Part shown: positions 1 through 64,000 of the stretch, in pieces
Position numbering within the stretch: position 1 is the stretch's first letter
Layout of the letters: every line of letters begins with the position of its first letter
Assembly: GCA_964443495.1 (NCBI GenBank)
Contig: CAYUCS010000002.1
Location: 23,740 to 87,739 of the forward strand
DNA from: an uncultured Gammaproteobacteria bacterium
GTDB taxonomy: Bacteria > Patescibacteriota > Patescibacteriia > Patescibacteriales > GWE2-39-37
Direction of reading: 5' to 3'
Length of the DNA stretch: 64,000 bases
The notes under the pieces: model-generated
Seen by the model: the letters and a program-made list of their open reading frames with translations, nothing else
Told to the model about the DNA's origin: nothing
The model's database searches: none
Translations under genes and position numbers: made by a program

Positions 1-86
1 ACAATGATCGGTAATTGCTTGACCAAGACGGTGGACGCGACTTGCCTGACGTTGTCGTACAACTCCTGTTCGTACCATTCGTTCAT
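1..86 (-). CDS. hypothetical protein, N-terminal fragment (gene runs off the left edge)
   Basis: ATG at 86..84 follows a purine-rich GAAAGGAAAAAAGAC stretch. It reads MNEWYEQELYDNVRQVASTVLVKQLPII with no stop before the window edge. It is shorter than the ORF-track cut-off. Confidence 0.35.
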   Translation of the reverse strand, partial: MNEWYEQELYDNVRQVASTVLVKQLPII

Positions 87-190
87 GTCTTTTTTCCTTT
101 CTGTAGTTTATTTGGTTATCAAAGGGCGTTTTGTCATTTTATTTATCTGGCCGCGTGCCTTATGCACCCGGGCAGAATGGATGAAATGAT

Positions 191-228
191 GGTGCGGGGG
201 GCAGGCTTGATGCCTTGCCCCGCGCACC
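191..228 (-). terminator. GC-rich hairpin just downstream of the nadE-fusion stop codon
   Basis: GGTGCGGGGGGCAGGC / GCCTTGCCCCGCGCACC is an inverted repeat with a short loop. There is no strong U-tract, so terminator function is uncertain. Confidence 0.35.
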
Positions 229-238
229 GATTACGACC

Positions 239-2722
239 CTACTCAAGGTAGAGATCGTGTGTATAGATATATTCCGCGATTTGCGGCGAAACCAGGTCGT
301 TGATCGCAAATCCATCCCTGATACTCTCACGGATGGCCGTACTTGAACCGAAGACGCCTTCGAGCTCGATCAGCATGTGGTGCGGCGGCAGATCCGCTTC
401 AGCGGCGCCATAGCCCTTGCGGGTCAGGACCGCCCAATTCAGATTGCCCCAGATCCATGGTCCGTGATTCCAAACCTGATGGATTTCCGACTTACCCTCG
501 GCGCCGCCAGCGATGATGTCCTCGCCGATGACATACCAGATTTCAGCATCCGGGTAACGCTGTTTGTAGCGGACGTCCAGAAGATAAGTCGGGGTGTAGG
601 TATCGGCATCCAGGTCATGGAGGTCCAGCTTGATGTTGCCTGCTTCAGGAAACGCGGCGACAGCCATACGACGGCGATGATCTATCGGAGTGCCGTTCAC
701 TGAAGGCTTGTCGGCGCGATTGCCGCAAGGCGCGATTACGACTTCATCGAAAATCTTGCCCAGCTCAGAGGCAATTGCCTGTTGATGAAGGCCCGGAGGA
801 TTGAAGCTTCCGCCGTATATGGCGACTTTCTTCTTAAGCACCCCCCTTCGCAGAAGCAGATCGCGCATCAGATAATACCGCGAAGTGAAATGGGCACTGA
901 CCATGGATTCGCGCAGATCATAGCCGAAATCGCGCTTGGCCATGATCGGCACAGGCATCGCCTGCACCCGCTTGCGGTATGCATCGTGATACATCCGCCA
1001 CTTGTCTTCCAAGTCAATCACAAAAGATTCCGGCGTCGGGAAAAGGCGCGAGAGATGGCCAGCCGGAAGCTTGAACTCCTGCTCCAGCATACCGCTCAGG
1101 TACCGCTCTAGGAACCATTCCGGATTCCTACGGAATTCAGTGAAGGCCCGTACCATCTCGTCGTGGTAGCCCCGGCGCTTGAGATTGCCGTAATCGAAAG
1201 GATCTTTCTGGTCTTTTTCGATTTCAGCAGTCGGCTGAACTTCATATACCTCTCGCGGGACGATTTGCCTGCAATAGGCTTCACGCTCCATGTAGTCGAG
1301 CAGCTGATAAACCTCTCTGGCGACGGAGCCTCCAGGGGCCGCATAATAGCCTGCAATGTCGGCATACTGCGTGCCATAACCGAAGGCGATTTCCACCTTG
1401 TTGCAATTGGCACTGAATAAGCCGCCGATCTTTTCGGTCTTGCCAGCCAGCACCTCCATCCTCGCCCTGGCCTGGATGTTGCCATAGGCCCGAGCGTCAT
1501 CCGGAGTGATGCCGGCCGACTCAGCGATCGCGTCGACGATCGGCTTGATCGGTACTACCTCGTAGTTCGTAAAGTAGTGCTCCCCAAGAAGGTTCCTGGC
1601 GATCTCGTCGGCTATTTCCATGTTCCTTGTCCCGCTATAGCCTTCCATCGGCAGATTGTAAAGGAAGACGTTCTCTGGACCGAGAATCAGGACGTACAGC
1701 AAAGCTGACAGCGCCGAGTCTTTGCCTCCGGAAAGTCCGATAATCATCTTGCGACGCGACGCTGGCATGGTCCAGAGGAACCGCTTGGTTACGTCGAACA
1801 ACGCATTGAACATCTGGGTAGTATCGTCTTCCTCTACGACCTCGATAGGTTGCATACCTGGCCCGACGACGAATTCCTTGGACCCGGAAAAGAAAGGCGG
1901 GATGACGAAGACCACGTTTCCGTCACGATCATAAACCGTCGAGCTACCGTCGTAAGCGATCAGATTCTTCCCGTTGTTCTGGACGCCAGTGTTATTGACG
2001 TAAACGAAAATGACTTTGCACTCGGCCAAAAGGGCCTTTACGACCGAATGGCGCTTGCGGTTTTTCTGCCAGCTCCAATTCGAGCATGACAGATTGAAGA
2101 TGATTTCGGCGCCGAGACGAGCCAGGATCTTGGTCGGGCTGTAAAAATAATCGCCATCCCACATGTCCTCGCAGCATATTGCGCCGAACTTGATCGTCTT
2201 TCCTGTGCGGGTCATGATCGAATAGACATCGAACATCTCCTCCATCGGGATGAACTGCTGCCTCCGCTCCATTTCCTCCTCTCGCCTTATGCGCTTATTG
2301 CGCATGTGGCGCCCGTCGTCGAAGATGCGGTAGTTCGGCTGTAGTGTCTTGTCGGTCTGGCCGATCCACTCCCCGTGCTGCGCGATGGCGGCAACGTTGC
2401 TCTTGAGCATCCGCCCGTCTTCGCCGGAGCGGCCAGGACAAGCCGTGAGCGTCCCGAAGATTACAGCTACATGCTTGTCGCGCGTGGCGAAACGGATGCG
2501 CTCATTGCACGTCATCACATCCATTACGAAAGCATCGTCCTCGTACATGTCGCCGATTACATAGCCGGACAGGCACTCTTCGGGGAAGATGATAAAATCA
2601 GCTTCCGACGCTTCAGCTTGCGCTATCTCTTTCACCATATACGCAAGGTTGATGTCCGGCCGTCCAGGGACAACATCCATCTGGCACAACCACAACTTGA
2701 TTTCTTCGATTTCCTTGATCAT
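239..2722 (-). CDS. nadE: three-domain fusion: carbon-nitrogen hydrolase (glutaminase) + NAD+ synthetase (NadE) + C-terminal NadD-like nicotinate/nicotinamide mononucleotide adenylyltransferase
   Basis: The N-terminal CN-hydrolase domain has FPE and GAICCEDMW (E-K-C triad context). The PP-loop GLSGGKDSALSA marks NAD synthetase. The C-terminal ~190 aa carry GGSFNPPGLHQQ and SSTAIRESI (ISSTxxR-like), as in NadD/NMNAT. I moved the start to the ATG at 2722 because AAGGAGG lies 5 nt upstream; the track ORF starts at 2770. Confidence 0.85.
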   Translation of the reverse strand: MIKEIEEIKLWLCQMDVVPGRPDINLAYMVKEIAQAEASEADFIIFPEECLSGYVIGDMYEDDAFVMDVMTCNERIRFATRDKHVAVIFGTLTACPGRSGEDGRMLKSNVAAIAQHGEWIGQTDKTLQPNYRIFDDGRHMRNKRIRREEEMERRQQFIPMEEMFDVYSIMTRTGKTIKFGAICCEDMWDGDYFYSPTKILARLGAEIIFNLSCSNWSWQKNRKRHSVVKALLAECKVIFVYVNNTGVQNNGKNLIAYDGSSTVYDRDGNVVFVIPPFFSGSKEFVVGPGMQPIEVVEEDDTTQMFNALFDVTKRFLWTMPASRRKMIIGLSGGKDSALSALLYVLILGPENVFLYNLPMEGYSGTRNMEIADEIARNLLGEHYFTNYEVVPIKPIVDAIAESAGITPDDARAYGNIQARARMEVLAGKTEKIGGLFSANCNKVEIAFGYGTQYADIAGYYAAPGGSVAREVYQLLDYMEREAYCRQIVPREVYEVQPTAEIEKDQKDPFDYGNLKRRGYHDEMVRAFTEFRRNPEWFLERYLSGMLEQEFKLPAGHLSRLFPTPESFVIDLEDKWRMYHDAYRKRVQAMPVPIMAKRDFGYDLRESMVSAHFTSRYYLMRDLLLRRGVLKKKVAIYGGSFNPPGLHQQAIASELGKIFDEVVIAPCGNRADKPSVNGTPIDHRRRMAVAAFPEAGNIKLDLHDLDADTYTPTYLLDVRYKQRYPDAEIWYVIGEDIIAGGAEGKSEIHQVWNHGPWIWGNLNWAVLTRKGYGAAEADLPPHHMLIELEGVFGSSTAIRESIRDGFAINDLVSPQIAEYIYTHDLYLE

Positions 2723-2866
2723 CGCACTCCTCCTTTTTCTCCCTTGGGTTAGGTTGCGTAATATATCCATTGTTTCAATGAACGGATTCGCCTAAGCCGC
2801 CGACGGCGGTCAGCAGCTTGGGTGAAGCGGGCAGGAACGGATTCCTGCCCTTGTTACGAATATCGA

Positions 2867-3793
2867 TTAAAGAGCTTCGAGGGTTTCGTCGAACAAGACG
2901 TCGATCGGGCGATTCTGCAGCATCTGCAGTTTCCTGAGCGCATCCTTGAAGATAGTGCCGTGATGCCCGATGCCGAACTCCGGAAATGGGTCTTCTGCCA
3001 GATTGACGATCGCCAGCTTTTCGGCGTCATCGCCGGCCCTGAACCAGCGCATAAGCATTCCTTTGCTGACCGCGAAGTCCACCTTGATCGGCAGCAGATA
3101 AGCCGTCGTCCAGTTGATGCGCTTGGCTTGGAGGTGCGGCCGCTCTTCTTCGGCCGAAGTTTCGTAAGTCCGCAGCAGTATCAGCTCCGTGTCAACTTCG
3201 GCGATTTCCGGTTGGTTCAAGATGACCATGACCGGCGTTCGAGGAACGAATGGGTAGTGGTAAAACTCCGTTTCCGTAGCCGCGTACGGCTCAATCTTGA
3301 GACTGACCTCCTCCTCGGCCTCCATCTGCAGCGTCGCCGCCGGCGTCTGGAAATAGTAGTTGACCACCTCTTCGTTGCCGCCTACCAGGGCGATTTTGCC
3401 TTTGCCCGGGTCCCATTTGCGATCGATCAGGACGAAGAAGCTGTTGCCGGTGCTGTCGATGACCACCGGAATGATATCGGCGGCCAGCGACGGCTTGGGG
3501 CGCTGCAGCCGGCCGATGAAGTCCAGCTTGATAATACTTGCTTCGCTGTGACGCTCGATGCTGATGGCGACCAGGTCGCCCTCGGAACCGAATCTTCCCC
3601 AGCCTTCGTAGCACTCCTGAACGAATGACAGCAGCACTGTTTCCAGGTCGTCATCCTTGAAGCAAAACTTTGTGCGATCCATGAAGAGGTCATCGGTGTC
3701 GAGTACGAGCTGAGGCTTCAGCTCGTTGACTCGCGCCAATTGCACATCGGTGACCTTGCCGCCGTTCCTGCCGAAAAACAATCTTCTGTTCAT
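2867..3793 (-). CDS. hypothetical protein with a degenerate Nudix-like fold/box
   Basis: The segment IPVVIDSTGNSFFVLIDRKWDPGKGKIALVGG...LQMEAEEEVSLKI resembles a Nudix beta-strand plus box. It keeps the E-x2-EE glutamates, but R->M and G->S, and the upstream E/G are not aligned. An AAAAGGAG SD precedes the ATG. Confidence 0.45.
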   Translation of the reverse strand: MNRRLFFGRNGGKVTDVQLARVNELKPQLVLDTDDLFMDRTKFCFKDDDLETVLLSFVQECYEGWGRFGSEGDLVAISIERHSEASIIKLDFIGRLQRPKPSLAADIIPVVIDSTGNSFFVLIDRKWDPGKGKIALVGGNEEVVNYYFQTPAATLQMEAEEEVSLKIEPYAATETEFYHYPFVPRTPVMVILNQPEIAEVDTELILLRTYETSAEEERPHLQAKRINWTTAYLLPIKVDFAVSKGMLMRWFRAGDDAEKLAIVNLAEDPFPEFGIGHHGTIFKDALRKLQMLQNRPIDVLFDETLEAL

Positions 3794-3818
3794 GTCGTCT
3801 CCTTTTAGTCGAAGCTGC

Positions 3819-4802
3819 CTAATCGTTGTTGAGTATCTTCCTGATCGTCCTGACGAACTCGCCGGAAACGTCGCAGACCTTGAAACGGGCCGACAAGCCG
3901 TTGCTCGACAGTTCGCAATCCTTCGCCTGTTGGGACATCGGATGTGTATTGGTCGTGACCACTTTGATGATGGGCGAACTTATCAGATCGACGATAATGC
4001 TGCCGCTATTGAGCGCGAAATGGCTCAACACCGCATAGACTGAGGCCGCGCCATGTTCCAGGTACGCCTCAGCTGCCTTGATTATGGTCCCGGCGCTCCT
4101 GGTCATGTCATCGTAAATGATGACGTTCTTGCCGCGAACGTCGCCGATAACTGCCAGAACTTCAGTCTTCTCGAACTCCCTGCCTTTGTCGATCAGGGCA
4201 AAACCCGTTTGGAAGAGCTTGGCGAACGTCGCCACCCATGCCGGCCGCCCAAGGTCCGCCGAGGCGAACATGAAATTGTCGAGCCCCAACTCGCTTATGG
4301 CCGTTGCCAGCTGTTTTTCGGCGTAAAGCTCGTAACGCAGGCAGTCGCCCTCGAAATAATGCACCAACCCGGAAACGTGAAGATCCATCATCAGGAAGAC
4401 ATTGCCCATCCCAGAATTAGGGATGCTTGAAAGCTGGCGGGCAACGACCTTGGCCATTACCACTTCGCCAGGATACTGGGCCCGCTCCATGGTTGAATAC
4501 CCCAGGAACGGGATAACGAAGATCCGACGGATGGTGCCGTAGCCTGCCAAGGCGCATCCGACGCGGTAAAGCTCGTTGATCTGCTCGTCCGTATGGGTGC
4601 TGCCCACGAAAATCGCTGTCTTGCCGATAAGGTCGTCGCGCCCGCCTATACCGATGCGGTAATACTGCTCGACGCCTCCGAAATTCTTCCTTTCGATACT
4701 GCCAGCTTCGAGGCCAAGGCCTTTTGCGATCAGTTCGGCGAAATATTGCGACTCTTTCGTCGAGAAAATAACGACATCCTTAAGCGTTGCGATGGTATCC
4801 AT
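3819..4802 (-). CDS. prs: ribose-phosphate pyrophosphokinase family protein (divergent Prs paralogue)
   Basis: It has the PRPP-binding loop VIIYDDMTRSAGT, an MDLH motif and overall Prs length (327 aa). The region equivalent to the canonical YARQDRK reads YSTMERA, and the flexible catalytic loop is divergent. Confidence 0.8.
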   Translation of the reverse strand: MDTIATLKDVVIFSTKESQYFAELIAKGLGLEAGSIERKNFGGVEQYYRIGIGGRDDLIGKTAIFVGSTHTDEQINELYRVGCALAGYGTIRRIFVIPFLGYSTMERAQYPGEVVMAKVVARQLSSIPNSGMGNVFLMMDLHVSGLVHYFEGDCLRYELYAEKQLATAISELGLDNFMFASADLGRPAWVATFAKLFQTGFALIDKGREFEKTEVLAVIGDVRGKNVIIYDDMTRSAGTIIKAAEAYLEHGAASVYAVLSHFALNSGSIIVDLISSPIIKVVTTNTHPMSQQAKDCELSSNGLSARFKVCDVSGEFVRTIRKILNND

Positions 4803-4832
4803 TATGCTCTCCTTCCGGTCGGTTATACTGCT

Positions 4833-5654
4833 TTAGCGCATCAACCCTTTCTTCTTGTGAAGTGCCGTGAAAAAATCACGGCGGTTCAGTACCGCGAACA
4901 GGACGCGCGTCTTGTGCTCGCGCACGATCACGCTTTCCCCGACTCCGATCTCGCCGACGCTTTGGCCGTCAGCGATCAGGCACATTCCGCCGGAAGTCTT
5001 GGTTCCGACGATTTCCACCTCGATCAACGAATCCTGTTTCATAACTACCGGCTTGGCGCCGAACTGGTCGGGGCAAAGCGGCGTAAGCAGGATGCATTCG
5101 AGTCCGGGCACGACGACCGGTCCGCCGGCGCTCATGTTGTAGCCCGTCGAACCTGTCGGCGCGCTGACGATCATGCCGTCAGCGCGAAGCCCGCGATAGA
5201 CGACATGGTTGTCGATCCGCACCCTGAAAGTCCCCATCGAGCTGGTATGCTTGAGTACGACGTCGTTGACGAACGGTCCATAGCTCTCCCCTCGGAAGAC
5301 GACTTCAAGGCCGACTCTTTCTTCGCGGACATATTTGCCCTTGATGATCAGCTCAAGCACCTTCTTCCAGTTGGCCAAATTGCCGATCGTGATGAAGCCG
5401 ACATCGCCGCCGACGTTGATCGGGATAGTGATTACGCCACAGACCGAAAAATCGGTCGATGTGCGTACTGCCATCCCGTCGCCGCCGAGAGCGACTGCGA
5501 ATTCCGCCATGTGGGCGGAACTTTCGTCCGCGATGACCAGCTGGCCTTTTTCTTCGAGCCAGCTAGTTATGCGCGCCTTCGTTTCCTGGGCGATCTTCTT
5601 GTCCGGATGCGCGACGATCACGAATCCTGACCTTTTGCTTCTTAAGCTTGTCAT
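4833..5654 (-). CDS. nadK: NAD kinase
   Basis: It has the ALGGDGM (GGDG) and PTGSTGYNMSAGGP motifs. I moved the start to the ATG at 5654, which is preceded by AAAGGAG; the track ORF starts at 5717. Confidence 0.85.
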   Translation of the reverse strand: MTSLRSKRSGFVIVAHPDKKIAQETKARITSWLEEKGQLVIADESSAHMAEFAVALGGDGMAVRTSTDFSVCGVITIPINVGGDVGFITIGNLANWKKVLELIIKGKYVREERVGLEVVFRGESYGPFVNDVVLKHTSSMGTFRVRIDNHVVYRGLRADGMIVSAPTGSTGYNMSAGGPVVVPGLECILLTPLCPDQFGAKPVVMKQDSLIEVEIVGTKTSGGMCLIADGQSVGEIGVGESVIVREHKTRVLFAVLNRRDFFTALHKKKGLMR

Positions 5655-5782
5655 GGCCCTTCTCCTTTCTGTAATCGATATTCTTATTTCAAAGATCGTC
5701 CTCCTTGCTGCAGTCATCTATCAGCCGATAAATGGCTCCAGTAAGGAGGCAGAGGGACGGGAGTGTCCCTCTGCCGGTGCCG

Positions 5783-7120
5783 TCACACGACGACGGCTCG
5801 TTCTTCAGTTCCTTCAACTCCGAAAATCCGTTTGAACAGCTCGACCCGTTCACGTGGCCCTGTCGCCTTGGCATGGTTATCAGACAGCTTGACCGCGCCG
5901 ACTCCATTGGCTTCGACAACCTTGCAGGCCATCGAGAATGGGCGGAACAGGTCTGAGCCCTCGGTTCTTGGCCAAGCACCGCGGCAGTCGTTGCCGGCCA
6001 GGGTACCCCAGCCGAACGACAAGGTGCCGACCTTTGATCCGTTACGACGAACGCAATCGACCATGTCCTGGGCGTCGAGGCCGTCGCTCGGCAATATCAG
6101 CTTGGTCTGCGGGTCAGCCTCCATCTTATTCCACCATCCGACCATCAATTCTGTCACCTGGTCAGGATGCATCGAGTCCGGCCTTGTTCCCTTGCACTGA
6201 TGGGCCATCCATTTGGGCGCGCCATCAAGAAACTGCTTGGTGCCGAACGTGTCGATCAGCATGATGCTCATGTCGCGCCCGAAGACATCGAACCATTCCT
6301 TGACGATCTCATACTGGGCTGACTTAATCTTGCCGACGTCGTCGCCAGCCAGGCAGGCTTTGACCATGGGCAATTCGTGGGCGTTGGTGCCGATCGGATT
6401 ACTGCTGCCATGCTTCATGGATAGCAGCACGCTTGAGCTGCCGACGCATTGTCCTGGCAGTTCGTCCATCATGACGTTCATGACGAACTGCTGCATGTAG
6501 CGGCTGTGCCGTCTCCTGGTGTCGAAGAGGGCGAAGTTCAGGCTCGGTTCCGTCTTGATCAGCTTGATCTTCTCGTGGAGACGGTTGATCATCTTCGAGT
6601 AGATCGTCATGATCTCGAACTCCGAAAGGCCGGCGTTCAGGATCATGTAGTAGTAATACAGTTCGGAAACGATGGCCATCGCCATGATTTCCCACCAGGT
6701 CACTTTCCACCACGGTCCGGTAAAAGTCAGCTCGTAACCGCCGTCGACCCTCTTGAGTTCGTAGCCGGGCAGACGCATCTTCCTGAGCTCGGCCAGGAAA
6801 TTTCCTGGAATGATGGCAGTCTTGTCATCGCTCAAGGTCATGCCGCCGACGAACGAGCACTCGGCCGGATTGATCGATAACCTCAGGCACTCGTCAAGCT
6901 GCTCGCGCAAGACGCTCTCCGGGATGACATCGGCCAGCCGGATGAACTTGTCTCGGATGATCAGCTTGAACGTGACGATAACGTCGCGATAAGCCAGGTT
7001 CTTCCAGATGAAGTAAGCCATCGGGAATTTGTAGAAGTCCGTATCGAGGAAGCTCTTGATGATCGCTTCCCCGTTGGCCAGGGCGAATATCTGCTTCAGT
7101 CCCATCAGTATCCTTCTCAT
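5783..7120 (-). CDS. pncB: nicotinate/nicotinamide phosphoribosyltransferase family protein (NAPRT/PncB-like)
   Basis: The N-terminal LDTDFYKFPMAYF motif (TD-x-YK) is typical of the NAPRT/NAMPT superfamily. The protein is 445 aa and AAGGAGG precedes the ATG. Substrate (nicotinate, nicotinamide or other) cannot be decided by eye. Confidence 0.75.
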   Translation of the reverse strand: MRRILMGLKQIFALANGEAIIKSFLDTDFYKFPMAYFIWKNLAYRDVIVTFKLIIRDKFIRLADVIPESVLREQLDECLRLSINPAECSFVGGMTLSDDKTAIIPGNFLAELRKMRLPGYELKRVDGGYELTFTGPWWKVTWWEIMAMAIVSELYYYYMILNAGLSEFEIMTIYSKMINRLHEKIKLIKTEPSLNFALFDTRRRHSRYMQQFVMNVMMDELPGQCVGSSSVLLSMKHGSSNPIGTNAHELPMVKACLAGDDVGKIKSAQYEIVKEWFDVFGRDMSIMLIDTFGTKQFLDGAPKWMAHQCKGTRPDSMHPDQVTELMVGWWNKMEADPQTKLILPSDGLDAQDMVDCVRRNGSKVGTLSFGWGTLAGNDCRGAWPRTEGSDLFRPFSMACKVVEANGVGAVKLSDNHAKATGPRERVELFKRIFGVEGTEERAVVV

Positions 7121-7133
7121 TGCCTTTCCTCCT

Positions 7134-8189
7134 TCAGTGAATGAATTTTTTGCAGAATCTGTCAGCTACGTCGAGAATCTTGTCTTTTTCCACCAGTCCA
7201 TCGATCAGTGGTTGCGGAAAGACGGCGGTGCCATTCTTGGCTCCAAGCAGAGCTCCGACGATCGAGGCATTGGTGTCCGTGTCGCCGCCGACGCGGATGG
7301 CGTTGACGACGGCCTGGAAGCTGTCGTGGTCCTTGAGGAAGCAGGCGTAAGCTAGGGGCAAAGAATTGTAGACATAGAAAGGCTTGTCGCCGTAATACTC
7401 TGCTAGGAACGCCAAATCCTTTTTGTAGTGCTTGCCGCACATCAGGTCAGCCATCCTTTCCGAAAGACTGGGCTCGCTTTCAATATCGAAATTGAGCGAT
7501 TCTCTTCTGGCACCAAGCTGCAAGCAGATCATTATTGCGCGTTTGAAGAATGCGGCAGTAAAATCTATGCTGTCCAGCGAATCAAAACAGAGCGACGCCA
7601 CGCCGAACTGCATTACTCCTTGTTCAATGCCCAAGCGCGTACGGTGTGTCATCTGCGCAAGATCGAATAATCCGTCAATGATCTGATTGGCCAAAGTGAG
7701 CGTTTTTACGTGCGGATTTGGTCCAAGACCATTATTGAACGGCAGTTTCCTTAAGGCGAACATCGCGGCCAAAGGCGAAATCTTCATCATCACGCCATTA
7801 CCACTGGTGGGCATTCCAGACTCACTCCAGGACACTCCCGACTTGATGCGTTCGATCGCTGTAAGCGTACCCTTGCCCCAACCCGATGCGCGGTCGTCCA
7901 TGGCCTCGACGTGGCGCCGTGCCATGTCGTCCATATCGATGCGGCCGCAGGCGATCAGCGATTCGGCTATTACCAATGAAAGCTGGGTGTCGTCGGTTAT
8001 GTCGCCGGCCTTGAGCTTGCCGTCGTGGAACTTGTGTCCCGGCGGTGGGTCCTGATAAACCGCGAAGGCCTCGTCCGGCATCGCTAGAAGCTCAGCCGGC
8101 GTAAAAATCTTCTCGAACGGCATCCCCAGAGCGTCGCCGATGGCGATGCCCAGGAACATTCCCTTGACTCTGTCTTTCAAATCGGTCAT
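7134..8189 (-). CDS. ADP-ribosylglycohydrolase family protein (DraG/ARH-like)
   Basis: GIAIGDALGMPFE lies near the N-terminus and GGDTDTNASIVGALLGA near the C-terminus, matching the metal-binding motifs of this family. The start ATG overlaps the upstream stop (ATGA). Confidence 0.8.
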   Translation of the reverse strand: MTDLKDRVKGMFLGIAIGDALGMPFEKIFTPAELLAMPDEAFAVYQDPPPGHKFHDGKLKAGDITDDTQLSLVIAESLIACGRIDMDDMARRHVEAMDDRASGWGKGTLTAIERIKSGVSWSESGMPTSGNGVMMKISPLAAMFALRKLPFNNGLGPNPHVKTLTLANQIIDGLFDLAQMTHRTRLGIEQGVMQFGVASLCFDSLDSIDFTAAFFKRAIMICLQLGARRESLNFDIESEPSLSERMADLMCGKHYKKDLAFLAEYYGDKPFYVYNSLPLAYACFLKDHDSFQAVVNAIRVGGDTDTNASIVGALLGAKNGTAVFPQPLIDGLVEKDKILDVADRFCKKFIH

Positions 8190-8473
8190 GGCCCCTCTCC
8201 TTCTGCAGTGGTTTCGATTTCTTCAAGCCTTAGCGCTTCATGGTCATTATCGGGCCAGATCAGGCGGTAGCCGTAAGGCCGCCACCACTGCTCGCCCATG
8301 GTTTTCATGTGCTTGATCCACTTTGAATGCCTTTCGTGGGCGTAATCGAACAGCAAGCCAGGATTCCAGACGAACGGAAATGGCAAAGGATTCTCTTTTG
8401 CCCACCTGGGGTACTCTTCGCGGCAATACCTCTCCCATTCGGCTGCTAGCCTTTTCAACTCACTCTCATCCAT
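8186..8473 (-). CDS. small Trp-rich hypothetical protein (95 aa), translationally coupled to the ADP-ribosylglycohydrolase
   Basis: The ORF has a GGGAGG SD and an ATGA overlap with the downstream gene. I see no recognisable motif. Confidence 0.5.
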   Translation of the reverse strand: MDESELKRLAAEWERYCREEYPRWAKENPLPFPFVWNPGLLFDYAHERHSKWIKHMKTMGEQWWRPYGYRLIWPDNDHEALRLEEIETTAEGEGP

Positions 8474-8607
8474 GATGCCTCCCTTTCGACGCTTTTCGTC
8501 TGTTGAAGTATGTTGATGTAAAGATCGTTTGCCTCAACCACGATGGTTCAGGCAAGAAAGCTGCGATCGATTCATTCCAGTCGCAATTTTCTGAAAATTG
8601 GGGTGAC

Positions 8608-8632
8608 GGGCGCTTGCTTGGTGCAAGCGCCC
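8608..8632 (-). terminator. strong hairpin 19 nt downstream of the pncA stop (possible internal terminator or processing site in the NAD cluster)
   Basis: GGGCGCTTGC-TTGGT-GCAAGCGCCC is a perfect 10-bp stem. On the minus strand the U-run begins only ~10 nt later, so strength is uncertain. Confidence 0.4.
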
Positions 8633-8650
8633 GCCGATGCGATAATCCGA

Positions 8651-9376
8651 CTACAGGATATCCGTAGACCTGATGACCTTGACTCCGCCTTCAGCAAAAG
8701 ACTTCCTGATGGCCTCCTGGCTGCCGTTGACATTGACTGGACGAGTCGTATCTTCGATGACGTAGGCTTCGAAGCCGAACTTGACGGCATCGAGTGCGCT
8801 CCAGCCGACACAGAAATCCTCGGCCAATCCGGTGAAGAAGCAGCGCTTGACACCTCTATCGTGCAGGACGGTGGCAAGCTCGGTAGCTTCACCGCCATTA
8901 TCGCGGAACGCACTATAGCTATCGGCTATGACGCTCTTGCCCTTATTGATGATGCAGACAAAGTCAGTCATCTCCAAATCCGGGTGCAGCCTGGCAGTCG
9001 GACTGTCAGCTAGGCCATGTTCAGGCCAGAGGCGCTGTTCGCCGACTACTGAAAGATACTGCAGCAGTTCATAGACATTGAACCCGGCCTTGCAGCTCAG
9101 ATATGAAGCGTTAGTCGCAATCCAGCTTTTGACATCAGCCTCTGTTACGACCGGGGTGTCAACGAAGACGTAAGAACTGTCAAACGACACGTGTCCCGCG
9201 GGGTGCCAGTCCAAACTGGCATAACTACGCATCCTGCCAAAAACTTCTATCAGCCTCTTGATTACTGGCACGATCAGGTGCCCGTTCTTGACTGCCAGCT
9301 CTCCGCACGGCATGAACGTCGGCTGGACATCGATCGCCAGCAAAGCGTCGCCGGCCACTATCTCTATCTTTTTCAT
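8651..9376 (-). CDS. pncA: nicotinamidase / pyrazinamidase (isochorismatase family)
   Basis: ALLAIDVQPTF (catalytic Asp region) and CFFTGLAEDFCVGWSALDA (catalytic Cys region) are present. A GAGGAGG SD precedes the start. Confidence 0.8.
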   Translation of the reverse strand: MKKIEIVAGDALLAIDVQPTFMPCGELAVKNGHLIVPVIKRLIEVFGRMRSYASLDWHPAGHVSFDSSYVFVDTPVVTEADVKSWIATNASYLSCKAGFNVYELLQYLSVVGEQRLWPEHGLADSPTARLHPDLEMTDFVCIINKGKSVIADSYSAFRDNGGEATELATVLHDRGVKRCFFTGLAEDFCVGWSALDAVKFGFEAYVIEDTTRPVNVNGSQEAIRKSFAEGGVKVIRSTDIL

Positions 9377-9400
9377 GTCATTTCCTCCTCTTGCAAGATA

Positions 9401-10492
9401 TTACAGGCAATAGCCTGCTTTTCTGACCATCTCGAGCTGCTGGAACGCCAGCCCCTGCGCTTTGACGAAATCCTCCGGATAAAAATCGACTTGCAGCAGT
9501 TCTCTCGACTCCTTGATGAGCGGCCGCAGTTCGCGCGGATGGACATCCAGGCGGAAGAGGAACGGCTGCGACGAGCCGCCTTGGTCGCCTGCCTTGCCCT
9601 TATCCGGGGTCGAGAAGATGCCGAGCGATTTCATCTCGCACAAGATATTCAGACCCTTGAGTATGGCGTGGGCCGGCTCCAGACTGCGGTTAAGCAGCTT
9701 GAATTCCAAGCCGGTCTCCCCGCTTAATTCTCTGAGCGTCGCATCAATCGGGCTTTCGAAACGCCAGATGCCTCCGCCTGGAATCGCCAAGCGGCTCGGA
9801 AAATTCCTTTTGTCCGGGCTGCGATAGCCGCACAGCAGCCAATTGGTGCCGCGATACCCTGTCGTTACGATCGCATCGACCGCTTGGCGACCAGGCACGA
9901 AACGCATTCCTTGATTGGCCAGTGCTTGCCTGATGCCGACGAAGCCGCCGACGTTGCCCATGAGCGCGACCGTACCCGGCGCGGCGATTTCCAAAAACAT
10001 CTTGTAATCGCCCCTGAGCACGGCGTTGCGCAGGTCAGTCGCACGGTAGCCATAGCGATACTCCTTGGGCAAATCGGTTTCGCAGTTGACCAGCTTCAGC
10101 CAGCTCGGAAGCATGCAGTGCTCTTTGAGGGGGCCGATGATGTCTTCCACGTTGCCGGTGCTGACCTGGTTGGCGCCATAGCGCTTGCAAAGCGTCAAAA
10201 TCTTGCCCCACCAGACCTGCCACAGGTTGTAATCCTGCAAGTGGACGATCTTGATGCGGCGCATATCGACGCCGGCCTGCATCAGGCTGTAAAGCAACAT
10301 CTTCTCGCGGTAAACCGCCAGTAACGGATGCCTCGGGGTACCGACTTCGTAGCAACTGCCGAGCACGATAACCACCCGGTCGTATTGGGCCAAAAGACCC
10401 AGAATTGCCAGGATGTGCCCCTTGTGTGGCGGGCTGAACCTACCGATAAATAAGATGGTTTCCAGTAAGCCCTGCTTCTTTCGTCTGACCAT
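9401..10492 (-). CDS. nadM: bifunctional NadM-type NMN adenylyltransferase / Nudix (ADP-ribose pyrophosphatase-like)
   Basis: The N-terminal GRFSPPHKGH matches the GRFQPxHxGH nucleotidyltransferase motif. The C-terminal Nudix box reads GGGIWRFESPIDATLRELSGETGL. I moved the start to the ATG at 10492, preceded by AAAGGAGG; the track uses a TTG at 10519. Confidence 0.8.
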   Translation of the reverse strand: MVRRKKQGLLETILFIGRFSPPHKGHILAILGLLAQYDRVVIVLGSCYEVGTPRHPLLAVYREKMLLYSLMQAGVDMRRIKIVHLQDYNLWQVWWGKILTLCKRYGANQVSTGNVEDIIGPLKEHCMLPSWLKLVNCETDLPKEYRYGYRATDLRNAVLRGDYKMFLEIAAPGTVALMGNVGGFVGIRQALANQGMRFVPGRQAVDAIVTTGYRGTNWLLCGYRSPDKRNFPSRLAIPGGGIWRFESPIDATLRELSGETGLEFKLLNRSLEPAHAILKGLNILCEMKSLGIFSTPDKGKAGDQGGSSQPFLFRLDVHPRELRPLIKESRELLQVDFYPEDFVKAQGLAFQQLEMVRKAGYCL

Positions 10493-10703
10493 GCTGGCCT
10501 CCTTTCGAATTTTAGCCAAAGTTAGGTAATTTTATAATCGAATTATTCACGATAAAAAGAACGCCTTTTTTATGCAAAAAGATTTCAAACCATAGCATTT
10601 TTAACCGTTTATGTCAATCATCGAATCAGCACCACCAATCTTCTATTTCTTGACTAATTTTTAATAAATTTACCCAATCCAGAATGCTTGTTTGCCCCTG
10701 ATT

Positions 10704-10722
10704 TATTGTAATTACTACACTA
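10704..10722. promoter_or_regulatory. candidate NrtR operator upstream of the nadM-pncA operon
   Basis: TATTGTAATTACTACACTA contains a GT-N7-AC core. By hand count it matches the palindrome at 11440-11458 at 13 of 19 positions. On the minus strand it overlaps a TACAAT -10-like hexamer. Confidence 0.4.
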
Positions 10723-10755
10723 ACTCTCATTAAAAAAATACGCCTCCCTTGCCTG

Positions 10756-11430
10756 CTACAAAATAGCTATATTTTTCAATTTCTTCTCGATGAATGCATA
10801 CAGTTCGGCCGGGCGATTCTTCTTGCCCAAGTCCAGCTTGCCGGTTTTCCTAAGCATGCCCAAAGACAAAACCTTCTTGCGGAAATTACGCTTGTCGAGA
10901 TGGCGGCCGAGTATTACTTCATAAGCGCCCTGGAGCTCGCTCAAGGTGAACGAATCAGGCAACAGGCTATAAACGATGTTGGTATATTCAAGCTTCCCTC
11001 TCAGGCGCTCGATGGCGGACTTGACCATGTCCTTGTGGTCATAGGCCAGCTTAGGCAACTCGCTCACGCCGAACCAACGGATCTGCCCATGCTCGGCCGA
11101 AGTCGCCAGCTTGAGGCCGTCGCCCGAAATCAAGGCGAAGTAAGCCACGGATACGACTCTGCCGAAAGGATCGCGCCCGACCTCGCCGAAAGTGTACAGC
11201 TGTTCGAGATAGACATCTTTCAAACCCGTCTTCTCGAACAAGACGCGCTCGGCGGCCTGGTCGACCGACTCCTTGCCCTGGATCAAACCACCCGGAGCAG
11301 CCCAGCAGTCGACGAACGGAGCCTTGTTCATCTTGATCAGAAGCACCTTCAATTCGTTCTCCTCGACGGTAAAGATGATGATGTCGGTAGCGATGACTGC
11401 GTGCTTGTAAATCTGGACCGGTTTTGCCAT
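10756..11430 (-). CDS. nrtR: NrtR-family regulator (Nudix-related transcriptional regulator of NAD metabolism)
   Basis: The N-terminal Nudix domain has a degenerate box (GGLIQGKESVDQAAERVLFEKTGL, with REUXEE reading RVLFEK). The C-terminal segment FTLSELQGAYEVILGRHLDKRNFRKKVLSLGML is typical of the NrtR winged helix. It sits directly upstream of NAD salvage genes. Confidence 0.75.
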   Translation of the reverse strand: MAKPVQIYKHAVIATDIIIFTVEENELKVLLIKMNKAPFVDCWAAPGGLIQGKESVDQAAERVLFEKTGLKDVYLEQLYTFGEVGRDPFGRVVSVAYFALISGDGLKLATSAEHGQIRWFGVSELPKLAYDHKDMVKSAIERLRGKLEYTNIVYSLLPDSFTLSELQGAYEVILGRHLDKRNFRKKVLSLGMLRKTGKLDLGKKNRPAELYAFIEKKLKNIAIL

Positions 11431-11439
11431 ATACTTGCT

Positions 11440-11458
11440 TAGTGTTTATATAACACTA
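11440..11458. promoter_or_regulatory. perfect palindrome, candidate NrtR autoregulatory operator
   Basis: TAGTGTT-TATAT-AACACTA is a 7-bp perfect inverted repeat containing GT-N7-AC. It abuts and overlaps the -10 hexamer of the nrtR promoter. Confidence 0.55.
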
Positions 11459-11486
11459 ATATACACCTCTGCCAGCCGGGTGTCAA
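11458..11486 (-). promoter_or_regulatory. sigma70-like promoter of nrtR
   Basis: On the minus strand it reads TTGACA (11486..11481), a 17-nt spacer, then TATATT (11463..11458). Confidence 0.6.
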
Positions 11487-11493
11487 GAGGTAC

Positions 11494-11518
11494 AAAAAAG
11501 CGCCCGCAGGCGCCTTTT
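11494..11518. terminator. bidirectional intrinsic terminator after ddl
   Basis: AAAAAAGCGCC-CGCA-GGCGCCTTTT is a hairpin flanked by an A-run and a T-run. Confidence 0.6.
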
Positions 11519-11532
11519 ATATAAAGGATATA

Positions 11533-12519
11533 TCAATAAGCCAACTCGATGATGCGTGACAGCAGCTCACCGTAGCTCATCCCCCGCTCCATCATCAGCA
11601 TAGGATACATGGAAAACCGGGTGAAGCCGGGCAAAGTGTTGATCTCATTGAAAAAGATGCTGCCTTGGCCGGAAATGAAAAAATCGAGGCGCGAAAAGCC
11701 GCGGCAATCGCAGAGCTGGTAGATTTTCTCTGCCAGACCGGTGATTTCCTGCTCCTGTTCGAGCGTCAGCTCGGCCGGGACCCTGGTCTCAGTCTGGCCG
11801 TTCTTGTACTTCTCGTCGTAATCGTAGAATTCCTTGGCCAGGACCAGCTCGCCGGGCCGTGAAACGACCAGACGGCCGTTGCCCAGGATGCCGACCTCGA
11901 CCTCACGCGGCTTGACCAGGCCTTCTTCTACCACTATCTTGCGGTCATGCTTGGCTGCCTCGGCTATCGCCCCATCAAGCTGATCTGCGGCATCGACTTT
12001 GGTTACGCCGACTGACGAACCGGAGTTGGCCGGCTTGACGAACAGCGGCAAGGTGAACTCTCCCTTGATCCTCGATTTTTCCGCTTCGATCTCATCAGCG
12101 CTCAAGACGTCCAGGTCGATGACCATGAAACGAACCTGAGGGATGTGGTGGCCGGCCAAAAAGCGCTTGCAGACGGCCTTGTCCATGCACAGCGCCGACG
12201 AAAGCACGCGGCAGCCGGCATACGGCAGGCCGTAGCGCTCGAAGATGCCTTGCAGGATACCATCCTCGCCGAAACGGCCATGCGTCATCGGCAGAGCGAT
12301 GTCGAAAGCGTTTTTGAACTCCTCTTCGTTCAAGCGTGCTCTGGGAGCTGCGATCTCTTCGAAATTTTCAACGTGGTAAAAGCGGCCGTCCGTGTGCCAA
12401 TAAACCAAGATCAATTCGTATTTCTCCTGGTCGATATTGGCCGCCACGTTCTTGGCTGAAACCACCGAGACTTCGGCCTCGTTGCCTAGGCCGCCGAAAA
12501 ACAAGCCGACTTTTTTCAT
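11533..12519 (-). CDS. ddl: D-alanine--D-alanine ligase
   Basis: The protein is 328 aa. It has the N-terminal FGGLGNEAEVSVVSA, ATP-grasp features (FVKPANSGSSVG) and the C-terminal EINTLPGFT. Confidence 0.9.
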   Translation of the reverse strand: MKKVGLFFGGLGNEAEVSVVSAKNVAANIDQEKYELILVYWHTDGRFYHVENFEEIAAPRARLNEEEFKNAFDIALPMTHGRFGEDGILQGIFERYGLPYAGCRVLSSALCMDKAVCKRFLAGHHIPQVRFMVIDLDVLSADEIEAEKSRIKGEFTLPLFVKPANSGSSVGVTKVDAADQLDGAIAEAAKHDRKIVVEEGLVKPREVEVGILGNGRLVVSRPGELVLAKEFYDYDEKYKNGQTETRVPAELTLEQEQEITGLAEKIYQLCDCRGFSRLDFFISGQGSIFFNEINTLPGFTRFSMYPMLMMERGMSYGELLSRIIELAY

Positions 12520-12562
12520 AGATTTTATCTAACTTTAAAAAAATTTGAGAGTGCTTGTTATA

Positions 12563-12591
12563 AATATATAAAAACCGAGGCCTGCCGTCAA
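12563..12591 (-). promoter_or_regulatory. sigma70-like promoter of ddl
   Basis: On the minus strand it reads TTGACG (12591..12586), a 17-nt spacer, then TATATT (12568..12563). Confidence 0.55.
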
Positions 12592-12652
12592 ATATTAATA
12601 TTTTATTTTTAGCTAATATTAAATAAAACATAATAATTGCTACTCAAAAGAC

Positions 12653-12681
12653 TTGACAACATTTAAATACTATGTTATATT
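12653..12681 (+). promoter_or_regulatory. orphan consensus promoter on the plus strand
   Basis: It reads TTGACA (12653..12658), a 17-nt spacer, then TATATT (12676..12681). No plus-strand CDS follows. Confidence 0.55.
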
Positions 12682-12687
12682 AAGTTG

Positions 12688-12830
12688 TTAGATAAAAAAT
12701 CTGACAAACAAAAAAGCCTCACCAAGAGGCACCAACCAAAAAACAAAAGAAAAAAACCAGAAAGGCCCCAACAAATGGAGCCACCAAACAAAACCCCAGG
12801 GACTAACGCAAGTTAGCCCCTTTTCCTTTT
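12688..12830 (+). ncRNA. candidate small RNA (~140 nt, A/C-rich) between the orphan promoter and a terminator
   Basis: The predicted transcript runs from the promoter above to the hairpin GGGACTAAC-GCAA-GTTAGCCCC plus T-run (12799..12830). The body is almost G/U-free and made of runs such as ACAAACAAAAAAG and AACCAAAAAACAAAAGAAAAAAACC. Only a 13-codon ORF without an SD is present. Confidence 0.3.
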
Positions 12831-12843
12831 CTGAAGCTATTTT

Positions 12844-13185
12844 TTAAGCTGCCAGGATGTCAGCGAGCTTGTCCTTGAGCTTATCTTCCAGCTCCGACGA
12901 GATGGCGATCGCTTTATCATAATTGCCTGACCGTGCCGCCCTTCTGGCAGCCACGAAGGCCTTGAAATCGTCTTTGGTAATAATGTCGCCGATGCCGTTA
13001 CGTTTGCCGACATTCTCTTTCCAAGCCTCATAATCATCATTCTCGAAAGAGGTAAGGATGGCCTCCTGCCTGGCTTGGGCCGGATTGTCGATTTCTGCCT
13101 GCTTGGCTGGCGCGGCGAAGGCGCCAGCGGTGAATAACAAAGTGAGAAAGGCGATGCTCATCGCCGCTTGCTTATATTTTTGCAT
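12844..13185 (-). CDS. small secreted hypothetical protein
   Basis: It has an N-terminal signal-peptide-like segment, MSIAFLTLLFTAGAFAAPA. I see no other motif. Confidence 0.55.
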   Translation of the reverse strand: MQKYKQAAMSIAFLTLLFTAGAFAAPAKQAEIDNPAQARQEAILTSFENDDYEAWKENVGKRNGIGDIITKDDFKAFVAARRAARSGNYDKAIAISSELEDKLKDKLADILAA

Positions 13186-13261
13186 ATCGTTCTTATTTTA
13201 TCCCTTATTTCGCGGGTACCTTACATGATACAACAAATCACGAAAAATATCACGGGGGGGG

Positions 13262-13486
13262 CTAAAAGCCGAAATAAATCGACAGCCCGAGCAGCCCGTG
13301 GAAGAACGCGGCGATGAGAGTGAGCACGGCGAACCGCTTGTGCCAGATCAAGGGGATGCGGGTGATGCCCCTGGCGTTGAAAAACGTGATGGAAGCGGTC
13401 GCTAAGAGCAGCACGAAACTGGCAAGGCCGCCATACATTATCAGCGGCTTGCCGAAAAGCAGCGTGTAGGCAACTTGGCTGAGCAT
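13262..13486 (-). CDS. small membrane protein (two predicted TM helices)
   Basis: Two hydrophobic stretches are present, and it lies 4 nt downstream of the cupredoxin gene. Confidence 0.5.
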   Translation of the reverse strand: MLSQVAYTLLFGKPLIMYGGLASFVLLLATASITFFNARGITRIPLIWHKRFAVLTLIAAFFHGLLGLSIYFGF

Positions 13487-13490
13487 AGGA

Positions 13491-14231
13491 TTATTTTACT
13501 ATGACGGTACCCGTCATGTATGGGTGGAGCGAGCATCGATAGCTGAACGTCCCGCGCTTCGTGAACTTGTACGTGTAGGTCTGCCCGGCGTAGCGCGTGC
13601 CAGAGCCGAAATCCGGCAACGAAGTGCCGATCTGCGCGATCTGGTGCACGGCTGGATCCTGATTGGTCCAGATGATCGAGTCGCCAAGATTGATGGTGAT
13701 GGTATTCGGGCTGAATTTGAAATTGTACGCCACGACATCATAATTTTTTGCCGATATGACTTCCTTCGGTTCGGGATACCTAGCATCGACCGCGATCTTG
13801 CCGAGGTTAGCGTTGCTGATGCCCAGGCCGAGTTCGCGCATGATCCTGAAGGCGTCGGCCGGACGGCCGAGATAATAACGCTTCAGAGTCGCCGGATTGA
13901 CATACCAGGCTTCGCCGTGGCCCTCCACTTGGATAAGGATGCGCCCAGCCAGCTTGCGGACATAGGTGATATTCTTCTGTTGCTGGCCGATGACAGGAAT
14001 CTTCTCCAGATTGGCATTGCTGATGCCCAGGCCGAGTTCGCGCATGATGTTGAACGCGTCGGCCGGACGTCCCAAGAATGCCCGCCTTCCGTTTTCCGGC
14101 AAGACATACCAGGCCTGGCCCTTGCTTTCGACTTGCAGCAAGATGCGCCCTTTGAGGTCGGTTGCGGCCGAAACCGGAGCGAATGGCAAGATAATCGCTG
14201 CCGCCACTAAGATGATGAGTGTTTTTTTCAT
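13491..14231 (-). CDS. secreted protein with two tandem ~63-aa repeats and a C-terminal cupredoxin (plastocyanin-like) domain
   Basis: It has a signal peptide. The segments GRILLQVESKGQAWYV...RPADAFNIMRELGLGISNANLEKIPV and GRILIQVEGHGEAWYV...RPADAFRIMRELGLGISNANLGKIAV form an internal duplication. The C-terminal H...CSLHPYMTG is a type-1 copper ligand pattern (H, C, H, M). Confidence 0.7.
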   Translation of the reverse strand: MKKTLIILVAAAIILPFAPVSAATDLKGRILLQVESKGQAWYVLPENGRRAFLGRPADAFNIMRELGLGISNANLEKIPVIGQQQKNITYVRKLAGRILIQVEGHGEAWYVNPATLKRYYLGRPADAFRIMRELGLGISNANLGKIAVDARYPEPKEVISAKNYDVVAYNFKFSPNTITINLGDSIIWTNQDPAVHQIAQIGTSLPDFGSGTRYAGQTYTYKFTKRGTFSYRCSLHPYMTGTVIVK

Positions 14232-14349
14232 ACGCTTTACGCTTAGAATATATGCTTAACTTAACGCTAAAATATTAAGCTTTCATTAAACGAGCGGCCC
14301 AATACGCGATAAATGCTCCCTTCCAGGAGCATTTATCTATGAGATTCGA

Positions 14350-15837
14350 TTATTCGGTTTTGTCGTTTTCCGGACGCATCAGCGGAAACAGCACTACGTC
14401 GCGGAGATTGTCCTGCTCAGTCAGCAAGGCGACGATGCGCTCGATGCCCATACCCCAACCGGACATCGGCGGCATGCCGTATTCCATGGCTTCGACATAA
14501 TCGTTGTCCTTGGCCATCGCCTCCTCGTCGCCGCCCTCCCTGAGCTGCTGCTGGCTATCGAAACGGGCGGCCTGGTCGATCGGATCGACCAATTCGCTGT
14601 AGGCATTGACGATTTCCCAGCCATTGACGACCAATTGGAAACGGTCGGTGATCATCGGATTGGCATCGTTGCGTCGAGCCAAAGGCGAGAGGTCGAGCGG
14701 ATGGTTGATGACGAATGTCGGGTTGACGATCTTGACGCGCGACACCTTCTTGTACAGGTTGTCGATCATATTGCCGCGGCCGAGCTTGTCGATATCGTCG
14801 AAGGTCAGGCCTTTTTTCTTGATCTCGGCGCGCAAGGCATCGGCGGTCGAGAATTCGTCTATATCGATGCCCGAATCGCGCTTGATCAGGTCGCGCATCG
14901 TGATCGTCTCCCAAGAGGGCGACAAATCGACGAGCTTCTTCTCGCCGTCGCGATTGACGATCTCCACCTCGAGCGTGCCCTTGAGCTTCTTGACTACCGT
15001 GGTCAGCATCTTCTCGGTGAAGCGCATATTATCCTTGTAATCCCAGTACGAGGCGTAGTGCTCGAGCAAGGTGAAATCCTGGAGATGGCTCGGATCCATG
15101 CCCTCGTTGCGGAACGAACGGGCCACTTCGAACACCTTGTCGAAGCCGCCGACGATCGCCTCTTTCAGGTATATTTCCGGCGCGATGCGCAGGAAGACGT
15201 CGGTATCCAGGGCGTTGTGATGGGTGATGAACGGCTTGGCCATGGCCCCGGAGGCCGCATTGCACAAGACCGGCGTATCGACCTCGACGAAACCGTTCTC
15301 GTTATAGAATTTGCGCAACTCCCAGATGAAATCGCTCCTGAACTTGAAGCGGTCCATGGTCTCCTGGTTGGAAATCAGGTCGAGATAGCGTTTGCGGTAT
15401 TTGGTCTCCTGATCCTTGATGCCGTGCCATTTCTCAGGCATCGGACGCAAAGCCTTGCTCAGGAAAGTATATTTAGTCACGAAGACCGAGATTTCGCCCT
15501 TTTGCGTCTTGCCGACTTCGCCTTCCAGGCCGACAAAATCGCCCATGTCGACGGTCTTCGAAAAAGCCTTGTAATCATCAGGCGCGATATCACCAGAACG
15601 CAGCACGAACTGGACCTTGCCGTAATAATCCTTGATGTGGCCGAAAGTGATCTTGCCCATGTCGCGCAGGAGCATCACCCGGCCGGCAACCGCCACCTTG
15701 GTGCCAAGTTCAAGACCGGCAGCCTCTAGGCAAGTATGGGTACGCTCGAACTTGTCGGCATAAGGTATGATGTCCTTGCTCTTGAGCAATTCCAGTTTTT
15801 TGACACGGTCTAACCGCTCGCGTTGCAGATCTTCCAT
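14350..15837 (-). CDS. lysS: lysine--tRNA ligase (class II)
   Basis: It has an N-terminal OB-fold region, the class II motifs FRNEG and GWGMGIERIV, and is 495 aa. Confidence 0.95.
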   Translation of the reverse strand: MEDLQRERLDRVKKLELLKSKDIIPYADKFERTHTCLEAAGLELGTKVAVAGRVMLLRDMGKITFGHIKDYYGKVQFVLRSGDIAPDDYKAFSKTVDMGDFVGLEGEVGKTQKGEISVFVTKYTFLSKALRPMPEKWHGIKDQETKYRKRYLDLISNQETMDRFKFRSDFIWELRKFYNENGFVEVDTPVLCNAASGAMAKPFITHHNALDTDVFLRIAPEIYLKEAIVGGFDKVFEVARSFRNEGMDPSHLQDFTLLEHYASYWDYKDNMRFTEKMLTTVVKKLKGTLEVEIVNRDGEKKLVDLSPSWETITMRDLIKRDSGIDIDEFSTADALRAEIKKKGLTFDDIDKLGRGNMIDNLYKKVSRVKIVNPTFVINHPLDLSPLARRNDANPMITDRFQLVVNGWEIVNAYSELVDPIDQAARFDSQQQLREGGDEEAMAKDNDYVEAMEYGMPPMSGWGMGIERIVALLTEQDNLRDVVLFPLMRPENDKTE

Positions 15838-15926
15838 AAATTTGATATAGTTTTGCCTTTATTATTCTTGTTTGGCTGTAATATTAGACAATATAGCTCG
15901 AAATTGCCAAAAAGTAAAGCCGGGAG

Positions 15927-15947
15927 CGTCGCTCCCGGCCCGTTGTC
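15927..15947 (-). terminator. intrinsic terminator after the CHRD-domain gene
   Basis: GCCGGGAGCG-TCG-CTCCCGGC is a hairpin. On the minus strand it is followed by TTTACTTTTT. Confidence 0.55.
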
Positions 15948-15961
15948 AGCCGATACTGCCA

Positions 15962-16867
15962 TTACGGTATGATCTGACCCCTGATTTCGCCATTCGGAAA
16001 ATTGGCCGAATGGACGTTCACGTAGGTCTGGCCGGACAGGATCTTATCTTCCAGTGCTTGATCGTAGGTCCAGGTTCCGGTCTTGCTGCTGCCAGACGGC
16101 AATGCGAACAAGATGGCTGCATTGGCTCCAGGGTTGGCCGGACCATGGATATGGGCTCCGGTTTCCTGGCTCGACAGGTTCATGACCTCGATATCGAACT
16201 TCAAAGTGTTGTTTTTGGTGTTCAAGACGAATTTGCCTGTGCCCCTGGCTGTGGATGTGGTTGCAGGCACCTCATTGCGGCCCAACAAGACCGTCCGGAA
16301 GCTGATTTCGCTGATACTGGAGGGCAAATCAGCCTGAGCGACCACTATCGTGCCGGGATTCGGGTTCGTGTCATTGGCGGATTCTTCCGTAACCATAACT
16401 TTGTCGTATGTGCCGAAATTCACCATCGTTTGGCGGAAGGCCAAATCGGCTTGCCTGTTGCCCAATAGGGTGAACATGCCAAGGCTTAATTTGTAGCCGG
16501 TTTCATTGTCAACCAGCCATCCTTCAAGCACGCGACCTGAAGCCACCGAAACATTGCTAAGCCTGAACCGAAGCGACACGTCCTGGCCGCGATCGGCTTT
16601 AAGCTGCGATTCGATGCGGACCCGGCCGACATCCTGCGTATTGGCGGAGTTCCTCAAGATGATGTCTTCGGAAAAATTCCGGCGCATCATCATGTCGCCG
16701 CGACGCTCCATCCGTTCTTTCATCAGATCGATCCGTTCACGGAGCAAGTCTCCTCGGCGGCCGCTGTCCCTGGAATCTGCAAAACTGGCGGTACCGTACA
16801 AAGCCAATGATAAGATCAAGGCTCCTGCCGTTAAATATATCGATTTTGAGCGTTTCATATTTCTCAC
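15962..16867 (-). CDS. secreted CHRD-domain protein
   Basis: It has a signal peptide. The C-terminal part, with AHIHGPANPGANA and VNVHSANFPNGEIRGQI, matches the CHRD domain pattern. Confidence 0.7.
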   Translation of the reverse strand: MRNMKRSKSIYLTAGALILSLALYGTASFADSRDSGRRGDLLRERIDLMKERMERRGDMMMRRNFSEDIILRNSANTQDVGRVRIESQLKADRGQDVSLRFRLSNVSVASGRVLEGWLVDNETGYKLSLGMFTLLGNRQADLAFRQTMVNFGTYDKVMVTEESANDTNPNPGTIVVAQADLPSSISEISFRTVLLGRNEVPATTSTARGTGKFVLNTKNNTLKFDIEVMNLSSQETGAHIHGPANPGANAAILFALPSGSSKTGTWTYDQALEDKILSGQTYVNVHSANFPNGEIRGQIIP

Positions 16868-16950
16868 CCCCCTTCATTCTGAATTTACCGCATGGGGTTA
16901 CTCTATTATATAAGATACAATGGCAAAGCTTCTTTGTTACCGGCCCGGAC

Positions 16951-16986
16951 AACAAGAACGACGGCCTTCGGGCCGTCGTTCTTGTT
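16951..16986. terminator. 16-bp perfect hairpin downstream of the helicase gene
   Basis: AACAAGAACGACGGCC-TTCG-GGCCGTCGTTCTTGTT. There is no clear U-tract on either strand. Confidence 0.45.
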
Positions 16987-17012
16987 ATTGTCGCGGTTTG
17001 CAGGCAGGAGGG

Positions 17013-18719
17013 CTAGCGCCTCCCTTTCGGGCGGCCGGGCCTCCTGCCATCTTGGCGGCCGCGCTTCTTATCCGAAAAATTACGTCCTGGCCGATCAACC
17101 GGAACGCTGTCGGCGATCCTGGCCTCCAATTTGCGGCCGTTGTAATGGGACGATTTGAAACTTCGGGCGATATCCTTTTCCCTATTCTTATCGATACCGA
17201 AAATGGTAAAAGTCTCGAACATCCTGATCTTGCCGATTTCCGCGCCTTTCAGCTCCTTCTGGGCGTTGATCAGGCCGAACAAGGTCTTCACCTCGAGGCG
17301 GTCTTTCTTGCCGATATTGATGCGGACATTGACGAAGTTCTCTTCGGGCTGGCGGTCGCTGCGCTCGCGCAAGCCGCCGGCCTGTTTGCCGGCAGTCACC
17401 GCCTCCATATCCTTGGTGTCTTTATATAGGTTCAAAAAATGATTGAATTCCGCCGAAACGAAACGTGCCAGCAGGTCGTGGCGCGATAGGCCCTTGAGCC
17501 GCTCTTCGACGGCCGGCAGGAAAGGCGCGATCTCTTTCTCGCTCACCTCGGCGTTGACCATCTTGTCGACCAGGCTCAGAAGCTGCTTCTCGCAGATTTC
17601 CTGGCCGGTCGGCACGCGCTTCAATTCGAAGGTTTTGCCGGTCTTGTACTCCAAGTCGCGGACCTTGCGCAGTTCGCGCATGGTCAGGATCGAGAGTGAG
17701 ACGCCGCTTTTCTGCGCGCGGCCGGTGCGGCCGCTGCGATGGACATAGACTTCGCTCACGTCCGGCAAGCTATAATTGATGACATGGGTCAAGTCGTTGA
17801 CGTCGATGCCGCGCGCCGCCACGTCGGTAGCGACCAAGAGTTGGATCTTGCGCTGGCGGAAACGCTCCATGATCTGCGTGCGCAGATTCTGGGAGATGTC
17901 ACCGTGCAGGGCCTCGGTCGAATAACGGTCTTCCTTGAGCTTGTCAGCGATTTCCTGGGTCTCGTTGCGGGTGCGGCAAAAGAGGATGCCATAGATATCC
18001 GGCTCGGAATCGACGACGCGGCGCAAGGCTTCATATTTCTGGCCCGGTTTTACGAGATAATATTGATGGACGACCTTGTCGGCGCCGATATTCTTCTTGC
18101 TGACGCTGATCTCTTTCGGCTCGTTCATGTACTGCTTGGCCATGCCGTAAATCGTGGCCGACATCGTCGCCGAAAACAGCAGCGTCCGCTTGGTTGCCGA
18201 AGTCTCGGCCAAGATGGCGTCGAGATCATCCTTGAAACCGAGGTCGAGCATCTCATCGGCCTCGTCGAGGACGACGAAACGGATGGTATGGAGATTCAAA
18301 ATTCTGCGGCGGATCAGGTCATGGACACGACCAGGCGTTCCTACGACGATATTGGCGCCGGCACGGAGCTCTTGGATCTGCAAATCGATCCGGGCGCCGC
18401 CGTAAACGGTGGCCACGGATACGCCGGAGGAGTGTTTGGCGAAAGTCGAAATCTCGCGGCTGATCTGCAAGCACAGTTCGCGGGTCGGACACAGGATGAT
18501 GGCCTGCAGATCCCTGCCCTTATTCAGCTTGTTCAAAATCGGCAGACCGAAAGCGGCGGTCTTGCCGGTGCCGGTCTGGGCCAGACCGATCAGGTCCTGC
18601 TCATTTTCCAGCACGAAAGGAATGGCCTGCTCCTGGATAGGAGTGGCCTCGACATAGCCGATTTCCTTGAGGCTCTTCAATATTTGGGCGTTCAAGCCCA
18701 GTTCTTCGAATGTTTTCAT
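17013..18719 (-). CDS. DEAD-box ATP-dependent RNA helicase with C-terminal RNA-binding extension and Arg/Gly-rich tail
   Basis: It has the Q-motif region and the motifs AQTGTGKTAAF, DEADEM, SAT and HRSGRTGRA. The C-terminal tail reads GRQDGRRPGRPKGRR. Confidence 0.9.
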   Translation of the reverse strand: MKTFEELGLNAQILKSLKEIGYVEATPIQEQAIPFVLENEQDLIGLAQTGTGKTAAFGLPILNKLNKGRDLQAIILCPTRELCLQISREISTFAKHSSGVSVATVYGGARIDLQIQELRAGANIVVGTPGRVHDLIRRRILNLHTIRFVVLDEADEMLDLGFKDDLDAILAETSATKRTLLFSATMSATIYGMAKQYMNEPKEISVSKKNIGADKVVHQYYLVKPGQKYEALRRVVDSEPDIYGILFCRTRNETQEIADKLKEDRYSTEALHGDISQNLRTQIMERFRQRKIQLLVATDVAARGIDVNDLTHVINYSLPDVSEVYVHRSGRTGRAQKSGVSLSILTMRELRKVRDLEYKTGKTFELKRVPTGQEICEKQLLSLVDKMVNAEVSEKEIAPFLPAVEERLKGLSRHDLLARFVSAEFNHFLNLYKDTKDMEAVTAGKQAGGLRERSDRQPEENFVNVRINIGKKDRLEVKTLFGLINAQKELKGAEIGKIRMFETFTIFGIDKNREKDIARSFKSSHYNGRKLEARIADSVPVDRPGRNFSDKKRGRQDGRRPGRPKGRR

Positions 18720-18845
18720 AAATCGATAGCTTTTGGCTAATATTATTTAATTAGCCCTCAAACCCGATATAAATTCAATATATACCTAATCAAAAAGCTA
18801 CCGGCAAAATATAACACCTTTTTATTATTTTGTAAAGGCCTTGGC

Positions 18846-20612
18846 TCAATCCATAAAATAAAGCGGCACCCCCAATTTCTTGATTTCGCCCAAGCGATAA
18901 TCAAGCATCTTTGATCCGACAAAAATCGCAGTTACCGAATCGTGCTTTGCCAACTCATCGATATTGTTCTGCAAGAACCCCTTGCGGCTGACGATGGATA
19001 ATTCCAATGGCTCTAAACCGAGTTCGGCCGCTCTTTTGGCATGCTTCAAAAACTCTTTCCTGGCCGTGTCCTTAACCTCCTTTTCGGCAGCCTCGGAGTA
19101 TTTATTTTCAAGGCACAAAAGAACCTGTACGCGACTGACCCCATGCTTTCGCGACCATTCGATGACTTTCGGCAAGCGCTTGATGAAGGTGTGGCCCCGC
19201 GAAGCCAGAATGACTGCCGGGCTTGCCAAAACCTTGATCTTTTTGTCATCACCGACCACTTCGGCGACCTTCAATCTTTTGGCCGCCCACGGCGTCAGCA
19301 AAGGCTCGACGATCAAAGTAAGCAGGATCGCCCACATCCCGACCTCGACCAAGCCCTCTGTCCCCTTTACGCCCAAGCCGACAACGGTCACCATCAGGAC
19401 GGCCGGTATCGCTCCGGTTTCGCGCACGAAAGAAATGAAAAGCATATCCCTGATACCGGTCTTGTCCTTGGCAAAAAGATTCACCGGGATGAGCGAAATG
19501 AAAACCGCTATCGGCCTGATTACGCCCATGAACAGCACTGCCATGGCCACCCCCAACGGAGCATATGACATTAGCGAGCCGAGATCGACCAGCGAGCCGA
19601 GCAGGATGAATATTACGGGCTTAAAAAAGCCCTCCACCAAGCTATTGAAAAAATGTTCCGTCTCCTGCATGTGCTCTGCCAAGTGGAAAATCAAGCCGGC
19701 AATGAACGCGGCCAGATAACCGCTGCCGCCGAACATCAAAGCCAGTACAAAAATCACGATCGGGACGAACAGGAAAAAGGCGGAATCGGCATCGAATTCC
19801 TGCTCATACCTCTTCTTGAAGCGTGACAGCCCCTCGAGCAGAACATAGCCGAACAAGCCGAAAACAGCCCCGAAAAACAGCTGCTTCAGAAGTATCAAGC
19901 CGCTCTGGGCATTGAATATCCCGCCGTACCAAGAAACGATGCTCGAGAAATTCGTTCCTGCCGAAACATAAGCCAGGAAGACGACTGTCAGCAAAGTGCC
20001 GACCACGTCAGTGACCGCGCTTTCAGAAATGACGATATCCTTGGTCGAAGGATTCTTAAAACGCAGCTGCTTAAGCACCGGTATGATGGCGGCCGGATCG
20101 GTCGAGGCCAGGATTGCGCCAAGCAACACGGCCGTGACCATGGATACGTGGCCCAGCAGCTGGCCGCCGATCAGCCAGACAAGCAAGGAGAAAAGGAAGG
20201 CGGTAACCAGCAGCCCGACAAATGACAACGAGAATATCTTTACGATATTCTTCTTGAAATTATGAAACGGCGTTTCAAGGCCGCCGGAAAAAAGGATCAA
20301 GGTCGCGCCCAGGCCGACCAGTATGCTCAAAGCTGTCTCGTTCTCGGTAATCGGCAAAAGCAAAGGTTTGGCTGCAAGCCCGAAGAAGATCGCCAAGACG
20401 AACGAAGGCAGCTTGATCAGGTGCGAGATATAGAACACGGCAAAAGACAAAGCGAACAGTACGGCAATCAGAAGAAATATTAGGAGCAGCTCGTGCTCGT
20501 GATTGATTTCCACATAGTGCAACAACTGCCTGCCCAGAAAAGCGTGCGAAAAAACGGCCACGGCCGATAGTGAAAGGATAGAAATCAAATATTTCCTGAT
20601 GATTGGATACAT
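18846..20612 (-). CDS. cation:proton antiporter (CPA1/NhaP-like) with a cytoplasmic C-terminal domain
   Basis: About 11-12 hydrophobic helices span ~420 aa, and the family-typical ATDPAA segment is present. A soluble tail of ~150 aa follows. Confidence 0.75.
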   Translation of the reverse strand: MYPIIRKYLISILSLSAVAVFSHAFLGRQLLHYVEINHEHELLLIFLLIAVLFALSFAVFYISHLIKLPSFVLAIFFGLAAKPLLLPITENETALSILVGLGATLILFSGGLETPFHNFKKNIVKIFSLSFVGLLVTAFLFSLLVWLIGGQLLGHVSMVTAVLLGAILASTDPAAIIPVLKQLRFKNPSTKDIVISESAVTDVVGTLLTVVFLAYVSAGTNFSSIVSWYGGIFNAQSGLILLKQLFFGAVFGLFGYVLLEGLSRFKKRYEQEFDADSAFFLFVPIVIFVLALMFGGSGYLAAFIAGLIFHLAEHMQETEHFFNSLVEGFFKPVIFILLGSLVDLGSLMSYAPLGVAMAVLFMGVIRPIAVFISLIPVNLFAKDKTGIRDMLFISFVRETGAIPAVLMVTVVGLGVKGTEGLVEVGMWAILLTLIVEPLLTPWAAKRLKVAEVVGDDKKIKVLASPAVILASRGHTFIKRLPKVIEWSRKHGVSRVQVLLCLENKYSEAAEKEVKDTARKEFLKHAKRAAELGLEPLELSIVSRKGFLQNNIDELAKHDSVTAIFVGSKMLDYRLGEIKKLGVPLYFMD

Positions 20613-20725
20613 AATGATGGCTTAAGAATCGATAAAATTTAATTATACAACAAAAATAGAGGCGGACAAAGCCCTGCCTCTTGCTATTTCATGAATAAAT
20701 TGAGCTGCGATATCGTCGCGCGAAT

Positions 20726-21832
20726 TCAGGAATCAAGGTCAGCCACCTCCAGATTCCTGGTGTGCCAGTTCAGGATCGCTGTCTTCCGTATCATCAGCTT
20801 GTGCATGTCGGGGTGCGCTTTCTGGATGACCTCGGAGGCGTACTGGCTCAAAAAATGGGACTTGAGCTCTGCCCTGGCCCGATCCACGCCGATTTCGGAG
20901 TACGGCGCCGACGCCAAAAGCAAAAAACCGTCTCTCGGGATCATTCCCTTGTCCATATTCGATTTGATGATGCTGACGGCATTGACGATCGGGCTGCTCA
21001 TGTCCGGGCTGTACGGACCGATGATCAGGGCGATGTTGGGCACGTGCAGGAAATCGAAGCCGCGGCCGATGCAGATGATCCACTCCCGATGCACCGAGTC
21101 GAGTTCGAGATTGCGGTGCGAATTCCTGATGTCCTTGATGTGCTCGATATTGCCCTGCGCCAGCGGGACCAAATCGCGCAAGACCTGGTCTGGCATATCC
21201 GGATACATCGTGCGCAATTTGTTGGCCCAGAATTCCTTCGAAGTCTCGCCGGCTTGCGCCAAGTCGAAAGCCTCGCCGTTTTCCCCGTGCAGGATCATGG
21301 CGTCTTCGTCGGTCTCGAAACCGCAGATTACCGGATAGACCGTCTGATGGTCATGGCCGAAGACGTATTCGATCTGCTTCTTCACCTCGAAGACGTGCTT
21401 GACGGCCGCTTCGCGATCGTAATTGAAGCCGGCGCAGCCGCGATGCTGGTCGCTCTTCGAATAATGATAAGTGATCATGATCAGCACTCGCTTCGAATCG
21501 TCGATGGCGTTGCTGACCGTATTGTAAAGCACCTCGCCTAAATAGGGCCAGCCCAGATCGAACATGCCGCCGATGTTGCGGAACGGCTTGATGATGCCCA
21601 ATGGCGTTTTGGTAGCGTAAGGCAGATGGATGCGCCCGTCCATGCATTTCAGGGCCATGATCATGGTCGGATGCTTGGCCGAATACCGCTTCCTGGCCAG
21701 ATAGGCCTCGGGCGTGCAGTAAGTCTCGGAATGGCGCTTGCTCAAATCAACCAGCCAATCGATCCGTTCCTGGATCGGCATGTGGTATATGTCCGCCTCC
21801 CGGGCGTTGATATACTTGTTGATTTCCTTCAT
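20726..21832 (-). CDS. hypothetical protein (weak beta-carbonic-anhydrase-like Cys/His motifs)
   Basis: It is a 368-aa ORF on the coding strand of its neighbours. CMDGR and HRGCAGF resemble the C-x-D-x-R and H-x-x-C-G zinc motifs of beta-carbonic anhydrases. This is only a motif-level resemblance. Confidence 0.5.
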   Translation of the reverse strand: MKEINKYINAREADIYHMPIQERIDWLVDLSKRHSETYCTPEAYLARKRYSAKHPTMIMALKCMDGRIHLPYATKTPLGIIKPFRNIGGMFDLGWPYLGEVLYNTVSNAIDDSKRVLIMITYHYSKSDQHRGCAGFNYDREAAVKHVFEVKKQIEYVFGHDHQTVYPVICGFETDEDAMILHGENGEAFDLAQAGETSKEFWANKLRTMYPDMPDQVLRDLVPLAQGNIEHIKDIRNSHRNLELDSVHREWIICIGRGFDFLHVPNIALIIGPYSPDMSSPIVNAVSIIKSNMDKGMIPRDGFLLLASAPYSEIGVDRARAELKSHFLSQYASEVIQKAHPDMHKLMIRKTAILNWHTRNLEVADLDS

Positions 21833-21946
21833 ATGCTTGAGTATCCTTTATTCCACTATATCCCTTGGGCTGGCAAAGTCAACTGCGATAGATGATAAAA
21901 AAAGGAGAAGGTTGGACCCTCTCCGTAAGAACCGATCTATCGCGGT

Positions 21947-22606
21947 TCAACCGATGTTTTCGACCGACACATGGATCGAATCGCCGTAATTGGAAAGGAC
22001 GACGTTCATCAGGCAGTCACCCTTCTCGACAGTGACGGAAAAATCGGTCATCTCGTACATCTGGAAATCCTTGCCCTTGAAATACTCGGCGGCGGCCGTA
22101 AGGAGATGCTCCGTGGCAATGCGCTCCTGCGTACTCATCACGAAACGCTCTTCGTAAACTCCGAAAATCGAAGTGAGCAGCACCGACTGCATTTCTTGCA
22201 GGCTATTCGGCGTAAGCAGCCGGGACACGGGCAGGCTGGTCGAGACATTGAACCTGTCACGCAGGAAAGATTCCAGGTTCGAAGTCTTTTCGGGCACGAT
22301 TCCTTCGCAGTACTCAGCGATCTCCGCAGCCTCCTCATCGGTCAGATGAGGAAACATGTAAACGAACTGGACGACTTCCAGTATCTCCATGGCGAACTCA
22401 TCCCTGATTTCCACCCGGTGGTCGCTGAGAGACATTTTCATGTTCGATATGGCAAGCTGGGCAGCTGACATGCTCTCGGCCAGATAACTCTGGCTTTTTC
22501 TGATCTTGAGCATCGCCATTACCAAAAAAGCGATGATCCGGCGCATCTTGTCGTACTGATACTTTTCCACGATCCTCTCCAGGCATTGAATGAACTTCGC
22601 TCCCAT
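21947..22606 (-). CDS. hypothetical protein
   Basis: It is a 219-aa ORF with an AGGAGGGGAGGG SD-like stretch upstream. I recognise no motif. Confidence 0.5.
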   Translation of the reverse strand: MGAKFIQCLERIVEKYQYDKMRRIIAFLVMAMLKIRKSQSYLAESMSAAQLAISNMKMSLSDHRVEIRDEFAMEILEVVQFVYMFPHLTDEEAAEIAEYCEGIVPEKTSNLESFLRDRFNVSTSLPVSRLLTPNSLQEMQSVLLTSIFGVYEERFVMSTQERIATEHLLTAAAEYFKGKDFQMYEMTDFSVTVEKGDCLMNVVLSNYGDSIHVSVENIG

Positions 22607-22737
22607 AGCACCCTCCCCTCCTAAGCCGGTATATTTGGCAACGTATTCACAGGATAATTAATTTGACGCCCGAATGCAAGTGCGGCTGCAGGAAAGATGA
22701 TCGTAAAAAAACAGGCCGGTTTTCCGGCCTGTTTTGC

Positions 22738-23259
22738 TTATTTCTTGTTTTTGTACGCCTGGTGGGTCAGTTCGATGAACTCTTCTGCGGCTTGGAGCGA
22801 CTCGTAGCCGCTGACCTCGACCTGCTTGTTCTCGAGCTTCTTGTACTCCTCGAAGAAGTGGGTGATCTCATCGAGCAAATGAGGGGCCAAGTCAGACAAC
22901 TCCATCTTGTGGTGATAGTGCGGATTGTTGGCCTGTACGGCGACCAGCTTGTCGTCCTGTTCCCCGCCGTCGGTCATGCGCAGGATGCCCAGGGGGCGCA
23001 CCTCGACTACGCAGCCGGGCAAGGTCGGGCTGTCGGTGACGATCAGGACATCCAGATGGTCGCCATCCGGGGCCAGAGTCTCGGGGATGAAGCCGTAATC
23101 GACAGGATAAAACAGCGGCGAATGCAGAACGCGGTCGAGCTTGATGAAGCCTGTCTCAGGATCGACTTCGTATTTGTTGTGGCCGCCTTTAGGAATTTCC
23201 ACTACTGCGGTCAGGATTTTGGGGTATTCTTTGCCGATACCGAGCGAATCATAGTTCAT
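22738..23259 (-). CDS. ppa: inorganic pyrophosphatase (family I)
   Basis: YPVDYGFIPETLAPDGDHLDVLIV is the signature region. The protein is 173 aa. Confidence 0.9.
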   Translation of the reverse strand: MNYDSLGIGKEYPKILTAVVEIPKGGHNKYEVDPETGFIKLDRVLHSPLFYPVDYGFIPETLAPDGDHLDVLIVTDSPTLPGCVVEVRPLGILRMTDGGEQDDKLVAVQANNPHYHHKMELSDLAPHLLDEITHFFEEYKKLENKQVEVSGYESLQAAEEFIELTHQAYKNKK

Positions 23260-23317
23260 TTTTTTCTGGAATTATTTTTTAGCACGAAACTGACTATACC
23301 ATGCTACGGCAATCCGG

Positions 23318-23725
23318 TCAATCATCGGTACGGAGTCCGCTCAAGCGCTTATGCATTGCCTCCAGCTCCTTCACGGACGCCTCCCTGGCTCTCGTCGGGC
23401 TCAGCTCGTTGCACTCGTTTATCGGAACCAGGTGTATATGGACATGCGGGATACTCAGCCCTTCGATAGCCAAACCGACTATTCTTGCTGACGTAGCCTT
23501 CCGCAGCTTGTGTGACAAATCTTTCGCAACATCGAATATTTCCGTATATGCGTCGTTCGGGAGATCGAAGACCTGCTCAAAGTGCTTTTTAGGGATCAGA
23601 AGGATGTGCCCTGGATTTATCGGCGCGATATCAAGAAAGGCAAGAAAATTCTCATCTTCCCAGACCTTATAGCAGGGCTCCTCGCCATTTATAATCTTGC
23701 AAAACAAACAATCATTTTTTGTCAT
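23318..23725 (-). CDS. HIT-family (histidine triad) nucleotide hydrolase/transferase
   Basis: It has the histidine triad HVHIHLVP and an N-terminal CLFCKI zinc-like motif. Confidence 0.85.
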   Translation of the reverse strand: MTKNDCLFCKIINGEEPCYKVWEDENFLAFLDIAPINPGHILLIPKKHFEQVFDLPNDAYTEIFDVAKDLSHKLRKATSARIVGLAIEGLSIPHVHIHLVPINECNELSPTRAREASVKELEAMHKRLSGLRTDD

Positions 23726-23745
23726 ATGCGGACTTATTTCAAATA

Positions 23746-24999
23746 TTAATTTCTACCGACGTAAGGTGCCGTCTTCCTGTTTGCTTCAAGGAATGATACG
23801 ATTATTTCCGCGGATTTTTCCGGCTTGTCACCATTCAGCTCAGCTGCGACATTCCCGATGCTGCGCTTGAATCCGGCGTAATCCCGATCTATCTGCGCGA
23901 TCAAGGAGCTGAGCGCAGCCGTTGATCTCTCGTCGATGACGGTGCGAAAATCGGCACGTGCAATGTCACCTGAGGCATCGCAATAAGTAAGTGAGCAGCC
24001 CTGCTGGCGGGCCGTCTCAGAAAAAGTGAACTGGTCGATATTGTTAGGCACGGTAATCGATGGCACCTCAGCCTCAAGGCAATGCATTAACGTACCGTGA
24101 CCGCCCGAATGTATCACCATCTTCGCTTTTTTGGAAACGGCCAGACCGGGCAAATACTTGGCAATGTAAACACGGGAATCGCCCGCAAGCGGCTTGTCTA
24201 TCCAGTGCCGTTGTACTTGCGGCCCCAGGCTGACAACCGCGGCATAGCCTGCTGACAATACTGACGCGATGGCGGCGTTATAATAGCCGGCATCACCGAC
24301 CGAGCCGCCGAAAGAAATATATATAAACAGCGGGTTCTCCCTGACGAAATCATCCAGTCCTTGCGAGTGCCCCGCTTCCATATCAGCGGCAAGCGACCCT
24401 ATGTGCACGCACTTTGCCGCCAACGCATCTTCTGCTCGCACAGGGTCGATAAGACTGACACTTGGAATGAATATTTTGTCTGCCTTATCAAAAAGCTCGT
24501 CATACGATTCGGGAAATCCGATACCTAACGATTTTGCGGTTTTTTTCAGTCTCGGGAAAATGACATCCCGAGGATAGATGTATCCGAAATAGTTGTCCAT
24601 CCTGGAAGCCTTGGCGTCCGGGCCGACACCATAAGCCCCGCCGTAGCATGGCAGCAATGTCGCGTTGGTCAAGAAGACATAAGGTATCCCAAGCGCTTGG
24701 TTAATGAAGCATCCGGAAAACATCGGATCATTTACCACATAGTCGGGGGCGAATTTCTCAGCGGCCCTTATTTCGTACCGACGCAGTTCGACATAGAATT
24801 CAGGATCGCTCAAGGATTTGGCCGACTCAAAACCTCCTTCAAACAACTCAAAGCCATTGCGCACGATCAGGTCGGCAACCTTCCGATCAGCCGCGAATGC
24901 GGTTTTGTGTCCACGTTTTTCCGCGGCGCGAGCGACCGCCATGCACCGCATGGTATGGGCGAGGGCGTTCTCGGACAATGGCACGAATAGGATTCTCAT
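23746..24999 (-). CDS. GT1-family glycosyltransferase (MGT/UDP-glycosyltransferase-like)
   Basis: It has the N-terminal MRILFVPLSENALAHTMRCMAVA and the C-terminal HSGGHGTLMHCLEAEVPSITVPNNIDQF donor-binding motif. Confidence 0.75.
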   Translation of the reverse strand: MRILFVPLSENALAHTMRCMAVARAAEKRGHKTAFAADRKVADLIVRNGFELFEGGFESAKSLSDPEFYVELRRYEIRAAEKFAPDYVVNDPMFSGCFINQALGIPYVFLTNATLLPCYGGAYGVGPDAKASRMDNYFGYIYPRDVIFPRLKKTAKSLGIGFPESYDELFDKADKIFIPSVSLIDPVRAEDALAAKCVHIGSLAADMEAGHSQGLDDFVRENPLFIYISFGGSVGDAGYYNAAIASVLSAGYAAVVSLGPQVQRHWIDKPLAGDSRVYIAKYLPGLAVSKKAKMVIHSGGHGTLMHCLEAEVPSITVPNNIDQFTFSETARQQGCSLTYCDASGDIARADFRTVIDERSTAALSSLIAQIDRDYAGFKRSIGNVAAELNGDKPEKSAEIIVSFLEANRKTAPYVGRN

Positions 25000-25866
25000 T
25001 TAAATAATTTCACTGATAATTTCAGACAGGCGCGCTTTGACCCATTTCCCCTGATCCTGATCCATGAATCCGTCAACGAACAGCATGGCCCCGCAATAAG
25101 CGGCATAGGCGCTTACCTCCGGCATCGATGCCGAAACGAAAGACGAGCCTGGATCGTAACCTCGCCGCAATCCTTCCCAATCAGTCATCAGTCCTCCCCA
25201 CAAATAGACGTAACCCAGCTCGAGCAGCGGGTCGCCAGCTTGCGCGCCCTCCCAATCCAAGACCCCGGAAAGCTTCCCGTTTTTGAACAAGAGATTCTTG
25301 AGGACATAGTCACCGTGAAGAAGCGACGCGCGAACCCGGCTGGTCCCAGCGAGATTTGCCAATGCTGCGCACATGCGGCCGAACTCCTGCTTCGAAAGAA
25401 CCTGCGGAACTAGCGCGCAATATGCCTCCTTGGAATCAACAAGCTCGCTGACGGTTGCGGCGGCGGCACTAGGAGAAAAACGAGCCGGAGACCCTGACGA
25501 AACTTGCGGGCACTCAATCGCATGTATTTCACGCAAAACCCGGCCAGCTTCAAGCCAAACGGCTTGCCCGGCATCACCGAAGACTTTGACGGGTTCGCCG
25601 CCGACAGCCTCATACATCGCCAAGAAGGCGCCGCCCCCGATCGCTTCGTGCGCGATTAAGCGCGGGAAGCCGAATGATGCCTTAGCGGCTGAAAGAATGG
25701 CCTCCAGTTGCCGATAATGGCTCGCCTCCCGCCTCGTCGTCTTTGCGATCAGGCGTTCGTCAAGCAAGCAGACAAGATTGTTCTGGCTGTTAAGCCATGT
25801 GGCCTGGCGGGCCGGCAGCCCCGTCTTGCGTTCATAAAACTCCAAGATGTCGGTTTTATTGACCAT
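25000..25866 (-). CDS. aminoglycoside-phosphotransferase-like small-molecule kinase (APH/ChoK fold)
   Basis: It has the Brenner motif LLHGDYVLKNLLF followed by LDWEGAQAGDP. Its stop abuts the downstream gene's start. Confidence 0.75.
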   Translation of the reverse strand: MVNKTDILEFYERKTGLPARQATWLNSQNNLVCLLDERLIAKTTRREASHYRQLEAILSAAKASFGFPRLIAHEAIGGGAFLAMYEAVGGEPVKVFGDAGQAVWLEAGRVLREIHAIECPQVSSGSPARFSPSAAAATVSELVDSKEAYCALVPQVLSKQEFGRMCAALANLAGTSRVRASLLHGDYVLKNLLFKNGKLSGVLDWEGAQAGDPLLELGYVYLWGGLMTDWEGLRRGYDPGSSFVSASMPEVSAYAAYCGAMLFVDGFMDQDQGKWVKARLSEIISEII

Positions 25867-26557
25867 GCTTTTCTGCCAAGACTATGATATTTTTTCTGAA
25901 AATTCCTGGAAAAGGCCGCTCTAAAAAATCAAAAAATCGCTCGAACCGGTTCTTGTAAGCCGAGTGGGCCGTCCATCGGCGGGCGATGAATCCTGCATCA
26001 GACAAGGCAGCCTCCAATACTTTGTGAGTGAATAGCGACTTGTGCTGGAAATTATACGGCCTTTCCGGGTACTTATCCCTAAATTCGCAAAAATCAGGCA
26101 ATCTTCCAGCTAGCAGCTCTAGCCGGTACTGCAGATAAGCTATGTTCGGGGTCGCTACGATAATTACGCCCCCCGGCTTAAGCACTCGGCGAATTTCCCG
26201 AAGAGCCACTATCGGATCGACCAGATGTTCGATGACCTCGGAAAAGACTACGGTATCGAAAGTCGAATCCGCAAAAGGCAGTTGCTCGTGCTCGATATCG
26301 CAATGGAAGGCGTCGATGCCCCTGTTTCTGGCCGACTCGACCGCTGATTCCAAAAAATCTACGCCCGACACAATATTGTCTTTAATCTGAAGGAAATAAG
26401 AGAGATAGCCTGTCATGCAACCGACATCGAGCACGCGCTTTCCTTGCCCGACAATCTTTTCAATCTGGCTGATTTTGTCGTCCTTGATGAACTCCTGGTT
26501 GCTATTCTTGAAATTGCGGTCAAAATACCGATTGTATTCGATTTTGAGATTATTCAT
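25856..26557 (-). CDS. class I SAM-dependent methyltransferase
   Basis: It has motif I, VLDVGCMTGYLS, and the post-I acidic residue (GVDF). It overlaps the kinase gene by 11 nt. Confidence 0.8.
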   Translation of the reverse strand: MNNLKIEYNRYFDRNFKNSNQEFIKDDKISQIEKIVGQGKRVLDVGCMTGYLSYFLQIKDNIVSGVDFLESAVESARNRGIDAFHCDIEHEQLPFADSTFDTVVFSEVIEHLVDPIVALREIRRVLKPGGVIIVATPNIAYLQYRLELLAGRLPDFCEFRDKYPERPYNFQHKSLFTHKVLEAALSDAGFIARRWTAHSAYKNRFERFFDFLERPFPGIFRKNIIVLAEKHGQ

Positions 26558-26574
26558 ATTTAGCTTGATTTTGA

Positions 26575-26603
26575 AAATTAACCCGATTGCCTCGCCGTGT
26601 CAA
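26575..26603 (-). promoter_or_regulatory. putative promoter of the methyltransferase-kinase-GT-HIT operon
   Basis: On the minus strand it reads TTGACA (26603..26598), a 17-nt spacer, then TAATTT (26580..26575). Confidence 0.45.
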
Positions 26604-26696
26604 GGCCCGCAAATGCGGAAATGTTTGAATAAAATTCGCCGATATACTATATTTATCTTAACGATAATACCATCAGGGTAGCATTTATGCCTTGAT

Positions 26697-26725
26697 TTGA
26701 CAAAATAACGGAAGGTTGATATATT
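26697..26725 (+). promoter_or_regulatory. sigma70-like promoter of trpS
   Basis: It reads TTGACA (26697..26702), a 17-nt spacer, then TATATT (26720..26725). Confidence 0.6.
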
Positions 26726-26784
26726 ACAATAATTTGTTCACTTAAATGAAAAACCCAAAAATAACATCCAAGGAGGATAACAAG

Positions 26785-27771
26785 GTGAAAAGACTAATTA
26801 CGGGAATCAGGCCCACGGCAAACTTAACCGTTGCCAACCTGATCGGAGCCGCGGTTCCGTTACTCGATCTGCAAAAGAGCGATAACGAAATCCTGGTCTT
26901 CGTGGCCACGATGCACGGCCTGACCGACCACGAGCCCAATGAAATTATGGGCAGCGTCGATGAGGTCGTAAAAGACTACCTGGCACTCGGCCTTGATCCT
27001 GAACGGGTGACTATTTTTGACCAAAGGGCGGTACGCCGCCAAGTAGCGCTGCTGAAGCTTTATCTCGAGCGCCACATCACCGTAGCCCGAGCTTGCAGGG
27101 TGCCGACGCTCAAGGAAAAATTGCGCGAAGGACAGACGCCCGAGCAGGCCAACGTGCTACTGATGGGTTACCCCATCATGATGGCAGCCGATATCCTGCT
27201 TCAGGACGCGGAAATCGTTCCGGTCGGCAAAGACCAATATTCGCACATGGAAGTAGCTCGCGAGCTTACTGACGCCTTCAACGCAAAATACGGAAAGAAA
27301 CACCGCGTGTTCATCAGGCCGGAAACGCTTAACCGCGAAGAACCAGTAAACATCCTTGCGCTGGTCGGCGACACCAAGATGTCGAAATCAAAACCGGAAA
27401 GCGCTATTTTCCTGACAGATTCGCCTGCGGCAATCAAGAAAAAGATCATGAGAGCGGAAACCGCCCTCGAAGGCGAGATGTCGGAAAAGCTGGACAGCCT
27501 GGTCAAGATGGCCATCTCCCTCGCACCTCAACGCGAAGCTGAGGTCAAGTCCTTGATTGACAGCCACATGGCAGGAGAAAAGATGATGGGAAGTTTCAAG
27601 AAAATCCTCGTGGAGATTCTTACAGACTTCACCTCGACTTTCCAGGAAAAACGCTCAACGGTCAGCGATGGCCTCGTGCAAGACATCCTTGCCGCCGGCG
27701 CGCTGAAAGCCCAGAGCAACGCAGACAAAGTCCTGCTGCGTGTCGAGAAATCGCTTGGACTGATTCAGTAG
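26785..27771 (+). CDS. trpS: tryptophan--tRNA ligase
   Basis: TGIRPTANLTVANLIGA matches the TIGN-type HIGH region. It also has VPVGKDQYSHMEVARE and KMSKS. I start at the GTG at 26785 because AAGGAGG lies 8 nt upstream. The track ATG at 26746 has no SD and is only ~14 nt from the predicted TSS. Confidence 0.85.
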   Translation: MKRLITGIRPTANLTVANLIGAAVPLLDLQKSDNEILVFVATMHGLTDHEPNEIMGSVDEVVKDYLALGLDPERVTIFDQRAVRRQVALLKLYLERHITVARACRVPTLKEKLREGQTPEQANVLLMGYPIMMAADILLQDAEIVPVGKDQYSHMEVARELTDAFNAKYGKKHRVFIRPETLNREEPVNILALVGDTKMSKSKPESAIFLTDSPAAIKKKIMRAETALEGEMSEKLDSLVKMAISLAPQREAEVKSLIDSHMAGEKMMGSFKKILVEILTDFTSTFQEKRSTVSDGLVQDILAAGALKAQSNADKVLLRVEKSLGLIQ

Positions 27772-27780
27772 CCGTAAGGC

Positions 27781-27809
27781 GGGCCATTCGCAAGGATGGC
27801 CCTTTTTTT
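27781..27809 (+). terminator. intrinsic terminator-like hairpin immediately after trpS
   Basis: GGGCCAT-TCGCAAGG-ATGGCCC is followed by T7. Confidence 0.6.
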
Positions 27810-27817
27810 ATAAAAAC

Positions 27818-28915
27818 ATGCCGGAAAAAAAAGAAAAAGCAGCCAAAAATAGGTTTGAAAAACTGATTCGCGACGTCATAAGCGGGGACGACATAGACAC
27901 CGGCCTGCTTTCTGCCGTTTTCAAGGAACTTCTGGAACATTCCCTTGGCGAATCGAACGAAACCTCGCTAGGGGCGCTATTCGCGTCTTTGCAAACGCGA
28001 GGCGTTAAGGACGAGGAAATCGTGGCGCTGTTCAACGTCGTCCAGGACTATGACCGTATTCCGGCAGCATGCTCTTATGACCCCTGCTCGCTCTACGGCA
28101 TCGTGGGCAGCGGCAAGGACGAGTTCAAAACCTACAACGTGAGCACATGCGCGGCATTCGTGGCTGCCACGATGGGAATAAAAGTCGTAAAGAATGGCTC
28201 CCGGTCGGATACGAGCATGGCTGGAACCACGGACCTGCTCGAAGCGCTGGGCTATCCGGTCGATGCCGCCAACCATAATCACGACAGCTCCATCAAGGCT
28301 GCCAATATCGCGTTCAGCGATGCCCTGCCGCATTTCCCCTTGATGTCGAGGGAGTACGTCGGCAAGATCCTATTTTTAAACCCCTTGAGCTACGTCCTTT
28401 CCATCGCCAGCGGCATCGAATTCAAAAACATAGTATTCGGCGTTTCATTCGACGAAACGGAAAGGGTGTGCAAGCTTCTCCGCATGATCGGAATGAGGTC
28501 AGCCCTGGTCGTGGCCGGGAAAACGGACGACGGCAGGCACTTTGATGAGATATCGACCGTCGGACCGACCAAGATTTCCGAGCTGCGCAACGGTCAGATC
28601 AGGACATATGAAGTTTCCCCGGAAGAGCTTGGCCTGCGGAAGTCGTCACCTATCAGCATCGCGCAGCCGTCAAGCCTTGATGAGGCCAAAAAACTTTTTC
28701 TCGAAGTCATCACAGGGCGGGCCAAGCATGAGACTTCAAGCATAGTCGCTGCCAACGCCGGCGCGTTGTACTTTCTTGAACATGGTCCGGACGCGTCCGA
28801 CCTCAGGAGCAGCATCGCGAAAGCCCAGGGGGTCATAGATTCCGGCTCCACTTTCGAAACATTTAAAAAATTCATGGACTCAGCCGGCCGCGCCAGTACC
28901 GGCGACAAAGGATAA
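27818..28915 (+). CDS. glycosyl transferase family 3 protein, divergent anthranilate phosphoribosyltransferase (TrpD)-like
   Basis: GIVGSGKDEFKTYNVSTCAAF compares with the canonical GTGGDxxxTFNIST. VKNGSRSDTSMAGTTDLLEALG compares with the canonical KHGNR...GSADxLEALG. Both fold-defining motifs are present but substituted. Confidence 0.7.
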   Translation: MPEKKEKAAKNRFEKLIRDVISGDDIDTGLLSAVFKELLEHSLGESNETSLGALFASLQTRGVKDEEIVALFNVVQDYDRIPAACSYDPCSLYGIVGSGKDEFKTYNVSTCAAFVAATMGIKVVKNGSRSDTSMAGTTDLLEALGYPVDAANHNHDSSIKAANIAFSDALPHFPLMSREYVGKILFLNPLSYVLSIASGIEFKNIVFGVSFDETERVCKLLRMIGMRSALVVAGKTDDGRHFDEISTVGPTKISELRNGQIRTYEVSPEELGLRKSSPISIAQPSSLDEAKKLFLEVITGRAKHETSSIVAANAGALYFLEHGPDASDLRSSIAKAQGVIDSGSTFETFKKFMDSAGRASTGDKG

Positions 28916-28916
28916 A

Positions 28917-30167
28917 ATGACTGACCGAAAAACAACAACCGATGAGGTGGATAAGCTGAACGGGGTCTATTCCCACATGCTCAAGCATAGCCCCTTTTAC
29001 CGCGATTTCTACAAACGCTCTCCCAGCAGCCTTTCAAGCCTTGAAGACTTCCAATCCCTGCCGTTCATCAGCAAGAAGGTTTTGCAAGATGTAAAATTTA
29101 CCGACCGCTTATGCGTGGACATGAGACAGGTACGCGAAATCCATTATTCATCAGGCACGACCGCCAATCCGATAATCGCCGCCTACACCAGCCAAGACCT
29201 TCGAAACAGCCGGGAGCACTTGTCCGAAACCTGGAAGATGCAAGGAGTGGAACATGGAACAAGGTTTGCCATGCTGGCATCATACGGCCTTTTTTCGGCC
29301 GGACTGATAAACCACTATGCCATACAGCATGCGGGCGGCTTCACGATTCCGATCAGCAGCGCTAATTTGGAAAAAATCATCAAGGTGACCAAAGAACTTA
29401 ACCCTGAAATGGGCGCCGCCGTCTCATCTTTTTACATGTTTTTTATCGAACGTCTTCGGCTGGCTGGTGTGGACCCGCGAGAAATCGGATTCAAACGCCT
29501 TATTGCCGGCGGCGAATACCTATCAGAGTCCCAGCGCAAATACATCGAAAAGGAATTCGATGCCTTGCTTCTTTTCCAGTACGGCCTCGCGGAAATAGAC
29601 ACTGGCATTGCTGGCGAGTGCTCGTGCCAGAACGGGCTGCATCTTCTAAACGACTACACCTACGCTGAAATCATAGACCCTGAAACAGAAAAGCTCCTTT
29701 CTCCGGGAGACGAAGGAGAGCTTGTCCTCTCGCACATGTCGCGCGAGGCGACGCCGCTTCTGCGTTATCGCACGGGCGATATCACCAGGATACTGCCTGG
29801 CGCCTGTCCGTGCGGGCGAACCGCGCTCCGAATAGCGCCCATCAAAAGAAGGGTTGGTGACAGCCTCACCTACAAAGGATCTAATATCGACTTGGACGAA
29901 TTTGAATCGATTCTTGAGAAAACAGAAGCCATGAAACCCTTCCACCCGCACATCTGGCAATTGCGGCTCGAGGCATCCGGGGCAAAACGCAGCCTTGAAC
30001 TGAAAGTATTCCCATTAGGCAACGAGGTCGCGGACCTAACGCTGTTAAGCAGCCAGATCAGGCTGTCCGCAGGCGCGAATATCGCCGTTTCTGTTTTTAC
30101 GCAAGATGAGTTTTCTAAAATATCCGAAGGAAAGCTGAAAAAATTCATCGTAATCAACCAAGTATGA
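28917..30167 (+). CDS. PaaK-like adenylate-forming enzyme (phenylacetate-CoA ligase / F390 synthetase family)
   Basis: It has the IHYSSGTTANPI AMP-binding motif and YRTGD. The protein is 416 aa and starts 1 nt after the upstream stop. Confidence 0.75.
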   Translation: MTDRKTTTDEVDKLNGVYSHMLKHSPFYRDFYKRSPSSLSSLEDFQSLPFISKKVLQDVKFTDRLCVDMRQVREIHYSSGTTANPIIAAYTSQDLRNSREHLSETWKMQGVEHGTRFAMLASYGLFSAGLINHYAIQHAGGFTIPISSANLEKIIKVTKELNPEMGAAVSSFYMFFIERLRLAGVDPREIGFKRLIAGGEYLSESQRKYIEKEFDALLLFQYGLAEIDTGIAGECSCQNGLHLLNDYTYAEIIDPETEKLLSPGDEGELVLSHMSREATPLLRYRTGDITRILPGACPCGRTALRIAPIKRRVGDSLTYKGSNIDLDEFESILEKTEAMKPFHPHIWQLRLEASGAKRSLELKVFPLGNEVADLTLLSSQIRLSAGANIAVSVFTQDEFSKISEGKLKKFIVINQV

Positions 30168-31507
30168 CCATGGATGTAAAAACTATTGTCGCCGGCGAAT
30201 ACGTTCCCGACGGCACCCCTAAAGAAGTGGTGTCGCCTTTCGGAATGGAAAAAATCGGCATGATTGAAATGCTGGATGACCTCGCTGCGGAGCAGCGATC
30301 GGAAATCGCCGGAATGCCCGTCGCGACAAGCTACGAAAAAACGCTCGAGAGCCTGGCGGGACTGGCCGGCATCATAGAAAAGAAATCCGAAGAACTCTCC
30401 GCCTTGGCAGCCAAAGAAACCGGCAGCCCCATCGAATACCACAAAAACGACCTCGAGTGCGCCGTTGAGCTATTGAAGAACCTGGGGCGGATCCATGAAC
30501 TGGAGCAAAAATCATTCCGGTACGATCCCAAGGGGCGATGCTTGATCATTCCTCCGGCCAACCAACCCATCATCACGACCATCTTTACGGTCGCTACCGC
30601 CCTGCTCTATGGCAACAAGGTCACCTTCCGGCCTTCTTCTCGCACGCCCATGGCCGCCAATGAAATTATCCGCGCCTTTTACTCCTGCGGCATCCCGCCC
30701 GAGTCCCTGGCGCTGCTCGCTTCGTCAAACAGGCTGACTGAAGAACTTATCCGTTCCAAAGCCTTCGATGCCGTCATTTCTTTCGCGAGCAATGCCGTCA
30801 ACGCCAAAATAGCCATCTTCTGCGCAGAATCCGATACGGAGCTTCATGCCGAAAACGAGGGCTATGACTGGGCTTATGTCGACAGCAGCCTGCCATTCGA
30901 AACGGAACGGGCGGCTGACTTGCTGATCGAAAGCATGATCAAGCACAACGGCCAAATGTGCGATTCCATCAGAGGCATCGCCGTCCACCGGGATATTTAC
31001 GACGACCTCAAGCACAAGCTCGTCGCCAAGCTGTCACGCATCACCGCAGGCAATCCGCTTGATTCAGAAAACCGTCTAGGCTCGCTCCTTAGGGGAACCG
31101 GCGACCTGGCCGATGCATATGCTTCAAAAATCCACTCGTCCAGCACCCTCCTGCTGGACAAGGCTCCGTTGCAGCTGTTCGAAATTACCGGACTTTCAGA
31201 CGAAATCTGCTCACAAGCTCCTTTTGCGCCGATTATCTGGCTCTATCGCAGCGAACATCCGGAACATATCATTGAGAAGTGGAACGATGCCAACCCTTAC
31301 GGGCTCGGCTTTTCGATCTATTCCAGCAACAAGGAAGTGCAATCTCTTTTCGCAGGAAAAATACGCGCCGGAAGGATTAATATAAACGGCGGACACGCCG
31401 ATGTCGGCGTCTTCGACCCGTGGGGCGGCGTGCGGCGGAGCGGCTTCGGCGGCCCGCAATATTGGTTTGAACTATTCACCAATCGTAAATTCATAAGCCA
31501 TGGATAA
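30164..31507 (+). CDS. aldehyde dehydrogenase family protein
   Basis: It has ALDH fold motifs, including the catalytic Cys context NGQMCDSIRG and an ENEG-type general-base region. An ATGA overlap couples it to the upstream gene. Confidence 0.8.
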   Translation: MTMDVKTIVAGEYVPDGTPKEVVSPFGMEKIGMIEMLDDLAAEQRSEIAGMPVATSYEKTLESLAGLAGIIEKKSEELSALAAKETGSPIEYHKNDLECAVELLKNLGRIHELEQKSFRYDPKGRCLIIPPANQPIITTIFTVATALLYGNKVTFRPSSRTPMAANEIIRAFYSCGIPPESLALLASSNRLTEELIRSKAFDAVISFASNAVNAKIAIFCAESDTELHAENEGYDWAYVDSSLPFETERAADLLIESMIKHNGQMCDSIRGIAVHRDIYDDLKHKLVAKLSRITAGNPLDSENRLGSLLRGTGDLADAYASKIHSSSTLLLDKAPLQLFEITGLSDEICSQAPFAPIIWLYRSEHPEHIIEKWNDANPYGLGFSIYSSNKEVQSLFAGKIRAGRININGGHADVGVFDPWGGVRRSGFGGPQYWFELFTNRKFISHG

Positions 31508-32171
31508 TATCAAGATAGTGATACTTAGCGGGGCTTCGGCCGACGGGAAAACATCGGTCAGCAGGGGCAGCTCCAGCAAAGAGTTCGGCCAAGCCTTGAG
31601 CGAACGCATGTCTGAGCCGGTCAAACGCTGGCGCAACTGGTGCGATATCGTCATTGTCGGGCGCGCTACTGTCACCTGCGACAATCCGTCGCTGGTATCA
31701 GGCCTGAGGCCAGGCTCGGTTCGCGGGCTTATCGACCGTTTTCTTCAGCTCGATTACCATTCTCAGCGGAACATCCTGGATGACCGCACGCCTACGATCG
31801 TTTTTACGGCCCAGGAACCGACCGATGAATTGAAAGCGATGGCAGGCGTTGAATTCGTCGTCTTGAAGGATGATAATTTTTTTTCCGATCTGAAACAGGC
31901 CTTGTCGGACAAGGGGCTGGGCAAGGTCCTTTTTGAGTCGGGCGGGACATTGACTCCGCTCTTGCTGGAAGCTGGCATTGCCGACGAGATGGTTTTCGCC
32001 CACTTCCCTTTCATTGTTGGCGGAACCGCCCCGACCTTGTGCGATGGCCCAGGAATAAGCGGCATAGAACAGCGCCTCCGATTGGATTTGCTTGGCCTGG
32101 AAGAAATTGATGGCATGATTACGGCGCACTACCGGGTAAACTACGGCCAAGCGCCTGAAATTGACATGTAG
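31500..32171 (+). CDS. RibD C-terminal-domain (dihydrofolate-reductase-like) reductase
   Basis: VILSGASADGKTS, VIVGRATV and FESGGTLTPLLLEAGIADEMVF are typical of the RibD_C / pyrimidine reductase family. It overlaps the upstream gene by 8 nt. Confidence 0.7.
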   Translation: MDNIKIVILSGASADGKTSVSRGSSSKEFGQALSERMSEPVKRWRNWCDIVIVGRATVTCDNPSLVSGLRPGSVRGLIDRFLQLDYHSQRNILDDRTPTIVFTAQEPTDELKAMAGVEFVVLKDDNFFSDLKQALSDKGLGKVLFESGGTLTPLLLEAGIADEMVFAHFPFIVGGTAPTLCDGPGISGIEQRLRLDLLGLEEIDGMITAHYRVNYGQAPEIDM

Positions 32172-32239
32172 CGAATCTTGCTATATTATTGAAAACCGCT
32201 CATTCACATCTGACAAAATAACGACCAAGGAGGCAGGCG

Positions 32240-33223
32240 ATGAAAAATGACTCGCAGAAGGCCAATGCGCAAGGGTGTCCGCCGAAGTCGATCGGAGGAA
32301 ATCGGATTGTCGGCACGACCTATCACGAGATTGAAAGAATGACGCGGCCGATAAGCTGCCGGTCGATCATAAACGGATGTTATTTCCTGGAGCGCGGCAT
32401 AATGGCCTCCTTTATCAATTCTGACAACGGCCAAATCGCGCGCATCATGTCCGGACAGGAAAAAGTCGCAGTCGTGACAGGATTCGGCTTGACCGGAATG
32501 CCGCATCTGGGAACCAAGATAATCCGCGACGAGCTGGCATTCATGCTGAGCCTCGGGAACAAGGTTTACATCTGCGTCAGTTCGGCTGACGCTGTCGTTC
32601 GTGCCAAGTCGGCAATCGATGCCGAGCAAAGCGAATCGGCTTTGGCCGAATTCTTTTCCTCGCTTCAACTCCACCCAGGCTGCCGCTTCATGCGAAACGA
32701 TGAAATCATGCAAGTCGTCGAAAAGTCGCCTTGGAACGAAAAAGAGGCCGGGGCTATTTTTGAACGGATCTACGAAACGAGCTACGATAGCCCGAAAGGA
32801 AAAGCTCTTGCCTGCATGGCGAAATCTATCATAGGGATTTACTGTGGCCAGGCACCATCTACCCGATGCCTGGTACCGCTAGGCATAGATGAATTCGACA
32901 ATGCCAGCTTCGTCACGGCAACAGCGCAAGCCATCGGGCTACGTCCGCCCATCTTCACCTTTAACCGTATCGTGCCCGGGTACGGCACAATAAAGATGGG
33001 CAAAAGCATCCCCCGGCAAAGCCTGGTCATGTCCGGATCACCCGCCGAAGAATACGCCAAGATGGCGCCCTACATCGGTGATCGTGACCACGAAATCCAC
33101 GAACCATGCGCCCTTTGCAGCGCAATATTCTTTTCTGGACACGCGATAGACATTACAGATCGCCACGCCAGACGGAACGCCCACGACAACCCGGAAACAA
33201 TCATAAAGGAAATACTAGGTTAG
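32240..33223 (+). CDS. truncated class-I aminoacyl-tRNA-synthetase-like protein (TrpRS/TyrRS-like catalytic core, no anticodon-binding domain)
   Basis: VAVVTGFGLTGMPHLGT has a HIGH-like PHLG, LGIDEFDNASF resembles the class Ic GxDQ region, and KMGKS is KMSKS-like. AAGGAGG lies 6 nt upstream of the ATG at 32240. The protein is too short to hold a C-terminal tRNA-binding domain. Confidence 0.55.
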   Translation: MKNDSQKANAQGCPPKSIGGNRIVGTTYHEIERMTRPISCRSIINGCYFLERGIMASFINSDNGQIARIMSGQEKVAVVTGFGLTGMPHLGTKIIRDELAFMLSLGNKVYICVSSADAVVRAKSAIDAEQSESALAEFFSSLQLHPGCRFMRNDEIMQVVEKSPWNEKEAGAIFERIYETSYDSPKGKALACMAKSIIGIYCGQAPSTRCLVPLGIDEFDNASFVTATAQAIGLRPPIFTFNRIVPGYGTIKMGKSIPRQSLVMSGSPAEEYAKMAPYIGDRDHEIHEPCALCSAIFFSGHAIDITDRHARRNAHDNPETIIKEILG

Positions 33224-33289
33224 GTATTTTACCAAACGGGCCACCCTCCAAAGGTGGCCCTATTTTTATACGTTAACCATGGCGAGAAA

Positions 33290-35068
33290 TCATGCTTGCG
33301 ACAGGCTTTCCAGTTCTATTTCCAGCTCGATCAGTTTGATTTCGTCGTCATCGATCGCTTCTTTCAGCTCTTTCATCCTGATGTTGCGCTCGCGGTCGAA
33401 GCGATAATTGTCGGCTTCATACTCCTTGAGCAGCTTCTGCTCGGTCGCCTTGTTGAACTCAAGATTCTTTTGGATCTTGTCCTGCTCCCTCTTGATTTCT
33501 TTACGCTTTTCCTGTTTCAGCCTGCGCGCTTCCTTTTCTTCTTCCCTAGAAACCTTCGGCGCAGATTCCTGGGCGGCGCCGAGTCCGGCCTTGGTATAAA
33601 GGCTCAACAAATAATCTTCGTAATCGAGGCCGCTCAGCTTCACCCGGCCCTCGCCGACTTCAACGATCTTCTCCGCCACGCTTCGGATGAACTCGCGATT
33701 GTGGCTGATGAACAGGATGGTAGCCTTGCTCTTGGCCAGCGCTTGGCTCAACGTCTCGACCGTCTCGAAATCCAAGTGGTTGGTCGGCTCGTCCAGCAAA
33801 AGGACGTTGCATTCGCGCAGCAGCATACCGGCAAGGCACAGCCTGGCCTTCTCACCACCTGACAACACGGCGATGCTCTTCTTGATGTCGTCGCCGTAAA
33901 AAAGGAAATTGCCCGCTATCCGATAGACATCCTCGATGCTCGTATTCAGGCCGGCCTGCCGCTGCAGATACGCGCCGACCTGCTCCTTGGGGTCTAGCTT
34001 GCTCGTCACGTTCTGGTCATAATACGCGATCTTGGTGTGGGCCGGCCAAGAGAATTTGCCGGACAGCGCCGGCAAGTCGCCGCTCAGAGTCTTCAAAAAA
34101 GTCGTCTTGCCCTGGCCGTTGTCGCCCAAGACGGCCACATGGTCGCCGCGACGGATATCCAGCGGCGCAACCTCGGCCACCCGTTTGCCCGGATAGCCGA
34201 TGGCCAAGTCCTGCATCTGGATGGCTATCCCCTTCTTGTTCTCCACCTCCGGGATGATGATCCGCGCCGTCTTCAGCGATTGCCGGATCGCCACCTCCGA
34301 CAGGCGATCCATCTGCTTGATCTTCGACTGCGCTTGGGCGGCCTTCGAGGCCTTGTACCTGAACCGGTCGATGAACTCTTGCAGATGCTTCTTCTGCTGC
34401 TTGATTTTCTTGTTGTATTTCTCGTCCGTCTTCTCCTTCAGATCCTTGTAAGCCAAATACTCGTCCAAAGAGCACGGAAACCAATATAGCTTACCCTGAT
34501 CGACTTCCAGCGTCTTGTCACAGGTCGAACGCAAGAACTCCCGATCATGGGAAATGACCATATACGACCCGTGATAGGTCTTGAGAAAGGCCTCGAGCAG
34601 CAACAGGGTGCTCAGGTCGAGATGGTTGGTCGGCTCGTCCAAGAGGAGCAGATTGGGGTCGCGCAGCAGCATCGCCGCCAATTTGACGCGCATCCGGTAG
34701 CCGCCCGAGAGGTCGCTAACCCTGCTCTCGAGCAAGGCGTTCTTCAGCTGGAACACTCCCGCCATCTTGGCGCACTCCCAGCTCTCCTTGCTGCTATCAC
34801 GCTCCAGGAAACCGATGACCGTGTCACCGTCCTGGAATCGCTCCTCCTGTTCCAGGTAGCCGATCCGCGTGGTATCGAAGACGGCAATCTCCCCGCTATC
34901 GATTCCCTCTTCGCCCAAAATCATCCTGAACAGCGTCGTCTTGCCCGCGCCATTGCGCCCGATAACCCCGATCCGCTGCTTTTTGGCCACATAAATAGAA
35001 GCCTCATCGAAAATGACATGAGGCCCGAAGGATTTCGAAATCTTATTGATGTTTACCAATCCTGACAT
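33290..35068 (-). CDS. ABC-F family ATPase (two ABC cassettes, no TM domain) with C-terminal coiled-coil
   Basis: It has two Walker A motifs (GRNGAGKTT, GDNGQGKTT), two LSGG signatures (LSGGYRM, LSGGEKA) and two Walker B motifs (LLLLDEPTNHLD twice). Confidence 0.9.
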   Translation of the reverse strand: MSGLVNINKISKSFGPHVIFDEASIYVAKKQRIGVIGRNGAGKTTLFRMILGEEGIDSGEIAVFDTTRIGYLEQEERFQDGDTVIGFLERDSSKESWECAKMAGVFQLKNALLESRVSDLSGGYRMRVKLAAMLLRDPNLLLLDEPTNHLDLSTLLLLEAFLKTYHGSYMVISHDREFLRSTCDKTLEVDQGKLYWFPCSLDEYLAYKDLKEKTDEKYNKKIKQQKKHLQEFIDRFRYKASKAAQAQSKIKQMDRLSEVAIRQSLKTARIIIPEVENKKGIAIQMQDLAIGYPGKRVAEVAPLDIRRGDHVAVLGDNGQGKTTFLKTLSGDLPALSGKFSWPAHTKIAYYDQNVTSKLDPKEQVGAYLQRQAGLNTSIEDVYRIAGNFLFYGDDIKKSIAVLSGGEKARLCLAGMLLRECNVLLLDEPTNHLDFETVETLSQALAKSKATILFISHNREFIRSVAEKIVEVGEGRVKLSGLDYEDYLLSLYTKAGLGAAQESAPKVSREEEKEARRLKQEKRKEIKREQDKIQKNLEFNKATEQKLLKEYEADNYRFDRERNIRMKELKEAIDDDEIKLIELEIELESLSQA

Positions 35069-35181
35069 GATATTCTGGTTTTATCCATATTTGATTCAAT
35101 GCCCGTGAAGGCATGATTGACTTTATCACATCTTTAGTTCATTATACAAGAAATAATTTGATCATTCCAAGGAGGTGTACC

Positions 35182-35694
35182 ATGCAGTTTTGGCGAGCCG
35201 TAAACCTTACTCCAGGAAAACTAAAAACCTTGATCAGGCAACTCGAATGGGCGGACCATTACGAAATCTGCCGAGTCGAGTACAAGGAACCGAAGGGCCA
35301 ACCGAAGACGATGGTCTTCCAGTCCTGCGACAACTTCGTCAAGGAATACGTCCTATCACACGGAATCGAAGTCGAGCAAGGCGCCGAAAAGATGACCTTC
35401 CTGACCCTGCCGGTCATCGAGCCAGTCATCGAAGAGGGCGAGACCAACGACTTCAAGGTTGTCAACCTGACTGAAGAGAGCGCCAAACTTGCTGTCGGCC
35501 TGATTGCCTGGCACCTGCTCAAGACCGGATCCGGTCCCGTCGCCGTCTACTCGGAAAAGTATGCCGAGCCGGACAAGGGCGTAAACACGCGCCTGTTCCA
35601 CCAAAAAGACGTCGCACTGCTCGAAGAGCTGCTAGCCGCCGGCCTCCAGGTCGGCTACCAAGACTTCGACTGGACACCCTACCAACCCGCATAA
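35182..35694 (+). CDS. hypothetical protein
   Basis: The ATG at 35182 is preceded by AAGGAGG. The track ORF starts earlier at 35113. No motif was recognised. The hairpin GCCCCGA-ACCA-TCGGGGC plus a T-run follows. Confidence 0.5.
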   Translation: MQFWRAVNLTPGKLKTLIRQLEWADHYEICRVEYKEPKGQPKTMVFQSCDNFVKEYVLSHGIEVEQGAEKMTFLTLPVIEPVIEEGETNDFKVVNLTEESAKLAVGLIAWHLLKTGSGPVAVYSEKYAEPDKGVNTRLFHQKDVALLEELLAAGLQVGYQDFDWTPYQPA

Positions 35695-35985
35695 CGAACA
35701 AGGCCCCGAACCATCGGGGCTATTTTAATATTTAAAAACCCCGCTCCTGATACGCAGAAGCGGGGGGGCGACTCAAACGAGTCTTTGACTGATTACGCGG
35801 TCAAACGCGCCACGCACAGGTCGATAGTGCGAAGCAATATTTCTTCGACCTGCTTGCCTCCGGTAAAGACATTGGGCCGATCGAGCGGCGGCCAAACCGC
35901 TCAGCCGTCCAAGTCATGATGACCGTCGGGCCTATCCAGGGATACCGTTTTCCCATTCATGCAGAACTCGCTTGTCCTCTCTCTG

Positions 35986-37605
35986 TTATTCCACTGACAG
36001 GAATGTCGAACCGCCGTGATGGGCAATGAATTCGAACAAGGGACGGCTTTTCGCATTGGTGGCGACGAGACTGCGGATTGAGAAGACGCGTAATGCGTCC
36101 GTCAATGACAAGGTCCCCTCGGCCGAATCTTTGCGACCGGTAAAAGGGTAGTTGTCCGGACCGCGCTGGCATTGGCAATTGATGTTGATGCGACAGACCT
36201 GATTGGCCAGCTGATCGATCATGTAGCTGAGCGACTGCGGGTTCTGACCGAAGACGCTCGCCTGCTGTCCGTACTTGGAGTTACGGACGTATTCGAGCGT
36301 TTCTTCGATGTCATCGAAAACCACGATCGGAACTACGGGACCGAACTGCTCTTCGTCGTAAAGCCTCATACCGGCCTTGACCGGGTAGACGACGGCTGGC
36401 ACCATCAAGGATTCGATGAACTCGCCGCCGTGACGATTGATTACCGCCGCTCCCTGAGCCTTGGCATCTTCGATCAATTCGGTCATTGAAGCGGTCTTGT
36501 GCTCCTCGGGCAAGGGCGTGATGCTCACGCTGACGTCCCAAGGCGGGCCGATCTTCAACTGCTCCACGGCTGCCGCAAACTTGGCGCAAAAATTGTCCGC
36601 GATCGACCGGTGCACGAAGATGATCTTCAGGGCTGTACAGCGCTGGCCGTTGTAGCTCAGGCTGCCAGCCAGGCATTCGCTTACCGCGGTGTCCAGATTG
36701 GCCGCCGGCAAGATAATTGCCGGATTCTTGGCTTCGAGCCCCAGGATGCTGCGCAAACGATGCGGATTGGGCGAGGATTTCTTCAGGAGATCCGCCACCC
36801 GGCTCGTGCCGATGAAGGCCAAGCAGTCGATTTTGCCCGATGCGAGCAATGGATTGATGATGGTCTGGCCGTCGCCGTAGACCGTGTTGATGACGCCGCG
36901 CGGAAATACCTCCTTGAAGATCCTGAGCAGCGGGTTGTGCAGCAGCACGCCGATCTTCGGCGGCTTCATGATGACCGTGTTGCCCATGATGAGGGCCGGA
37001 ATCAGCGTCGTGAAGGTTTCGTTCAGCGGATAGTTGAACGGGCCCATACACAGGACGACACCGAGCGGCACTCGCCTAATCTGGGCTGTTACGCCCTCGG
37101 TCTCGACGAAATCGTCAGAGGCGAACTCCAGTTCATAAGCCGCTGCGACCGTGTCACGGATATACTTGACCGTACGGTCGAATTCCTTGATAGAATCAGC
37201 CAGCGACTTGCCGATCTCCCACATCAGGAGGTCGACAACCTCTTCACGGACCTTTTCCATCTCATCAGCCAGTACCGTAAGATACGAGCAGCGCCCCCTG
37301 AGCGAGAGCATCGGCCAGAAGCCGCGTCCCTGGTCGTAAGCAGCAGTTGCAGCTGCCAAGACTTCGAGTGATTCGTTTCCTGTCAGCTGCGGATAATGCC
37401 CCAGAATGACCGGCTCCAAGCCGCCTGCAACCTGCCGATACATGGGTGAATTTACCGTTTGCATCGGGCCGTCCCACTTCTTCAACTCGCCGTCAACCAG
37501 GTAACAATCCTGTTTCACCAATGGTGAGGCAACCCGCGACGCGCGTGCGAACACATCCTCCAGCACTTCCCTTGCACCCCTGTCCGAAGCTTCCGAATTA
37601 GCCAT
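35986..37605 (-). CDS. gapN: non-phosphorylating glyceraldehyde-3-phosphate dehydrogenase-like aldehyde dehydrogenase (GapN-like)
   Basis: GPFNYPLNETFTTLIPALIMGNTVIMKPP, LEAKNPAII and NGQRCTALKIIFV resemble GapN-type ALDH motifs. At 539 aa it is longer than typical GapN. Confidence 0.65.
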   Translation of the reverse strand: MANSEASDRGAREVLEDVFARASRVASPLVKQDCYLVDGELKKWDGPMQTVNSPMYRQVAGGLEPVILGHYPQLTGNESLEVLAAATAAYDQGRGFWPMLSLRGRCSYLTVLADEMEKVREEVVDLLMWEIGKSLADSIKEFDRTVKYIRDTVAAAYELEFASDDFVETEGVTAQIRRVPLGVVLCMGPFNYPLNETFTTLIPALIMGNTVIMKPPKIGVLLHNPLLRIFKEVFPRGVINTVYGDGQTIINPLLASGKIDCLAFIGTSRVADLLKKSSPNPHRLRSILGLEAKNPAIILPAANLDTAVSECLAGSLSYNGQRCTALKIIFVHRSIADNFCAKFAAAVEQLKIGPPWDVSVSITPLPEEHKTASMTELIEDAKAQGAAVINRHGGEFIESLMVPAVVYPVKAGMRLYDEEQFGPVVPIVVFDDIEETLEYVRNSKYGQQASVFGQNPQSLSYMIDQLANQVCRININCQCQRGPDNYPFTGRKDSAEGTLSLTDALRVFSIRSLVATNAKSRPLFEFIAHHGGSTFLSVE

Positions 37606-37887
37606 TGCGGCCTCCTTTATTTGGCATCGATATTCGACGCCGGTTGTGGAATTTTACTTCCTAAATTTGTCGAATGAACAGTTCGAAACCATAACATTTT
37701 TCACCACTTATGTCAATATTGTCTCCCTTTTCTTAATAAAAGAAAGCCCGGCTATCTGCCAGGCTTTTTCATTTGCAACCCTGATACCATGATCAAGATT
37801 AAATTCTAGAAAAAAAGAGCTTGAGGGCGCTAAACGCAGTTTCATTGAGCAATCTCAAATAGTCAGCCCTGCTTGGGTGCTCAAAAA

Positions 37888-38478
37888 TCAAGTTTCCATG
37901 CCGCTCGCCATAACAAAACCGGCGATGCGCTTAGAAAAAATCTCGCCCGGATAACCGAAGTCCTGAAGGCCGGACACGAATGCTTCTGCATCTTCCTGAT
38001 CAGTTGATACGATCATGATAAAAGGCGGCTTGTGCAGACCTGGAAGCCCATCATCACCTATAATGTGCTTTTCCACGTCAAAGGTGGTAATTGCCAAGAG
38101 GCCAATCCCTGGGTCCATTTTTCCTTTCAGCTTTTCAACGATTTCATCGACACGCCCCTCTTTGGCGTGGACCGCGACATATCCGGCCCACTGTCTGAAA
38201 CCGTCAATCTTGCCAACAGTCAGGCAATCTGATGACACAACATGGGTTGCGACACCTGTTCTCTGAAGCATGATCCTGGCATAGAAATCGCCTTCGTCCA
38301 TGCTGTCGCCGTCATAGCCATAGAGAATGATCGCTTCCCCGTCGATCTCCGCCTCTTTCGCGAGAGTGGTTGTAGTAACCTCGTCGGTCATTCCCAAGCG
38401 CTCCGCCAAAGCCCTTACGTTGTCAACGCAAATCCTCGCCCTGATTAGGTCCCTGTCAACAATTGTCACGTTCAGCAT
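37888..38478 (-). CDS. hypothetical protein
   Basis: It is a 196-aa ORF with an AAAGGAGAAAG SD. No motif was recognised. Confidence 0.5.
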   Translation of the reverse strand: MLNVTIVDRDLIRARICVDNVRALAERLGMTDEVTTTTLAKEAEIDGEAIILYGYDGDSMDEGDFYARIMLQRTGVATHVVSSDCLTVGKIDGFRQWAGYVAVHAKEGRVDEIVEKLKGKMDPGIGLLAITTFDVEKHIIGDDGLPGLHKPPFIMIVSTDQEDAEAFVSGLQDFGYPGEIFSKRIAGFVMASGMET

Positions 38479-38524
38479 AGCCGCTTTCTCCTTTCGGTGC
38501 GTTCATTTTTTTGACAATCTTGGC

Positions 38525-39013
38525 CTACTCACAATCCCTAGCAAAACAGCTCCAGCCAACTTTCGGATATACGCCGCTGAAGCTCACAATTACTGTGCCT
38601 TGCGTAAAGGAAATGAAATTCCACTCCTTACCTGATTCTGTGGGCCATTCGGTCGATATACCAAGCGCATGATCATGGTCAAGGTCCGGAAAAAGCCCGA
38701 CTACGGCGGCAAGCTCGAAAGGCATAACTTCCCGGCACTCCCGCTTCTTATTCTCCTTGTCCTTGTCGATTCCCTTAGCAGAATACTCGAAGAAAATCTC
38801 GACTTTTTTTCCGCCAGTTACTGGCATGCTTTTGACCCTGTCGGCGCGGCCAAATACTTTTCTCCCGGTTGCATCGAGCATCTCCTGGGCCGTGCGGCCA
38901 TAGACCGGTTCGACAACCACACGATAAATCGTATCCGCATTCTCCTTTAACAACATCCCGATTTCCGACAAATCAACAACTTTCTTCTCGGTTTTGTACA
39001 TGTCACCCCCCAT
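38525..39013 (-). CDS. hypothetical protein
   Basis: It is a 162-aa ORF. An alternative start at the second ATG (MYKTEKK) follows a G-rich stretch. No motif was recognised. Confidence 0.5.
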   Translation of the reverse strand: MGGDMYKTEKKVVDLSEIGMLLKENADTIYRVVVEPVYGRTAQEMLDATGRKVFGRADRVKSMPVTGGKKVEIFFEYSAKGIDKDKENKKRECREVMPFELAAVVGLFPDLDHDHALGISTEWPTESGKEWNFISFTQGTVIVSFSGVYPKVGWSCFARDCE

Positions 39014-39291
39014 TTGCTTTTGTGATTGACTTCAGAAATGGCTTATTTCAGAATATTGAAACGCTCAACTATCAAAGAACCTGCTTGAGACGGTTTAGTC
39101 CTAGCGATTGGTTATAATGACATAACATGGCAACAATGTCTAGTCAGACCGGCTTGGCGCCCTCAGGCTATTCACTATTTCCTGAACATCATCCGTGATT
39201 TATAAAGAATACTTCGAGCGTCTTTCTCGAGAAGCTTTGAAATAAAAAAACAAGGCTGATTTAGCCTTGTTTTTTTATTTTACTAACTCGT

Positions 39292-39717
39292 CTATAAATC
39301 TTCGCCCATCTCCCTCTCCAAATTGGCATTTTCTTCACTTCTTACGCCAGCCCTGTAGGCCGATGATTGCAGGGATTCGAGAATCAAAACCTTGTACAGC
39401 GGTCCCTTGTCAAGCAAGGCCATAAGATTGTTTTTTTGATCACCCAATTTGTTTGAGTCGTCAATATCTAAAATTCTTTTCGTGCTTTCTTTGACTACGG
39501 ACTCGATAAACCTAGCCAAATCTTTCAAGGCTTCTTGAGTTCCACCATTGATATAATCGATGGCAGACTCGCCCTCCTTGATGTCCAAAAGCGCTCGCTC
39601 CTGGTCCTCGACACTAATTTCCGGATCAGCCGGATTGCGCTCTTTCTCTCTCGCCTTATTAATCTTGTCAAATGCCAGTTGCTTTTCTGGGCTAAATTCT
39701 GGGGCTCTGAAATTCAT
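39292..39717 (-). CDS. hypothetical acidic protein
   Basis: It is a 141-aa ORF in a locally AT-richer stretch. No motif was recognised. Confidence 0.45.
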   Translation of the reverse strand: MNFRAPEFSPEKQLAFDKINKAREKERNPADPEISVEDQERALLDIKEGESAIDYINGGTQEALKDLARFIESVVKESTKRILDIDDSNKLGDQKNNLMALLDKGPLYKVLILESLQSSAYRAGVRSEENANLEREMGEDL

Positions 39718-39781
39718 AATATTATTTATAATTACATTACTAAAATTATATTACTTTAAAACCAATACATCAATGATTAAG

Positions 39782-40993
39782 CTAGCGCCATACCGCCTCA
39801 ACCTCCCTTGGCGACCTGACGCTCATTCCTTGAAGAATCAGAACCGGTAGAAGAATCAGTCCGATTGCGATACCGAAGTACATATAGCCGAATGACAATC
39901 CATTTTGACTGACGAGCCGCGAAAGCACGAGCGGCAGCCACAGCGTGCTGACCAAAGTGAAAAACGTCATCACGGAAATAAGCGTCGCTTTATAGCCGGA
40001 TGCGTTGAACTCATCGAACAGCTGAGCTTCGAAAATTATATTGCGCGTCCGGTCGTATGCCGGAAACAACGCGAAGGCCAGCACTATCGCAACCGCATTA
40101 TGAATAAGGCCGACCAAAATCAATAGCAGCACCAGATATGCTGCGTCGAAAAAATAAAACGCGCTCGGCGAAAGCTTCCGCAGATGATGGATCTTGGTTC
40201 CGCCATAAGCGGCAAGAAGGCTCCCGATCGCCAGCAAGAAGCCGAACCACTCGACCGGAATCCCGTTTTCCCTGAACATGATCTCCCTATACATCGATGA
40301 CTGGTCGAAGCCGGATGAGACGATCCCGAAAATCAGGAAGACGAAAAACATTCTCAGAAGCGGCATCTCCTTGGACGCCTTGAGCAACCTTTTCAAAGAA
40401 CCCCTCTTGCCAGCTTTTTGGACTTCGACGTGGACCCTTGGAACCCTCATTGAATAGACCAGCAAGAAAGTCGCGAACAGGCAAAAAAAGCCGACTATGA
40501 AAGGCATTCTCGGATCCAGCTTATACGTCAGCGGGACGAGCCCGACCAGAAAGACATTGCCGATCAGGCCGAAGCTTTGAGCCTTTCCCATTATGCTGCT
40601 GTACTCACGGTCCCGTCCGAGCTCTTTCAACGTCTCGTGCATGAACGCTTGCATCGTTCCGGAGGCAAAGGCCATGCCTCCGAAATACCCGGCAGAGCCG
40701 ATCAGTCCGCCGACAAATCCCGGAAAAAATACGTACGGCAAAACCGACACCGCGCTGATGAATGAACCGACCAGCAAAGCGAATTTGTGGCCGAACCTAT
40801 CCGCGAAGTACCCGGATGGAATTTCCAGGATGAGCTGCACGATGCCTGTCACGCTCGCGATGATGCCAAGCTCTTTCAAATTTACGCCGCCGCGATCGAC
40901 AAGATAAATCGCGATCAAAGGCAAATAGACCCTCTTGGTGAAGATCTTATAATAATTGTATTTTATGATATTTTTTTCCAACTGCTCAGTCAT
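39782..40993 (-). CDS. MFS transporter
   Basis: It has about 12 hydrophobic helices and a GYFADRFGHK motif (MFS loop 2-3, D-R-x-G-R/H-K-like). Confidence 0.75.
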   Translation of the reverse strand: MTEQLEKNIIKYNYYKIFTKRVYLPLIAIYLVDRGGVNLKELGIIASVTGIVQLILEIPSGYFADRFGHKFALLVGSFISAVSVLPYVFFPGFVGGLIGSAGYFGGMAFASGTMQAFMHETLKELGRDREYSSIMGKAQSFGLIGNVFLVGLVPLTYKLDPRMPFIVGFFCLFATFLLVYSMRVPRVHVEVQKAGKRGSLKRLLKASKEMPLLRMFFVFLIFGIVSSGFDQSSMYREIMFRENGIPVEWFGFLLAIGSLLAAYGGTKIHHLRKLSPSAFYFFDAAYLVLLLILVGLIHNAVAIVLAFALFPAYDRTRNIIFEAQLFDEFNASGYKATLISVMTFFTLVSTLWLPLVLSRLVSQNGLSFGYMYFGIAIGLILLPVLILQGMSVRSPREVEAVWR

Positions 40994-41114
40994 ATCTGCT
41001 TTTTTGGTTTTTGAATTGCATACATAATATATGCTTACAACAATATTATATCACAAGTTCTGTATTCCTGATTTATTAAAATAAAGGGGCTGCGAAGCAA
41101 CCCCTTGGGAATCA

Positions 41115-41558
41115 TCAAACAACAACCACTCGATAATCAGCCACGACCCGCTCTCTCAGCAGAGAAACTATTCTCGCCTTAAGGTCGGCATTGCCAGCAT
41201 AAACCTGAATCAGGGGCAATTCAGCACCTCTGTGGGCTATCCGAACCTTGTCGGATATACCGAGCTCGCTTTCGCGAATTACCCGGCGCACCTCGGCTCC
41301 GAGACCATTCGTGTGATAAATCGTGATTTCAGGTTCGGCACACTGCATTGTTACTTTTCTCGCGGCATCAATGGCGTACCCCGAAAGTGAGTTTACCTGA
41401 AGGAAGCCGCCCCCTTTTGGCGCATTGTTCCTGAAGTGAGCCAGCAATAAGGCCTGTGCTGCAACTTCACCAATTTTGAGTGCCGCTTCTTCGTATGCTT
41501 TTTCGCCCGATTTCTCGAATAGCTCCACCACCTCGTTTATCTGTTCGATTCCTGGCAT
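41115..41558 (-). CDS. hypothetical protein
   Basis: It is a 147-aa ORF with a GAAGGGAGGA SD. No motif was recognised. Confidence 0.5.
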   Translation of the reverse strand: MPGIEQINEVVELFEKSGEKAYEEAALKIGEVAAQALLLAHFRNNAPKGGGFLQVNSLSGYAIDAARKVTMQCAEPEITIYHTNGLGAEVRRVIRESELGISDKVRIAHRGAELPLIQVYAGNADLKARIVSLLRERVVADYRVVVV

Positions 41559-41703
41559 ACTCTTTATCCTCCCTTCGAGTGATTTGTTGTTGAAAATAAA
41601 AAGTGCAATTATAAATTAAAGCACATTTTTTACTTTTTGTCCAGTGCACTACGTGTTCCTTTAGCTAAAAATAGCCTAAATTAGGGCAATTTTCATATTG
41701 TAT

Positions 41704-41927
41704 AGGGAGAAGAAGTTACGAAATCACTCGCTCGCCGTCGCGAGCTAGTTTTTTGTCCTGGGTGGCGCTGAATACTACCTGTTCGGTCACATTCGTCGGC
41801 GTCGACTAAACTTCCTGCCGAAAGAAGTTCTGCAGAAAGTTTGCCCCCCCCCTGCTGCCCGTTCGATTTCTTCATATCGCCTATATCAATAAAAACAACG
41901 CACCAGATTGCTGGTGCGTTGTTTTTA
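41704..41927 (+). repeat. left (decayed) copy of the ~220-bp structured element plus terminator that also precedes tRNA-Trp
   Basis: By hand alignment it matches 45943-46164, roughly 80-85 percent identical over the central ~130 nt and weaker over the first ~50 nt. It includes its own terminator hairpin AACAACGCACCAG-ATTG-CTGGTGCGTTGTT plus a T-run. A C9 tract sits where the right copy has TCAC. Confidence 0.7.
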
Positions 41928-41930
41928 TTG

Positions 41931-41953
41931 CACACCCCAACGAAGCGTGCCAT
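41931..41953 (-). pseudogene. possible decayed remnant of the 3' part of tRNA-Trp
   Basis: CACACCCCAACGAAGCGTGCCAT aligns loosely to CACGGGGTGAAGGAATCGAACCCTCGCCAT of the intact tRNA-Trp. It occupies the same position relative to the repeat unit. Confidence 0.3.
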
Positions 41954-42037
41954 GACTTTTTTTAAGAAAATACTGAGTATATTTATATCCCGGTTTTAAA
42001 AAATTAATGACTGTGTCGTCGATATGACTATATACAA

Positions 42038-44281
42038 TTATGAATTAACATCAATTGGAACAGAAACTCTCGACTCAATCTCTATCATGCTCTCTATTTC
42101 CTCGTGCAAATCAATGGTGTCATCTTCAAACATATCTTCTATTGTTAAAACGATTGAATATTTTTGCCTATAGTCTCCGGCGATAGTAAAATCCTCGTCT
42201 TTCAATTCACACACAACGTCAATATACCAAAATTTTCCGGCATGGTTGGTTGTTGAGAACTCTTTAGTTGGATAATTTTTTACATTTGATTTTTGGTGCG
42301 CCCCTCCATACGTTTCTCGAGTACTCAAACCGCCCTGAGCTTTTCGATCATCCCTTAATAGCTGCGCCGATATATTGATTGGATTATAAAGCCTTGGGTT
42401 GCTTGGATTTGTTATTGGATTATAAACAAGAGTTTTACGGATGCGTAAGCGTTTTAAATGACTACCTGATATACATGATGGAATTGGAAATTTAATCGTT
42501 TTTGTTGTTCCTATCTTAATTTCATCTTCTATAACAATAGTAGTGGAGTTGCTCAAGGAATTTACAGCCCTTTCCATGTTTGGCATTCCAAATCCAACCA
42601 AAGAACTCTTCATCGTAAGATCGCCAATCTCAGAAGCATCAATGTTATCAGAAAAATGCACTAATAAAGCCTTTAATGTATTGCAGCTATAATTCGGGTA
42701 TTGGCCACTTAACTTCGCCAGCTCGTGAGTGATTAAAGGCGTTGAAAAACTTGTGCCATATGATTTTATTATTTCATTATTAACATCCGACGCTGTTGTT
42801 ATGCCATTATATTCAGGAGTAAAATCTTTTTTAAAATTTGAATCATAATGAACAAAATCTGGCTTTATAAAAGGAGAGTCATCAACATTGCCTCTGGTGT
42901 GTGGGGCTGGATGTTTTATTCTAGTAATCGAGTCAACGCTCTCCTGATAAGTCACAGAACCAACTGAAATATTATTAATACTATCAGCAGGTGGCAAAAT
43001 TCTAGAAAATTTAAAGGCAAAATGGGATGGATATCCAACCCTTTTACATGCTTCAACAAATTCATCTTCCCAAAACTGAAACAAGTTACCAACAGAAACA
43101 ACAAATATACAGTTATATTTATTCGCCAACTCATCAAGTAAGGCGGTTAGATTATGAATCGTTTTTACTCCTCCAAAATATGTAGTGTAGTTGTTTATTG
43201 ATAAATTTATTATCAATTGCTGATATTCAGCAGCTAGCCGTGGAACAATGTCTGCAATTCTTTCATCTAACTTAAAGGGGTTATCCTCTAAAACATTTGC
43301 TGATATAACGTGATTTTCTTGTTGAATTTCTTGATTATTGTTAAGCTGCATGCCTGCTATAACTAAACTTGCAACAGCGGTGCCATGCCACATATCACCA
43401 CTATTAGATCCAATACAATCCTTAACAGCCCTATCAAGCAATACATGCTCTTTATTTACCGGTCCATCAAAAATAATTACTGGCCTATTCTCGTTTTGAG
43501 GGGGATTAACTTTTAAATGAGATATGTCGTCTCTCATGGCCGAAAGCATTAATTCATACTTTGGAGCCTGATTAATACGGATGATTTCGTCATATTTTTT
43601 GACTATTTCTTTTACATCTTGAAAATTAACTTTTAGACGGCAATAATGAAGCCTTTCCGTATTTATTTTAGATATAAGTTTATCTTCTAACTCGCCTTCA
43701 ATGCTCGACAACTTTTGATCAAGATCATTTTTTTTGCCAGCGAATGACACATCAACAAAGAAATCCTGGCTAGGATTATTTTTAAACTTCTTCTTTAAAT
43801 CTTTTTCAATTATTTCATTAAGAGTTAATGGTTGAATAGACTTTACTTTATTGAAATAGGATTTAAGCGCATCGTTATTGGCATAATTTAAAACATCGTT
43901 TTTGAATTTTTCAAAATCCGAATTTCTCTGATTCCTAAGCTTGTCATTGCTAATGCTGCCGATAATAAGCTCGTTTTTATTACGATCAATATCTTTTTTG
44001 TAAACACTTACACGATATTTAGCGAGAAATTTTCTATCAAGTGGGCCATTAAATTTCACCAACACCTCACTCCTGGTTTTTTCAGGCTCAACATGCACAG
44101 ATTTTAACTTCTTCTCGAAATAAGAACTTACATGATTAATCCCGACAGACAAATGATTTTTTTGACGAGCAAAATTTATATCTTTTGAATATTGAGGGAA
44201 GCCATGCTTAGCAGCAACATAAGAACTCTCACCTGAAATCAGTGACTTTGGCAGCACTATGTGACTATATTTCTTGGCCAT
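42038..44281 (-). CDS. S8-family subtilisin-like serine protease with ~270-aa N-terminal domain of unknown function (IetS-like)
   Basis: The catalytic triad contexts are Asp in VIIFDGPV, His in MWHGTAVASLVIAG and Ser in SYGTSFSTPLITH. The gene starts 1 nt after the AAA+ gene stop and has AT-rich codon usage unlike the flanking genes. Confidence 0.8.
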   Translation of the reverse strand: MAKKYSHIVLPKSLISGESSYVAAKHGFPQYSKDINFARQKNHLSVGINHVSSYFEKKLKSVHVEPEKTRSEVLVKFNGPLDRKFLAKYRVSVYKKDIDRNKNELIIGSISNDKLRNQRNSDFEKFKNDVLNYANNDALKSYFNKVKSIQPLTLNEIIEKDLKKKFKNNPSQDFFVDVSFAGKKNDLDQKLSSIEGELEDKLISKINTERLHYCRLKVNFQDVKEIVKKYDEIIRINQAPKYELMLSAMRDDISHLKVNPPQNENRPVIIFDGPVNKEHVLLDRAVKDCIGSNSGDMWHGTAVASLVIAGMQLNNNQEIQQENHVISANVLEDNPFKLDERIADIVPRLAAEYQQLIINLSINNYTTYFGGVKTIHNLTALLDELANKYNCIFVVSVGNLFQFWEDEFVEACKRVGYPSHFAFKFSRILPPADSINNISVGSVTYQESVDSITRIKHPAPHTRGNVDDSPFIKPDFVHYDSNFKKDFTPEYNGITTASDVNNEIIKSYGTSFSTPLITHELAKLSGQYPNYSCNTLKALLVHFSDNIDASEIGDLTMKSSLVGFGMPNMERAVNSLSNSTTIVIEDEIKIGTTKTIKFPIPSCISGSHLKRLRIRKTLVYNPITNPSNPRLYNPINISAQLLRDDRKAQGGLSTRETYGGAHQKSNVKNYPTKEFSTTNHAGKFWYIDVVCELKDEDFTIAGDYRQKYSIVLTIEDMFEDDTIDLHEEIESMIEIESRVSVPIDVNS

Positions 44282-44282
44282 A

Positions 44283-45374
44283 TTATTCTGATAATACGTA
44301 GTTCTTATAAGAATTCCTATGGATATTTAACAAATTTGATATGCCTGATTTTGAATACCCATTACTTTCTAGCATTTTACACAATTTGCTTAATAGGTTA
44401 ATATTTTCCTTTTTCAGGTCTTTTGGCCGAGCCATGTAGTCCTCCATAAACACAACTTCTATAAAATTTGCCAGGTCAAGCTTTTGAATATGTTCAAACA
44501 TCATATTCATTTTCACTTTCTTGAAAAAGACATCAATATCATCAATCGTGTTTATTTGCAAAAAATCAAAAATCTTTACCAAAAAAGTAATATCTTTCTT
44601 AGATAAAGAATTATTAACCCCTAAAAGCTTATACTCCAAAAACGATTGCTTTTCTTGTGTATTTAACGCACCAACATAGACTTTGTAGGAGAACCTTCTA
44701 AGTATGGCTGGATCAATTGTATCAATAAGATTTGTAGCAACGATTATTATCCTTCCATTTGCTTGAAAATCGAGAGTTTGAATAAGCGAATTCACGATTC
44801 TTTTTAATTCTCCCACGTCATTACCTTCTTCTCTGGATTTTGCCAATGCATCAAATTCGTCAATAAAAATAATACTATCTGATGTTGACTCAAATAAATC
44901 AGATATATTTCTCATTGTTTCACCAAGCTTCGAAGAAATTACATCTGTGATTTTTACATAATTGATTGGCTTACCAAGCCTACTGGAAATATAGAACCCT
45001 AGTGTAGTTTTTCCACTACCTGGTGGTCCATACAATAAAATTTTATTTAACAGTTCAGTTTCGCTATCGCCTTGTTTTTGCTGATGCTGATAATACGCTA
45101 TAAATTTATCTACCCTAACTTTCACTGAATCCATCATCCATTCAAAATTATTCAGAACATCGTCAGCTTTTGAGCGTGAAATACGAGCGCCGCTTTGGGC
45201 ATAATTAGATTTTGATCTATCAATCAACTCGAGAAGTTTTTTATACGTTGAATGCCTATTATTATTTATCTCATTAGCCGCTAAATCCTCAACCAGCTCA
45301 ATAAGCATTTTTTTATCACCTCTGAGTCCATGTTCAATAATCTTATACAATAGTTGTTGGTTTAAATTTGGCAT
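44283..45374 (-). CDS. classical-clade AAA+ ATPase (IetA-like)
   Basis: It has Walker A LLYGPPGSGKTT, Walker B IIFIDEFDAL, sensor-1 VATN and the Arg-finger region DPAILRRF. It has a single AAA module with a ~100-aa N-terminal and ~90-aa C-terminal extension. Confidence 0.8.
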   Translation of the reverse strand: MPNLNQQLLYKIIEHGLRGDKKMLIELVEDLAANEINNNRHSTYKKLLELIDRSKSNYAQSGARISRSKADDVLNNFEWMMDSVKVRVDKFIAYYQHQQKQGDSETELLNKILLYGPPGSGKTTLGFYISSRLGKPINYVKITDVISSKLGETMRNISDLFESTSDSIIFIDEFDALAKSREEGNDVGELKRIVNSLIQTLDFQANGRIIIVATNLIDTIDPAILRRFSYKVYVGALNTQEKQSFLEYKLLGVNNSLSKKDITFLVKIFDFLQINTIDDIDVFFKKVKMNMMFEHIQKLDLANFIEVVFMEDYMARPKDLKKENINLLSKLCKMLESNGYSKSGISNLLNIHRNSYKNYVLSE

Positions 45375-45401
45375 GGGAAAATTATATGAATAAATGTGGG
45401 T

Positions 45402-45441
45402 TGCACAATTTTATTATAACATTATATTTTTGTGCAGTAAA
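45402..45441 (-). promoter_or_regulatory. putative promoter of the AAA+/S8 operon, bracketed by a 7-bp inverted repeat (candidate operator)
   Basis: On the minus strand it reads TTTACT (45441..45436), a 17-nt spacer, then TATAAT (45418..45413). TGCACAA (45402..45408) and TTGTGCA (45430..45436) flank the -10. Confidence 0.45.
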
Positions 45442-45629
45442 CAATATTTTTTATTTAAAATTAGTCTAAAAAAAATAATAATACAAATTACAAATGAGGA
45501 TCTGTGGACAATATCAATTTCAACCAACACTTATAACAGCCTTTTGACCAGACGTTATATGGTATTACAAGAAGATGCCCAAGGTGAGCGAGGAGCTTCA
45601 AGAAAGAAGGCCGGACTACAAAACTAATT

Positions 45630-45941
45630 TCCAAATTAAGGCACAAGCTTAAAGAAACTAGGAAGCGAGCAGGCCCTTAGCTGTAATTGTCGGAGCGAGC
45701 TCTCGGATTCGCTTCAGGCGCTTGCCTGACATTTGAAGTGGGAGAGATTAAAAGTAAGCGTGAAATATTTAGAACTATCAGCTCGGAGTTCGTTTTAACC
45801 AATAAACAATCAGGCCCCACGCCAAATTATTGGATCCAGATCATTGCAGATGGAAATAAGGAAATGACAAACTCAGAACTAACTGATTTAGATCAAAATA
45901 ACAGAATAACAGCTGATATTTCAGTCACCCTTCCAGCCTAG
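45630..45941 (+). pseudogene. disrupted XRE-family helix-turn-helix gene remnant
   Basis: The frame reads SKLRHKLKETRKRAGP*L*LSERALGFASGACLTFEVGEIKSKREIFRTISSEF. This resembles the XRE HTH pattern (LRxLRxxxGLSxxxLAxxxGxSxxxISxxExG) but carries two in-frame stops at 45678 and 45684. Confidence 0.3.
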
Positions 45942-45942
45942 C

Positions 45943-46164
45943 GCGGGGTGAAGGAACTTCGCCTCAACTGCGCTTCCGCTCCGTCTTCGTTGCCCTGGGC
46001 AGCGCTGAATGTTCCCTATTCGGTCACATTCATCGGCGTTCGGCTAAACTTTCTGCCGACAGAAATTCGGCAGAAAGTTTGCCTCACTGCTGCCCGTTCG
46101 ATTCCTTCACGTCTCCTATATCAAAAAGCAAGGCGCACCAGATTACTGGTGCGCCTTGCTTTTT
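45943..46164 (+). ncRNA. candidate structured RNA (right, well-preserved copy of the repeat unit), convergent with tRNA-Trp
   Basis: P1 pairs 45948-45956 GTGAAGGAA with 46102-46110 TTCCTTCAC. P2 pairs 45997-46003 GGGCAGC with 46089-46095 GCTGCCC. The P3 hairpin pairs 46006-46012 with 46026-46032. The P4 hairpin (17 bp, one bulge) pairs 46042-46059 with 46067-46083. It ends in the shared terminator. The 5' end is the reverse complement of the tRNA-Trp acceptor/T-stem 3' strand. Confidence 0.35.
46128..46164. terminator. bidirectional intrinsic terminator shared by tRNA-Trp and the candidate RNA
   Basis: GCAAGGCGCACCAG-ATTA-CTGGTGCGCCTTGC is a 14-bp perfect stem flanked by A5 and T5 runs. Confidence 0.7.
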
Positions 46165-46237
46165 GGCACGGGGTGAAGGAATCGAACCCTCGCCATAGGT
46201 TTTGGAGACCCACGTACTACCATTATACTAACCCCGC
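46164..46237 (-). tRNA. tRNA-Trp (anticodon CCA), CCA end encoded
   Basis: I folded the cloverleaf by hand. The acceptor is GCGGGGU/ACCCCGU, the anticodon stem-loop is UGGGU-CUCCAAA-ACCUA, the T-arm is GAGGG-UUCGAUU-CCUUC, and the 3' end is GCCA. Confidence 0.9.
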
Positions 46238-46282
46238 AAAATCAGAGCTCAAAAATGATTTTGAGCTCTGAGCAAAATGCTT

Positions 46283-46438
46283 TTATTTGGTTTCCTTGTG
46301 GCCGGTGTGCTTGCCGCAGTGCTTGCAGAACTTGTTCATTTCCAAGCGCGTCTTCAAAGTCTTCTTGTTCTTGCGCGAGAAATAATTGATCGTCTTGCAT
46401 TCGGTGCACTCCAGCTTGATCATGTTATCTTGGCTCAT
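46283..46438 (-). CDS. rpmG: 50S ribosomal protein L33
   Basis: The translation is [51 protein letters not shown] (51 aa). It has the CxxC...CxxC zinc ribbon and the L33 C-terminal HKETK. It is shorter than the ORF-track cut-off. Confidence 0.85.
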
Positions 46439-46521
46439 ATGCTTTGTTTCGATTAATATGCAGTCCGCTTGGTTGCCGGCATTTCAGCCGAAGGTAGGCG
46501 CAAGCAAGTGAAGACTGTTTC

Positions 46522-46543
46522 GGTGGGCCGAGCATGATTCGAA
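46522..46543 (-). repeat. duplicated 3' fragment of tRNA-Tyr (T-loop to acceptor) in the rpmG upstream region
   Basis: GTGGGCCGAGCATGATTCGAA (46523-46543) is identical, 21 of 21, to 46629-46649 at the 3' end of the intact tRNA-Tyr ~85 nt away. It is followed by a GGGGTTAAACCCC hairpin. Confidence 0.6.
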
Positions 46544-46629
46544 GGGGTTAAACCCCACGCCGAAAGGCATTTTCTCCTACATACTCAGCTCATCAAAAAG
46601 AATAATTGCAAATGCAATTTTCCTTTTTG

Positions 46630-46712
46630 TGGGCCGAGCATGATTCGAACATGCGAAGGCGAAAGCCAGCAGATTTACAGTCTGCCCCAGTTGACCGCTT
46701 TGGTATCGACCC
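46630..46712 (-). tRNA. tRNA-Tyr (anticodon GUA), long variable arm, CCA not encoded
   Basis: In my hand fold the acceptor is GGGUCGA/UCGGCCC, the anticodon arm is GCAGA-CUGUAAA-UCUGC, the variable arm is UGGCUUUCGCCUUC, and the T-arm is GCAUG-UUCGAAU-CAUGC. Confidence 0.85.
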
Positions 46713-46728
46713 CCAGTTTAAAAAACTG

Positions 46729-46800
<72 letters not shown>

Positions 46801-46875
46801 TTAATGCTTAAAACAAAAATAACAACCCCGTATTTTATCTTATATTTTCCGTTGGGGTTATTATCTAGCTTTTGG

Positions 46876-47748
46876 CTAAATTTCGTCAATTTGTCGCTTA
46901 AATTCGCTTAATTTCTGGTTCTCTGGGTTGACCTTGAGGAACCGGTCATAAGCTTCCAGCGCCAAGACTTTATCCTTTATTATTATACTGATTCTTAGCG
47001 TAGTGTCAAGATAACGGGGATTATTGGGTTCGAGCTTCAGGGCCTGCTTCATGTTGTCGCAGGCGCTGAACATGTCGCCGGTCTCTTCATAGACCAAAGC
47101 CAGATGGTAATAGGTCTGGGCGCGCTGGTTGTTGATTTCGATTGAGCGCAGGTAGTCGTCCTTGGCCAGCTCCAGGTTGCCCGAAGCCTGGGCCACCAGG
47201 GCCAGGTCCTCGTAGGCTTCTTCGTCGTCGGCCTTCAATTTCAGGATATGCTCGAAAGTCTGCTTGGCTTCTTCCAGATCCTTGCGCTCGACATACAGAT
47301 GACCCAAGGCCTTGAAGGCTTTGATGTTCTTTGAATCCAGGCCGATGATTTCGATCAGCTTCTTCTCTGCCGCGTTGTAATCCTCTTGGCGGCGCAGCTC
47401 TTCCGATTCTTCGTACAGGGCGAGGATGCGTTTCTCCATATCCTCTGGCGTCGAGGGCTGTTCGGTACGATATTTCTCCTTGAGGTCGTGCAGCTTGGCG
47501 TAGAGCGATTTCATGACTTCTGAAAGCCAGCCGAAAACCGGCCGGGTGACGCGCGCGACCTTGGCATACCACTTCAAGACATTGCGCTTCAAGCGGTTGC
47601 TCAAAATCCGCTCCTTGAAGCGGGCCTCTTTTTCTGCCGGAATGTTCTCAACGTCAAGACTGGCCAGGGCGGGAAATTTCCTGATGGCGATCACCGCCAT
47701 CACGCCGAAACTGACCAGCATCAGGACTAACGGGATAATATCGTACAT
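46876..47748 (-). CDS. membrane-anchored tetratricopeptide-repeat (TPR) protein
   Basis: It has an N-terminal TM helix (IIPLVLMLVSFGVMAVIAI). Several 34-aa TPR-like repeats follow, with patterns such as AxxxYxxALxxxP and YYHLALVYEETGD. Confidence 0.75.
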   Translation of the reverse strand: MYDIIPLVLMLVSFGVMAVIAIRKFPALASLDVENIPAEKEARFKERILSNRLKRNVLKWYAKVARVTRPVFGWLSEVMKSLYAKLHDLKEKYRTEQPSTPEDMEKRILALYEESEELRRQEDYNAAEKKLIEIIGLDSKNIKAFKALGHLYVERKDLEEAKQTFEHILKLKADDEEAYEDLALVAQASGNLELAKDDYLRSIEINNQRAQTYYHLALVYEETGDMFSACDNMKQALKLEPNNPRYLDTTLRISIIIKDKVLALEAYDRFLKVNPENQKLSEFKRQIDEI

Positions 47749-47755
47749 AGTTTAT

Positions 47756-48622
47756 TTATTTCTTCGGTTTGGGAATGCAGAAGGCGCTGCCGAAAACTTT
47801 CATCTTGCCGGACACCACCGCTTCGACCGCGGCGATCGTCGGTGAAAGCAAATTGCGCGGGTCGGTCTCGTCAGGATGCTCTTTGCAGTTCTTGATCAGG
47901 GTCTCGCAAAAAGCCACTTTGATGTCCGTACCGATGTTTATGATATCGACTCCGGCCTTGATGGAATCCTTCATCTCCTTTTCATCGTTGCCGGAACCCC
48001 CATGAAGGACAAACGGTATCTTAACTTTTTCCTTGATTTTACGCAAGAGCTCCAAATCGATGGCTTCGTTGGTATAGGCTCCGTGGGCGGTGCCGATGGC
48101 AGCCGCGATGGAATCGATGCCTGTCTCCTCGACGAAGCGGATCACGTCCTCGAGCTTGGCTTTGGGAATATCGATCTCGCCGCCGACGCTGCCGTGGCCG
48201 CCGACCATGGCGCCGACCTCGCCCTGCACCCAGACGCCCTTGCTGTGGCCGAATTCGACCACCTGCTTGGTCAAGGCGATGTTCTCGTCAATGGGCAATT
48301 CCGAGGCGTCGATCTGCACCGAGCTGAAGCCGGCGTTGATGCACTCGACGATGGAGGCGAAGCTCTTGCCATGGTCGAGATGCAAAGCGATCGGCACGTC
48401 CGGGGCGATGTTCTTGGCCACGGTGGACACGATATGCGTGACCGGCTTCAAGCCCAGATATTTGATGGTGCTCTCGGAAACCTGGATGATAGCTGGCGAG
48501 CAAGTGTTTTGGGCGGCGTGGGCGACGCCCAGGGCCGTCTCGACGTTATGGATATTGAACGCGCCGACGGCGTAGCCTTTCTTGCGCGCGTCTTCGACGA
48601 TATTCTTGATGTGGACTAGCAT
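47756..48622 (-). CDS. fba: class II fructose-bisphosphate aldolase
   Basis: It has PIALHLDHG, HGGSG and GAFNIHN. The protein is 288 aa. Confidence 0.9.
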   Translation of the reverse strand: MLVHIKNIVEDARKKGYAVGAFNIHNVETALGVAHAAQNTCSPAIIQVSESTIKYLGLKPVTHIVSTVAKNIAPDVPIALHLDHGKSFASIVECINAGFSSVQIDASELPIDENIALTKQVVEFGHSKGVWVQGEVGAMVGGHGSVGGEIDIPKAKLEDVIRFVEETGIDSIAAAIGTAHGAYTNEAIDLELLRKIKEKVKIPFVLHGGSGNDEKEMKDSIKAGVDIINIGTDIKVAFCETLIKNCKEHPDETDPRNLLSPTIAAVEAVVSGKMKVFGSAFCIPKPKK

Positions 48623-48643
48623 GGGTTGTACTTTGATGAATAG

Positions 48644-49435
48644 TTAAGCGCAGCAAGTCAGCATGGCTTTGGCCACCTTGTGGAATTCCTTGGCGTCCAA
48701 GCTGGCGCCGCCGACCAAGAGGCCGTCGATGTTCTCGAGATTGACGAAATCCTTGACGTTCTTGCTCGAGATGCTGCCGCCGTAGATAATCTGGAAGTTG
48801 TTGCTGGAAATCTGCGGGCCGAACATATCGTTCAAGGTCAGCTTGATGATCTTGTGGGCATAGACCGCCTCCTCCGGCTCAATGGTAATGCCGGAGCCGA
48901 TCGCCCAGATCGGTTCATAGGCGATGATAATGCGCTGATTCTCGAGCAGATTGATGCCGCCGAGCGACTGCTGCAGCTGATGGACCAGCACGAAGTCGCG
49001 GCGATCGGTCTTGCGCTCATCTTCGCTCTCGCCGATGCAGACGATCGGGGTCAGGCCGTCGGTATTGATCACGGCCTTGAGTTTCTGGTGGATCATCTCG
49101 TAGTTCTCCAGCATGTACTTGCGGCGCTCGGAGTGGCCGATGATGACATATTCGCAGCCGGCCTCAAGCAGCATGCTGGCCGAAATCTCGCCGGTATAGG
49201 CGCCCCTGTCCTCCCAGAAGATATCCTGAGCGCCGACGGCTACAGGCGTGTCCTTGAGGACTTCTTTCACTTCTTTGATCGAGAGGAAATTCGGGCAGAC
49301 GCCGACACGCCCCTTTTTGACGTCCGTAAACAAGGTTTTCATCTCTTCGGCCAAAGCCACGCTCTCCTTGAGCCCGAGCTTCATCTTCCAGTTGGCAACG
49401 ACGACTTTAGGGCGCTGCTTATTATCTTTTTCCAT
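48644..49435 (-). CDS. tpiA: triose-phosphate isomerase
   Basis: It has VVANWKM, IIGHSERR, AYEPIWAIGSG and GGASL. Confidence 0.9.
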   Translation of the reverse strand: MEKDNKQRPKVVVANWKMKLGLKESVALAEEMKTLFTDVKKGRVGVCPNFLSIKEVKEVLKDTPVAVGAQDIFWEDRGAYTGEISASMLLEAGCEYVIIGHSERRKYMLENYEMIHQKLKAVINTDGLTPIVCIGESEDERKTDRRDFVLVHQLQQSLGGINLLENQRIIIAYEPIWAIGSGITIEPEEAVYAHKIIKLTLNDMFGPQISSNNFQIIYGGSISSKNVKDFVNLENIDGLLVGGASLDAKEFHKVAKAMLTCCA

Positions 49436-49488
49436 GATATCGCGTTAAAAAATTAATCGTACAATATATATTATAGCACGCCTAGCCG

Positions 49489-50517
49489 CTATTGCCAGCG
49501 ATAATTGCGGTAGGTCCAATCGGCCAGGCGGTAGGCTTCGTGGAAACGGGAGGAGTCGCTCGGGCTGCCCAGAATGACCGAGATGACCGGATTTCGGCTA
49601 GAATTAGCGAACATTCCAACAAAGCAATATCCTGCCTTGATGATGTGTCCGGTCTTGCCGCCAAGCAATGTTATGCCCTGTTCCAGCTCCCCGTCGAGCA
49701 GCTGGTCGGTGCTTTGCGCCACCACTTCCTTGCCAGCCAAAGTCTTGGTGCGGTAAGTGTCGGTCAGGGTCGCGTCTTTGATTTCCTTCTGCGCCAAGGC
49801 GGTCTTGGCGATCAAAGCGACCTCTTGGGCATTCGAAACGTTCTGATCGGACAAGCCGACCACGTCGGCGAACGAGCTCTGGGTCAAGCCCAGGTCGCGC
49901 ATCTTCTCGTTCATCTTGGCGACGAACTCCTCGGTCGTCAGGCCGGTCGAATTGGCCAGGGCGACGGTTTCGCTATTGCCCGAAGCGACAAGGCTCAGGT
50001 AGAAAAGATCGCGGACTTTGACCTGGTCGCCGTTGAACAGGTAGATCTTGCCGCCCTCGCGGCGATCGCTAGGCTTCATCTGATAGACCTTGTCCCAGCC
50101 GGGGTTGTGGTCGAGGAAGACCATGGCCGTTACCAGCTTGGTAATGCTGGCGATCGGCCAGACGGCCTTCTCGTTCTTGGCGAAGAGCACCATCTCGTTG
50201 ACGCCGTCAAGGACGATGCTCGATGAAGCGTTGACCGACGGAGCTGACGAGCTGGCATCGCGCCGGACAGGCATGCGCAAGCCGGCGACTGGCAAGCCGT
50301 TGTTGGTCAGGCGCAGCATCTGCTGATGGCCGATCAAGGCAAGAGCGGTCCGGCCGACGATCAGCTCAGTCGACCAGTGCACGGCCTTGTCGATCTTCTC
50401 CTTCCCGATCCACGGCAAAATCGGTTCCTGCGGCAAGTGCCAATAGGAAACGTTGAAAGAGACATTTAAGAAAAATATGGAGGAGATCACTCCCCCTAGA
50501 AGACTGGCTAAAAACAT
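49489..50517 (-). CDS. D-alanyl-D-alanine carboxypeptidase (S11 serine peptidase, PBP5/DacB-like)
   Basis: It has an N-terminal TM/signal segment and the motifs SITKLVT (SxxK), SGN and KTG (GGKTGH). Confidence 0.8.
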   Translation of the reverse strand: MFLASLLGGVISSIFFLNVSFNVSYWHLPQEPILPWIGKEKIDKAVHWSTELIVGRTALALIGHQQMLRLTNNGLPVAGLRMPVRRDASSSAPSVNASSSIVLDGVNEMVLFAKNEKAVWPIASITKLVTAMVFLDHNPGWDKVYQMKPSDRREGGKIYLFNGDQVKVRDLFYLSLVASGNSETVALANSTGLTTEEFVAKMNEKMRDLGLTQSSFADVVGLSDQNVSNAQEVALIAKTALAQKEIKDATLTDTYRTKTLAGKEVVAQSTDQLLDGELEQGITLLGGKTGHIIKAGYCFVGMFANSSRNPVISVILGSPSDSSRFHEAYRLADWTYRNYRWQ

Positions 50518-50532
50518 AATCGAACGTCTTGT

Positions 50533-51084
50533 TTATACTGCAACCTCCGGCTGCTCCAGCATGCGGTCTATCGTGTCATCCTTATGCAAACGTTCATAAT
50601 CGGGCAACTCCTTAACGTCGTTCAAGCCCAAGAAACGGATAAAATCGAAGGTGACGGAAAAATAGGCATCATCTTTGGTCTTGTCGTGCTTGCTCTCGAT
50701 CAAACCGCGCAAAAGCAGGTTACGCAGGATCAGGCTACAATTGATGCCGCGGATGCGGTCGATGTCGAGCTTGGAAATCGGCCCGCGGTAAGCGATGATA
50801 GTCAGCGTCTCGAGGCTCGGCCGCGACAGCTCGCCGGTCGTCTCGTCCTTGATGAAGTCCTGGATCAGCTTGGCATTCTCCGGGGCACTGACCATCTGCA
50901 AGCTGTTGCCGTTGCGGATGATCTGCATGCCGCTGCCCGATTGCTTGTACTGCTCGATCATCTCTTCCCCGGCTTTCTCCACGTCCTTGGCCGGCACGCC
51001 GGTCAGATCGGAGATGGTCTTCAAGGTCATGGCCTTGGCGGAGATAAACAGGAGCGACTCGATTTGTGATTTTAAGTTATTCAT
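50533..51084 (-). CDS. scpB: segregation and condensation protein B
   Basis: It has the ScpB winged-helix pattern (IESLLFIS, LETLTIIAYRGPISKLDIDRIRG) and lies directly downstream of scpA. Confidence 0.85.
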   Translation of the reverse strand: MNNLKSQIESLLFISAKAMTLKTISDLTGVPAKDVEKAGEEMIEQYKQSGSGMQIIRNGNSLQMVSAPENAKLIQDFIKDETTGELSRPSLETLTIIAYRGPISKLDIDRIRGINCSLILRNLLLRGLIESKHDKTKDDAYFSVTFDFIRFLGLNDVKELPDYERLHKDDTIDRMLEQPEVAV

Positions 51085-51102
51085 AATGATTTCAATTTTA
51101 TA

Positions 51103-51807
51103 TTAAAGCCTGCTTATCTCGATCTCGCCGAACATCTCGTCCTGGGTGGCGTCCACTTGGCGCATGCGCACCAACTCGAGCATGGCAAGGAAGCTGACGA
51201 TGATTTCAGTCTTGTTCTCGGCCTGCTCGATCAGCTGGTTGAAGCCGACCTTCATGCGTTCGAGCAGGCGCTGCTCGATCAGCAATATCTTCTCCTCGAT
51301 ATTGATCTTGCGTTCGAGCGTCCTTTCCTCCAGGGCGGTCTCGGCCGGCTTGATGCGGGTCAGGAGCTCGTCGAAGACGGTGGCAATCAGGCTCTTGGTC
51401 AGGTTTTTCGGCGGCGAGAACTGGTTATCGACATACATCGCCGCTTTGCGATTGAACGGGCGGGCGAACATGAAGTGCTTCTTGCCGATCATGGCGGCAA
51501 TTACCTTGGTCGCCTCCAGGAACTCCTGATACATCTTGAGCTGGTCTTCGAGTTCCTTGATTTCCTCCTCTTCTTCCGGATACAGGTATGGCAGCAGGGC
51601 TTTCGACTTGATCAGCAGGAGTCTGGCTGCGACCACCAAAAAATCGGCCATCTCCTCGGGGTTGGCCTCGGACATCGCCTTGATGTAGAACATATATTGG
51701 TCCGCCACCTTAGCCAAGCTGACCTGGGTGATGTCGAGCTCCTCCTTCTCGATCAACTGGTAGAGGAGCGATAACGGACCTTCGAATTTGTCGAGCTTAA
51801 TTATCAT
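51103..51807 (-). CDS. scpA: segregation and condensation protein A
   Basis: FEGPLSLLYQLIEKEELDITQVSLAKVADQY is the ScpA N-terminal signature. I chose the ATG at 51807; the track starts at a TTG at 51819. Confidence 0.85.
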   Translation of the reverse strand: MIIKLDKFEGPLSLLYQLIEKEELDITQVSLAKVADQYMFYIKAMSEANPEEMADFLVVAARLLLIKSKALLPYLYPEEEEEIKELEDQLKMYQEFLEATKVIAAMIGKKHFMFARPFNRKAAMYVDNQFSPPKNLTKSLIATVFDELLTRIKPAETALEERTLERKINIEEKILLIEQRLLERMKVGFNQLIEQAENKTEIIVSFLAMLELVRMRQVDATQDEMFGEIEISRL

Positions 51808-51810
51808 TGC

Positions 51811-51920
51811 AATTTTCAATGATCAATTTACAATTTCCAATCAATGTATCAATGCAACAATTTTCAAACTTAATTGAAAAATTGAAAATTCATTGAAAAT
51901 TGATAATTGTAAATTGAAAA
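51811..51920. repeat. array of ATTGAAAAT/ATTTTCAAT 9-mers in inverted halves (scpA upstream region)
   Basis: The plus strand carries ATTGAAAA at 51873, 51881, 51892 and 51913, plus degenerate ATTGATAA and ATTGTAAA. The reverse-complement form AATTTTCAA occurs at 51811 and 51859, and CAATTTCCAA at 51831. Confidence 0.5.
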
Positions 51921-52559
51921 TTATTTTTTCTTTACAGGTTTCTTCGCTGCAACCTTTTTAACAGTCGGCTTGGCCTTCGGCTTCGCTGCAACCTTCTTTA
52001 TCTTCTTGACCACGCGCTTCACGCCGAACTTCGCTACCATCGCCTGCTCGCCCTTGATGAAATCCTTGACCGCCGCTTCGATCGAATGGTTGGCGTTGCC
52101 GGCGGAGAAGATCGCCTTCTTGGCCTTGGCCAGATTCTCGTCGATGATAACCGGCAAGTTATGTAAGCCGCCGAACGCGGTCAGCGCCTGATTCTTGGTC
52201 TTAGTGACCTGCGCCACTATCTCTTCGCCCGGGATCTTGATTACCTTGATGGCTTTCTTGGTCTGCTTGCCGATGGCGGCCTGCAGTTTCTTGATATCCA
52301 AATTCTGATCAGCCGGCAAGATGACGACGAAGTAATCCTGATCCGCTTTGACCAGCAGCGACTTGGCGATTTCCGAAAGCTTGCGCTTCAGGGTCTGAGC
52401 GGCATCAAAAGCCGTATAGACCGTCTTGTGGGCGATGACCTCATGCGGCACGCCAGCCTTTTCAAGATAGGCGATGACCTTGGGTGAGATCGGCAAGACT
52501 TTAGCGGCTTTTTTTGGCTTTTTTTCGCTATTTTTTTTGGCTGCTGGTTTCTTGACCAT
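51921..52559 (-). CDS. YbaK/ProX-type aminoacyl-tRNA deacylase domain flanked by Lys/Ala-rich tails
   Basis: The central part is YbaK-like (VIAHKTVYTAFDAAQ...SLLVKAD...FVVILPADQNLDIKKL). The N-terminus reads MVKKPAAKKNSEKKPKKAAK and the C-terminus reads KKIKKVAAKPKAKPTVKKVAAKKPVKKK. Confidence 0.7.
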   Translation of the reverse strand: MVKKPAAKKNSEKKPKKAAKVLPISPKVIAYLEKAGVPHEVIAHKTVYTAFDAAQTLKRKLSEIAKSLLVKADQDYFVVILPADQNLDIKKLQAAIGKQTKKAIKVIKIPGEEIVAQVTKTKNQALTAFGGLHNLPVIIDENLAKAKKAIFSAGNANHSIEAAVKDFIKGEQAMVAKFGVKRVVKKIKKVAAKPKAKPTVKKVAAKKPVKKK

Positions 52560-52694
52560 ACGATTATAATCGAACGAAGTTCGATTCTTAATGAATAATA
52601 GCCTTAATTACCCTTATTATAACCGACTTTGCGGCTTCTGGCAAAATAAAAAAAGGGGATGCAAGAGCATCCCCGGACAGCACCATTCGCATGA

Positions 52695-53486
52695 TTACTG
52701 TATGAAAGGTTCGATTTTTTCCCAACTGTTCTTGGGTTTCCAGACGACGTTCCCGGCAGCGATATCGGCGGCCACACAAGGATCGTCTTGACGATATTGC
52801 ATGGTGGGTGAGTGGTCATAGGACAAGACCGGCAACGAGACATAATCATCTTCGTAACGGTCCAATTCCGACCGGTTCTTCAGACAAGCGATGGCAATCG
52901 GAATTGCCCTGGCCTCAAGGATGAGCTTGATGGTCTTGCCCGTGGTTGAGTAATTATTGACCACGTCTTCGGTAATGATGACGCGGTCGCCCGGTTCGAG
53001 AGCATGCCGGTCAAGGACCAGGATGCTCTGCTCGCGCTGAGTCTCGGTTTCCGCCTCGATCACTTTCTTCTCGGCGTAGATGGCGCGGGCATAACAGTCG
53101 GCGCGAGCGAGAGCCTGCGCGAAGGTGATGCCGCCCATAGGCATGCCGAGAAAAACCGGAAAGTTGTGATAATCGTCGACACCTGTCAGCAACAAACGAC
53201 GCAACTTCTCAGCGTAATGATCCAGAAGGAAAGGCCACTGCTCAAGTTTGGCGCAGTTGAAAAAGATTTCGCCGACCCAATGAGCCTGGGTGCCGTCGCC
53301 GACGTCGTATTTGCCAGCGTAACCGACCAATGGTCCGAGACGCTTGCCATCAGCATCTTTGGGCGTCTGGTAGAAACCTCCGCAAAACTTGAGCGTTTTA
53401 TCGAGGCTGTCCCCGACTTCAGGACGGACCCTTCTCTTGAGTGACTGGATGTCCTGCTTGCCATCTGCTGTTCCACGAGCTGCCAT
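52695..53486 (-). CDS. type I phosphoribosyltransferase (PyrE-like, unusually long)
   Basis: It has the PRPP-binding motif RVIITEDVVNNYSTTGKT and lies downstream of pyrF in the same operon. At 263 aa it is longer than the ~180-215 aa of canonical OPRTase. Confidence 0.65.
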   Translation of the reverse strand: MAARGTADGKQDIQSLKRRVRPEVGDSLDKTLKFCGGFYQTPKDADGKRLGPLVGYAGKYDVGDGTQAHWVGEIFFNCAKLEQWPFLLDHYAEKLRRLLLTGVDDYHNFPVFLGMPMGGITFAQALARADCYARAIYAEKKVIEAETETQREQSILVLDRHALEPGDRVIITEDVVNNYSTTGKTIKLILEARAIPIAIACLKNRSELDRYEDDYVSLPVLSYDHSPTMQYRQDDPCVAADIAAGNVVWKPKNSWEKIEPFIQ

Positions 53487-53539
53487 GTGCTCCTCCTTGC
53501 CGTTGTTGTGTCATCACGACCGCATGAGTCGTTTCATTT

Positions 53540-54292
53540 TCAGGCTGCCAGCCTCAGAACTTCCACGACCTCGTCAACTATCGCTTCTACGGCTGCTACG
53601 GGATCGGGCGCTTCAGTAATCGGACGTCCGATGACCAGGTAGTCGGCCCCGGCGGCGATGGCGGCGCCGGGCGTGGCGATGCGCTTCTGGTCGTTGGCAT
53701 TGGCATCAGCCGGACGGATGCCCGGGGTGACGATCAGGAAGTTCGGGCCGCAAACATCGCGGATCAGGCTGATTTCCTGAGGCGAGCAGACGATGCCGTC
53801 GATTCCCGATACTTTAGCCAGAGTGGCCAAGCCGGAAACCATATTGCAGATCGGGTGTTCGATACCGACGGCCTTGAGCGTTTCCTGGGTCGAAGACGTC
53901 AGGATGGTGACGGCCAGGATTTTGGGCCGCTTGCCAGGCATGTCACGGTATTCCGCGTCCAGCGCCGATACGGCTTGACTCATCATCTCCGGCCCGCCCA
54001 GCGCGTGCAGATTGAACATCTTGACGCCGAGCCTGGCCGCTTCGAGGCCAGCCATGGCCACCGTGTTCGGAATGTCGTGGTACTTGAGGTCAAGGAAGAC
54101 CTCGCCGCCCACATCCCTGATTACGCGGACCGAATCCGGACCGCTCGAGGTGAAAAGCTGCTTGCCGACCTTGAACATGCCGACATACGGTGCCAACGGC
54201 CTTGCCAGGCGCTGTGCCGTGAAGATATCCGGCACATCCATGGCTACGATAATCTTCTGCTTTGCCATCCTTCTCAATTCTGCTTCGTTCAT
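53540..54292 (-). CDS. pyrF: orotidine-5'-phosphate decarboxylase
   Basis: It has IIVAMDV, FLDLKYHDIPNT (DxKxxD), LIVTPGIR and DYLVIGRPI. Confidence 0.9.
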   Translation of the reverse strand: MNEAELRRMAKQKIIVAMDVPDIFTAQRLARPLAPYVGMFKVGKQLFTSSGPDSVRVIRDVGGEVFLDLKYHDIPNTVAMAGLEAARLGVKMFNLHALGGPEMMSQAVSALDAEYRDMPGKRPKILAVTILTSSTQETLKAVGIEHPICNMVSGLATLAKVSGIDGIVCSPQEISLIRDVCGPNFLIVTPGIRPADANANDQKRIATPGAAIAAGADYLVIGRPITEAPDPVAAVEAIVDEVVEVLRLAA

Positions 54293-54306
54293 GTCGCCTC
54301 CTCTTT

Positions 54307-55116
54307 TCAGCTTTGTTGGATTGATACTGCCTCTCTTGCTGCGAGCGCTTCGATGATTTCGCTGATGATCTGGTCGGCGGCCCGCGTAGGGTCGCCGATG
54401 GCTGACGGCGGACTGCTGATGGGCTTGCCGATGATGACGAAGTCGGCGCCGGCCGCGATGGCCTCGCCGGGTGTGATGAACTTGCTGCGATTCTTGACCT
54501 CGACCCAGGCGGGACGCACGTCGCGAGTGGCGATCAATGCCCCGGGCAGATGGGCGCGGACACCGGCGGTTTCGTGCGAGGAGCAGATAACGCCATCGAT
54601 ACCGAGATCCTTGAGTCTGGCGACTTGGCGGTTCAACACGGTGTTATCTATCTTCCGCCGCTCTTCGTGGTCGATCGAAGAACGAGGCGTTGCCGCGAAT
54701 AGCAAGCTTCGCCCCTTGTTCTCGATTGCCGCATTGATAGACTTCAGCCCTTGGGCGGCTTGAACGCTGAGCATGCTTACCCCTATGTCGGACAGCATCT
54801 TGACGGTCGGGCCGATGGAATTGGCGATGCCGACTAGCCGGCTGTCCCACAAGATGCGCCCCTCCGCCGCGTTGAAGATCGATCTGATTTTCATCAAATT
54901 CTCAAAAGCGACATTCTCGGACGGACAAAGCAAGCTGGCCAGTATGGCGCTGTTCATTTCCGGTCCGAACTTGATGTACCCGACACGGCCCGAAAGCATC
55001 GATGCCAGGCATTTGGCTCGGAAAAGGTCAGGAGTGTTCATGGCAAAAATGATGTGATCCTTGGGTTCTAAAAACAGCTCCGCTTTGGTTTTCCTCGGGT
55101 CCCCTTCCTTCTTCAT
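54307..55116 (-). CDS. OMP-decarboxylase-fold paralogue with substituted catalytic residues
   Basis: It aligns to the adjacent PyrF (IIFAMNT vs IIVAMDV, GIDGVICS in both, ADFVIIGKPI vs ADYLVIGRPI). The DxKxxD motif reads LWDSRLVGIANS, and AMD reads AMN. Confidence 0.6.
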   Translation of the reverse strand: MKKEGDPRKTKAELFLEPKDHIIFAMNTPDLFRAKCLASMLSGRVGYIKFGPEMNSAILASLLCPSENVAFENLMKIRSIFNAAEGRILWDSRLVGIANSIGPTVKMLSDIGVSMLSVQAAQGLKSINAAIENKGRSLLFAATPRSSIDHEERRKIDNTVLNRQVARLKDLGIDGVICSSHETAGVRAHLPGALIATRDVRPAWVEVKNRSKFITPGEAIAAGADFVIIGKPISSPPSAIGDPTRAADQIISEIIEALAAREAVSIQQS

Positions 55117-55299
55117 TCCAGCCTCCTTTTCGATGTAGTGGATTTTCAGCTTTTAGCTGCGTTTGCGATAAAAAGGACGATAAAAAGCCGAGGGCTTTTC
55201 GTGCAGTCAGGAATTTATGTTCCTCGACCAAAAAAACAAAAATCCGAGGATAATACCTGGATTTTTGCTTATTTTAACGGCTTTTTAGCGTTTTGTCAA

Positions 55300-56268
55300 C
55301 TATTTGACCGGAACGGTCTCGGAAACCGGCTTGGTAGCGGCTGGCACAGGAATCTTGCCGTCCGGAAAGGCCGACAAACGCTGTGTCAGGCACTGGTTGC
55401 CTGCCTCATGGGGCCAGCGAGTGGTATAGTACTGGTTGACATTATCGTCCTTGTTGCTGCGCCTGAAGGTCGCACAGAGCTCATACAGCTTGTCCTTGCC
55501 GGGCTTGTAAACTATCTTCTCGCCGGTCACAGGATCGGTCAGCTGCTTGTCGTCAGTAATGCGTTTTTCCTTGACCAGAGTGTCGAGGTCAGCTGGCAGC
55601 TTGGCGTTCTCCATATAATAGGAGTTGATGGCGCTGTCGATGACATCGAAACGGCTTAGCAGCAGCTCATCAGTGCGGCGATCGCGCGCCTCGCGCGGCG
55701 AACCGGCATAAATAAGGGCTAAAACCAAGGCGATGGCCACGACAGCGATGCTTGAATAGCCATACCACATGATTGTCTTGTCATCAGCCTCAACCTTCTC
55801 CCGACGGATATCGTACCAATAATACCCGCCGATCATGCCCGCGATCAGCAATGAAGCTAAGGCCTTGAGTCCGAACTTGGCCGTCAGGTCGCCGTTCATA
55901 TAGCTTGCAATGGTGCCGATCAGCCAGCCGATCATGACCACGGAAACGATGAACAAAATCAGATATGTCAGCCAGCGCCTGATGGCAGCCTGGAGTTCAA
56001 GCTTGCCCGACACTAGGCTTCGGTTGATATATCGCGCCGTCAGGAAATAAATCGGACTGGCAATGACCAAGGATGCGACCGCGAATTTAAGCGCCTCTTG
56101 CTGGAAAGCTTCGGTGTGGATCGGGTCGGTAATGAATTTATTGATTATCTGAAAGATGACCGTGCCGACAGCCGTACTGACAAAGACTAGCGAGACTAAC
56201 GATAACAGGTACAGGAAGGCGAATTTTGCCGCGTTATTGGCTTCTCGAGCCATGGTTGGCTGTTCCAT
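55300..56268 (-). CDS. integral membrane protein (four to five N-terminal TM helices plus soluble C-terminal domain)
   Basis: The hydrophobic N-terminal half has repeated helices. The architecture is reminiscent of DUF5671-type proteins, but I cannot verify that. A terminator hairpin lies at ~55235-55265. Confidence 0.6.
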   Translation of the reverse strand: MEQPTMAREANNAAKFAFLYLLSLVSLVFVSTAVGTVIFQIINKFITDPIHTEAFQQEALKFAVASLVIASPIYFLTARYINRSLVSGKLELQAAIRRWLTYLILFIVSVVMIGWLIGTIASYMNGDLTAKFGLKALASLLIAGMIGGYYWYDIRREKVEADDKTIMWYGYSSIAVVAIALVLALIYAGSPREARDRRTDELLLSRFDVIDSAINSYYMENAKLPADLDTLVKEKRITDDKQLTDPVTGEKIVYKPGKDKLYELCATFRRSNKDDNVNQYYTTRWPHEAGNQCLTQRLSAFPDGKIPVPAATKPVSETVPVK

Positions 56269-56474
56269 AAGTTTATTGCCGTTCAGGCCTGTAAGGCTGA
56301 ATTTGGCTTATTTATTAACCTATATTAATAATGTACCACTTTGGCTAACTTTTGCAACATTTTATTAAGATTATATGAAAATCACCAGCCTGGCAGGCTT
56401 AAGTCTTGACAAATTTAATAAACTATGGTATATTTGTTTGTTTCAATGAACTTTACATGAAAGGAGAAAAGGAT

Positions 56475-56792
56475 ATGAAAATCCTGCTCACCGCCATTCT
56501 CGTCGCAATACTCACGACCCTCCCCACCGCCACCGCAACATCATCCATTCTCCCCAACCCCGAACCCCAGCTTCTCGAAAGGCTTGATTTTCAAAAAGAA
56601 CTCGAGGTGGAGTTATCCATCTTAAAGAAAATCAAGCTCACGAAGGAGCAAAAGGAAAAGCTTATCAAGCTCGATCTCGAGCTTGAACAAAAAAGACCGC
56701 CAGCGCAAGCTAGCGGTCCCTTTTTTGTTTTTGGGGCTATTCCCCTTTGTCGTAGATCTTATCTGCCAATTTCGGCGGGATGTTCAATTTGA
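56475..56792 (+). CDS. possible small secreted protein (uncertain)
   Basis: AAAGGAGAAAAGG precedes the ATG at 56475, and a signal-like MKILLTAILVAILTTLPTATA follows. However, the ORF reads through the terminator at 56689-56730 and into the aspS 3' end, so its real extent is doubtful. Confidence 0.3.
   Translation: MKILLTAILVAILTTLPTATATSSILPNPEPQLLERLDFQKELEVELSILKKIKLTKEQKEKLIKLDLELEQKRPPAQASGPFFVFGAIPLCRRSYLPISAGCSI
56689..56730. terminator. bidirectional intrinsic terminator after aspS
   Basis: The sequence is A-run, GACCGC-CAGCGCAAGCTA-GCGGTC, then a T-run. Confidence 0.6.
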
Positions 56793-58551
56793 TATGCAGG
56801 TCCTTCAATTGCCTTTCGGTCACGTCGGACGGCGAGTCCATCATGGCGTCGCGCGCTTGGCCGTCCTTCGGGAAGGCGTAGATGTCGCGGATGGAGTCGA
56901 GATCGAACAGCACCATCATCAGGCGGTCGATGCCCGGAGCGATGCCGCCATGAGGCGGAGCACCGTATTCGAAGGCGCGGATCATGCCGCCGAAGCGCTT
57001 GTCCACGTCGTCCTTGGTATAACCGGCCAGCTCGAACGCTTTGTACATGATGTCCGGACGATGGTTGCGGATGGCGCCGGACGAGATTTCGTAGCCGTTG
57101 CAAACCAAGTCGTACTGGTAGGCCAGGATCTCGAGCGGGTTCTGCTCGAGCAAGGCCTGCATGCCGCCCTGCGGCATTGAGAACGGGTTGTGGCCGAAGT
57201 CGACGCGGCCGTCTTCGATATCGGAATAATCATACATCGGGAAATCTTTGACCCAGCACCAGGCGGCCTTGGTGTTGTCCTTCAAGCCCAGGCGGCCGCC
57301 GCAATCGCTGCGGACCGCGCCGAGCGCGGCGCAGACGGTCTTCCAGGTATCGGCGCCGAAGAAGACGATATCGCCCTGCTTGGCGCCAACTTCTTCCATC
57401 AGCTGCTTGACGAGCTCGTCGCCCAGGAACTTGATGATCGGCGAGGTCAGGCCTTCATCTTCTTTCCAAGTGATATAGGCCAAGCCCTTGGCGCCCTTGC
57501 TTCTGGCAACCTCGGTCAGCTCATCGATTTCTTTGCGCGAGAACTTGGCGCCGCCGTCGATCTTCAAGGCATGGACTACGCCACCGGTGGCGACGGCATC
57601 GGCAAAGACCGAGAAGCCGCAGCCGGCAACGGTGCGGCTGACTGGCTTGATCTCGAAATCGAAGCGCAAGTCAGGCTTGTCGATGCCGTATTTGGTCATG
57701 ACTTCGTGCCAGGTGTAGCGCGGAAACGGCTTCTGGATTACTTCCTTGTTGCCGAACTTCTCGGTCAGCTCGATCATCAGCGGTTCGACAGTGTTCCAGA
57801 TGTCTTCCTGCTCGACGAAACTCATCTCCAAATCGATCTGGTAGAAGTCGCCCGGATGGCGGTCGTTGCGCGGATCCTCGTCGCGGAAGCACGGCGCGAT
57901 CTGAAAATAGCGGTCGAAGCCGCCGACCATCAAGAGCTGCTTGAACTGCTGCGGCGCCTGCGGCAAAGCGTAAAATTTGCCCGGGTACAAGCGCGACGGC
58001 ACCAGGTAGTCGCGAGCGCCCTCAGGCGAGGAGTTGGCCAAGATCGGCGTCTGCACCTCGACGAAGTTGAGCTGCTTGAAATAATCACGCACATGGCGGA
58101 TGACTTCGTTCCTTTTCATCAGGATCTCCTGCAAGCGCGGTCGGCGCAAATCAAGGAAACGATACTTCAGGCGCATCGATTCCTTGACGTCCTTCGCTTT
58201 CTCATCGTCGAGCTCGAACGGCAGCGGCTTGGACTCGGACAAGACTTCGAGCGAGCTGACCTCGATCTCGATCGTGCCGGTCGCGAGCCTCTCATTGACC
58301 ATCTCGTCCGGACGGGCAGCAACCTTGCCTTTGACATGGATAACCCATTCGCTGCGCAGGCGGTCAGCCGCCTTGTAGGCTTCGGCGCCGAACTTCTCAT
58401 CGAAAGTCAGCTGCGTGAGACCGTAACGGTCGCGCAGATCGATGAAGATGATGCCGCCGTGGTCACGGCGCTTGGCGACCCAGCCGGAGAGCTCGACCTC
58501 TTGCCCGGCCTGCGCCTTCGTCAGTTCACCGCAAGTGTGTGTTCTTAACAT
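56737..58551 (-). CDS. aspS: aspartate--tRNA ligase (bacterial type with insertion domain)
   Basis: It has an N-terminal OB fold (GWVAKRRDHGGIIFIDLRD) and the motifs FRDEDPRNDRHP and GIAPGIDRLMMVL. The protein is 604 aa. Confidence 0.95.
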   Translation of the reverse strand: MLRTHTCGELTKAQAGQEVELSGWVAKRRDHGGIIFIDLRDRYGLTQLTFDEKFGAEAYKAADRLRSEWVIHVKGKVAARPDEMVNERLATGTIEIEVSSLEVLSESKPLPFELDDEKAKDVKESMRLKYRFLDLRRPRLQEILMKRNEVIRHVRDYFKQLNFVEVQTPILANSSPEGARDYLVPSRLYPGKFYALPQAPQQFKQLLMVGGFDRYFQIAPCFRDEDPRNDRHPGDFYQIDLEMSFVEQEDIWNTVEPLMIELTEKFGNKEVIQKPFPRYTWHEVMTKYGIDKPDLRFDFEIKPVSRTVAGCGFSVFADAVATGGVVHALKIDGGAKFSRKEIDELTEVARSKGAKGLAYITWKEDEGLTSPIIKFLGDELVKQLMEEVGAKQGDIVFFGADTWKTVCAALGAVRSDCGGRLGLKDNTKAAWCWVKDFPMYDYSDIEDGRVDFGHNPFSMPQGGMQALLEQNPLEILAYQYDLVCNGYEISSGAIRNHRPDIMYKAFELAGYTKDDVDKRFGGMIRAFEYGAPPHGGIAPGIDRLMMVLFDLDSIRDIYAFPKDGQARDAMMDSPSDVTERQLKDLHIKLNIPPKLADKIYDKGE

Positions 58552-58842
58552 AGTTTTAGATTATTAATATTTCCAAATAAAAAACCTCGTCTCTAAATAC
58601 GGCTGATGCCATATCTAAGGACGAGGATTCTCGTGGTGCCACCTTAGTTCCCCGACACTGGTCGGGACTCTCATTGAGCTCGTGACGTGAGCGGACGGCG
58701 GGTTCTATTCATCTCGGACCAAGGCCAAAATGCAGCTTGGTCGGGACTTTCTTCCCGCGCCTTCCCCGGTGTTGGCCGGAGTTTTATCCCTCCGTAGCCT
58801 TTGGCGTAGGGGGACTGACGGCTTTGGATTGATTTTAAGGAT
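58552..58842 (-). promoter_or_regulatory. T-box riboswitch leader of aspS
   Basis: On the minus strand the T-box sequence AACUAAGGUGGCACCACGAG lies at 58631-58650. It is followed by the terminator CCUCGUC...GACGAGG plus U6 (58579-58627). A GGAAGG bulge and hairpin further 5' are consistent with the distal part of Stem I. Confidence 0.75.
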
Positions 58843-58848
58843 AAGAAA

Positions 58849-58877
58849 AATATACTACATTTGCTAAAATTAGTCAA
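58849..58877 (-). promoter_or_regulatory. sigma70-like promoter of the aspS T-box leader
   Basis: On the minus strand it reads TTGACT (58877..58872), a 17-nt spacer, then TATATT (58854..58849). Confidence 0.6.
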
Positions 58878-58880
58878 CAG

Positions 58881-58909
58881 TTGACGTTTTGGCCGAAATG
58901 CGCTATATT
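58881..58909 (+). promoter_or_regulatory. divergent sigma70-like promoter of the second T-box leader
   Basis: It reads TTGACG (58881..58886), a 17-nt spacer, then TATATT (58904..58909). It lies 3 nt from the -35 of the opposing promoter. Confidence 0.6.
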
Positions 58910-58915
58910 TAGCCT

Positions 58916-59223
58916 ATCATTTACAACCGCAAAGTCCACAAATCGGATCCCTTGGCTAGCCAAGGGGTTGGGTCCGATTTCTCCGCCCTACCTACCGGCA
59001 GGCAGGCCCAGGCGGAAGGACGATTCCTGCGTTAGTGGGAATCCGGCAGCCCCCGTAACCATGGGCTAATCGATGTCGCTGCGGCGGAGTCGATGAGCAG
59101 GAATCAATTGCTGGCACATTCCGTGGCAGTTTTTTATTTCCTGGAAGAAAGGTGGCACCGCGAAGAAGACTCTTCGTCCTTTCGTACGATTTTTTGTCGT
59201 ACGAAGGGATGGGGAGTTTTTTT
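58916..59223 (+). promoter_or_regulatory. second T-box riboswitch leader (controls an unknown gene)
   Basis: The Stem I distal hairpin is GAUUCC-UGCGUUAGUG-GGAAUC, preceded by GGAAGGAC. The T-box sequence GAAAGGUGGCACCGCGAAG lies at 59147-59165. The terminator pairs 59169-59188 with 59197-59216 (20 pairs, four of them G-U) and is followed by U7. Confidence 0.7.
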
Positions 59224-59250
59224 ATCGCTCATTACACAAAGGAGAGACTT

Positions 59251-60054
59251 ATGCCATTCAATCGCAAAGACTATCGCGCATTTCCCGAAACAGGAATCCA
59301 TTTTTCACGAGGTGACCAACGCAAGCTCAAAAGGATCGCAAGCCAAGTAACCCTGGTTTCGACAGTATGTCCTGACTACCCGCACGACGGCAGCAAATAC
59401 ACTTTCAAGGGCGAACTCGGCACCGGCATCAGCTTGACCGCCGACTCGCACATCAGGCATGTGCCTGACCTGATCAAAGGACTGGACGTTCTGGGAATCA
59501 AGGCACGCTGGCTCGTGCTCGTGGCAGACCTGCCGGAATTGACCGAGAAGCAAGCCGAATTCTACCGGCGCGTAGCCGCTTCCAAAGAAGACTACATCGA
59601 TCGCTGCGAAGCTTCGGCCGCTGCTATTGCCGACAAGCTCGGCGGCATGGCCGAAGCCAGGACGTTTTCCAGCTGGTACGCCGAGCATAGCTTTTCCTAT
59701 CTCGACATCCAGGAAACGGTAGCCGGACGCATCATTGACGAAGCGCAACGCGACCGCGCATTCGGCGGAAAATTCGCCGCCTTCTGCGCCATGCGCCAAA
59801 ATCTGGCTACCAAGTTCCGCGGCCGCCCGTTGTCAGCTGCTGAACTGGCCGAAGCCGCCGCTCATGGCATGAGTCTCTACGTAACCCACGGCAGCCTATT
59901 GCGCAAAATCTTCGCCGACCAGAACTTAGTGGTCATCAACCACTTCACGCCCAACCTGCAGAATTTCTTTCTCTCGAAATTCGTGCCCGGATGCGAGCAT
60001 CTGGAAAACACGGCTAAATTCCCCCTAGGCGTAATCGACGATTCGTGGTATTGA
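59251..60054 (+). CDS. hypothetical protein under T-box control (267 aa)
   Basis: The ATG at 59251 is preceded by AAAGGAGAG. The track ORF starts inside the leader at 59152. No motif was recognised (it contains VSTVCPDYPHDG). Confidence 0.6.
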   Translation: MPFNRKDYRAFPETGIHFSRGDQRKLKRIASQVTLVSTVCPDYPHDGSKYTFKGELGTGISLTADSHIRHVPDLIKGLDVLGIKARWLVLVADLPELTEKQAEFYRRVAASKEDYIDRCEASAAAIADKLGGMAEARTFSSWYAEHSFSYLDIQETVAGRIIDEAQRDRAFGGKFAAFCAMRQNLATKFRGRPLSAAELAEAAAHGMSLYVTHGSLLRKIFADQNLVVINHFTPNLQNFFLSKFVPGCEHLENTAKFPLGVIDDSWY

Positions 60055-60102
60055 TTTTAAGGAGGCGCTGCCAACAGCGGCAGCGCCTCCTCCCTTCAAA
60101 TT

Positions 60103-60708
60103 ATGGCTATACTTATGAAAACCGGGCCTTATGACCCGCAAATATCTGGACAAACCAAATACGCTAGCGTAGCTGCTTTGACGCGCCAGGAATACGATCC
60201 GCCGCTTGATGAAACGCGTATGCCTGATTGCCTCAACGAAACCGACACCGCCGCGCTTCGCCGCGTTGCCGCAATCTGCTGCTCCGACCTTTTACGCACC
60301 AAACAGACCGCCGATTTCATTGTGCAAGCCGGGCTAACGGGCCATGGCGCCGCAATCGATTATTTGCCGGAGCTGCGCGAGATACGTTTCGACGTCGCCG
60401 CCGTCTGCACCGAACAGGATTATGATAACCGAGGCAGCGACGCCGTGCGGCAGGGTTTCATCGACGGCTTCATCAACGACTCACTGCTTGAATCAAGAAA
60501 TGAAATAAAGCAGCGCTGCGACGGACTGCTCGAGCTGATGCGGAACGAAACGAAAGAAACGCTTTACATTTCACACACTTTCTTTATTAAAATATTCCTG
60601 GCCTACCTGGAAGAACCGACGATCTTCGAACAGCCATCGCTCATCACCCGCTTCATCGATCCGCGCCAACGGATCATGAAATTCTGCGAAATCACTTCCT
60701 TGCCATAA
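60103..60708 (+). CDS. histidine-phosphatase-superfamily-like protein with RHG->RQE substitution
   Basis: CSDLLRTKQTADFIV matches the SxLxRAxQTA motif and ISHTFFIKIF matches the second-His region. At the position of the nucleophile motif RHG the sequence reads LTRQEY. Confidence 0.5.
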   Translation: MAILMKTGPYDPQISGQTKYASVAALTRQEYDPPLDETRMPDCLNETDTAALRRVAAICCSDLLRTKQTADFIVQAGLTGHGAAIDYLPELREIRFDVAAVCTEQDYDNRGSDAVRQGFIDGFINDSLLESRNEIKQRCDGLLELMRNETKETLYISHTFFIKIFLAYLEEPTIFEQPSLITRFIDPRQRIMKFCEITSLP

Positions 60709-60806
60709 AAAGCTAAGGGCTTTTTGTATGGTCGGGAAATCAAATTCCTTGACCATAAACAAAGGCCGCATGTCACCATGCGGCCTGATTTACTGCCTTC
60801 CGAGCA

Positions 60807-60959
60807 CTATGCTTTTTTGGCGGACTTCACCCCCTTCATTTGCCGCCAGTGCCTCACCGGATTGAAATAGTTCTTGAAGCACTCGACAAACGTCTCCCTT
60901 GTGAAGCTGCGCCTCATGCCTTCAATAAGCCCATCCAGAACTTCTTTGAGCATATTCAT
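60807..60959 (-). CDS. small hypothetical protein (50 aa), translationally coupled
   Basis: The ATG at 60959 overlaps the upstream TGA (ATGA) and follows GGGGG. The track ORF extends further 5' into the upstream gene. Confidence 0.35.
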   Translation of the reverse strand: MNMLKEVLDGLIEGMRRSFTRETFVECFKNYFNPVRHWRQMKGVKSAKKA

Positions 60960-61534
60960 GATACCCCCTGAGCCAGGCACAGCGGATGCCATTTCGAGGG
61001 ATGATCGACCGGCGTCCAGCCCGTAGCCCGGCATTGTTCGATTACAGCAGTCGGATGAATCTGGGCGCCGAAGCCATGATTAAGCTTCGCCATGTACTTA
61101 TCCAACTCGCCTTCCCAGACGTGACGCGGTACGACGATACCTCTTTCAGGGTCGGACTGCTTGATCCGGACGATGACCGAACCGGGCGAAAGCCGGCCAG
61201 TGATGCGGCGATTGGCCCTTTCCCAGTCGGCGGCAAAGCCCCAGTACTTGGCCATGGGGCCTTTGTCGGTCCACATGATCAGATACACGAGTTCCTCATT
61301 GCGTTCAGGCGGACGGAAATCAAGCCTGTACGGCAACCTTTTGGCGAGATCCAGTTCCAGCTTGCCGAGATGGCGCTCGATCGGGCCGGCAAAATGCTTC
61401 TGGCGGAAGAAAACCTCCCGCTTGTTCTTTTTCCCTGGACTATCCTCGATGATGTAGCCGAAACCCTCCTCGGAAAAGAATTTGACCTGGCCTCTGTTCA
61501 ATTGGGACAGCGGCGATGAAACTCTGCGAGTCAT
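60956..61534 (-). CDS. cold-shock-domain-like protein with C-terminal extension
   Basis: The N-terminal GQVKFFSEEGFGYII matches the CSD RNP1-like pattern GxVKWFNxxKGFGFI. The remaining ~130 aa are unknown. Confidence 0.55.
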   Translation of the reverse strand: MTRRVSSPLSQLNRGQVKFFSEEGFGYIIEDSPGKKNKREVFFRQKHFAGPIERHLGKLELDLAKRLPYRLDFRPPERNEELVYLIMWTDKGPMAKYWGFAADWERANRRITGRLSPGSVIVRIKQSDPERGIVVPRHVWEGELDKYMAKLNHGFGAQIHPTAVIEQCRATGWTPVDHPSKWHPLCLAQGVS

Positions 61535-61578
61535 AGGTCATACCTCCCTCTTCATGGAATTTCTAGAGCGCTTGGGCC

Positions 61579-61833
61579 CTAGATCAAATCGGAACTGCGT
61601 CTTTCGCGCGGGCCACCTGTACGTTTTCTGTCCGGAATTTCCGACCGCGGCTGGGAAACGTAGGCGACGCCTCCGCCACGGCCGCTGACTTTCGACCCAG
61701 GCTGCTCATCCGCTTTGCTCACTGCCTCCTCATACGTCGGAATGTCGAGAAAATTGCTCCCGTCAGCCATAAAAACGCTGAACGGACCCCTCACTTCAGG
61801 GTCTTTATTTGACCAACCGTCAGATATGCTCAT
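61579..61833 (-). CDS. hypothetical protein
   Basis: It is an 84-aa ORF with an AGAAAGGAGG SD. Its C-terminal half is disordered-looking. Confidence 0.4.
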   Translation of the reverse strand: MSISDGWSNKDPEVRGPFSVFMADGSNFLDIPTYEEAVSKADEQPGSKVSGRGGGVAYVSQPRSEIPDRKRTGGPRERRSSDLI

Positions 61834-61856
61834 CCTGCCAAACCTCCTTTCTGGAA

Positions 61857-62570
61857 TCAGTGATGCTGCTCGGTTAAGATTGTTACAATGTGCGATATTT
61901 CTAAAGCTAATTCCGAACTTATCTTCAAGTTGCGGAATCGGCTGATTTCCAATTCATTGGCTAATCTTAGCAATTTAACAGAATTTTCGGAAATTGTCAA
62001 GCCTTTTGCCTGGCCAGCGCACCGCTGGCAGACAATGCCGTTTTTGCGTCGATCCAAGACCATGCCGGCGGCCGCAGGCTTTGACCCGCAAAAGACGCAA
62101 TTGCGCAGATCCGGTTCGTAACCGGTACGCGAAAGCAGACGGAAAATCGAAAGATCCGCCCAAAGACTGACGTCAGCCGGGTCGCCGATCCCATCGATCA
62201 AAGCCAGGATATCGCGCAACTCGACGAAAAGTTGTGCCTCGGGCTGCCCTTCTTTGATTGCCAGATTGAAAAAACGGCAGACACGGCTGGCCGCCTCGAT
62301 CTTGTCCAGATCGGATTTCAAGCCAGGCAAGCAATCGCTCGACAAAGCGCTGCCGATATAATCATGGGATTTGCCGCAAACGACCATGCAATCGATAAAA
62401 CAAAACGGCTCGACATGAGCCGCTATCTTTGAGCGGAATTTCCTGGCCCCTCGGGCGACCAGCGATTGCTTCCCCTTCTCCGGGCTGTACACCGTGACCA
62501 AGAGGTCGTGCTCCCGCAATGGTTGTCGCATCAGGACGATCGCCTTGATGCGGTATGTCTCTTCGGTCAT
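61857..62570 (-). CDS. recO: DNA repair protein RecO
   Basis: It has an N-terminal OB-fold pattern (KAIVLMRQPLREHDLLVTVYSPEKGK) and the C-terminal zinc motif CVFCGS...CQRC. Confidence 0.85.
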   Translation of the reverse strand: MTEETYRIKAIVLMRQPLREHDLLVTVYSPEKGKQSLVARGARKFRSKIAAHVEPFCFIDCMVVCGKSHDYIGSALSSDCLPGLKSDLDKIEAASRVCRFFNLAIKEGQPEAQLFVELRDILALIDGIGDPADVSLWADLSIFRLLSRTGYEPDLRNCVFCGSKPAAAGMVLDRRKNGIVCQRCAGQAKGLTISENSVKLLRLANELEISRFRNLKISSELALEISHIVTILTEQHH

Positions 62571-62800
62571 CGTTGTCCAGAATCGTTGATATATTTAATC
62601 CTGCCGAAACATTCGAGCTCCTCCTTGCCCATATAGGCCCAGCCGCGGCAAACGATAGTCTGGCACTTGCCAGGACGATCGACATAATCGATGCAAGCCG
62701 AGAGCTTCGTGCCGACTAGCAGGCAGTATAATGCCGCCGCAACGAGCAACGCTAAAGTTATTGATAACCCATATTTTACCGGCCTAGTCATGCTTGTCAA
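62567..62800 (-). CDS. small membrane protein
   Basis: It has one TM helix (YGLSITLALLVAAALYCLLV) and four Cys in the C-terminal part. It overlaps both neighbours. Confidence 0.45.
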   Translation of the reverse strand: MTSMTRPVKYGLSITLALLVAAALYCLLVGTKLSACIDYVDRPGKCQTIVCRGWAYMGKEELECFGRIKYINDSGQR

Positions 62801-63164
62801 AAAAACTTTGCAAGATCAGCATGGCTGCGATCGCATCGCGCGGAGCCTTGTCCTTCTTGCCGCCAATAAGCGCGTCGCCGGCCTTGCTGGAAAGACGCTC
62901 ATCCACCCGCTCGATCGGCAAGCCGGACAAATCGGACAGATCGGAAATGAATTCCTCGACCTTGTCATGCATATGCCCTTTTTCCTTGTTCATCGTCAAT
63001 GGCACACCGACCACCAAATGATCGACGTCTTCCTCCTTGATTGCCGCAACAACATCGGCAAGCGAGCCGACGACTTTGAACGGAGTCGCGATTTTTGTCA
63101 GATTATCGCCTAAAGCCAAACCGATTCTTTTCGTGCCGTAGTCGATGCCGAGATAGCGTTTCAT
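62784..63164 (-). CDS. ruvX: putative pre-16S rRNA nuclease / Holliday-junction-resolvase-like protein YqgF
   Basis: It has YLGIDYGTKRIGLALGD at the N-terminus and DERLSS. The protein is 126 aa. Confidence 0.85.
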   Translation of the reverse strand: MKRYLGIDYGTKRIGLALGDNLTKIATPFKVVGSLADVVAAIKEEDVDHLVVGVPLTMNKEKGHMHDKVEEFISDLSDLSGLPIERVDERLSSKAGDALIGGKKDKAPRDAIAAMLILQSFFDKHD

Positions 63165-63180
63165 ATTATTTATCCCTTGA

Positions 63181-63957
63181 TTATCTTGTCAAAACAAGGT
63201 GCCCCGTCTTCGTCACCGCCACCGTATGCTCAAAATGGGCCGACAAGCTTTCATCAGCAGTATCGATGCTCATACCGTCAGGACCAGTCACGACTTCGTG
63301 GCGGCCAGCATTGACCATGGGCTCGATCGCAATCACCATGCCCGGCTTCAATAATATTTTCTTATTCGCTTCAATCGGAAAATTCGGTATCTGCGGCTCC
63401 TCGTGGACTGCCTTGCCGACGCCATGGCCGACCAAGTCGCGCACGACCGAAAAGCCGTGCGACACGACATAATCCTCGACCGTGCGCCCGATATCGTAAA
63501 TGCTGGCACCCGGCTTGACCTTTTTGATCGCCAATTCGAGCGATTGCCTAGTGGTATCGATCAGCTTCTGCGCCTGAGCGCTGATCTTGCCGACACCGAA
63601 AGTCACAGCCATGTCAGTGAAATAGCCGTTGCGTGCAGGATACTCCATCCCGATGTCGATACTGACGATATCGCCGTCAAAAATCGTGCGCGGAGGCAAC
63701 GCCGGGGCGTGGACGACCTGATGATTGATGGAGATGCACAAAGCGGTAGGATATGGACGCCCTTGCGGAACCGGGCAATAGCCCTTGAAAGAAGGGCGTC
63801 CGCCGGCCTGCTCGATCAGATCGCAGGCCATCTTTTCCAGCTCAGCCGTGGTCATGCCCGGCAATGCCGCCTTGGTAACTTTCTTCAAAATGCCCGACAG
63901 GATCTTGCCACCCTCGCCGATCTTGGCGATCTCCGCCTCGGTTTTCATGATAATCAT
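63181..63957 (-). CDS. map: type I methionine aminopeptidase
   Basis: The pita-bread fold motifs are DIVSIDIG, HGVGKAVHE, IAIEPM and HFEHTV. The start may be the ATG at 63957 (ATGA overlap with the upstream stop) or the one at 63948. Confidence 0.9.
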   Translation of the reverse strand: MIIMKTEAEIAKIGEGGKILSGILKKVTKAALPGMTTAELEKMACDLIEQAGGRPSFKGYCPVPQGRPYPTALCISINHQVVHAPALPPRTIFDGDIVSIDIGMEYPARNGYFTDMAVTFGVGKISAQAQKLIDTTRQSLELAIKKVKPGASIYDIGRTVEDYVVSHGFSVVRDLVGHGVGKAVHEEPQIPNFPIEANKKILLKPGMVIAIEPMVNAGRHEVVTGPDGMSIDTADESLSAHFEHTVAVTKTGHLVLTR

Positions 63958-64000
63958 ATATGTTTCTTCAATTTGCGCATCAGCTCGGCATCGACTTTCT
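63954..64000 (-). CDS. C-terminal fragment of an upstream gene (identity not determinable; adenylate kinase would be the usual neighbour of map)
   Basis: The frame reads ...KVDAELMRKLKKHI then a stop (TGA at 63956..63954). Only 15 codons are visible. Confidence 0.35.
   Translation of the reverse strand, partial: KVDAELMRKLKKHI

What the first reader, a model, noticed from the sequence alone, without database searches (positions are those of the whole stretch)
41704..46237. Integrase-less island at tRNA-Trp bracketed by ~220-250-bp diverged direct repeats; the displaced copy is decaying
On the plus strand the order is: repeat L (41704-41927), a probable tRNA-Trp 3' remnant (41931-41953), the AT-rich core, repeat R (45943-46164), and the intact tRNA-Trp (46164-46237, minus strand). 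Each repeat consists of a structured ~170-nt segment plus a strong terminator hairpin. Both are followed by tRNA-Trp 3' sequence, intact on the right and badly decayed on the left. This is the classic signature of insertion into the 3' half of a tRNA gene. Two features are unusual. The duplicated segment extends about 220 bp beyond the tRNA, and no integrase or recombinase is present. All helices of the R copy are perfect. The L copy has accumulated mismatches in P3 and P4 and a C9 homopolymer insertion. This is what I would expect if the incoming element supplied a functional replacement and the displaced host copy drifted. By hand alignment the two copies are roughly 80-85 percent identical over the central ~130 nt, and the exact value needs computing.
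Basis: seen in the sequence. Interest (0 to 1): 0.7.

Follow-up and report, generated by a model that had tools for sequence, protein, structure and literature searches.

The report
Decayed defence island between tRNA-linked hairpin modules
In an uncultivated Patescibacteria genome, the end of the tRNA-Trp gene has collected several insertions: a decayed mobile island carrying an IetAS anti-phage gene pair, flanked by two copies of a small undescribed hairpin-rich DNA module that also sits behind tRNA genes in a few related bacteria.

Summary

- **Repeats and cargo:** the repeat cores are 83.6% identical. The core has GC 0.33 against about 0.52 in the flanks and encodes an intact IetA/IetS defence pair.
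- **Integrase:** the island is not truly integrase-less. Positions 45633-45940 are a stop-ridden C-terminal fragment of a large serine recombinase. It ends in a 15/16 copy of the tRNA-Trp 3' end. In a 95%-identical relative an intact gene of this kind abuts the tRNA itself.
- **tRNA remnant:** the proposed remnant at 41931-41953 is not significant. The real displaced tRNA 3' end and the ancestral terminator lie at 41665-41731, at the far end of repeat L.
- **The repeat ("X"):** it has host-like GC and is independent of the island. X-like modules follow tRNA-Trp or tRNA-Tyr in three other Patescibacteria lineages. Each has the order terminator, inverted T-arm copy, hairpin core, direct copy of the tRNA 3' end. 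In one lineage there is no island at all.

My best reading is serial insertions at one tRNA hotspot. X is probably a recombinase-less, att-flanked mini-module, but its mobility and function are not shown. Interest is moderate.

The parts
46164..46237 (-). Intact tRNA-Trp (anticodon CCA), downstream of rpmG (46283-46438, minus strand)
   Evidence: ARAGORN. Rfam tRNA model, 63.9 bits. Pfam Ribosomal_L33 for the neighbouring gene.
46123..46164 (.). Terminator hairpin of unit R. It has a 20-bp stem with an A-run on one side and a T-run on the other, so it can terminate in both directions. It serves tRNA-Trp.
   Evidence: Folds; coordinates. Compensatory differences from the L terminator (helix 8).
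46096..46110 (.). Inverted copy of the tRNA-Trp T-loop and T-stem (GTTCGATTCCTTCAC on the plus strand), identical at 15 of 15 positions to the reverse complement of 46173-46187. It forms one strand of the basal helix P1 of X_R.
   Evidence: P1 pairing.
45957..46122 (.). Core of module X_R. It has helix P2 (GGGCAGC/GCTGCCC), a perfect 14-bp hairpin at 46046-46080, and smaller hairpins. GC of X_R as a whole is 0.54, like the host.
   Evidence: No Rfam family matches even at E <= 10.
45941..45956 (-). Direct copy of the tRNA-Trp 3' end (15 of 16 positions). It is the other strand of P1. It is also the tRNA-like end of the recombinase element.
   Evidence: 2 of 2000 shuffles; 13/13 exact; colinear with the recombinase-tRNA junction of locus L002 up to ...GGAA.
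45633..45940 (+). Pseudogene fragment of a large serine recombinase, corresponding to residues 422-529 of the L002 protein. Stops lie at 45678, 45684 and 45939. The N-terminal ~420 residues are missing.
   Evidence: tblastn: 46% identity, E = 5e-21. Stop positions and GC 0.41. The L002 protein carries Resolvase and Zn_ribbon_recom domains.
45375..45632 (.). AT-rich spacer upstream of IetA, with the best promoter-like site of the region on the minus strand (45441-45413, TTTACT-17-TATAAT with an upstream TG)
   Evidence: a consensus match only; GC 0.26-0.30.
44283..45374 (-). IetA, an AAA+ ATPase of 363 aa. The Walker A motif GPPGSGKT can be read in the sequence near 45000-45030.
   Evidence: PADLOC IetA, E = 1e-62, nearly full length. 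Pfam AAA, E = 1e-27. Sequence.
42038..44281 (-). IetS, a subtilisin-like S8 protease of 747 aa, separated from IetA by a single base
   Evidence: PADLOC IetS, E = 2e-60. Pfam Peptidase_S8, E = 1.5e-21.
41931..42037 (.). Only GTGCAA (41928-41933, read on the minus strand) resembles a tRNA end, of the type seen in relatives.
   Evidence: 823 of 2000 shuffles reach the score. for GTGCAA ends in L001, L013 and L015.
41888..41929 (.). Terminator hairpin of unit L. It is intact and lies 108 nt downstream of the IetS stop codon, so it probably terminates the ietAS operon.
41732..41887 (.). Core of module X_L. Its inverted T-arm copy at 41861-41875 matches at 13 of 15 positions. It also has a degraded 14-bp hairpin at 41808-41842, a C9 run at 41844-41852 and two mismatches in P2.
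   Evidence: core folding energy -36.2 against -50.0 kcal/mol for R.
41700..41731 (-). Displaced, decayed 3' third of tRNA-Trp (GCGAGTGATTTCGTAACTTCTTCTCCCTATAC). This is the true far boundary of all the inserted DNA.
   Evidence: Alignment to the tRNA-Trp 3' end of L013, score 31.5, 0 of 2000 shuffles.
41665..41697 (-). Ancestral tRNA-Trp terminator, homologous to the terminator that directly follows tRNA-Trp in relative L013, which has no insertion

Best explanation
The locus is a layered insertion hotspot at the T-loop and 3' end of tRNA-Trp in a Patescibacteria genome related to Candidatus Falkowbacteria. About 4.45 kb lies between the working tRNA and its displaced 3' end, which still carries the ancestral terminator (41665-41731).

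The inserted DNA consists of three units. Each begins with a piece of tRNA 3' end. Read outward from the tRNA they are:
1. Module X_R.
2. A decayed island of the large-serine-recombinase type. Its recombinase is reduced to a C-terminal pseudogene. Its retained cargo is an intact IetA/IetS defence operon of foreign, AT-rich composition.
3. Module X_L.

X is a ~220-bp non-coding unit. It is built of a tRNA 3' end, a strong terminator, an inverted copy of the T-arm, a hairpin-rich core closed by helices P1 and P2, and a T-arm-like end that abuts the next copy of the tRNA 3' end.

I infer that the units arrived one after another by recombination in the tRNA T-loop region. Each newcomer supplied a fresh tRNA 3' end and terminator and pushed the older units outward. 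On this reading X_L is oldest and most decayed, and X_R is youngest and intact. X itself encodes no recombinase. It would have been inserted by a recombinase acting in trans, or by homology-anchored recombination of imported DNA.

Shown: the parts, their order, their homologies, and the independence of X from the island.
Inferred: the order of arrival and the way X moves.
For: **Island and recombinase**
- IetA and IetS are identified by PADLOC and Pfam.
- GC is 0.334 for the ietAS segment, 0.49-0.54 for X and 0.52-0.54 for the flanks.
- The recombinase pseudogene ends in a 15/16 copy of the tRNA 3' end. This junction is colinear with the junction between the intact recombinase gene and tRNA-Trp in L002 and L003. 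These are 95%-identical relatives, and in them no X lies between gene and tRNA.
- Related recombinases also abut tRNA-Trp in L027, L016 and L044/L058.

**Far boundary**
- The displaced tRNA 3' third and the ancestral terminator at 41665-41731 align to L013, which has no insertion, with 0 of 2000 shuffles reaching the score.
- L001 and L013 carry a plain terminator after tRNA-Trp.

**X as a discrete unit**
- Homologues lie directly 3' of tRNA-Trp in L015, with an 18-nt perfect direct repeat.
- A homologue lies directly 3' of tRNA-Trp in L040, with an 83-nt perfect direct repeat and no island. The same arrangement appears in a second sample, L055.
- A homologue lies 3' of tRNA-Tyr in L027, where the inverted and direct copies are those of tRNA-Tyr.
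- P1 and P2 are kept through compensatory changes: GGGCAG/CTGCCC against GGTCAG/CTGACC, and three double changes in P1.
- The direct copies match each host's own tRNA at 15-16 of 16 positions.

**The same process elsewhere**
- In this window a module flanked by a perfect 21-nt direct repeat (46523-46543 and 46629-46649) follows tRNA-Tyr. L001 has a precise empty site.
- Such repeats occur at 8 of 64 tRNA loci examined and at none in shuffled controls.

**Relative age**
- X_R has perfect helices and a 15/16 repeat. The adjacent recombinase fragment has 3 stops in 108 codons. X_L has lost 18 of 74 pairs.
Against: - No recombinase is intact in the window. None was found among about 40 large ORFs scanned with Pfam. 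Mobilisation of X is therefore unsupported by any enzyme here.
- X is very rare. An exact-pattern scan of genome contigs returned nothing. The metagenome scan returned only chance matches, and two protein-space searches with spurious ORFs found nothing. With only five copies, the covariation evidence is weak.
- Substitutions between L and R are not concentrated in loops (p = 0.2). Apart from the terminators, selection on structure is not shown.
- The junction between IetS and L (41931-41953) does not contain the tRNA 3' copy that the model predicts. Only GTGCAA is present.
- The 83-nt perfect repeat in L040 fits a recent local duplication at least as well as an integration event.
- The final arrangement is the same if the recombinase island inserted into the middle tRNA-like copy of a pre-existing X-X tandem. 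The order of arrival rests only on relative decay.
Confidence: 0.5

Rival explanations
1. Duplication first, island second. X is a resident trailer of tRNA-Trp that tends to duplicate in tandem. It could do so by unequal crossing-over, or by slippage between the tRNA 3' end and its downstream copy. The recombinase island carrying ietAS then inserted into the middle tRNA-like copy, which acted as a secondary attachment site, and split an X_R-X_L tandem.
For: - L040 shows an 83-nt perfect direct repeat around one core, with no island.
- X has host-like GC.
- The copy at 45941-45956 keeps a T-arm-like left arm (GAGGCGAAG|TTCC) that could serve as a pseudo-attB.
- The final gene order is what this model predicts.
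Against: - L and R are only about 84% identical. R is pristine, while the recombinase fragment that would be younger than the duplication is heavily decayed. R would then have to be under selection, for which there is no independent evidence.
- The closest relatives, L001 and L013, have no X at all.
- An X core with tRNA-Tyr-specific ends in L027 argues for movement between loci rather than purely local duplication.
Confidence: 0.25
2. A single incoming element carried a replacement tRNA 3' end and ~220 bp of trailer (R), picked up from a related donor. It inserted into a native tRNA-Trp followed by X_L. The displaced native copy (L) then drifted, and the integrase was lost.
For: - R is intact and L is decayed.
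- The working tRNA ends in GTGCCA, as in L002 where the recombinase element supplies the end. L keeps GTGCAA, as in relatives L001, L013 and L015.
- An element integrated at the outer copy of an X in a donor could excise from the tRNA proper and carry X along.
Against: - An internal copy of the tRNA 3' end sits between R and the recombinase fragment (45941-45956). It marks a separate junction inside the supposed single element.
- R has host-like GC of 0.54, against 0.33 for the cargo.
- The true displaced tRNA end and ancestral terminator lie beyond L, so L is itself an insertion and not native trailer.
- The CCA/CAA difference also occurs between loci with homologous sequence downstream of the tRNA, L036 against L037. 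It is therefore not diagnostic.
Confidence: 0.12
3. X is a gene for a structured non-coding RNA, or a regulatory or insulating RNA element tied to tRNA-Trp or tRNA-Tyr. It is kept for its function. The second copy is a redundant paralogue that is decaying.
For: - Very stable folds (z-scores of -7 to -10).
- P1 and P2 are conserved through compensatory changes across lineages.
- The inverted segment is complementary to 15 nt of the mature tRNA.
Against: - No Rfam family matches.
- Both strands fold equally well, which is typical of DNA palindromes.
- The four copies share no upstream promoter context.
- A strong terminator separates X from the tRNA transcript.
- Interior hairpins are not conserved between lineages (helices 5-7).
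- X is absent from the closest relatives.
- Substitutions are not biased to loops.
Confidence: 0.08

Closest known systems
tRNA-linked genomic islands with tandem accretion, and cis-mobilisable elements (CIMEs, known from Streptococcus thermophilus ICESt1/ICESt3). Cited from my own knowledge.
   Same: - Insertion at the 3' end of a tRNA gene, with the tRNA end regenerated by the newcomer.
- Displaced partial tRNA copies act as internal and outer boundaries.
- Several units lie in tandem.
- Some units keep attachment sites but no recombinase.
   Different: - X is only ~220 bp and carries no gene at all, whereas CIMEs are kilobases long.
- The recombinase seen at this hotspot is a large serine recombinase, not a tyrosine integrase.
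- X additionally carries an inverted copy of the target T-arm.
- Mobilisation has not been shown.
IetAS defence system (Gao et al. 2020, cited from my own knowledge; PADLOC models IetA and IetS)
   Same: An adjacent AAA+ ATPase and S8 subtilase on one strand. Both match the PADLOC models nearly full length, with E = 1e-62 and 2e-60.
   Different: The host is a Patescibacteria genome. The pair sits in a decayed serine-recombinase island at tRNA-Trp. Defence activity has not been tested.
Integrative elements driven by large serine recombinases (for example phiC31 and Bxb1 prophages, SCCmec Ccr, TnpX; cited from my own knowledge)
   Same: In relatives L002, L027 and L044 the recombinase gene lies at the very edge of the element, next to the attachment junction. 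These proteins carry Resolvase with Zn_ribbon_recom or Recombinase domains.
   Different: Here only the last 108 codons survive, with three stops. The target is a tRNA T-loop and 3' end, and the element regenerates the tRNA end. That is more typical of tyrosine integrases.
Recombinase-less elements that use folded or borrowed sites: IMEX elements such as CTX phage attP, and integron attC sites. Cited from my own knowledge.
   Same: - No recombinase of its own.
- An inverted copy of the target core lies a short distance inside the element. A folded single strand would therefore rebuild a duplex like the target (P1 = GTGAAGGAA/TTCCTTCAC).
   Different: This is a resemblance of layout only. No Xer or IntI-type enzyme, single-stranded intermediate or conserved recombination box was tested or found.
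MITEs and other small palindromic repeats (Correia, REP/BIME; cited from my own knowledge)
   Same: Small, non-coding and rich in hairpins.
   Different: X is not dispersed. It is found only at tRNA-Trp or tRNA-Tyr 3' ends. Its flanking repeats are 13-83 nt of tRNA sequence, not a short target duplication.

Membership tests
IetAS defence system | IetA-type AAA+ ATPase | tested here: met
   PADLOC PDLC02196, E = 1e-62, residues 7-359 against profile positions 5-367 of 374. Pfam AAA. Walker A motif GPPGSGKT is readable.
IetAS defence system | IetS-type S8 subtilase encoded next to IetA on the same strand | tested here: met
   PADLOC PDLC02197, E = 2e-60. Pfam Peptidase_S8. The genes are 42038-44281 and 44283-45374, both on the minus strand.
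IetAS defence system | Protection against phage or plasmid | not testable with these tools
   Needs an experiment.
tRNA-integrated genomic island | Abuts the 3' end of an intact tRNA gene | tested here: met
   tRNA-Trp at 46164-46237. Inserted DNA starts at its 3' end.
tRNA-integrated genomic island | Partial direct copy of the tRNA 3' end at the far boundary | tested here: met
41700-41731 with the ancestral terminator, 0 of 2000 shuffles. Internal copy at 45941-45956, 2 of 2000 shuffles.
tRNA-integrated genomic island | Cognate integrase or recombinase gene inside the island | tested here: not met
   Only a 108-codon C-terminal pseudogene fragment with 3 stops is present. No recombinase domain was found in about 40 other window ORFs.
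tRNA-integrated genomic island | Composition unlike the host | tested here: met
   GC 0.334 against 0.52-0.54. This holds for ietAS only, not for the X modules.
Large serine recombinase (the fragment at 45633-45940) | N-terminal resolvase catalytic domain and zinc-ribbon/recombinase domain in an open frame | tested here: not met
   tblastn with the L002 protein finds only residues 422-529. The frame is broken at 45678, 45684 and 45939.
Non-autonomous att-flanked element (CIME-like), for module X | Bounded by direct copies of the attachment (tRNA 3') sequence | tested here: met
   R: 15 of 16. L015: 16 of 16 (18 nt perfect). L040: 16 of 16 (83 nt perfect). L027: 14 of 16 against tRNA-Tyr.
Non-autonomous att-flanked element (CIME-like), for module X | Presence/absence polymorphism with a clean empty site | tested here: inconclusive
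   X is absent from L001 and L013, but their downstream genes differ. X_R is an exact extra segment relative to the recombinase-tRNA junction of L002. A clean empty site exists for the tRNA-Tyr module, which is related in layout only, in L001 against the window.
Non-autonomous att-flanked element (CIME-like), for module X | Excision or integration by a recombinase supplied in trans | not testable with these tools
   Needs read-level or experimental data.
Known RNA families (Rfam 15) | Match to a covariance model | tested here: not met
   No hit on X at gathering thresholds or at E <= 10.
Plain tandem duplication | Copies adjacent with nothing between them in some genome | tested here: inconclusive
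   L040 and L055 have an 83-nt segment (tRNA end, terminator, inverted copy) repeated around one core, with no island. No locus shows two complete X units side by side.
MITE | Many dispersed copies with terminal inverted repeats and a short target duplication | tested here: not met
   There are only two copies in the 64 kb window, both at the tRNA-Trp locus. Elsewhere X occurs only behind tRNA-Trp or tRNA-Tyr.

The most novel reading that the evidence does not exclude
X, together with the tRNA-Tyr modules that share its layout, would be a previously undescribed class of miniature, gene-less cassettes that insert into tRNA T-loops in Patescibacteria. Their basal helix pairs an inverted T-arm copy with a direct tRNA 3' copy. 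When the strand folds, this rebuilds the target duplex, as CTX-phage attP and integron attC sites do. Each cassette regenerates the tRNA end with its terminator and adds a further tRNA-like docking site. In this way the cassettes would build arrays in which defence islands such as ietAS are captured and exchanged.
Probability: 0.12. Interest if true: 0.75.

Novelty: new variant of a known kind. Interest (0 to 1): 0.45.

Why it matters
- **Defence gene turnover in small genomes.** Even the very small genomes of Patescibacteria exchange defence genes at a tRNA hotspot. Here the cargo is ietAS. In other lineages the same tRNA-Trp carries an OLD-family nuclease island, a type I restriction-modification island or a phage-like element.
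- **A corrected picture of the 'integrase-less' island.** The recombinase is present as a fossil. The real outer boundary can be recognised only by comparison with a relative that has no insertion.
- **A possibly new small element.** The X module is a conserved, att-flanked unit of ~220 bp that always contains an inverted copy of its own target. If it proves mobile, it would be an unusually small integrative element. It would also give a handle on how tRNA hotspots grow by accretion. If it is only a duplication-prone trailer, the locus is an ordinary decayed island.

Tried and rejected
- **Rfam.** Searches at gathering thresholds and at E <= 10 found nothing on X.
- **Exact-pattern scans for X.** Genome contigs gave 0 hits and viral contigs gave 0. 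Metagenome contigs gave 7 hits, all chance matches of 21-26 nt.
- **Protein-space searches.** Searches with spurious ORFs across X_R and across the L040 module found only the query itself.
- **Other collections.** X has no match in the phage or plasmid collections. A viral-contig scan for relatives of the recombinase was empty.
- **Coding potential of X.** Rejected. Indels are not multiples of three, L has stops in all six frames, and reading frames are not conserved with L015.
- **X as a degenerate tRNA, tmRNA or 6S RNA.** Rejected. ARAGORN and Rfam are negative, and only 15 nt of X are tRNA-like.
- **GTGCCA against GTGCAA tRNA ends as a marker of origin.** Rejected, because the same difference occurs between loci with homologous downstream sequence (L036 against L037).
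- **Far ends of intact recombinase islands.** None was found within 8 kb in L016, L056-L059. I therefore could not test whether X is the normal distal end of such islands.
- **A recombinase acting in trans.** None was found in the window.
- **Selection on structure between L and R.** The test was not significant.

Full report
**What is at the coordinates**

ARAGORN and Rfam place tRNA-Trp(CCA) at 46164-46237 on the minus strand. It lies downstream of rpmG at 46283-46438.

The two repeats are real. MAFFT gives 83% mean column identity for 41690-41960 against 45930-46200. The core from CCTGGG to TATATCAA matches in 112 of 134 columns, or 83.6%. Both copies fold much better than shuffled sequence, with z-scores of -9.8 for R and -7.4 for L. 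They fold just as well on the opposite strand. Each copy ends in a 20-bp hairpin flanked by an A-run and a T-run.

R has intact helices. When R's predicted pairs are transferred to L, 18 of 74 are lost, and L has a C9 run at 41844-41852. The compositional shift is also real. GC is 0.334 for 41931-45632 and 0.52-0.54 on either side.

**What the AT-rich core encodes**

The two minus-strand ORFs are a defence gene pair.

| Gene | Coordinates | Length | PADLOC | Pfam |
|---|---|---|---|---|
| IetA | 44283-45374 | 363 aa | E = 1e-62, nearly full length | AAA |
| IetS | 42038-44281 | 747 aa | E = 2e-60 | Peptidase_S8 |

The genes are separated by one base. A promoter-like site lies upstream at 45441-45413. 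The intact L terminator lies 108 nt downstream of the IetS stop. The cargo is thus an apparently intact IetAS system.

**The island is not integrase-less**

Exact look-up of the window's L33 protein returned three related contigs. In L002 and L003, which are 95% identical to the window across rpmG and its upstream genes, a 558-aa large serine recombinase gene runs right up to tRNA-Trp. It carries Resolvase and Zn_ribbon_recom domains.

A tblastn search with that protein hits window 45633-45956 on the plus strand. The match covers residues 422-529 at 46% identity, E = 5e-21, with in-frame stops at 45678, 45684 and 45939. The fragment ends in GCGCGGGGTGAAGGAA at 45941-45956. This is a 15/16 direct copy of the tRNA-Trp 3' end (2 of 2000 shuffles).

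An alignment shows the window and L002 to be colinear through the recombinase end and this tRNA-like stretch up to ...GGAA. After that point L002 continues into the tRNA, and the window continues into repeat R. The N-terminal ~420 codons of the recombinase are gone.

The stretch at 41931-41953 aligns to the tRNA no better than 41% of shuffles. Only GTGCAA next to the L terminator looks like a tRNA end.

The far end of L is different. Read on the minus strand, 41731 down to 41665 aligns to the last 32 nt of tRNA-Trp and the native terminator of relative L013, a Candidatus Falkowbacteria MAG with no insertion. The score is 31.5, and 0 of 2000 shuffles reach it.

The ancestral state was therefore tRNA-Trp followed directly by that terminator, as in L013 and L001. 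Everything from about 41732 to the tRNA is inserted DNA, including both repeats.

**What the repeat is**

I call the repeat unit X. Read in the sense of the tRNA, each unit has this order:
- the tRNA 3' end;
- the terminator hairpin;
- an inverted copy of the T-loop and T-stem (46096-46110, 15 of 15 positions; 41861-41875, 13 of 15);
- helix P2 (GGGCAGC/GCTGCCC) enclosing hairpins;
- a variable ~35-nt stretch;
- a T-arm-like end (GAGGCGAAG) that abuts the next direct copy of the tRNA 3' end.

The inverted and direct copies pair to form a basal helix, P1.

X does not appear to be a gene. It has no Rfam match. It is not coding, given indels that are not multiples of three, stops in all frames of L, and no conserved frame. 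Its GC is host-like at 0.54 and 0.49.

**X in other genomes**

The organism belongs to the Patescibacteria, near Candidatus Falkowbacteria. I collected loci through a neighbouring TPR protein and through L33 variants. X homologues appeared in three other lineages.

| Locus | tRNA | Features |
|---|---|---|
| L015 | tRNA-Trp | X directly behind the tRNA; ends in an 18-nt perfect copy of that genome's own tRNA 3' end |
| L040 (and L055, a second sample) | tRNA-Trp | nhmmer E = 9.5e-24; the flanking repeat is 83 nt and perfect (tRNA end, terminator, inverted copy); nothing but one X core between the copies |
| L027 | tRNA-Tyr | X-like core between tRNA-Tyr and tRNA-Thr, with the same GGGCAG...CTGCCC helix; inverted and direct copies derive from tRNA-Tyr |

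P2 changes from GGGCAG/CTGCCC to GGTCAG/CTGACC between lineages. P1 has three pairs with changes on both sides. The direct copies match each host's own tRNA at 15-16 of 16 positions.

X is absent behind tRNA-Trp in L001, L013, L014, L016, L017, L020, L034, L036-L038 and L041-L045.

X is also rare in the wider databases. Exact-pattern scans of the genome, metagenome and viral collections found nothing real. Two protein-space searches with spurious ORFs, and searches of the phage and plasmid collections, were likewise empty.

**Similar small insertions at tRNA-Tyr**

The window's own tRNA-Tyr is followed by a module flanked by a perfect 21-nt direct repeat (46523-46543 and 46629-46649). L002 has it too. 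L001 lacks it precisely, which gives a clean empty site. L036 and L015 carry comparable modules behind tRNA-Tyr. Such repeats were found at 8 of 64 distinct tRNA loci examined and at none in shuffled controls.

In another species the same tRNA-Trp is followed by three alternative islands:
- a serine recombinase with an OLD-family nuclease;
- a phage-like set of genes;
- a type I restriction-modification system.

The tRNA 3' ends of this gene neighbourhood are therefore a general insertion hotspot, often for defence genes.

**Most likely history and mechanism**

Read outward from the tRNA, the inserted DNA consists of three units that each begin with tRNA 3' sequence. The first is X_R. The second is the recombinase fragment with ietAS. 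The third is X_L. Beyond them lie the displaced ancestral tRNA end and its terminator.

This is the layout expected from serial recombination in the T-loop region. Each newcomer regenerates the tRNA end and pushes earlier arrivals outward, as in tandem accretion at tRNA genes (from my own knowledge of CIME and ICE accretion).

Relative decay fits this order. X_R and its repeat are pristine. The recombinase is a stop-ridden fragment. X_L is degraded, and the outermost tRNA copy is the most eroded. The ietAS pair stays intact, presumably because it is useful. The L terminator stays intact because it ends that operon.

How X itself is inserted is inferred, not shown. It could be moved by a recombinase acting in trans, or by anchored recombination of imported DNA. 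No working recombinase is in the window.

**Rivals**

- **Duplication first.** A pre-existing X-X tandem split by the island gives the same final order. L040's 83-nt repeat favours it. It requires selection to explain R's perfection, and I could not demonstrate such selection.
It is weakened by the internal tRNA copy between R and the recombinase fragment, by R's host-like GC, and by the ancestral remnant lying beyond L.
- **A functional RNA.** This is not excluded. It lacks support from strand asymmetry, promoter context, conservation of interior hairpins and phylogenetic distribution.

**Verdict**

The finding is a real, layered tRNA-Trp hotspot. A decayed serine-recombinase island carrying IetAS lies between two copies of an undescribed hairpin module linked to tRNA genes. 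The island itself is an ordinary kind of object in an unusual host. The module is the part worth following up, but five copies and no read-level data leave its nature open.

Noticed in passing
window 46523-46649 (minus strand, between tRNA-Tyr and the rpmG leader): A module directly follows tRNA-Tyr and is flanked by a perfect 21-nt direct repeat of the tRNA-Tyr 3' end (46523-46543 and 46629-46649). It starts with a terminator hairpin and ends in the hairpin GGGGTTTAACCCC. It is present in L002 and precisely absent in L001 and L013. L036 has a longer version with an inverted T-arm copy.
   Followed up: partly
L027 8532-8716: An X-like core with the same GGGCAG...CTGCCC helix lies between tRNA-Tyr and tRNA-Thr in a Candidatus Kerfeldbacteria MAG. 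Its inverted and direct copies derive from tRNA-Tyr. The direct copy matches the tRNA-Tyr 3' end of relative L020 better than that of L027's own present tRNA. It therefore looks like a fossil of an older acceptor stem.
   Followed up: partly
L056/L058, L057/L060, L059 (one species, identical tRNA-Trp): Three different islands follow the same tRNA-Trp. One has a serine recombinase and an OLD-family (AAA_15/AAA_21, TOPRIM) nuclease. One is a phage-like set of genes (HTH_17, RadC, VanY). One is a type I restriction-modification system (HsdM, HsdS). No far-end tRNA repeat was found within 8 kb.
   Followed up: partly
L043/L059 about 3506-3620: Behind tRNA-Trp lies a second tRNA-like 3' fragment (GGGGTGGTTCGATACCCATAAGGGTGGCA). 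It is followed by an inverted T-arm copy (GAAGGGAATCGAAC) and then a terminator. The building blocks are those of X, in a different order.
   Followed up: no
window 45948-46271 (plus strand): A 107-codon open frame runs through X_R and antisense through tRNA-Trp. It is in the same frame as the recombinase fragment. It is spurious, with no homologue in the protein database, but it could mislead gene callers. In L002 the recombinase ORF is likewise called through the tRNA.
   Followed up: yes
window 26746-33223 (plus strand): A gene cluster contains two class I Trp/Tyr-tRNA-synthetase-like ORFs (26746-27771, strong match; 32240-33223, weak match). It also contains a TrpD-like glycosyltransferase family 3 protein, an AMP-binding enzyme, an aldehyde dehydrogenase and a RibD_C protein. 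This is an unusual combination for a Patescibacteria genome.
   Followed up: no
window 20726-21832 (minus strand): A 368-aa ORF has a weak match (E = 1.5e-7) to the catalytic domain of carboxysome-shell carbonic anhydrase (CsoSCA_cat).
   Followed up: no
L017 5872-6040 and L020 5314-5420: Decayed tRNA-Trp 3' fragments lie 70-160 nt downstream of tRNA-Trp (for example GTTCGATTCCCACG in L017 and GGTTCGACACCTTCTTTCCCTGCTA in L020). They are probably scars of earlier insertions at the same hotspot.
   Followed up: no

What the first reader, a model, noticed from the sequence alone, without database searches (positions are those of the whole stretch)
45943..46164. Candidate novel structured RNA convergent with tRNA-Trp, containing a mimic of the tRNA-Trp 3' end
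On the plus strand the R repeat folds by hand into a closed multi-helix structure. P1 pairs GUGAAGGAA (45948-56) with UUCCUUCAC (46102-10). P2 pairs GGGCAGC (45997-46003) with GCUGCCC (46089-95). P2 encloses two hairpins, P3 (7 bp) and P4 (17 bp with one bulged U). The structure ends in a 14-bp terminator that it shares head-to-head with tRNA-Trp. Comparing the diverged L copy gives sense-specific evidence for an RNA. In P2 the change CA->UG gives U-G and G-U wobbles, which would be A-C mismatches on the other strand. In P1 one G-C pair becomes A-U through a double substitution, and two other changes give G-U. The base of the terminator stem differs (AAGGC/GCCUU versus CAACG/CGUUG) but stays complementary. 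The 3' strand of P1 with its upstream GUUCGAUUCC copies the T-loop and T-stem of tRNA-Trp. The 5' strand of P1 is the reverse complement of the tRNA acceptor/T-stem 3' strand. The RNA could therefore base-pair with, or mimic, tRNA-Trp. I cannot match it to any RNA family I know.
Basis: partly seen in the sequence, partly recalled or inferred. Interest (0 to 1): 0.7.

Follow-up and report, generated by a model that had tools for sequence, protein, structure and literature searches.

The report
Gene-less mini-element inserted in tRNA-Trp
The supposed new RNA gene is one copy of a small, gene-less, hairpin-rich DNA element that inserts into the 3' end of tRNA genes in CPR bacteria. It rebuilds the tRNA end and leaves a displaced copy behind, so its "tRNA mimicry" is an insertion footprint; whether it also makes a functional RNA is open.

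Summary
The helices, the L/R repeat pair and the matches to tRNA-Trp are real and not chance. The interpretation needs revising.

- **R is an insertion.** R (45941-46165) is a 225-nt insertion compared with three sister Falkowbacteria contigs. It is flanked by a 16-nt direct repeat of the tRNA-Trp 3' end. The 5' strand of P1 is that displaced tRNA fragment. The 3' strand of P1 is an inverted copy of the T-loop and T-stem.
- **There is a family.** I found three homologous elements in other CPR genomes: two at tRNA-Trp and one at tRNA-Tyr. Each is flanked by a repeat of its own tRNA's 3' end, starting inside the T-loop. Each carries an inverted T-arm copy that matches its own tRNA.
- **The fold is conserved but not strand-specific.** P1 to P3 survive compensatory change and the bodies are GC-rich. 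Nothing favours one strand, no promoter is evident, and Rfam has no match.
- **Context.** L and R bracket a 4.2-kb low-GC IetAS defence island with a truncated large serine recombinase gene. Intact recombinases of this kind abut tRNA-Trp in several relatives.

Best reading: a miniature element with no recombinase of its own (CIME-like) that integrates at tRNA genes. A functional RNA is not excluded.

The parts
46164..46237 (-). tRNA-Trp (CCA), the target gene. Its 3' part from mid-T-loop onward (46166-46181, TTCCTTCACCCCGTGC) is direct-repeat copy 1.
   Evidence: ARAGORN; Rfam tRNA, 63.9 bits; repeat coordinates.
46122..46165 (.). H_R: a perfect 20-bp palindrome with a 4-nt loop, an A-run on one side and a T-run on the other. 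It abuts the CCA end of the tRNA. Probably a bidirectional intrinsic terminator.
   Evidence: I19. Six compensated and no uncompensated changes against L. The base of the stem resembles the native tRNA-Trp terminator of L015.
46096..46110 (+). Inverted copy of the tRNA-Trp T-loop and 3' T-stem (GTTCGATTCCTTCAC). Its last 9 nt (46102-46110) form the 3' strand of P1.
   Evidence: Equivalent inverted copies in L032, L056 and L044 match their own tRNAs.
45957..46095 (.). Body of the R element, 56% GC: a 5' linker, P2 (45997-46003 / 46089-46095), P3 (46006-12 / 46026-32) and P4 (46042-46083). It carries two motifs conserved across the family: TTGYCCTGGG(T)CAGCGC and CTG(C/A)CC(C/T)GTYCGAWTCC.
45941..45956 (-). 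Direct-repeat copy 2 of the tRNA-Trp 3' end (TTCCTTCACCCCGCGC on the minus strand), i.e. the displaced or duplicated att core. On the plus strand, 45948-45956 is the 5' strand of P1.
   Evidence: Alignment A2 shows R as an insertion between the two repeat copies, compared with L015, L016 and L017.
45633..45941 (+). C-terminal remnant of a large serine recombinase gene (aa 422-529 of the L016 protein, 46% identity), convergent with the tRNA. The tblastn match runs to 45956, into repeat copy 2; the remnant ORF stops at 45941. The N-terminal ~420 codons are missing.
   Evidence: tblastn; blastn against L016 and L017.
42038..45374 (-). IetA (44283-45374) and IetS (42038-44281) defence genes, the cargo of the 34% GC island that lies between L and R.
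   Evidence: PADLOC: IetA 1e-62, IetS 2e-60; Pfam AAA and Peptidase_S8; GC content.
41700..41930 (.). L element, 83% identical to R. It has a decayed repeat of the tRNA 3' end (41700-41715), a body, an inverted T-arm copy (41861-41875, GTTCGATTTCTTCAT) and the palindrome H_L (41887-41930). GTGCAA, resembling the end of the tRNA, lies on the IetS side of H_L; its TTG overlaps the last 3 bases of H_L (41928-41933 on the plus strand).

Best explanation
R is one unit of a small family of gene-less elements of about 185-230 nt, which I call E. They sit at the 3' end of tRNA genes in Falkowbacteria and Kerfeldbacteria (CPR).

**Unit layout, read in the tRNA sense**
1. The tRNA 3' end from mid-T-loop onward.
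2. A perfect palindromic terminator.
3. A short spacer.
4. An inverted copy of the T-loop and 3' T-stem.
5. A GC-rich hairpin body (P2, P3, and a variable P4).
6. A second, direct copy of the tRNA 3' end.

**How it most likely works**
E behaves like a miniature integrative element that encodes no recombinase of its own (CIME-like). It recombines site-specifically within the T-loop of the tRNA gene. It supplies a new tRNA 3' end together with a terminator and pushes the old 3' end outward as a direct repeat. It relies on a recombinase supplied in trans. The most likely candidates are the large serine recombinases carried by islands at the same tRNA-Trp site.

**History of this window**
An array of two E units (R and L) sat downstream of tRNA-Trp. 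A low-GC island carrying the recombinase and IetAS then integrated into the inner repeat copy. This separated the two units, and the recombinase gene later decayed.

**Shown versus inferred**
- Shown: the insertion polymorphism, the flanking repeats, the family, the conserved fold, and the recombinase neighbourhood.
- Inferred: the order of events, mobilisation in trans, and the idea that the inverted copy and the perfect palindrome are kept matched by template-switch correction of quasi-palindromes.
For: 1. **R is an insertion.** Sister contigs L016 and L017 are 95% identical in the flank, and L015 is an empty site. In all three the tRNA reads straight through where the window has R between two copies of TTCCTTCACCCCG[T/C]GC.
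2. **Homologous elements exist elsewhere.**
   - L032, at tRNA-Trp, has a 17-nt direct repeat.
   - L056, at tRNA-Trp, has a 217-nt unit present 1.38 times, with an 82-nt perfect repeat.
   - L044, at tRNA-Tyr, has a 21-nt repeat with 2 mismatches.
   - Support: nhmmer E-values of 7e-43, 9e-42 and 1e-4; covariance-model E-values of 1.5e-6, 4e-4 and 0.07.
3. **Every repeat starts in the 3' half of the T-loop.** Every inverted copy matches its own tRNA, including the unusual GTCCGATT T-loop of L032.
4. **E occurs only beside tRNA-Trp or tRNA-Tyr.** The survey covered 90 tRNAs over about 0.6 Mb of related loci.
5. **Recombinase neighbourhood.** Serine recombinase genes abut tRNA-Trp in L016/17, L044, L061/66, L060/65 and L033. 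The window keeps a C-terminal remnant next to repeat copy 2.
6. **Synteny with L015 ends exactly at the tRNA-Trp terminator**.
7. **Published precedent.** In Dehalococcoides, serine-recombinase islands insert in the middle of the ssrA T-loop. They have 20-bp direct repeats, form tandem arrays and include members without an integrase (PMC3146451). The CIME and accretion concepts are defined in PMC5704250.
8. **The fold is selected.** 94.6% of cells are paired, and 15 pairs show changes on both sides, against 0-1 in the slid controls. Body GC is 55-63% in loci of 40-52% GC.
Against: - No excised form, circular junction or recombinase activity has been shown.
- E was not seen at the far end of any other serine-recombinase island; the contigs were too short to tell.
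- The 82-nt perfect repeat in L056 is longer than a site-specific core needs. It fits tandem duplication or homologous recombination equally well.
- A serine recombinase does not need about 200 bp of structured flanking DNA, so the conserved GC-rich hairpins have no explained role at the DNA level. They may instead reflect an RNA.
- There are only five copies in four genomes. E32 and E56 (the L032 and L056 copies) are close relatives, so the covariation amounts to about one deep split plus E44 (the L044 copy).
- Exact-pattern scans of metagenome and viral collections found no further copies.
Confidence: 0.55

Rival explanations
1. E is primarily a structured non-coding RNA gene: a plus-strand RNA ending at the shared terminator. 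Its 5' segment is antisense to the tRNA-Trp 3' end, so it could pair with or mimic the tRNA. The flanking repeats would then be secondary, or the RNA would be the payload of the mobile unit.
For: - The P1-P3 architecture is conserved with compensatory changes.
- The P3 stem has three unrelated sequences in R/L, E32/E56 and E44, and all of them pair.
- The body is GC-rich in AT-richer genomes, as is typical of structured RNAs.
- The element ends in a strong terminator. That the terminator has only Watson-Crick pairs suggests transcription arrives from both sides.
- Slightly more cells pair on the plus strand, because all 7 G-U cells are on the plus strand.
- No Rfam family matches.
Against: - R has about 60 base pairs and no G-U pair, and the reverse strand folds as well or better.
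- One-sided changes between L and R split 5: 3: 2.
- The plus-strand bias in P1 follows from C-to-T decay of the unconstrained, pyrimidine-rich inverted copy.
- No promoter-like site lies upstream of R. L has an internal plus-strand terminator-like site.
- In L056 the unit is preceded directly by another terminator.
- E44 lies in a spacer within a tRNA operon, where the opposite strand is the one expected to be transcribed.
- The inverted copy tracks the tRNA outside P1.
- The 'T-loop' has no T-stem, and neither ARAGORN nor the Rfam tRNA model hits it.
Confidence: 0.2
2. E is a non-mobile scar. On this view it is what remains after larger islands that targeted the tRNA gene decayed in a deletion-prone CPR genome. 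The tRNA-proximal terminator is kept by selection, and the hairpins are kept perfect by template-switching within palindromes. The fold would have no function of its own.
For: - Other short inserts flanked by a repeat of the tRNA 3' end, but without an E body, occur at tRNA-Tyr: in the window (46523-46628; also in L016/17, absent in L015), in L046, and in L032 where the insert carries a GIY-YIG ORF.
- The L copy is visibly decaying.
- Perfect palindromes with concerted double changes fit quasi-palindrome correction.
- The recombinase gene next to R is truncated.
Against: - Independent random decay should not leave homologous bodies of about 135-160 nt. Yet such bodies, with the same motif order, occur in four genomes and at two different tRNAs, each with repeats specific to its host tRNA.
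- The compensatory changes and GC enrichment argue for selection.
- R is absent from relatives that are 95% identical, and L056 has an 82-nt perfect repeat. Both indicate recent gain rather than old residue.
Confidence: 0.2
3. E is a classical MITE: a transposase-dependent element with terminal inverted repeats (P1) that is scattered over many loci.
For: - The element is small, non-coding and palindromic.
- P1 looks like 9-bp terminal inverted repeats.
- There are two copies in one window.
Against: - One P1 arm is simply the duplicated tRNA 3' end, and the other lies about 55 nt inside the element.
- The flanking repeat is a specific 16-22-nt tRNA sequence, not a short duplication of fixed length.
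- All five copies are at tRNA-Trp or tRNA-Tyr, and none is elsewhere in the window or in about 0.6 Mb of related loci.
- BLAST against plasmids and phages found nothing.
Confidence: 0.05

Closest known systems
Cis-mobilizable elements (CIMEs) and tandem accretion at tRNA genes (Pavlovic 2004; reviewed in PMC5704250)
   Same: It lies at the 3' end of a tRNA gene, is bounded by a direct repeat of that end (attL/attR), and has no integrase or transfer genes. It sits in tandem with another, decayed island.
   Different: Described CIMEs are kilobase-sized decayed ICEs or IMEs. E is about 200 nt and has no gene remnants. Across genomes and across two tRNAs it shows a conserved GC-rich fold and an inverted T-arm copy.
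Dehalococcoides ssrA genomic islands with a CcrB-like serine recombinase (PMC3146451)
   Same: The serine recombinase gene is adjacent to and convergent with the target RNA gene. [quoted passage not shown] There are tandem arrays, and some members lack an integration module.
   Different: The target here is tRNA-Trp or tRNA-Tyr in CPR bacteria. That paper does not describe a gene-less structured unit of about 200 nt with an inverted T-arm copy. Whether these recombinases act on E is untested.
MITEs and palindromic intergenic repeats (Correia, REP/BIME, ERIC)
   Same: They are small, non-coding and hairpin-forming, can act as terminators, and depend on enzymes supplied in trans.
   Different: Those families are multi-copy and dispersed, with short target duplications. 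E is low-copy, strictly linked to tRNA genes, and flanked by a long repeat specific to its target.
tRNA-like RNAs (tmRNA, YrlA, viral tRNA-like structures)
   Same: E contains a T-loop sequence (GUUCGAUUCC) and an acceptor-strand sequence identical to a tRNA.
   Different: There is no T-stem closing the loop, no acceptor helix and no CCA context on the plus strand. Neither ARAGORN nor Rfam gives a hit.

Membership tests
Any Rfam 15 RNA family | A covariance-model score at or above the family's gathering threshold | tested here: not met
   Only the three tRNAs pass in the window. In E-value mode on R, L044 and L056, the only matches are sub-threshold hairpin look-alikes (miRNA precursors, and BjrC68 at 29 bits against a threshold of 39).
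tRNA or tRNA-like RNA | A T-loop closed by a T-stem, stacked on an acceptor helix | tested here: not met
   The bases 5' of GTTCGATT (GCCCG) do not pair with CCTTC. In the fold, the T-loop-like bases are a junction or part of P1. ARAGORN and RF00005 find nothing on the plus strand.
tRNA-gene-integrated island or CIME | Located at the 3' end of a tRNA gene and bounded by a direct repeat of that 3' end | tested here: met
   15 of 16 nt match at 46166-46181 and 45941-45956. The same arrangement holds in L032 (17 nt), L056 (17 to 82 nt) and L044 (21 nt, 2 mismatches).
tRNA-gene-integrated island or CIME | Present or absent at the same site in close relatives | tested here: met
   R is absent in L016 and L017 (95% identity in the flank), L015 and L030.
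tRNA-gene-integrated island or CIME | No integrase or transfer genes inside the element (this is what distinguishes a CIME) | tested here: met
   The element is 225 nt. The only open frames are incidental and lie on different strands in R and L. tblastn with the serine recombinases finds nothing inside R or L.
tRNA-gene-integrated island or CIME | Excision and integration by a cognate recombinase acting on attL and attR | not testable with these tools
   This needs read-level junction evidence or an assay. All I have is the co-occurrence of serine recombinases at the same tRNA.
tRNA-gene-integrated island or CIME | Derived by decay from a larger ICE or IME | tested here: inconclusive
   There are no gene remnants inside E, and the body is conserved rather than random residue. 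E's GC content is like the host's and unlike that of the adjacent island.
MITE | Terminal inverted repeats, a short fixed-length target duplication, and many dispersed copies | tested here: not met
   The inverted repeat is subterminal and one arm is the att repeat. All five copies are at tRNA-Trp or tRNA-Tyr.
Bidirectional intrinsic terminator (the 46122-46165 hairpin) | A GC-containing stem flanked by an A-run on the 5' side and a T-run on the 3' side, so that both strands read as hairpin plus U-tract | tested here: met
   The sequence is CAAAAAGCAAGGCGCACCAG-ATTA-CTGGTGCGCCTTGCTTTTTG. It has only Watson-Crick pairs, and the same holds in L, L032 and L056. Termination itself was not tested. 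The simple scan did not flag it, because the T-run lies inside the stem.

The most novel reading that the evidence does not exclude
E could be a new class of gene-less mobile element that homes to tRNA genes, in which nucleic-acid structure does part of the work. The internal inverted T-arm segment, always matched to the host tRNA, would act as a guide or pairing partner for the target T-arm, as DNA or RNA. The conserved GC-rich P2/P3 core would recruit a host or island recombinase. Alternatively, its transcript could be a regulatory RNA that pairs with the 3' end of tRNA-Trp or tRNA-Tyr.
Probability: 0.12. Interest if true: 0.8.

Novelty: new variant of a known kind. Interest (0 to 1): 0.45.

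Why it matters
The case shows that the tRNA "mimicry" in a candidate RNA can be the footprint of site-specific integration. It also defines a previously undescribed family of structured, gene-less units of about 200 nt that target the T-loop of tRNA-Trp and tRNA-Tyr genes in CPR bacteria.

If the units are mobile, they would be the smallest known elements that integrate at tRNA genes. They would mark a hotspot where defence islands, here IetAS, are exchanged in reduced genomes. They would also offer a tractable substrate for studying serine recombinases that target tRNA genes.

If the fold works as RNA, it is a new RNA family linked to tRNA loci.

Tried and rejected
- **Exact-pattern scans for more copies.**
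  - CTGCTGCCCGTTCGATT in viral contigs gave 13 hits. All were chance matches: 12 copies of one unrelated sequence plus one other.
  - GGTCACATTC-N{50,80}-CCCGTTCGATT gave 1 viral hit and 10 metagenome hits, all chance.
  - CCTGGGCAGCGC-N{65,95}-CTGCCCGTTCGA in viral contigs gave none.
  - These patterns need exact matches, so absence of hits is weak evidence.
- **BLAST of R** against plasmids and phages found no match.
- **blastn of R and L** against 19 related loci found nothing. The relatives were found only by looking for the architecture, and then with nhmmer and a covariance model.
- **Coding potential.** A 107-aa frame stays open across R on the plus strand, and 225 nt is exactly 75 codons. 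In L, however, the open frame is on the minus strand, and the other copies have none. I rejected this as chance.
- **E as the terminal module of the low-GC IetAS island.** Disfavoured, because E is 49-54% GC, like the host, while the island is 34% GC.
- **A tRNA-like fold on either strand, an integron attC site, an IS110 bridge RNA, group II intron EBS/IBS pairing, or a retroviral-type primer-binding site.** I considered these from memory and dropped them. The segment layout does not fit, and no matching enzyme gene was seen in what I examined.
- **The automatic MAFFT + RNAalifold alignment of the five copies.** It misaligns P2 and P3, so I used a covariance-model-guided alignment of four copies instead. 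That alignment is fitted to the structure and so leans towards it.

Full report
**What is there**

The window comes from a Candidatus Falkowbacteria (CPR) genome. The closest records carry that name. On the minus strand the order is tRNA-Thr, tRNA-Tyr, rpmG (L33, 46283-46438) and tRNA-Trp (46164-46237).

Immediately 3' of tRNA-Trp lies the R repeat (45941-46165). A copy that is 83% identical, L, lies at 41700-41930. Between them is a 4.2-kb segment of 34% GC in a genome of about 54% GC. It carries IetA and IetS (PADLOC 1e-62 and 2e-60) plus about 560 nt of non-coding sequence.

**Checking the observation**

All four helices are at the stated coordinates. The terminator is a perfect 20-bp palindrome, not 14 bp, and it abuts the CCA end of the tRNA. 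R folds far better than shuffles (z = -8.8), but so does its reverse complement (z = -9.8).

The claimed sense-specific evidence from L does not hold up. The wobble pairs in P1 and P2 are real. L also has an A-A mismatch in P1, two mismatches in P3 and two in P4. Over P1 to P4 the one-sided changes split as 5 compatible with the plus strand only, 3 with the minus strand only and 2 with neither, with one compensatory double change. Only the terminator shows clean compensation, with 6 double changes and no single ones.

**R is an insertion flanked by a repeat of the tRNA 3' end**

Three related contigs were recovered through their identical L33 protein. L016 and L017 are 95% identical to the window upstream of tRNA-Trp, and L015 is 83-94% identical.

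In all three the tRNA reads ...GGTTCGA|TTCCTTCACCCCGTGC and continues into other sequence. In the window, 225 nt are inserted between two copies of TTCCTTCACCCCG[T/C]GC, at 46181-46166 and 45956-45941.

The 3' strand of P1 belongs to an exact 15-nt inverted copy of the T-loop and 3' T-stem (46096-46110). Neither match is chance, at about 3e-6 and 2e-7.

What follows repeat copy 2 is homologous (65% DNA identity, 46% protein identity) to the 3' end of a 558-aa large serine recombinase gene. In L016 and L017 that gene abuts tRNA-Trp. The window keeps only the part equivalent to aa 422-529.

**A family of such elements**

No sequence search with R or L found relatives at first. Looking instead for the architecture downstream of tRNA-Trp in related loci found three more copies.

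| Copy | Contig and target | Key features |
|---|---|---|
| E32 | L032, tRNA-Trp | 20-bp perfect hairpin; inverted copy of its own T-arm (GAGGGAATCGGAC, matching the unusual GTCCGATT T-loop); P2-like helix; 17-nt repeat of the tRNA 3' end at the contig end |
| E56 | L056, tRNA-Trp | 82-nt block (tRNA 3' end, hairpin, spacer, inverted T-arm) present twice and identical, around a 135-nt body; i.e. a 217-nt unit present 1.38 times |
| E44 | L044 (Kerfeldbacteria), between tRNA-Tyr and tRNA-Thr | Inverted copy and 21-nt repeat match tRNA-Tyr |

An nhmmer profile built from the four copies known at that point found E44. A covariance model built from R and L alone also recovers the relatives: E32 at E = 1.5e-6, E56 at 4e-4 and E44 at 0.07.

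All bodies share the motifs TTGYCCTGGG(T)CAGCGC and CTG(C/A)CC(C/T)GTYCGAWTCC. Every repeat begins in the 3' half of the T-loop. No copy was found away from tRNA-Trp or tRNA-Tyr, among 90 tRNAs in about 0.6 Mb of related loci or elsewhere in the window.

**Is the fold selected, and on which strand?**

In a model-guided alignment of R, L, E32 and E56, 94.6% of cells pair. Fifteen of 40 pairs change on both sides, including 4 of 7 in P2 and 5 of 7 in P3. The slid controls give 0-1 such pairs, and the covariation score is 0.42 against 0.23 in shuffles.

Two caveats apply. The alignment is fitted to the structure. The four rows are two close pairs, so this is essentially one deep comparison. E44 adds a third, unrelated P3 stem that also pairs.

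P4 is a perfect hairpin only in R, is decayed in L, and is weak in E32 and E56. The 5' linker is missing in E44. Bodies are 55-63% GC in loci of 40-52% GC.

So a conserved folded core (P1, P2, P3) is real. Nothing, however, assigns it to a strand:
- R has about 60 pairs and no G-U.
- Minimum free energies favour the minus strand in R, neither strand in L, E32 and E56, and the plus strand in E44.
- The few G-U pairs on the plus strand sit where the unconstrained, pyrimidine-rich inverted copy has undergone C-to-T changes.
- No promoter-like site precedes R, and L has a plus-strand terminator-like site inside it.
- In L056 a terminator directly precedes the unit.
- E44 lies in a tRNA operon spacer, where the tRNA-sense strand is the one expected to be transcribed.
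- Rfam gives nothing at either threshold.

**Context: a hotspot for serine-recombinase islands**

Large serine recombinase genes abut tRNA-Trp in L016/17, L044, L061/66 and L060/65 (convergent with the tRNA) and in L033 (divergent). Synteny between the window and L015 ends exactly at the tRNA-Trp terminator.

This mirrors the Dehalococcoides ssrA islands. [quoted passage not shown] Those islands form tandem arrays, and some members lack an integrase and are interpreted as cis-mobilizable elements (PMC3146451; CIME definition in PMC5704250).

**Most likely history and mechanism** (inference)

E units integrate at the T-loop of the tRNA gene. They bring a replacement 3' end together with a bidirectional terminator, and they leave the old 3' end as the distal repeat.

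The window originally had two tandem units: tRNA, R, repeat, L, decayed repeat. L056 shows such a tandem directly.

The low-GC recombinase-IetAS island then integrated at the inner repeat. This explains three things:
- why repeat copy 2 reads GCGC rather than GTGC;
- why GTGCAA, the end of a tRNA-like core, sits next to H_L on the island side;
- why E is host-like in GC content while the island is not.

The recombinase gene later lost its first ~420 codons.

The perfectly Watson-Crick palindromes, and an inverted copy that tracks the tRNA even outside P1, are best explained by quasi-palindrome correction through template switching against the selectively constrained tRNA arm. I did not test this.

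**Verdict**

The feature is real and not ordinary. It is better described as a miniature, gene-less element that integrates at tRNA genes, or as its att-bearing module, than as a stand-alone RNA gene that mimics tRNA-Trp. A functional transcript from either strand remains possible and is the main open question.

Noticed in passing
window 46523-46628 (minus strand, 3' of tRNA-Tyr 46629-46712): A second mini-insertion at a tRNA gene. About 105 nt (an imperfect A/T-rich hairpin, filler, and a GGGGTTTAACCCC hairpin) are flanked by a perfect 21-nt direct repeat of the tRNA-Tyr 3' end (GTGGGCCGAGCATGATTCGAA at 46523-46543 and 46629-46649). It is present in L016 and L017, and absent in L015, where the tRNA runs straight into the downstream sequence. 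It has no E-type body.
   Followed up: partly
L032 7347-7656 (3' of tRNA-Tyr 7263-7346): A cassette of about 310 nt encodes a small GIY-YIG nuclease-like ORF (MNWFYVYILISLKDQKLYIGF...). It is flanked by a perfect 30-nt direct repeat covering the whole T-arm and 3' end of tRNA-Tyr, and a GC hairpin lies just before the distal repeat. L046 has a 167-nt gene-less insert of the same layout at tRNA-Tyr.
   Followed up: partly
window 41931-45940: A 34% GC island in a genome of about 54% GC carries an IetA/IetS anti-phage system. Next to it is a large serine recombinase gene truncated to its last ~108 codons. Where the recombinase ORF is intact (L016), its last 35 codons are encoded by the antisense strand of tRNA-Trp.
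   Followed up: partly
L034 5872-5990 and L050 758-870 (3' of tRNA-Trp): Two unrelated contigs share a different conserved motif between tRNA-Trp and a terminator (TGTGTAAWAT...CACCTGAAATTACA, with GTGTAAT/ATTACAC able to pair). This may be another structured element linked to tRNA-Trp.
   Followed up: no
L062 3508-3640 (3' of tRNA-Trp): tRNA-Trp is followed by a pseudo-T-arm (GGGGTGGTTCGATACCC). At +75 there is an inverted copy of its own T-arm (AGGGAATCGAAC), followed by a terminator. In sister contigs of the same population the same tRNA is followed instead by two different serine-recombinase islands (L060/65 and L061/66).
   Followed up: no
L032 9845-9916 and L033 2564-2637: The tRNA-Trp genes have an unusual T-loop, TCCGATT, with C where the near-universal pseudouridine-55 position normally has T. 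The variant is copied into the inverted segment of the E element in L032.
   Followed up: no
window 37600-41700: The region to the left of L has lower GC (40-52%) than the rest of the window and shares no synteny with L015 downstream of tRNA-Trp. It contains an MFS transporter gene and several ORFs with no Pfam hit. It may be older island material in the same variable region.
   Followed up: no
window 13788-14150: Two direct-repeat pairs, 75-84% identical and each offset by 204 nt (13788-13868 with 13992-14072, and 13892-13946 with 14096-14150). This is probably a tandemly duplicated coding segment.
   Followed up: no
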